Origin: Octopus sinensis
Lineage: Eukaryota
Assembly (NCBI RefSeq): GCF_006345805.1
Contig: NW_021823734.1
Location: 1 to 21,733, forward strand
Direction of reading: 5' to 3'
DNA: 21,733 nt
Shown here piece by piece: positions 1 through 21,733 of this stretch (the stretch's first letter is position 1; each line of letters starts with the position of its first letter). Position numbers and translations under genes: made by a program. The notes under the pieces were generated by a model, which was not told where the DNA came from, did no database searches, and saw only the letters and a list, made by a program, of their open reading frames with translations.

Positions 1-134
1 ATATATAAATTAATATGTTCAATAAGAAAGAATTATTTTCGAAATTTTTTCTCTTATGAGGTCTTTCACGCTATCTACCTGATAATTTCTTGTTAAGTTT
101 TCCTTATTAAGAAGTTGTCCTTAATTGCTAAATC

Positions 135-135
<1 letters not shown>

Positions 136-200
<65 letters not shown>
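136..200. repeat. (TA)n microsatellite
   Basis: Near-pure TA dinucleotide run with a few CA interruptions. Confidence 0.95.
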
Positions 201-203
<3 letters not shown>

Positions 204-289
204 ATAATCATTTACAAAACAATTCTAAATTGCTTATAATCATGTTCATCATTTCCTTGATTGTCATCATTAACAAAGTAAATAACATC

Positions 290-442
290 ATCATTGTCAT
301 CATCATCTAACATCCCTGTTATTTTCTGGCATGGGCTGGACAGGAACCAAGGACTGCACTGTGCACAGATCCGTTCCATGAATCGATCTCACTATCTCGA
401 GAGTGTGAGCCTGACGATCTCACCACTGAGCCATGCACTTCC
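290..442 (-). mobile_element. Degenerate tRNA-derived SINE remnant: head joined to a (GAT)n-tailed 3' piece
   Basis: Minus strand from 442 reads GGAAGTGCATGGCTCAGTGG (A-box TGGCTCAGTGG) ... GAGATCGATTC (B-box-like, 380-390), then runs into a 3' segment ending in GATGATGAT-like repeats near 290-306. Confidence 0.6.
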
Positions 443-540
443 ACAGAACGGAAGGAGAAAGAAAGAGAAAATGAAAAGAAGGAACTACAAGAGATAGATG
501 ATAGTAACGAAGTGACTCCGTTGCCCCATGGGGTAAAATG

Positions 541-656
541 CAAAGCATTCGATACAGAGGCTGTAATTATGTGCCCCAAAAAGTTCGCTCGAGGTATGGC
601 TGTTATTTCTAGCATGTAGATAGCCTGGTTGAAAACCGTAGAATCGGGAGGTGAGG
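541..656 (-). repeat. Dispersed repeat fragment Y, copy 1
   Basis: Reverse complement (tcccgattctacgg...ctacatgctagaaataacagcc...tctgtatcgaatgc) aligns to 1971-2096 on the plus strand. Strand is given relative to that copy. Confidence 0.75.
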
Positions 657-780
657 TTTATTTTTTTTCTTTTCAATAAATGTCATTTTACAAACAATGA
701 CTTTTTTCAGAATCACTATCTCCAATCTTTTCTACGTATTTCACAAAAAAGTGGGAAGGGTGAGTTAAATCTGCGCCATA

Positions 781-819
781 TACATACACACATACATACA
801 CACATACATACATACATAC

Positions 820-893
<74 letters not shown>

Positions 894-934
894 AATATAT
901 TATATATATATATATAATTTATATATATATATAT

Positions 935-1006
<72 letters not shown>

Positions 1007-1011
1007 ATATT

Positions 1012-1090
<79 letters not shown>

Positions 1091-1097
1091 TATATAG

Positions 1098-1179
<82 letters not shown>

Positions 1180-1288
1180 GGTCCCGGGTTGATCCGGGGC
1201 TTCCTGAAGATTTCTCTTGAATGAAACAGTACTAGTCCTGTAGAAGCTCCTTCTATATAATAAATATATATATATATATATATTATAT

Positions 1289-1340
<52 letters not shown>

Positions 1341-1346
1341 TATATT

Positions 1347-1399
<53 letters not shown>

Positions 1400-1453
1400 A
1401 TATATTTTATATATATATATAATATTTATATATATATAATATATTTATATATT

Positions 1454-1515
<62 letters not shown>

Positions 1516-1572
1516 ATTTATATATATATTTATATATTATATATATTTATATATATATATATATATATATAG

Positions 1573-1618
<46 letters not shown>

Positions 1619-1637
1619 TTATATATATTTATATATA

Positions 1638-1689
<52 letters not shown>

Positions 1690-1720
1690 ATATATATACA
1701 TATACACACACACACTTATA
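781..1720. repeat. Long imperfect (TA)n tract interrupted by an 89-bp non-repetitive block
   Basis: About 940 bp of TA with TTA/TAA variants. Begins with (TACA)n, ends with (CA)n. Confidence 0.95.
1177..1265. other. Mini-insertion made of two pieces of the 8623-9623 block
   Basis: 1177-1199 is the exact reverse complement of 9601-9623. 1199-1265 is an exact forward copy of 9488-9554. The pieces share 1 G at the join. Confidence 0.9.
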
Positions 1721-1764
1721 CATTTATAGCCTTGATTGTCATCATCAACAGAGTAAATAACATC

Positions 1765-1940
1765 ATCATCATTGTCGCCATCACCTAACATCCATGTTCC
1801 TTTCTGGCTTGGACTGGACAGGATCCAAGGACTGCACTCCGCTCAAACGTCTGCTTTGGTCTCCTATTTCTGGTTAGATGCCTTTCCTAACATCAACCAA
1901 CTCACAGCATGGGCTCGGTGCTTTTATCATACTACCCGAC
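1765..1940 (-). mobile_element. SINE/retroposon 3' fragment with (GAT)n tail
   Basis: Plus strand starts catcatcatcatt..., then ggactgcac...gatgcctttcctaacatcaacca. Homologous to 255-360. Resembles an octopus retroposon tail from recall only. Confidence 0.5.
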
Positions 1941-1970
1941 TATTGAAGTTGCCATCTCAATCTGCTTCAA

Positions 1971-2096
1971 CCTCCACCCCTCCCGATTCTACGGGCTTCA
2001 AACAGGATATCTACATGCTAGAAAAAGCAGCCAAATCTCACACAAACTATTTTTGGCTCATACGTACACAATCTGTATCGAATGCCTATGGGTTAT
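1971..2096 (+). repeat. Dispersed repeat fragment Y, copy 2
   Basis: Aligns to the reverse complement of 541-656. Its ctacatgctagaaaaagcagccaaatctc core also resembles 10860-10890. Confidence 0.75.
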
Positions 2097-2309
2097 TTCT
2101 ACACAAATATGACCCTCGATTTTGCCTCCTTTTAACTGGAAGAAAGGTTCATATTTTTAGTAAAATTTTTGACATATTGTGTACATGCTGATTATATTGG
2201 AATTCTTTTAGAAAAAGTTTTATCCTAGAGGTGGGGAGAATTTCAAAAAATTCCAATATCGGCATTTTTTGGACTAAGAAAGCTTTGATGAAGTAATGAA
2301 AGAAATATG

Positions 2310-5300
2310 CAATCAATCTACTAAGTCCTCTGAATGTCCTGAAAGAAGGACTGCGCTTGTTGCGAAGGAGCTTCAACGCTATGATCTTGACATTGTTGCT
2401 TTATCTGAGACAAAAACTTTCTTTCTACCATGCTTTGAAGGGCATTATAAGAAATATCCCTCGGCAGACAAAGTCATCGTACTGGGTGACTTTAATGCTA
2501 GAGTGGGTAGGGATTTTAACACATGGACTGTAATTGGAAAGCATGGGGTGGGGAAGTGTAATAGTAATGACATGCTTTTGCTGCACATGTGTGAAGAGCT
2601 GAGTCTGTGTGTTACCAATACCATGTTTCAACCAAAGAATAAGCTTAAGACTACATGGATGCACCCTGCATCTAAAGAATGGCATATTCTGGATTACATC
2701 CTAGTTAGGGTGCGTGACAGACAGGATGTGCAGTGTGATCGTGTTCTTCGTGGAGCTGAGTGTTGGACTGACCACCGCCTAGTACGTGCAACAGTAAAAG
2801 ACTGAATGTTGGTATAATAGTGTGAAGAGAACTTTACGAGAGGAAATGAATGCTGCAGATATTGGGGAAGATTGGCCGAACCTCAAAAAGTCAGTTTATG
2901 ATATAGGCAGGAAAGTTCTGGGATTGATACAAAGAAAGCATCAAGATTGGTTTAAAGAAAATGATGAACATATAGATGATTTATTGGCTGATAAAAGGCG
3001 TACTTTGTCACGCTATTTGTCAGCAAAGTCACAGGAAAGGGAAGTGTTGCATAGGGAACTCAAGGACGTAAAATCACGTGTGAGGCAAAGGCTCTCTCAG
3101 ATGAGGGATACGTGTTGGAGTAAGAAGGCTGACGAGATACAGGCGGCATCAGATTCCAATAACACAAAGCTGTTGTATGGTCTCTTGCGAGAAGTTTATG
3201 GGCCGACATCTTCCCTGATGACACCAATTCGAAGCAGGGATGGTAAAGAAGTTCTTCATGATTCACAAGGAATTCTGTGAAGGTGGCAAGAACACTTTGA
3301 TGAACTTTTGAATCAACAGTCTGTAGTTAGTGAGGATGTTCTCAATCTCATCCCTGGATTGCCTGTGAAGGCAGCACTCGCAGAACCACGAAAGTTGGAA
3401 GACGTTGCAATGGCTGTCTCAAGGTTGAATAATGGGAAGTCTCCGGGTATGGATGGCATACATGCGGAGTTGTTACAGTATGGTGATGAGAAACTTCTGC
3501 AGAAACTTCACTCTTTGTTTGGTAAGATATGGACTAGTGAATCTGTACGAGGACTGGAGAGATACAGTAATGGTGGAAGGGGAAGGGCAGCAGGAATGAT
3601 TGTGGTAATTATAGGAGAGTATCATTGCTGTCTGTTGTAGGAAAGGTTTTATGCATGGTACTTCTGGATCGTCTGCTGAAATCCGTTGCAGACTGTGTTC
3701 TTCAAGAAAGTCAATCTGGCTTTCGTGTGGGATGTGGCACTGCTGATATAATCTTTTCAGCTAGACAGCTTCAGGAGAAGTGTGGAACAGGGTCTGGATT
3801 TGTATCAGGTTTTTGTAGATCTGACAAAAGCCTTTGATACCGTCAATAGAAAAGCATTGTGGAAAGTCCTCCAGAAACGTGGGTGTCCTGAAAAGTTCCT
3901 TGCTTTGGTTAGGTCTTTTCATGAAGACATGAATGGTAGGGTGAATGTTAGAGGGAAAATGTCGGAGCCCATTGCAATACAAAATGGAAATAGGGGGATA
4001 TCCTGGCACCGACCCTATTTGCCATATATCTTGCGATGGTGTTCTGTATTGCATTCAGAAACTGCAGATACGGTGTTTACATCCATTATCGAACCTCTGG
4101 CAGCATATTTAATATCAGGCACTTTGCTGCGAAAACAAATGCATTTACCTCTATCATGAGAGACCTTTTGTATGCAGATGATTGTGATCTAGTAGCACAC
4201 ACAGAGATTGGTATGCAACACATTTTTAATGCATTCTCTGATGCTTGCACTGCCTTAGGATTGACAGTGAATCTCAAGAAAACTGTTGTCATGCATCAAT
4301 CTGCCCCTGGTAAGCAGTATAGTGTACCAAATATCTATGTGTATCTTAAACGACTTGATGTAGTTGATCAGTTTGTCTACTTGGGAAGCACTATTAATAG
4401 ATATAGCAATTTGGATGATGAAATTCCACATAGAATTAGGAAAGCAAGTGTTGCTTTCGGAAGGGTAGAAAAGCGCCTCTGGAGTCGGCGAGACATATGC
4501 AGAAAGACAAAGATAAAGGTGTACAAGGCATGTGTGCTCCCTTCTCTTCTCTATGCCTGCGAGACGTGAGTCACATATCGATACCACTTTAAACAACTGG
4601 AACGTTTCCATCAGATGTGTCTTAGACGGATCTATGGCATTAAGTGGAAGGACCGCATCAGTGATCTTGAAATATTGGAAGGCTCTCGGTGTGAAAGTGT
4701 AGAAGAGCTCTTGTGTTAAAGCGAAGGCTCAGATGGAGTGGTCATCTGGTCAGGATGAAGGATTCAAGGATGCCAAAACAGCTCTTTCATGGAGAGTTAG
4801 CTAAAGGAGAACAACCTCCACATAAACCAAAAGAGAGGTATAAGGACTTGCTGAAGGCTTCCTTAAAAGATGCTTGCATCTCTCCTGACACATGGGAAGG
4901 CATAGTTATTGATCGTAGCTGGGGGAGAAGGATTGTGTACGAGGGGACAGCCACTTTTGAGAAATCTCGAGTGGCACATAAGAAAGTAAGGAGGGATGTC
5001 AGGAAGCGCATCGCTGATACACTTCCAGATGGGAAGGGTCTTCCTATGATGCTGACATGCAGTGTCTGTGCAAGACCCTGCCTCAGAAAAGCTGGACTCA
5101 AGAGTCATCTTCGTAGTCATAAAGCGAGAAAGATGAGTGACAACCTGGCCACTGGTGGTGGTGTAACACACCATACAAATAATATCTGCCGGGCATGCAA
5201 AAGAGAGTGTAATTCGGCAGGAGGACTTAAAAAACATGCACAGGTACATGAAGCCCAGTTACAACTACAGCCGGCTATTACCGGTAAAGGTTTTAGTTGC

Positions 5301-5353
5301 CAATTCTGTACAAGACTGGGCTAAAAAGTCACATTCGATCACACCGCCAGTAA
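2310..5353 (+). mobile_element. Degraded RTE-clade (RTE/BovB-like) non-LTR retrotransposon: APE endonuclease, reverse transcriptase and C-terminal zinc fingers, broken by stops, frameshifts and deletions
   Basis: APE motifs: PERRTALVAKEL..YDLDIVALSET, VLGDFNARVG, NTMF..K.K.TWMHP.SK.WH.LDYIL, TDHRLV. RT motifs: KSPGMDGIHAE, QESQSGFR, QLQEKC, FVDLTKAFDTVNR, LLYADD, YLGSTI, LLYACET. RTE-typical RRLRWSGHLVRM.D.RMPKQLFHGEL follows. Spread over at least 7 ORF fragments; EN domain internally deleted near 2417. Confidence 0.93.
5058..5353 (+). other. Three C2H2 zinc-finger motifs at the RTE ORF C-terminus (third is frameshifted)
   Basis: F1 5058-5120 CSVCARPCLRKAGLKSHLRSH. F2 5187-5249 CRACKRECNSAGGLKKHAQVH. 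F3 5298-5344 CQFCTR/shift/GLKSHIRSH, then RQ and a stop at 5351-5353. Confidence 0.8.
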
Positions 5354-5605
5354 CAGTTAAGCTTGAAATATGTTACAAAAGGAAAATATAAAATACACGT
5401 GAAAATTTAAGGGGAGAATAAAAAGAAATCAACGAAAATGCACATTGTAAATAAAAAAGAAAAAGCTTTTTATGAAAGGTAACGACAGATATATACTTTT
5501 AGATAGGATGAGGTAGTAATAAAAGTCATTATTACGAGATGATTAAAAAGTCAGAAAGCAAAGCATACCATGGTTTCGTCATAAGCTATTCGTTCCCCCG
5601 CCCTG

Positions 5606-5643
5606 TATATATATATATACATATATATATATATGTATATATA

Positions 5644-5717
<74 letters not shown>

Positions 5718-5765
5718 CATGTATATAACTACGTATATTATATGCATATATATATATATGCATAC
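5606..5765. repeat. (TA)n microsatellite
   Basis: Imperfect TA run. Confidence 0.95.
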
Positions 5766-5929
5766 ATATGCAGTCAGATCTAGTCAAGTAATTTGCCTCA
5801 TTTGTTTGTTAAATCTAGTTGGAACCGATAGATAAGAGAAAATCATTTGGTCATTATATTTGATTGACTGTAGTTGTTGATTTTTTCGTAGAAGCTATTG
5901 GCTTGAAGCAGGGTTAGGTGTTTATGTAG

Positions 5930-6128
5930 TTTTCTGATGGTAGTAGGGACAAACAAAGGCACACAATCGTACACATATATACACTTCTGTACGACGGGCT
6001 TTTTTCAGTTTCCGATACGAAATCGAATCATAAGGATTTAGTCGACCCGGGACGATAGAAGAAAACACTTGTCTAAGCTGCCACGCGGTGGGACTGCACC
6101 AGGAACCGTGTGGTTGGTAAGCAGGCAA
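5930..6128 (-). mobile_element. Diverged partial tRNA-derived SINE, same family as 6920-7350
   Basis: Reverse complement reads gcttaccaaccacacggttcctggtgcagtcccaccgcgtggcagcttagacaagtg...ggaaactgaaaaaagcccgtcgta and aligns to 6949-7085. Confidence 0.8.
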
Positions 6129-6148
6129 CCCCCCATTGAGATATATTT

Positions 6149-6188
<40 letters not shown>

Positions 6189-6193
6189 TGATA

Positions 6194-6337
6194 GGCGTAG
6201 GAATGGCTGTGTGATAAGTAGCTTCCCTACGAAACGCAGTGTTCTTGGTTCAGTCCCACTGCATGGTATCTTGGGCTAGTGTCTTCTACTATAGACTCGT
6301 GCCGACCAATCCTTGTGAGTGGAATTGATAGGCGGAG

Positions 6338-6374
<37 letters not shown>

Positions 6375-6605
6375 AAACATATATATATATACATATATGT
6401 GTGGGGGGGGGCTATGTATATATATATATACATACACGTTTGTATGTCTGTTTATCCCTCCAACACCGCTTGACAACCAGTGCTGGTGTGTTCATGTCCC
6501 CGTAACTTAGCGTTTCGTCATAAGAGAAAATAGATTAAATACTAGGCCTACAAAAAATAAGTATTGGGTTCGAATTTCGCGAATAAAGGCGCTGCTGCGG
6601 CATGG
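6194..6605 (+). mobile_element. tRNA-derived SINE, diverged and 3'-truncated at GCATGG, with internal microsatellite
   Basis: GGCGTAGGAATGGCTGTGTG head and GGTTCAGTCCC B-box-like motif. Colinear with 6920-7312. Confidence 0.85.
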
Positions 6606-6606
6606 A

Positions 6607-6674
<68 letters not shown>

Positions 6675-6919
6675 CCTTCGTGAGCTGTCTAGAGTAAACA
6701 TTATCTGAGAGAAATTTTCTTTAAGTAGTAGAAATGGCTAAAAAAATTTTTTTTGGCTGCTATTTCTACTAAGTCCAGTATGTGGCAAAGTAATTTATTT
6801 TACTAAGCCCTAATTATATAATGTAATATTTTGAATTCGCCTTAAATGGTCCTTTTACTTACTGAACACTTGGTGAAATTGATTAATTAATTTTACCCTC
6901 AATTGTTGATATATATATA

Positions 6920-7350
6920 GGCGCAGGAGTGGCTGTGTGGTAAGTAGCTTGCTAACCAACCACATGGTTCTGGGTTCAATCCCACTGCGTGGCATCTTGG
7001 GCAAGTGTCTTCTGCTATAGCCCCGGGCCGACCAATGCCTTGTGAGTGGATTTGGTAGACGGAAACTGAAAGAAGCCTGTCGTATATATATATATATATA
7101 TATAATATATATATATATATAAATGTATGTGTGTGTGTGTGTTTGTGTGTCTGTGTTTGTCCCCTAGCATTGCTTGACAACCGATGCTGGTATGTGTTTA
7201 CGTCCCCGTCACATAGCGGTTCGGCAAAAGAGACCGATATAATAAGTACTGGGCTTACAAAAAATAAGTCTCGGGGTCGATTTGCTCGAATAAAGGCGGT
7301 GCTCCAGCATGGCCGCAGTCAAATGACTGAAACAAGTAAAAGAGAGAGTA
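6920..7350 (+). mobile_element. Full-length tRNA-derived SINE with internal (TA)n(TG)n
   Basis: A-box-like TGGCTGTGTGG 6930-6940, B-box GGTTCAATCCC 6973-6983, 3' end ...gactgaaacaagtaaaagagagagta. Matches a highly abundant octopus SINE from recall. Confidence 0.88.
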
Positions 7351-7400
<50 letters not shown>

Positions 7401-7402
<2 letters not shown>

Positions 7403-7516
7403 CCGATAGTTTAAATACTAGGCCTACAAAGTATAAGTCCTGGTGTCGATTTGCACGAATAAAGGCATTGCTCCACCATGGCCGCAGTCAAATGATTGAA
7501 AAATTAAGTGTATAAA
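7401..7516 (+). mobile_element. SINE 3'-end fragment, U1 copy
   Basis: ccgatag...aaatactaggcctacaaag...ccatggccgcagtcaaatgattgaaa aligns to 7233-7340. Confidence 0.8.
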
Positions 7517-7895
7517 ACAGAAAATAACCAGAAAAGTTTATATTCTCTTAACTACATAATTAAGGGAGATAACTGAAAATCAACTTTTAGAATTACTTCC
7601 CTTCAAATATTAATAGAAGACATGACAGTTTAACATGTAGGCGCGTTTGTTTTTGATGCGAAGGGCACGCTTGCATTCCTGCAAGAAGAGACAAACATAC
7701 ACGTGCAAATTTTCTGCTGTTCACTTTAACAAATAAACATTATAATTTACATTTAATTACACCCGAAAACTATGTAAAGTACTCACCCTATCCAGTACTA
7801 CCCTTTGGACATGATCGGGTTTTCTTTTGTTTTAGATAGTATATATGCGTATGTGGGTATAGACACGTCTATATGTATGAATGCATGCATTTATG

Positions 7896-7945
<50 letters not shown>

Positions 7946-7949
7946 AAAC

Positions 7950-8395
7950 AAATCGCTTGCCGTGAATTACCGTCGAATCTCACTCACCTCTCATATCATT
8001 AAGGTATTTGAGAGAGTGCTGAGATCGCGTATGACTCACTTCCTTGAGAGTCATATGCTGAACTCCAAACAGCATGGATTCCGTAATGGAAGAGATTGCC
8101 TGACGCAGCTACTGCATCATTTTGATGTCATTTTGAGAGCCTTGGGAGAGGGCTCCAACACTGATGTCATCTTCCTTGATTTCAGCAAGGCCTTTGACAG
8201 GGTTGATCATAAGATCCTTTTGAGAAAGCTGTCCAATATTGGTGTCACTGGAAAGCTGCTGCAGTGGATCAAGTGCTTCCTGTCTAACAGAACCCAACAT
8301 GTTGTAGTCGAAGGAGGCAAATCCAGCCCAGCCAAAGTCAGCAGTGGTGTCCCACAAGGCACTGTGTTGGACCCACTTCTCTTCATCATCTACAT
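7950..8395 (+). mobile_element. CR1-group LINE RT fragment in U1, 5'-truncated and 3'-deleted
   Basis: [47 protein letters not shown]. Ends abruptly at catctacat, fused to (AT)n. Confidence 0.9.
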
Positions 8396-8429
<34 letters not shown>

Positions 8430-8622
8430 ATATATGTATGTATATATGTATTTATGTATATATGTAAGTATGTATATATATATATCTATATATACATGCA
8501 TATATCTATATATATATACATGCATATAACTATATATATATACATACATACATACATGTATATATTTATGTATATATACATGTATGTATGCACATATATA
8601 TATATATATATACATGTATATA
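8396..8622. repeat. Compound TA/TATG/CATA microsatellite (U1)
   Basis: Same patterned tract as 14813-15270, 16395-16820 and 20462-20830. Confidence 0.9.
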
Positions 8623-9144
8623 GAAGGAGCTTCTACAGGACTAGTACTGTTTCATTCAAGAGAAATCTTCAGGAAGCTATTTAACAAGAATTGTATTAGC
8701 ATTTATACATTTAGGCAGGTTTAAAGGAGAGGTGGTGGGGGACTTTTTTGGGGGTAGGCATAGCGCAAAATATCATACTTGGGGGAGTGGTCAAGGAGTC
8801 AGTGGTAAGTTAGATGAAAGAATAGATAAATAAAAAAATAAAAAATAAAAAATAAAAAAATAAAAAAATAAAAAAATAGAATGTATGTAGATGTTTGTAT
8901 GTATGAATATAACGCGTGCGTACGTGTATGTGTATGAGTGTACGAATGGGTGTATGTACGTGCTAATGAGTGTGCGTGCGGGAACGAGTACTTGCCTTCT
9001 ATAGACAGACAATTTGGACATGCTGCCATCGCCAGGATCCTGCTCTAGCGATCAAAGATAACAAAAGTAATATGAAGATAATAAAATTAAATTAGGGATG
9101 GGCCTGTATTGGATGTGTATATATATATATATATATATATGTGT

Positions 9145-9189
<45 letters not shown>

Positions 9190-9548
9190 ATGTGTGTATG
9201 TGTAGGAATGTATAGGCACACATGTGTACGTATGTGTGTGTGTATGTATATGTGTTTATGTATGTATGTGCACACATTTTATTTTTTTATTTTTTATTTT
9301 TTTATTTTTTTATTTTTTATTTTTTATTTTTTTATTTATCTATTCTTTCATCTAACTTACCACTGACTCCTTGACCACTCCCCCAAGTATGATATTTTGC
9401 GCTATGCCTACCCCCAAAAAAGTCCCCCACCACCTCTCCTTTAAACCTGCCTAAATGTATAAATGCTAATACAATTCTTGTTAAATAGCTTCCTGAAGAT
9501 TTCTCTTGAATGAAACAGTACTAGTCCTGTAGAAGCTCCTTCTATATA
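8617..9548. repeat. Perfect 259-bp inverted repeat (arms 8617-8875 and 9290-9548, 414-bp spacer)
   Basis: Checked base by base in 10-mers with no mismatch; paired coordinates sum to 18165 at both ends. Confidence 0.95.
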
Positions 9549-10302
9549 ATAAATTAATTTTACTCTGCTATGTATTGAGTACCTTACTTACTGTGGTTAA
9601 CCCCGGATCAACCCGGGACCTACATATATACATGTATATATATATTTGTATGTATGAGTATGAGCGTATGTATCAGTATGTATGAGAAGGAGAAATTTTT
9701 TTACAAGAATATTGTTTACTTTAATATTTGTGTCTTTGTGAAATAGATGTTGGTTGGATTATGTTCTTCATTATCTTTGTATTAATGGCGGTGGAGAAGG
9801 ATGGCGTTCCAGTGTCTTTTATTTATTTGAACTCATAAAATTATGTGTAATTAAAATTACTTCATCAGTAAATGAAGGATTTAAAAATATCCATCCTCCC
9901 CCCCATCCCCATCCACTCTAACACTCCAATATAAATATGTTTAATAGGTAATTCCAGCCTGAAGAATTCAATGTTATATAATAATGATAAGTCATTAAAG
10001 GCATCATTATGAAAACATATTCAAAATTTGGTTATTAATAACCAAATAGTAGAAACCGATTGACAAGATGAGACATTTCAAATAGATTTTTTTATAATGA
10101 ACTGCTGTCAAATGAAAATAAAGGAAATGTTAACACAGGAGATAATGACTGCGAACGATCTGCTAATTAAAGTGCAATTAGCAACATGGGTGATGGTTTA
10201 ATTAGCAACACTCACTGGTACAGAAAAACAGGGATTACCTCCCCTTGCCTTTCAACTCCATCCAAGCATGTTCCATGCATTAAATACCTGCCAGTTGTTA
10301 CT

Positions 10303-10437
10303 TGGGGATTCGACAGGATTGTTAGCGGATTGCTTAGAATGTATTGAAGTAGTCATTCTGGCATTCTGTGCCCTGAGTTCAAATCCCATCAACGTCAACT
10401 TTGCTTTTTCATTCTTTCAATACAACATCAGGTACTG
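10303..10437 (+). mobile_element. Old tRNA-derived SINE 5' fragment (U1 copy)
   Basis: B-box GAGTTCAAATCC at 10375-10386 followed by gtcaactttgctttttcattctttc. Resembles a second octopus SINE family from recall. Confidence 0.55.
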
Positions 10438-10460
10438 AAAGGAATACATCATTATATTTT

Positions 10461-10471
10461 GCACTCTCTCA

Positions 10472-10517
<46 letters not shown>

Positions 10518-10518
10518 C
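10461..10518. repeat. (CT)n microsatellite (U1)
   Basis: Imperfect TC run, with homologues at 17637-17705 and 21644-21726. Confidence 0.95.
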
Positions 10519-10859
10519 TTTGAAAGATTTCCACTGTGGTTTGACAGAGAGAGGGGTTAGCTACATCATGTTTAAAATACCCAAATATGAGTGTGAGGAA
10601 GGCGTCCTTATGATTCTGACAACATATGATGACTGAAGACAGGGAATGGATATGAATAGACCCCCTCATCAATAGATATACCCAATACTCAATCCTATTG
10701 AACAACCACAGTTATCTGTGGTAGTAGTAAGTACATCAGATAAAAATGCTATCTGATGCGTCTACTGAAAATCTAAGCAGGGTCCTGTCAAACTGTTCCT
10801 GTCTATTTATTTGCACAAGCTAATAATGAACCAATGAGAGATCGTGTATGTTGTGGTTA

Positions 10860-11035
10860 GGTCTGTTAGATGTAGCAGCCACATCTGCCTCGTATCTTAA
10901 AACAAGGACATGTGAACTCACATGGTTATATGGTCATTGCAAATAGGAAAAAGACAGGATGGTCACATCTAGAATGCTTTTGATCTCAGGCCTGCACAGT
11001 CAGGGTTGACCAAGGGCTAAGCAATAAATTTGTTC
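10860..11035 (+). mobile_element. Diverged SINE-like 3' fragment (U1 copy)
   Basis: gttagatgtagcagccacatc...aagacaggatggtcac...cagggttgaccaagggctaagcaataa. Core resembles repeat Y; family assignment from recall only. Confidence 0.4.
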
Positions 11036-11043
11036 ACAAGGGA

Positions 11044-11210
11044 TGTATGTATGTTTATCCCTCCAACACCGATTGACAACCGGTGCTATTGTGTTCATGT
11101 CCCCGTAACTTAGCGTTTCGTCAAAAAGAGAAAGATAGATTAAATACTAGGCCCACAAAGAATAAGTCCTGGTTTCGATTTTCTCGAATAAAGGCGCTGC
11201 TGCCGCATGG
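11044..11210 (+). mobile_element. SINE 3' half at the start of U2
   Basis: Aligns to 6441-6605 with the same truncation point GCATGG|AATATATA. Confidence 0.85.
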
Positions 11211-11211
11211 A

Positions 11212-11280
<69 letters not shown>

Positions 11281-11394
11281 CCGATAGTTGAAATACTAGG
11301 CCTACAAAGTATAAGTCCTGGTGTCGATTTACACGAATAAAGGCATTGCTCCACCATGGCCGCAGTCAAATGATTGAAAAATTAAGTGTATAAA
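11281..11394 (+). mobile_element. SINE 3'-end fragment, U2 copy
   Basis: Near-identical to 7403-7516. Confidence 0.8.
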
Positions 11395-11798
11395 ACAGAA
11401 AATAACCAGAAAAGTTTATATTCTCTTAACTACATAATTAAGGGAGATAACTGAAAATCAACTTTTAGAATTACTTCCCTTCAAATATTAATAGAAGACA
11501 TGACAGTTTAAGATGTAGGTGCGTTTGTTTTTCGCATGCGAAGGGCACGCTTGCATTCCTGCAAGAAGAGACAAACATACACGTGCAAATTTTCTGCTGT
11601 TCACTTTAACAAATAAACATTATAATTTACATTTAATTACACCCGAAAACTATGTAAAGTACTCACCCTATCCAGTACTACCCTTTGGACATGATCGGGT
11701 TTTCTTTTGTTTTAGATAGTATATATGCGTATGTGGGTATAGACACGTCTATATGTATGAATGCATGCATTTATGTATATAAATATATATATTTATAT

Positions 11799-12643
11799 AT
11801 ACTACAAAATTAGAAAATGGAGAAACATACTTAAAATCAATAAAACATCAACTATCAGATGATACCTAATCAATCCTTTATATTTTTTATTTTTATATTT
11901 TTTATATTTTTATACTTATATGTATATGGAAAAATAATTTTTTGACAATTATAACAAATTTAATTCTCTGAAGAGGCCGTGGGGCATCCTTGTTAATGCC
12001 TCATTTATACCTGCCTTTATGGCTTATAGGTTAAATGAGGTATGACTGCCCTTGCTGCCGAAAGAGCTGTCAGATATGATTTAATTACATATTATATTTG
12101 AAATTTTATACATATACTAGCAGTATCGCCCGGCGTTGCTCGGGTTTGAAAAGGGAAATAACTATAAAGCATTTTTAGAGAGTTATAGCCAAAAAATAGC
12201 AAAAACAAAATGGGAAATAAATGATGGTAAATTTTTTTTTGATAGTTAAAAAGTTCGAGTTGCGTCCCCTGTGGTTTGTGTTTCTGATTGTCGACCCCAT
12301 GTTGAATTTACCGATCTTTTTCAGAACTGGGGGAAATTTTCAAAATTTTCGCTGCGTTAGTTTTGAATTTTGACATTGGACTATGTGTGTGTCAAGTTTC
12401 ATCAGAATCAGGTGAAAGCCGTGGTCAGGGTGAGCGTACAAGTAAACAGACACACAGAAACACGCACAGACAAACTGCCGTTTATATATAGAGAGATTTC
12501 CTTGTCTATTTACATTTACTGTATATTTTGTATAATGCCTTTACTGATATGTAATGGTGTAATAATGTATTGATTGGGTATCATCTGATAGTTGATGTTT
12601 TATTGATTTAAGTATGTTTCTCCATTTTCTAATTTTGTAGTAT
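11799..12643. repeat. Inverted repeat with ~75-bp arms (11799-11874 and 12569-12643)
   Basis: actacaaaattagaaaatgg...gatacctaatcaat versus attgattgggtatc...ttctaattttgtagt; one substitution and one 1-bp indel. Confidence 0.92.
12117..12496 (-). mobile_element. Non-autonomous Helitron-like element, 380 bp
   Basis: Minus strand begins TCTCTCTATATATAAA and ends CTAG, inserted between A and T. GC-rich hairpin CCCG-agcaacgc-CGGG (12129-12144) lies 8 nt before CTAG. Subterminal (GACA/CA)-type microsatellite near the 5' end. No coding capacity. Confidence 0.8.
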
Positions 12644-12812
12644 TAATTTACGGTAATATTATTACCTTTACCCATATAATACAATAGATGAACTGATTGT
12701 TTGGCAATTTTTAACATCTATGTATTAGTCTTGTTGGGTACCTATCTAGCAGTATATTGGATATATGTTATCCCATGGTGGGTTGAATTTTCAACCCCTA
12801 TCTCATTTTATA

Positions 12813-12857
<45 letters not shown>

Positions 12858-12861
12858 AAAC

Positions 12862-14328
12862 AAATCGCTTGCCGTGAATTACCGTCCAATCTCACTCACC
12901 TCTCATATCATTAAGGTATTTGAGAGAGTGCTGAGATCGCGTATGACTCACTTCCTCGGCAGTCATAATATGCTGAACTCCAACCAGCATGGATTCCGTA
13001 ATGGAAGAGATTGCCTGACGCAGCTACTGCATCATTTTGATGTCATTTTGAGAGCCTTGGGAGAGGGCTCCAACACTGATGTCATCTTCCTTGATTTCAG
13101 CAAGGCCTTTGACAGGGTTGATCATAAGATCCTTTTGAGAAAGCTGTCCAATATTTGTGTCACTGGAAAGCTGCTGCAGTGGATCAAGTGCTTCATGTCT
13201 AACAGAACCCAACATGTTGTAGTCGAAGGAGTCAAATCCAGCCAAGCCAAAGTCAGCAGTGGTGTCCCACACGGCACTGTGTTGGACCCACTTCTCTTCA
13301 TCATCTACATTAATGATATTACTGACACCATCAAATACAATAACATCAGAACTTTCGCTGATGATTCCAAGCTCCAGAAGGTCATCAATGGCGTGGATGA
13401 CCGAATAAACCTTCAGTCAGACCTACTGGCTGTTCTCCAATGGGCGGAAAAGAATAACATGTTACTAAACGAAGACAAATTCGAACTGATCCACTTTGGA
13501 AGGGAGGACGCTCTAAAACTCCCATACTCCCTTCCTTCTGGAGAAATTCTCATGGCGTCTAACAACATCAGAGACTTGGGAGTAACAGTGGACAACAACA
13601 TAAGCTGGGCTACACATATAAGCAGCAAAGTTGATATGGCCCGCAGAATGTGTTCCTGGATTCTCAGAACCTTCCAGTCGAGATATTCCCACACCATTAT
13701 CCTTCTCTTCTCCACTTTTGCCCGACCCCACCTTGAATACTGCTGTCCACTGTAGTCTCCCTACACAAAACAAAATATTATGAGAATTGAAGCTCCCCAA
13801 CGGTCAATCACAAAAAAGATAGATGGCATGTCAGACCTTGACTACTAGGGTAGACTAGAGAAACTGAAACTGTATTCACTCCAACGACGCCGTGAACGCT
13901 ACATTAACTGTATGATGTAGAAAATATTCCATCAGCACTGTCCGAATGATGTTGGCATCACCTTCAAAATACATCCAAGGCTTGGACCACGTGCCATCCG
14001 TCCACAACAAAAATCTAAATCGCACCACATAACGACAATACGGCACAATTATTTCATCTCAATTGGAACCGCTCTCTTCAACATTACACCAGGACACGTC
14101 AAAACAGACACTGACCACAGAAAATTCAAGAAGTCTTTGGACAAATTCCTTCAAACAGTCCCGGACAAACCACCCACACCCGGATATGTCTCCGCAAACA
14201 ATAACTCTCTGCTCGAATGGGCCTTGGTGCCCAAATCCTGAACTGAAAGACTTCGCCAGGTGGTGCTATTAAGTTAGACATGGCCTGGGCCAATACTGGC
14301 CAAAACCTTTCTAAGTTATTCTAAGTTA
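12862..14328 (+). mobile_element. 5'-truncated CR1-group LINE (RT to 3' end) in U2, inactivated
   Basis: 293-aa ORF with [39 protein letters not shown], then YSLQRRRERY. Premature TAG stops near 13753, 13846 and 13918. 3' end is (TTCTAAGTTA)x2 at 14309-14328, the short tandem-repeat tail typical of CR1-group LINEs. Exact clade (CR1/L2/Crack) unresolved. Confidence 0.9.
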
Positions 14329-14351
14329 TATAAATATATATATATATATAT

Positions 14352-14812
14352 CGAACTAGAATCATTGAGGAAGCAAATACAAAGTCAACCGCATGTCATT
14401 TCATAATTCGAACATTTAATTATAGAATAAACATATAATCCGCAAGATGGAAGAAAATTCATATGTACAGCACGTAATAATAATAATATGGTATGGTGCG
14501 AGAAAAATTCTTATCTTTAAAACTTAGAATTAATATTCTAGCGATTCAAAGAGAATACATTTATAAAAGGACGTACAAAGTAAAATATAATATAAGCAAT
14601 ATATAAAAATATATAGGTATATAAAAATATAGACATATAAAAATATATAAAACATATATAAATATATGTACATATAGGAGCATATAAAAAATATAATATA
14701 TATATATCGTGTAAATAAAGTAAAATAAGGTTCATCGTTTAGAAATCTTAATCAGGTAAAGTAAGCCTTATATATAAGATGGAAATCATGGTTACTTATC
14801 CCTATGGCCATT
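14352..14812. other. U2-specific ~460-bp non-coding block within the post-LINE (TA)n tract
   Basis: Absent at the homologous positions in U3 (~16400-16470) and U4 (~20462-20510). Contains an A-rich degenerate microsatellite at 14581-14705. Confidence 0.8.
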
Positions 14813-15075
14813 ATGTATATATGTATATATACATGTATGTATATATGTATGTATATATGTATGTATATATGTATGTATGTATATATCTATATATATCTAT
14901 ATATATATGCATGCATATAACTATGTATATATGTATGTATATATGTATGTATGTATATATCTATATATATCTATATATATATGCATGCATATAACTATGT
15001 ATATATGTATGTATATATATACACATGTATGTATATATGTATGTATATATGTATTTATGTATATATGTATGTATG

Positions 15076-15106
<31 letters not shown>

Positions 15107-15200
15107 TATATATATACATGCATATAACTCTATATATATATATATATATATATACATACATACATACATACATGTATATATTTATGTATATATGTATGTA

Positions 15201-15255
<55 letters not shown>

Positions 15256-15270
15256 TATATATTATATATG
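14813..15270. repeat. Compound TA/TATG/CATA microsatellite (U2) with internal sub-duplications
   Basis: catgcatataact motif occurs three times. Confidence 0.9.
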
Positions 15271-15445
15271 TATGTATGAGTATAAGCGTATGTATGAGTA
15301 TGTACGAGAAGGAGCAATTTTTTTTCAAGAATATTGTTTACTTTAATATTTGTGTCTTTGTGAAATAGATGTTGGTTGGATTATGTTCTTCATTATCTTT
15401 GTATTAATGGCGGTGGAGAAGGATGGCGTTCCAGTGTCTTTCAAT

Positions 15446-16392
15446 GGTCATCAATGGCGTGGATGACCGAATAAGCCTTCAGTCAGACCTACTGGCTGTT
15501 CTCCAATGGGCGGAAAAGAATAACATGTTACTAAACGAAGACAAATTCGAACTGATCCACTTTGGAAGGGAGGACGCTCTAAAACTCCCATACTCCCTTC
15601 CTTCTGGAGAAATTCTCATGGCGTCTAACAACATCAGAGACTTGGGAGTAACAGTGGACAACAACATAAGCTGGGCTACACATATAAGCAGCAAAGTTGA
15701 TATGGCCCGCAGAATGTGTTCCTGGATTCTCAGAACTTTCCAGTCGAGATATTCCCACACCATTATCCTTCTCTTCTCCACTTTTGCCCGACCCCACCTT
15801 GAATACTGCTGTTCACTGTGGTCTACCTACACAAAACAAAATATTATGAGAATTGAAGCTCCCCAACGGTCAATCACAAAAAAGATAGATGGCATGTCAG
15901 ACCTTGACTACTAGTATAGACTAGTGAAACTGAAACTGTTTTCACTCCAACGACGCCGTGAACGCTACATTATCTGTATGATGTGGAAAATATTCCATCA
16001 GCACGGTCCGAATGATGTTGGCATCACCTTCAAAATACATCCAAGGCTTGGACCACGTGCCATCCGTCCACAACAAAAATCTAAATCGCATCTCATAACA
16101 ACAATACGGCACAATCATTTCATCTCAATTGGAACCGCTCTCTTCAACATTACACCAGGACACGTCAAAACAGAAACTGACCACACAAAGTTCAAGAAGT
16201 CTTTGGACAAATTCCTTCAAACAGTCCCGGACAAACCATCCACACCAAGATATGTCTCCGCAAACATTAACTGTCAGCTCGAATGGGCATTGGTGCCCAA
16301 ATCCTGAATTGAAAGACTTCGCCAGGTGGTGCTATTAAGTTAGACATGGCCTGGGCCAATACTGGCCAAAACCTTTCTAAGTTATTCTAAGT

Positions 16393-16394
<2 letters not shown>
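15446..16394 (+). mobile_element. CR1-group LINE 3' part (U3)
   Basis: Homologous to 13380-14328; ends in (TTCTAAGTTA)x2. Confidence 0.9.
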
Positions 16395-16483
<89 letters not shown>

Positions 16484-16578
16484 ATATATGTATGTATATA
16501 CGTATATATATGTGTGTATATATATATCTATATATATCTTTATATATATGCATGCATATAACTATGTATATATGTATG

Positions 16579-16617
<39 letters not shown>

Positions 16618-16820
16618 GTATGTATATATGTATGTATATATGTATTTATGTATATATGTATGTATGTATATATATATATCTATATATATATACATGCATA
16701 TAACTATATATATATATATATACATACATACATACATGTATATATTTATGTATATATACATGTATGTATGCATATATATATATAATATATATATATATAT
16801 ATACATGTATATATATATTT
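16395..16820. repeat. Compound microsatellite (U3)
   Basis: About 75 bp of pure TA followed by the patterned TATG/CATA tract. Confidence 0.9.
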
Positions 16821-17475
16821 GTATGTATGAGTATAAGCGTATGTATGAGTATGTATGAGAAGGAGCAATTTTTTTTCAAGAATATTGTTTACTTTAATAT
16901 TTGTGTCTTTGTGAAATAGATGTTGGTTGGATTATGTTCTTCATTATCTTTGTATTAATGGCGGTGGAGAAGGATGGCGTTCCAGTGTCTTTTGTTTATT
17001 TTAACTCATAAAATTATGTGTAATTAAAATTACTTCATCCGTAAATGAAGGATTTAAAAATATCCTTCCTTCCCCCCCATCCGCATCCACTCTAATATTC
17101 CAATATAAATATGTTTAATAGGTAATTCCAGCCTGAAGAATTCAATGTTATATAATAATGATAAGTCATTAAAGGCATCATTATGAAAACATATTCAAAA
17201 TTTGGTTATTAATAACCAAATAGTAGAAACCGATTGACAAGATGAGACATTTCAAATAGATTTTTTATAATGAACTGCTGTCAAATGTAAATAAAGGAAA
17301 TGTTAACACAGGAGATAATGACTGCGAACGATCTGCTAATTAAAGTGCAATTAGCAACATGGGTGATGGTTTAATTAGTAACACTCACTGGTACAGAAAA
17401 CCAGGGATTACCTCCCCTTGCCTTTCAACTCCATCCAAGCATGTTCCATGCATTAAATACCTGCCAGTTGTTACT

Positions 17476-17610
17476 TGGGGATTCGACAGGATTGTTAGCG
17501 GATTGCTTAGAATGTATTGAAGTAGTCATTCTGGCATTCTGTGCCCTGAGTTCAAATCCCATCAACGCCAAATTTGCTTTTTCATTCTTTCAATACAACA
17601 TCAGGTACTG
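17476..17610 (+). mobile_element. Old SINE 5' fragment (U3 copy)
   Basis: Homologous to 10303-10437. Confidence 0.55.
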
Positions 17611-17636
17611 AAAGGAATACATCATTATATTTTGCA

Positions 17637-17705
17637 CTCTCTCATTCTCTCTCTCTCTTTCTCTCTCTCACTCTTCTCTCTCTCTCTCTCTCTATCTCTC
17701 TCTTT
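17637..17705. repeat. (CT)n microsatellite (U3)
   Basis: Imperfect TC run. Confidence 0.95.
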
Positions 17706-18049
17706 CCATGAAAGATATCTACTGTGGTTTGACAGAGAGATGGGTTAGCTACATCATGTTTTAAATACACAAATATGAGTGTGAGGAAGGCATCCTTATG
17801 ATTCTGAACACATATGATGACTGAAGACAGGGAATGGATATGAATAGACCCCCTCATCAATAGATATACCCAATACTCAATCCTATTGAACAACCACAGT
17901 TATCTGTGGTAGTAGTAAGTACATCAGATAAAAATGCTATCTGATGCGTCTACTGAAAATCTAAGCAGGGTCCTGTCAAACTGTTCCTGTCTATTTATTT
18001 GCACAAGCTAATAATGAACCAATGAGAGATCGTGTACGTGGTGGTTAGG

Positions 18050-18215
18050 TCTGTTAGATGTAGCAGCCACATCTTCCTCGTATCTTAAAACAAGGACATG
18101 TGAACACACATGGTTATATGGCCATTGCAAATAGGAAAAAGACAGGATGGTCACAGCTAGAATGCTTTTGATCTCAGGCCTGCACAGTCAGGGTTGACCA
18201 AGGGCTAAGCAATAA
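18050..18215 (+). mobile_element. Diverged SINE-like 3' fragment (U3 copy)
   Basis: Homologous to 10860-11035. Confidence 0.4.
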
Positions 18216-18231
18216 ATTTGTTCACAAGGGA

Positions 18232-18397
18232 TGTATGTATGTTTATCCCTCCAACACCGAATGACAACCGGTGCTATTGTGTTCATGTCCCCGTAACGTA
18301 GCGTTTCGTCAAAAAGAGAAAGATAGATTAAATACTAGGCCCACAAAGAATAAGTCCTGGTTTCGATTTTCTCGAATAGCGGCGCTGCTGCCGCATG

Positions 18398-18398
<1 letters not shown>
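18232..18398 (+). mobile_element. SINE 3' half at the start of U4
   Basis: Aligns to 6441-6605 and 11044-11210. Confidence 0.85.
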
Positions 18399-18479
<81 letters not shown>

Positions 18480-18593
18480 CCGATAGTTTAAATACTAGGC
18501 CTACAAAGTATAAGTCCTGGTGTCGATTTAAACGAATAAAGGCATTGCTCCACCATGGCCGCAGTCAAATGATTGAAAAATTAAGTGTATAAA
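18480..18593 (+). mobile_element. SINE 3'-end fragment, U4 copy
   Basis: Near-identical to 7403-7516. Confidence 0.8.
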
Positions 18594-18993
18594 ACAGAAA
18601 ATAACCAGAAAAGTTTATATTCTCTTAACTACATAATTAAGGGAGATAACTGAAAATCAACTTTTAGAATTACTTCCCTTCAAATATTAATAGAAGACAT
18701 GACAGTTTAAGATGTAGGTGCGTTTGTTTTTCGCATGCGAAGGGCACGCTTGCATTCCTGCAAGAAGAGACAAACATACACGTGCAAATTTTCTGCTGTT
18801 CACTTTAACAAATAAACATTGACTAGCTTATAATTTACATTTAATTACACCCGAAAACTATGTAAAGTACTCACCCTATCCAGTACTACCCTTTGGACAT
18901 GATCGGGTTTTCTTTTGATTTAGATAGTATATATATGTGTATGTGGGTATATACACGTGTATATGTATGAATGGATGCATTTATGTATATAAA

Positions 18994-19025
<32 letters not shown>

Positions 19026-19029
19026 AAAC

Positions 19030-20459
19030 AAATCGCTTGCCGTGAATTACCGTCCAATCTCACTCACCTCTCATATCATTAAGGTATTTGAGAGAGTGCT
19101 GAGATCGCGTATGACTCACTTCCTCGGCAGTCATAATATGCTGAACTCCAACCAGCATGGATTCCGTAATGGAAGAGATTGCCTGACGCAGCTACTGCAT
19201 CATTTTGATGTCATTTTGAGAGCCTTGGGAGAGGGCTCCAACACTGATGTCATCTTCCTTGATTTCAGCAAGGCCTTTGACAGGGTTGAAAATAAGATCC
19301 TTCTGAGAAAGCTGTCCAATATTGGTGTCACTGGAAAGCTGCTGCAGTGGATCAAGTGCTTCCTGTCTAACAGAACCCAACATGTTGTAGTCGAAGGAGT
19401 CAAATCCAGCCCAGCCAAAGTCAGCAGTGGTGTCCCACAAGGAACTATGTTTGGCCCACTTCTCTTCATCATCTACATTAATGATATTACTGACACCATC
19501 AAACACAATAACATCAGAACTTTCGCTGATGATCCAAGCTCCAGAAGGTCATCAATGGCGTGGATGACCGAATAAGCCTTCAGTCAGACCTACTGGCTGT
19601 CCTCCAATGGGCGGAAAGAATAACATGTTACTAAACGAAGACAAATTCGAACTGATCCACTTTGGAAGGGAGGACGCTCTAAAACTCCCATACTCCCTTC
19701 CTTCTGGAGAAATTCTCATGGCGTCTAACAACATCAGAGACTGGGAGTAACAGTGGACAACAACATAAGCTGGGCTACACATATAAGCAGCAAAGTTGAT
19801 ATGGCCCGCAGAATGTGTTCCTGGATTCTCAGAACCTTCCAGTCGAGAGATTCCCACACCATTATCCTTCTCTTCTCCACTTTTGCCTGACCCCACCTTG
19901 AATACTGCTGTCCACTGTGGTCTCCTACACAAAACAAAATATTATGAGATTTGAAGCTCCCCAACGGTCAATCACAAAAAAGATAGATGGCATGTCAGAC
20001 TTGCTACTAGGGTAGACTAGTGAAACTGAAACTGTTTTCACTCCAACGACGCCGTGAACGCTACATTATATGTATGATGTGGAAAATATTCCATCAGCAC
20101 TGTCCGAATGATGTTGGCATCACCTTCAAAATACATCCAAGGCTTAGACCACGTGCCATCCGTCCACAACAAATATCTAAATCGCATCTCATAACAACAA
20201 TACGGCACAATCATTTCATCTCAATTGGAACCGCTCTCTTCAACATTACACCAGGACACGTCAAAACAGAAACTGACCACACAAAATTCAAGAAGTCTTT
20301 GGACAAATTCCTTCAAACAGAGCCGGACAAACCATCCACACCAAGATATGTCTCCGCAAACAATAACTGTCAGCTCGAATGGGCCTTGGTGACCTAATCC
20401 TGAATTGAAAGACTTCGCCTGGGCCAATACTGGCCAAAACGTTCTAAGTTATTCTAAGT

Positions 20460-20461
<2 letters not shown>
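19030..20461 (+). mobile_element. 5'-truncated CR1-group LINE in U4, frameshifted
   Basis: Same RT motifs (GVPQGTMFGPLLF, FADD), several 1-bp deletions, a 28-bp deletion in the 3' UTR, and the (TTCTAAGTTA)x2 tail. Confidence 0.9.
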
Positions 20462-20507
<46 letters not shown>

Positions 20508-20599
20508 ACATGTATGTATATATGTATGTATATATGTGTGTATGTATATATTATATATATATATGCATGCATATAACTATGTATATATGTATGTATATG

Positions 20600-20652
<53 letters not shown>

Positions 20653-20830
20653 GTATGTATATATGTATGTATATATGTATTTATGTATATATGTATGTAT
20701 GTATATATATATATCTATATATATATACATGCATATAACTATATATATACATACATACATACATATATATTTATGTATATATACATGTATGTATGCATTA
20801 TATATATATATATACATGTATATATATATT
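20462..20830. repeat. Compound microsatellite (U4)
   Basis: Patterned TA/TATG/CATA tract. Confidence 0.9.
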
Positions 20831-21486
20831 GTATGTATGAGTATAAGCGTATGTATCAGTATGTATGAGAAGGAGCAATTTTTTTTCAAGAATATTGTTT
20901 ACTTTAATATTTGTGTCTTTGTGAAATAGATGTTGGTTGGATTATGTTCTTCATTATCTTTGTATTAATGGCGGTGGAGAAGGATGGCGTTCCAGTGCCT
21001 TTTTTTTTTATTTTAACTCATAAAATTATGTGTAATTAAAATTACTTCATCCGTAAATGAAGGATTTAAAAATATCCTTCCTTCCCCCCATCCGCATCCA
21101 CTCTAATATTCCAATATAAATATGTTTAATAGGTAATTCCAGCCTGAAGAATTCAATGTTATATAATAATGATAAGTCATTAAAGGCATCATTATGAAAA
21201 CATATTCAAAATTTGGTTATTAATAACCAAATAGTAGAAACCGATTGACAAGATGAGACATTTCAAATAGATTTTTATAATGAACTGCTGTCAAATGTAA
21301 ATAAAGGAAATGTTAACACAGGAGATAATGACTGCGAACGATCTGCTAATTAAAGTGCAATTAGCAACATGGGTGATGGTTTAATTAGCAACACTCACTG
21401 GTAAAGAAAAACAGGTATTACCTCCCCTTGCCTTTCAACTCCATCCAAGCATGTTCCATGCATTAAATACCTTCCAGTTGTTACTT

Positions 21487-21620
21487 TGGGATTCGACAGG
21501 ATTTTTAGCGGATTGCTTAGAATGTATTGAAGTAGTCATTCTGGCATTCTGTGCCCTGAGTTCAAATCCCCCATCGTCAACTTTGCTTTTTCATTCTCTT
21601 CAATACAACATCAGGTACGA
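21487..21620 (+). mobile_element. Old SINE 5' fragment (U4 copy)
   Basis: Homologous to 10303-10437. Confidence 0.55.
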
Positions 21621-21643
21621 AAGGAACACATCATTATATTTTG

Positions 21644-21654
21644 CACTCTCTCAT

Positions 21655-21697
<43 letters not shown>

Positions 21698-21726
21698 ATC
21701 TCTCTCTCTCTTTCTCTCTTTTTCTT
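21644..21726. repeat. (CT)n microsatellite (U4)
   Basis: Imperfect TC run. Confidence 0.95.
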
Positions 21727-21733
21727 TGAAAGA

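What the first reader, a model, noticed from the sequence alone, without database searches (positions are those of the whole stretch)
1177..14812. TA-rich tracts act as recurrent DNA-capture sites, with inserts copied from one template strand by both ends
SEEN: the array provides empty-site controls. Each extra block is present in only one copy and sits in a TA-rich tract: 6674-7350, 8623-9623, 11801-~12815 and 14352-14812, plus 1177-1265 outside the array. In the three whose source is visible (1177, 8623, 11801), the top strand entering from the left flank and the bottom strand entering from the right flank read the same donor sequence in the same direction, giving an inversion junction inside the insert. 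Entry points overlap TA microhomology (TATATA 8617-8622/9543-9548; ATA 11799-11801/12641-12643). KNOWN: this geometry resembles twin priming in L1 5' inversions, but classical twin priming gives little overlap and a poly(A) tail, whereas these inserts overlap by 75-259 bp, lack a tail and are not LINE sequence. Two-ended SDSA from a duplex donor gives no inversion. Long (TA)n forms cruciforms and is breakage-prone. INFERENCE: breaks in TA tracts are patched by double priming on a single-stranded template (RNA through a LINE RT, or ssDNA through a Pol-theta-like route). I do not know of this being described as a recurrent process in molluscs.
Basis: partly seen in the sequence, partly recalled or inferred. 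Interest (0 to 1): 0.75.

Follow-up and report, generated by a model that had tools for sequence, protein, structure and literature searches.

The report
Penelope-type retroelement insertions in TA repeats
The odd "inverted on both sides, extra tail on one side" DNA blocks inside TA repeats of this octopus sequence are real, but they look like the known insertion footprint of Penelope-like retroelements, not a new DNA-repair process.

Summary
A ~4.0-kb tandem array supplies empty-site controls. Four unit-specific blocks, plus 1177-1265, all lie in TA tracts. 8623-9623 has perfect 259-bp inverted arms, and 11801-12812 has 83-bp arms at 95%.

The repair interpretation is only partly right. Block 8623-9623 is flanked by an exact 17-bp target-site duplication, so it entered as one unit at a staggered cut. 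Its sequence belongs to a dispersed repeat family. Block 1177-1265 and an independent copy in an Octopus sinensis contig (L001 17583-17729) share the same two outer ends and differ only at their inner ends.

The layout is: inverted 5'-truncated copy, longer copy, tail at one end only, AT-rich or (TA)n target. This is the published signature of Penelope-like elements (PLEs). A purified PLE enzyme cuts and extends both DNA strands and starts reverse transcription at two internal RNA sites, and the tail is the stretch between them.

It is probably retroelement integration, not break patching by LINE RT or Pol theta, and it has already been described in invertebrates.

PLE membership rests on structure alone. 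No PLE ORF, ribozyme or autonomous partner could be tested. Blocks 14352-14811 and 6674-6898 remain unclassified, and 6909-7349 is an ordinary SINE.

The parts
8606..8622 (.). Left copy of the 17-bp target-site duplication ATATATACATGTATATA flanking block A
   Evidence: Identical to 9624-9640. Present once in the empty units at ~16794 and ~20805. No tandem duplication of 11 bp or more containing C or G occurs at about 1450 positions of the TA tracts. The last 6 nt (TATATA) could instead belong to the insert, so the duplication is 11-17 bp.
8623..8875 (-). Block A, inverted 5'-truncated copy without tail; reads as cDNA primed from the top strand at the inner start site
   Evidence: 100% reverse complement of 9290-9548. 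Its outer end coincides with the template's TATATA. Its inner end lies at an (A7T)n run.
8876..9548 (+). Block A, longer (main) copy: 8876-9289 is unique sequence plus microsatellites, and 9290-9548 is the right arm
   Evidence: 8876-9289 is not palindromic and has no counterpart in the other units or in L001 beyond simple repeats. No ORF or Pfam signal.
9549..9623 (+). Block A one-sided tail (65-75 nt), ending ...CCCCGGATCAACCCGGGACCTAC; interpreted as the stretch between the two reverse-transcription start sites
   Evidence: Present only at the right end. Conserved at 94% in L001 17582-17661, and its last 23 nt recur in block E. It has a small 5-bp GC hairpin that is not significant (z = -1.4).
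9624..9640 (.). Right copy of the 17-bp target-site duplication
1177..1199 (-). Block E, copy started at the outer site: reverse complement of the last 23 nt of the tail (9601-9623)
   Evidence: 100% identity. Has the same ATATG|TAGGTCCC boundary as A and as L001 Y.
1199..1265 (+). Block E, copy started at the inner site: identical to 9488-9554, ending ...CTCCTTCTATATAATAAAT before (AT)n
   Evidence: 100% identity. Its end is identical to the nucleotide with L001 Y.
11801..11881 (-). Block B, inverted 5'-truncated copy
   Evidence: 79 of 83 positions identical to the reverse complement of 12562-12643. Abuts the TA tract on its left.
11882..12643 (+). Block B, main copy (non-coding), starting with a T-rich microsatellite
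   Evidence: No similarity to block A, to the LINEs or to the SINE.
12644..12812 (+). Block B one-sided tail (169 nt) with hairpin GGGTTGAAttttCAACCC near its end
   Evidence: Absent from the empty units. Fold z = -2.3. No significant similarity to the block A tail.
14352..14811 (.). Block C: unit-specific 460-bp AT-rich insert at the start of the LINE's TA tail; unclassified
   Evidence: Absent from the units at 16417 and 20484. No inverted repeat, no ORF, no copy in L001.
6674..6898 (.). Block D-left: unit-specific 225-bp insert in a (TA)n run; unclassified
   Evidence: Only a short A7/T8-centred palindrome. No relatives found.
6909..7349 (+). Ordinary tRNA-type octopus SINE (head, internal TA/TG microsatellite, 3' domain) inserted in the same (TA)n run
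   Evidence: 83% identical to the SINE at 6181-6605 and 92% to L001 15760-15960.
8394..8622 (.). TA/TATG tract that received block A; it is the 3' microsatellite tail region of the CR1-like LINE fragment
   Evidence: RT ORFs at 7962-8393, 12874-13755 and 19042-19575 match RVT_1.
804..1704 (.). 900-bp (TA)n tract that received block E

Best explanation
Blocks A (8623-9623), B (11801-12812) and E (1177-1265) are insertions of non-coding retroelement RNAs into (TA)n tracts. The mechanism is Penelope-like (PLE-type) target-primed reverse transcription.

Proposed steps:
- An element-encoded GIY-YIG endonuclease/RT complex cuts both strands of AT-rich DNA with a stagger.
- Each free 3' end primes cDNA on the element's RNA.
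- One strand starts at an outer site (for family A, ...GGGACCTAC at 9623). The other starts at an inner site 65-75 nt upstream (...CTTCTATATA(ATAAAT), 9548-9558).
- Both cDNAs stop at variable points, and host repair joins them.

The product is: an inverted 5'-truncated copy, then a longer copy, then a tail at one end only, all bounded by a target-site duplication.

The TA tracts are themselves the 3' microsatellite tails of a CR1-like LINE and of SINEs. They therefore act as both the product and the preferred target of retroelement insertion.

Shown: the anatomy, the duplication, the fixed outer and variable inner ends, and the multi-locus family. Inferred: the RNA intermediate and the identity of the enzyme.
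For: 1. Clean empty sites, with all insertions in TA tracts.

2. An exact 17-bp duplication flanks the whole arm-spacer-arm'-tail block A. It is single-copy in two empty units, and no comparable tandem duplicate occurs at about 1450 tract positions. The composite therefore entered in one event at a staggered cut.

3. The family is dispersed. L001 (O. sinensis VCDQ01000580.1) 17583-17729 lies in an unrelated TA tract. It carries the tail at 94% and the arm end at 95%, in the same inverted arrangement.

4. In A, E and the L001 copy, the two outer ends are the same to the nucleotide or within about 10 nt. The inner ends differ: copies of 748/253, 23/71 and ~83/68 nt. This is the pattern of 5' truncation on both strands.

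5. Unrelated sequences show the same architecture: block B, and L001 12886-13191, which has arms matching at 94 of 99 positions and a 68-nt one-sided tail. The layout therefore belongs to the mechanism and not to one sequence family.

6. Arm identities of 100%, 95% and 95% fit arms that were identical at insertion.

7. Literature. PLE insertions often have an inverted 5'-truncated copy, a tail at only one end, and (TA)n targets (PMC8557442; PMC8969392). A purified PLE protein cleaves and extends both strands, prefers AT-rich DNA and starts reverse transcription at two internal RNA sites, and the tail is the stretch between them (PMC11167929). PLEs are abundant and recently active in Octopus vulgaris (PMC13282606).
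Against: - There is no sequence link to any PLE. No RT/GIY-YIG ORF occurs in the window or in L001.
- No hammerhead ribozyme was found.
- No pseudo-LTR or partial tandem was seen.
- No autonomous partner could be searched.
- The tails are 65-75, 169 and 68 nt, against the published 30-40 bp.
- Only one clear target-site duplication exists; the other flanks are pure TA and uninformative.
- Only three copies of family A were available, from 42 kb of octopus DNA.
- A copy of the template without an inverted partner was never seen. A built-in inverted repeat that is inherited with the element is therefore not excluded.
Confidence: 0.55

Rival explanations
1. The blocks are non-autonomous DNA transposons whose inverted arms are built in, such as Helentron-associated (HINE/DINE-1-like) or foldback/MITE-like elements. 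These have a 5' arm, a subterminal inverted arm, central microsatellites and a 3' tail with a small hairpin. On this view, E and the L001 copy are internal-deletion derivatives that keep both termini.
For: The layout resembles HINEs: a 5' subterminal repeat, a 3' subterminal repeat 38-60 bp from the end, a 3' palindrome and central microsatellites (PMC4067079). All 3 of 3 family-A copies have the inverted arrangement and shared termini. The tails of A and B contain short GC hairpins. Internal deletions that keep both termini are typical of DNA-transposon derivatives.
Against: The 17-bp (11-17 bp) duplication around A contradicts Helitron/Helentron insertion, which leaves no target-site duplication. 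It is also longer than the duplications made by known cut-and-paste superfamilies. The arms are 83-259 bp, not 12-15 bp. The targets are TA, not TT or T-rich. The hairpins are not statistically notable (z = -1.4 and -2.3; none in L001). E and the L001 copy lack the second arm entirely. The tail makes the ends asymmetric, unlike MITE or foldback terminal repeats.
Confidence: 0.17
2. This is twin priming by an APE-type LINE, for example the CR1-like LINE of this array, whose 3' end is ...TATATAAAT(AT)n. SINE-like RNAs with (UA)n tails are reverse-transcribed from the first nick. The second-strand nick in the TA tract primes at an internal UAUAUA stretch of the same RNA.
For: The 11-17 bp duplication is in the L1-like range. 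The TATATA microhomology lies at the inner start site of A. The window is full of TA-tailed LINE and SINE copies. The end of E and the L001 copy...TATATAATAAAT(AT)n, loosely resembles the LINE terminus ...GTTATATAAAT(AT)n.
Against: Classical twin priming gives adjoining segments with little overlap. Here the inverted copy lies wholly within the range of the main copy (259-bp overlap). 3 of 3 copies are inverted, whereas by my recollection L1 inversions are a minority. E and the L001 copy share an inner start with no microhomology to the (AT)n flank. No significant similarity exists between the inserts and either LINE's 3' region. The ordinary SINE at 6909-7349 has no inverted partner. The neighbouring inverted SINE pair is only 73% alike, so it represents two separate events.
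Confidence: 0.15
3. One reading: spontaneous breaks in fragile or cruciform-forming (TA)n are patched by host repair. Either Pol-theta-type synthesis or an RT borrowed in trans copies whatever single-stranded nucleic acid is at hand from both broken ends.
For: The geometry fits. TA microhomology lies at some entry points. The L001 12886-13191 structure has a 47-bp central filler copied (46 of 47) from 400 bp upstream, with 2-4 nt microhomology at both joints. That is typical of templated repair synthesis at the final joining step.
Against: The same donor, with the same two precise start points, was used at three unlinked loci. A 17-bp duplication implies defined staggered nicks. The inserts reach 1 kb, far beyond the usual tens of bp for Pol-theta templated insertions (established knowledge, not tested here). 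The donors are not flanking or random sequence.
Confidence: 0.06
4. Assembly or library artefact: fold-back or chimeric reads create false palindromes.
For: The perfect 259-bp arms of block A are the kind of feature that fold-back chimeras can produce. No reads were available to check this.
Against: A has a 414-bp non-palindromic spacer, a one-sided tail, correct unit flanks and a target-site duplication. The arms of B and of the L001 structure have diverged by 5%. The same junction type occurs in another contig.
Confidence: 0.03

Closest known systems
Penelope-like elements (PLEs; Penelope/Poseidon, Neptune, Naiad clades): insertion architecture and in vitro mechanism
   Same: An inverted 5'-truncated copy next to a longer copy. 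An extra tail at one end only. Strong preference for AT-rich DNA or (TA)n microsatellites. Heavy 5' truncation. Both target strands used as primers, with two alternative internal reverse-transcription start sites that explain the tail (PMC8557442, PMC8969392, PMC11167929).
   Different: The inserts here are non-coding, with no RT/GIY-YIG, hammerhead or pseudo-LTR. The tails are 65-169 nt, not 30-40 bp. A clear 17-bp duplication is visible, which is seldom discernible for (TA)n-targeting Naiads. Very short 'abortive' products occur (89 and 147 bp). The link to a PLE is structural only.
L1 twin priming (5' inversions)
   Same: Two target 3' ends prime on one RNA. The result is an inversion junction inside the insert, a target-site duplication of about 15 bp, and microhomology at an internal priming site.
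   Different: There is no poly(A). The inverted copy duplicates 83-259 bp of the main copy instead of continuing it. The tail is missing from the inverted copy. All observed copies are inverted.
Helentron-associated interspersed elements (HINE / DINE-1-like), known in bivalves
   Same: Non-coding. A 5' repeat with a subterminal 3' inverted partner, followed by a tail with a small palindrome. Central microsatellites. Deletion derivatives (PMC4067079; PMC7492417, listed).
   Different: HINE repeats are 12-15 bp, targets are TT or T-rich, and no target-site duplication forms. Here the arms are 83-259 bp, the targets are TA, and there is a 17-bp duplication.
Foldback elements and TA-targeting MITEs (Tc1/mariner-derived)
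   Same: Long inverted arms, flanking TA, no coding capacity.
   Different: The ends are asymmetric because of the one-sided tail. Family members lack one arm entirely. The duplication is far longer than TA (MITEs) or 9 bp (foldback elements; from memory, not tested here).

Membership tests
PLE-type insertion (Penelope-like retroelement) | Inverted 5'-truncated copy immediately adjacent to a longer copy, forming inverted repeats around the unit | tested here: met
   A: 8623-8875 against 9290-9548, 259 of 259. B: 79 of 83. L001 12886-13123: 94 of 99. In each case the inverted copy is the shorter one.
PLE-type insertion (Penelope-like retroelement) | Extension ('tail') at only one end of the insertion, corresponding to the stretch between two reverse-transcription start sites | tested here: met
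   Tails at 9549-9623, 12644-12812 and L001 13124-13191 occur at one end only. Across A, E and the L001 copy, the two start points are constant. Their lengths (65-169 nt) exceed the published 30-40 bp.
PLE-type insertion (Penelope-like retroelement) | Insertion into AT-rich DNA or (TA)n microsatellites | tested here: met
   All sites lie in TA tracts, confirmed against paralogous empty sites.
PLE-type insertion (Penelope-like retroelement) | Fixed 3' (outer) ends with variable 5' (inner) truncation among copies | tested here: met
   Three copies of family A. The sample is small.
PLE-type insertion (Penelope-like retroelement) | Pseudo-LTR or partial tandem organisation | tested here: not met
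   No internal direct repeats in A or B. This may simply reflect strong 5' truncation.
PLE-type insertion (Penelope-like retroelement) | Hammerhead ribozyme motif (canonical clades; absent in Naiads) | tested here: not met
   No Rfam hammerhead hit. My motif scan with helix checks found none in the window or L001.
PLE-type insertion (Penelope-like retroelement) | Telomerase-like RT plus GIY-YIG endonuclease ORF, or sequence identity of the insert to the pLTR/3' end of such an element | not testable with these tools
   The inserts have no ORFs. The only RTs in the window are APE-type LINEs. No octopus repeat library or genome was reachable.
HINE / Helentron non-autonomous element | 12-15 bp subterminal inverted repeats, 2-4 nt from the 5' end and 38-60 bp from the 3' end | tested here: not met
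   The arms are 83-259 bp. The 3' offset is 65-169 bp.
HINE / Helentron non-autonomous element | Insertion at TT or T-rich sites without a target-site duplication | tested here: not met
   The targets are TA tracts. An exact 17-bp duplication flanks A.
HINE / Helentron non-autonomous element | [quoted passage not shown] | tested here: inconclusive
   Hairpins are present in the tails of A and B but not significant. None in the L001 tail.
L1-type twin priming | Poly(A) or LINE 3' tail at one end, with the inverted and direct segments being adjoining parts of the RNA and overlapping little | tested here: not met
   No poly(A). The overlap is 83-259 bp. The inverted copy lacks the terminal 65-169 nt.
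Tc1/mariner-type MITE or foldback element | Inverted repeats at both termini, flanked by a TA (or short fixed-length) duplication | tested here: not met
   The right arm is subterminal, with the tail outside it. E and the L001 copy have one arm only. The duplication is 11-17 bp.

The most novel reading that the evidence does not exclude
Octopus genomes may carry several unrelated families of short, non-coding RNAs that are mobilised in trans by Penelope-like machinery into (TA)n tracts. These would act as 'SINEs of PLEs', distinct from hammerhead retrozymes. Their insertions, including 89-147-bp abortive products, would preserve an in vivo record of both-strand priming from two start sites, with a measurable 17-bp stagger.
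Probability: 0.15. Interest if true: 0.6.

Novelty: new member of a known kind. Interest (0 to 1): 0.3.

Why it matters
If the assignment holds, the window gives natural footprints that match a mechanism so far shown only in vitro for one lizard PLE. Those footprints are extension of both target strands, two reverse-transcription start sites, and a tail between them. The window also adds a stagger length (11-17 bp), which is normally invisible for (TA)n-targeting elements. It is recovered here only because a tandem array supplies empty sites.

The window also shows how TA microsatellites in octopus become self-reinforcing nests. LINE and SINE tails create them, and other retroelements then target them.

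For annotation, such arm-spacer-arm'-tail blocks should not be called MITEs, foldback elements or assembly errors. This is not a new class of process.

Tried and rejected
1. Finding more copies through the protein collections failed. Ten junction-spanning ORFs and a 62-aa arm translation are not in the collection, and one window ORF lookup failed.

2. Exact-pattern scans of metagenome and viral contigs for the family-A head gave 0 hits.

3. Sampling more octopus DNA through RT homologues gave only one O. sinensis locus (L001). L002 is a 786-bp fragment, and L003-L006 belong to other organisms.

4. I thought the tails of A, B, C, D-left and L001 looked alike by eye. Shuffle-controlled local alignments show no significant similarity among them or to the LINE or SINE 3' ends. 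Rejected.

5. A hammerhead-like string in the arm (CTGAAGA...GAAAC...GTC) fails the helix I register and has no Rfam support. Rejected.

6. A canonical Helitron (5' TC, 3' CTRR, A|T target) does not fit the ends.

7. The head-to-head SINE pair 5990-6129 / 6181-6336 looked like a further example. The two copies are only 73% alike, less than either is to other copies, so they are two separate old insertions.

8. I considered block A as two independent insertions. This is rejected because neither arm has its own duplication, while the composite does.

9. Rfam hits to mir-297 and similar families are artefacts of the TA repeats.

Full report
**Context**

The window is octopus DNA.
- Its CR1-like LINE fragment recurs at 96% identity in Octopus sinensis contig VCDQ01000580.1 (L001).
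- Its tRNA-type SINE recurs there at 92%.
- The window holds a frameshifted APE+RT LINE at 2296-5324.
- From about 6441 onward it holds a tandem array with a 4011-bp unit, reference copy 16794-20805.
- Each unit contains a 5'-truncated CR1-like LINE (RT ORFs at 7962, 12874, 19042). The LINE's 3' end, ...GTTATATAAAT, runs into a 370-470-bp TA/TATG tract.
- Each unit also has two shorter TA runs: one at a SINE tail and one just 5' of the LINE.

The TA tracts are therefore retroelement tails or targets, not anonymous microsatellites.

**Check of the observation**

Flank-by-flank comparison with the paralogous units confirms four unit-specific blocks, each inside a TA tract:
- 6674-7349
- 8623-9623
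- 11801-~12812
- 14352-14811

Block 1177-1265 lies in a 900-bp (TA)n tract outside the array. TA tracts make up about 11% of a unit. The chance of 4 of 4 insertions landing in them is about 2e-4. No other insertion of 200 bp or more distinguishes the units.

The inverted geometry is real:
- Arms 8617-8875 and 9290-9548 match at 259 of 259 positions, with a 414-bp non-palindromic spacer.
- Arms 11799-11881 and 12562-12643 match at 79 of 83 positions.
- 1177-1199 is the reverse complement of 9601-9623, and 1199-1265 equals 9488-9554, both at 100%.

Block 6674-7349 is composite: an unknown 225-bp piece plus an ordinary SINE.

1. Block 8623-9623 is flanked by an exact 17-bp direct duplication, ATATATACATGTATATA (8606-8622 = 9624-9640).
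   - This string occurs once in the empty units at 16794 and 20805.
   - No tandem duplicate of 11 bp or more containing C or G occurs at any of about 1450 positions in the TA tracts.
   - Because the last TATATA could belong to the insert, the duplication is 11-17 bp.
   - The whole arm-spacer-arm'-tail block therefore arrived in one event at a staggered cut. Neither arm has its own duplication.

2. The sequence is a dispersed repeat.
   - L001 17583-17729 lies in an unrelated TA tract. It reads GTAGGTCCCGGGTTGATTCGGGGTTAACC...TTAATTTAT-(11 nt)-TCCTGAAGATTTC...CTCCTTCTATATAATAAAT(AT)n.
   - This is the tail (94% identity) followed by the arm end in the opposite orientation (95%).
   - Alignments A1 and A2 show that block A, block E and this copy share one outer boundary, (AT)nG|TAGGTCCC..., which is the complement of ...GGGACCTAC.
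   - They share a second outer boundary, ...CTCCTTCTATATA(ATAAAT)|. This is identical to the nucleotide in E and L001 and 10 nt shorter in A.
   - Only the inner ends differ. The copy started at the first boundary is 748, 23 and ~83 nt long. The copy started at the second is 253, 71 and 68 nt long.

3. The layout recurs in unrelated sequence.
   - Block B has an 81-bp inverted copy, a 762-bp main copy and a 169-nt tail.
   - L001 12886-13191 has 99-bp arms matching at 94 of 99 positions, a 68-nt one-sided tail, and TA tracts on both sides.
   - Shuffle-controlled alignments show no similarity between these families or to the LINE and SINE ends.
   - The architecture is therefore a property of the insertion process.

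**Mechanism**

Take the + strand of 8876-9623 as the template (T).
- The top strand leaving the left flank is a complement of T, started at 9548-9558.
- The bottom strand leaving the right flank is a complement of T, started at 9623.
- Each is attached to one copy of the duplicated target.

This is target-primed synthesis from both nicked strands on one kind of single-stranded template, with two alternative start sites 65-75 nt apart. The tail is the stretch between them.

This matches what is published for Penelope-like elements.
- Insertions are strongly 5'-truncated.
[quoted passage not shown] - (TA)n is the preferred target of Naiad PLEs, which dominate many invertebrate genomes (PMC8557442; PMC8969392).
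[quoted passage not shown] It prefers AT-rich DNA and starts reverse transcription at two internal RNA sites that delimit the genomic tail (PMC11167929).
- PLEs are numerous and recently active in O. vulgaris (PMC13282606).

I therefore read A, B and E as PLE-type insertions of non-coding RNAs. These are either non-autonomous elements or the untranslated 3' parts of PLEs.

The arm identities (100%, 95%, 95%) fit arms that were identical at insertion and have aged since. B inserted after the unit duplication, and the units differ by about 4%, which is compatible with its 5% arm divergence.

**Limits**

- The PLE assignment is structural only.
- The inserts have no ORFs.
- There is no hammerhead motif, although Naiads lack it too.
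- There is no pseudo-LTR.
- No GIY-YIG/RT element occurs in the window or in L001.
- I could not reach an octopus genome or repeat library.
- The tails are longer than the published 30-40 bp.
- Only one duplication is readable.
- Only three family-A copies were seen, all with the inverted arrangement. An inherited, built-in inverted repeat is therefore not excluded.

**Rivals**

- **HINE/Helentron-like or foldback DNA element.** This would explain the shared termini and the deletion-derivative look. It conflicts with the 17-bp duplication, the arm lengths, the TA targets and the copies that have only one arm.
- **APE-LINE twin priming.** This fits the duplication length and the TATATA microhomology. 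It does not fit the large overlap, the tail-less inverted copy, the shared start site without microhomology in E and L001, or the lack of similarity to the LINE 3' ends.
This is hard to reconcile with one donor used from the same two positions at three unlinked loci, and with a defined stagger.
- **Assembly artefact.** This is unlikely given the non-palindromic spacer, the duplication, the 5%-diverged arms in B and L001, and recurrence in another contig.

**Unclassified blocks**

Blocks 14352-14811 and 6674-6898 are genuine unit-specific insertions in TA tracts. They have no inverted repeat, ORF or relative in the data at hand. 6909-7349 is a plain SINE insertion. These show that TA tracts attract more than one kind of insertion.

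**Verdict**

- The double-priming geometry is right.
- The proposed agents (LINE RT or Pol theta patching of breaks) and the novelty claim are not supported.
- The finding is best filed as new, unannotated members of a known kind of insertion.
- It has modest added value: an in vivo footprint, with measurable stagger, of a mechanism recently shown in vitro.

Noticed in passing
L001 12983-13028 versus L001 12585-12631: The centre of the O. sinensis hairpin-like insertion is a 47-bp filler. It matches sequence about 400 bp upstream at 46 of 47 positions, in direct orientation, with 2-4 nt of microhomology at both joints. It looks like a locally templated patch made when the two inner ends were joined.
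   Followed up: partly
window 255-367 and 545-656 versus 1730-1845 and 1974-2085: Two copies of another repeat flank the 900-bp TA tract. Their proximal segments are direct (85%), but their distal segments are inverted relative to each other (79%). This may be a 5' inversion in one copy, or a chance juxtaposition of fragments. The intervening sequences do not align.
   Followed up: partly
window 5990-6129 (-) and 6181-6336 (+): A head-to-head pair of tRNA-type SINE heads is separated by a CA/TA microsatellite. The two are only 73% alike, less than either is to other copies, so they are independent old insertions and not a same-event inversion.
   Followed up: yes
window 8385-8400 versus 13305-13320: In the first array unit the LINE reading frame (...PLLFIIY) runs straight into the TA tract at 8393/8394. 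About 0.9-1 kb of LINE 3' sequence present in the other units is missing. The junction lies at ATCTACAT|A, suggesting a microhomology deletion into the TA tail.
   Followed up: partly
window 15241-16417 (junction 15441-15446): A partial array unit lacks the equivalent of about 9820-13380. Its deletion junction (GTGTCTTT|CAAT|GGTCATCAATGG) is not in a TA tract, so not all rearrangements here are TA-associated.
   Followed up: partly
window 14812-15277, 16393-16818, 20460-20829: The long TA/TATG tracts have a higher-order period of about 74 bp. They produce dozens of sub-threshold Rfam hits to mir-297, mir-3149, mir-466 and mir-1277. These are low-complexity artefacts, not miRNA genes.
   Followed up: partly
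window 10026-10047, 17200-17221, 21211-21232: A perfect 22-bp palindrome, ATTTGGTTATTAATAACCAAAT, occurs once per array unit at the same position. Its significance is unknown.
   Followed up: no
window 2296-5324: A second, unrelated LINE carries an APE endonuclease, an RT and a C-terminal C2H2 zinc-finger region. It is broken by frameshifts and ends in a TA tract at 5606-5759. Its closest relatives in the protein collection are 55-60% identical, on large ENA contigs of another organism.
   Followed up: partly
window 6438 (left edge of the array): The leftmost array unit begins inside the 3' domain of a complete SINE (6181-6605), next to that SINE's internal microsatellite. The tandem duplication breakpoint may therefore also lie at a simple repeat.
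   Followed up: no
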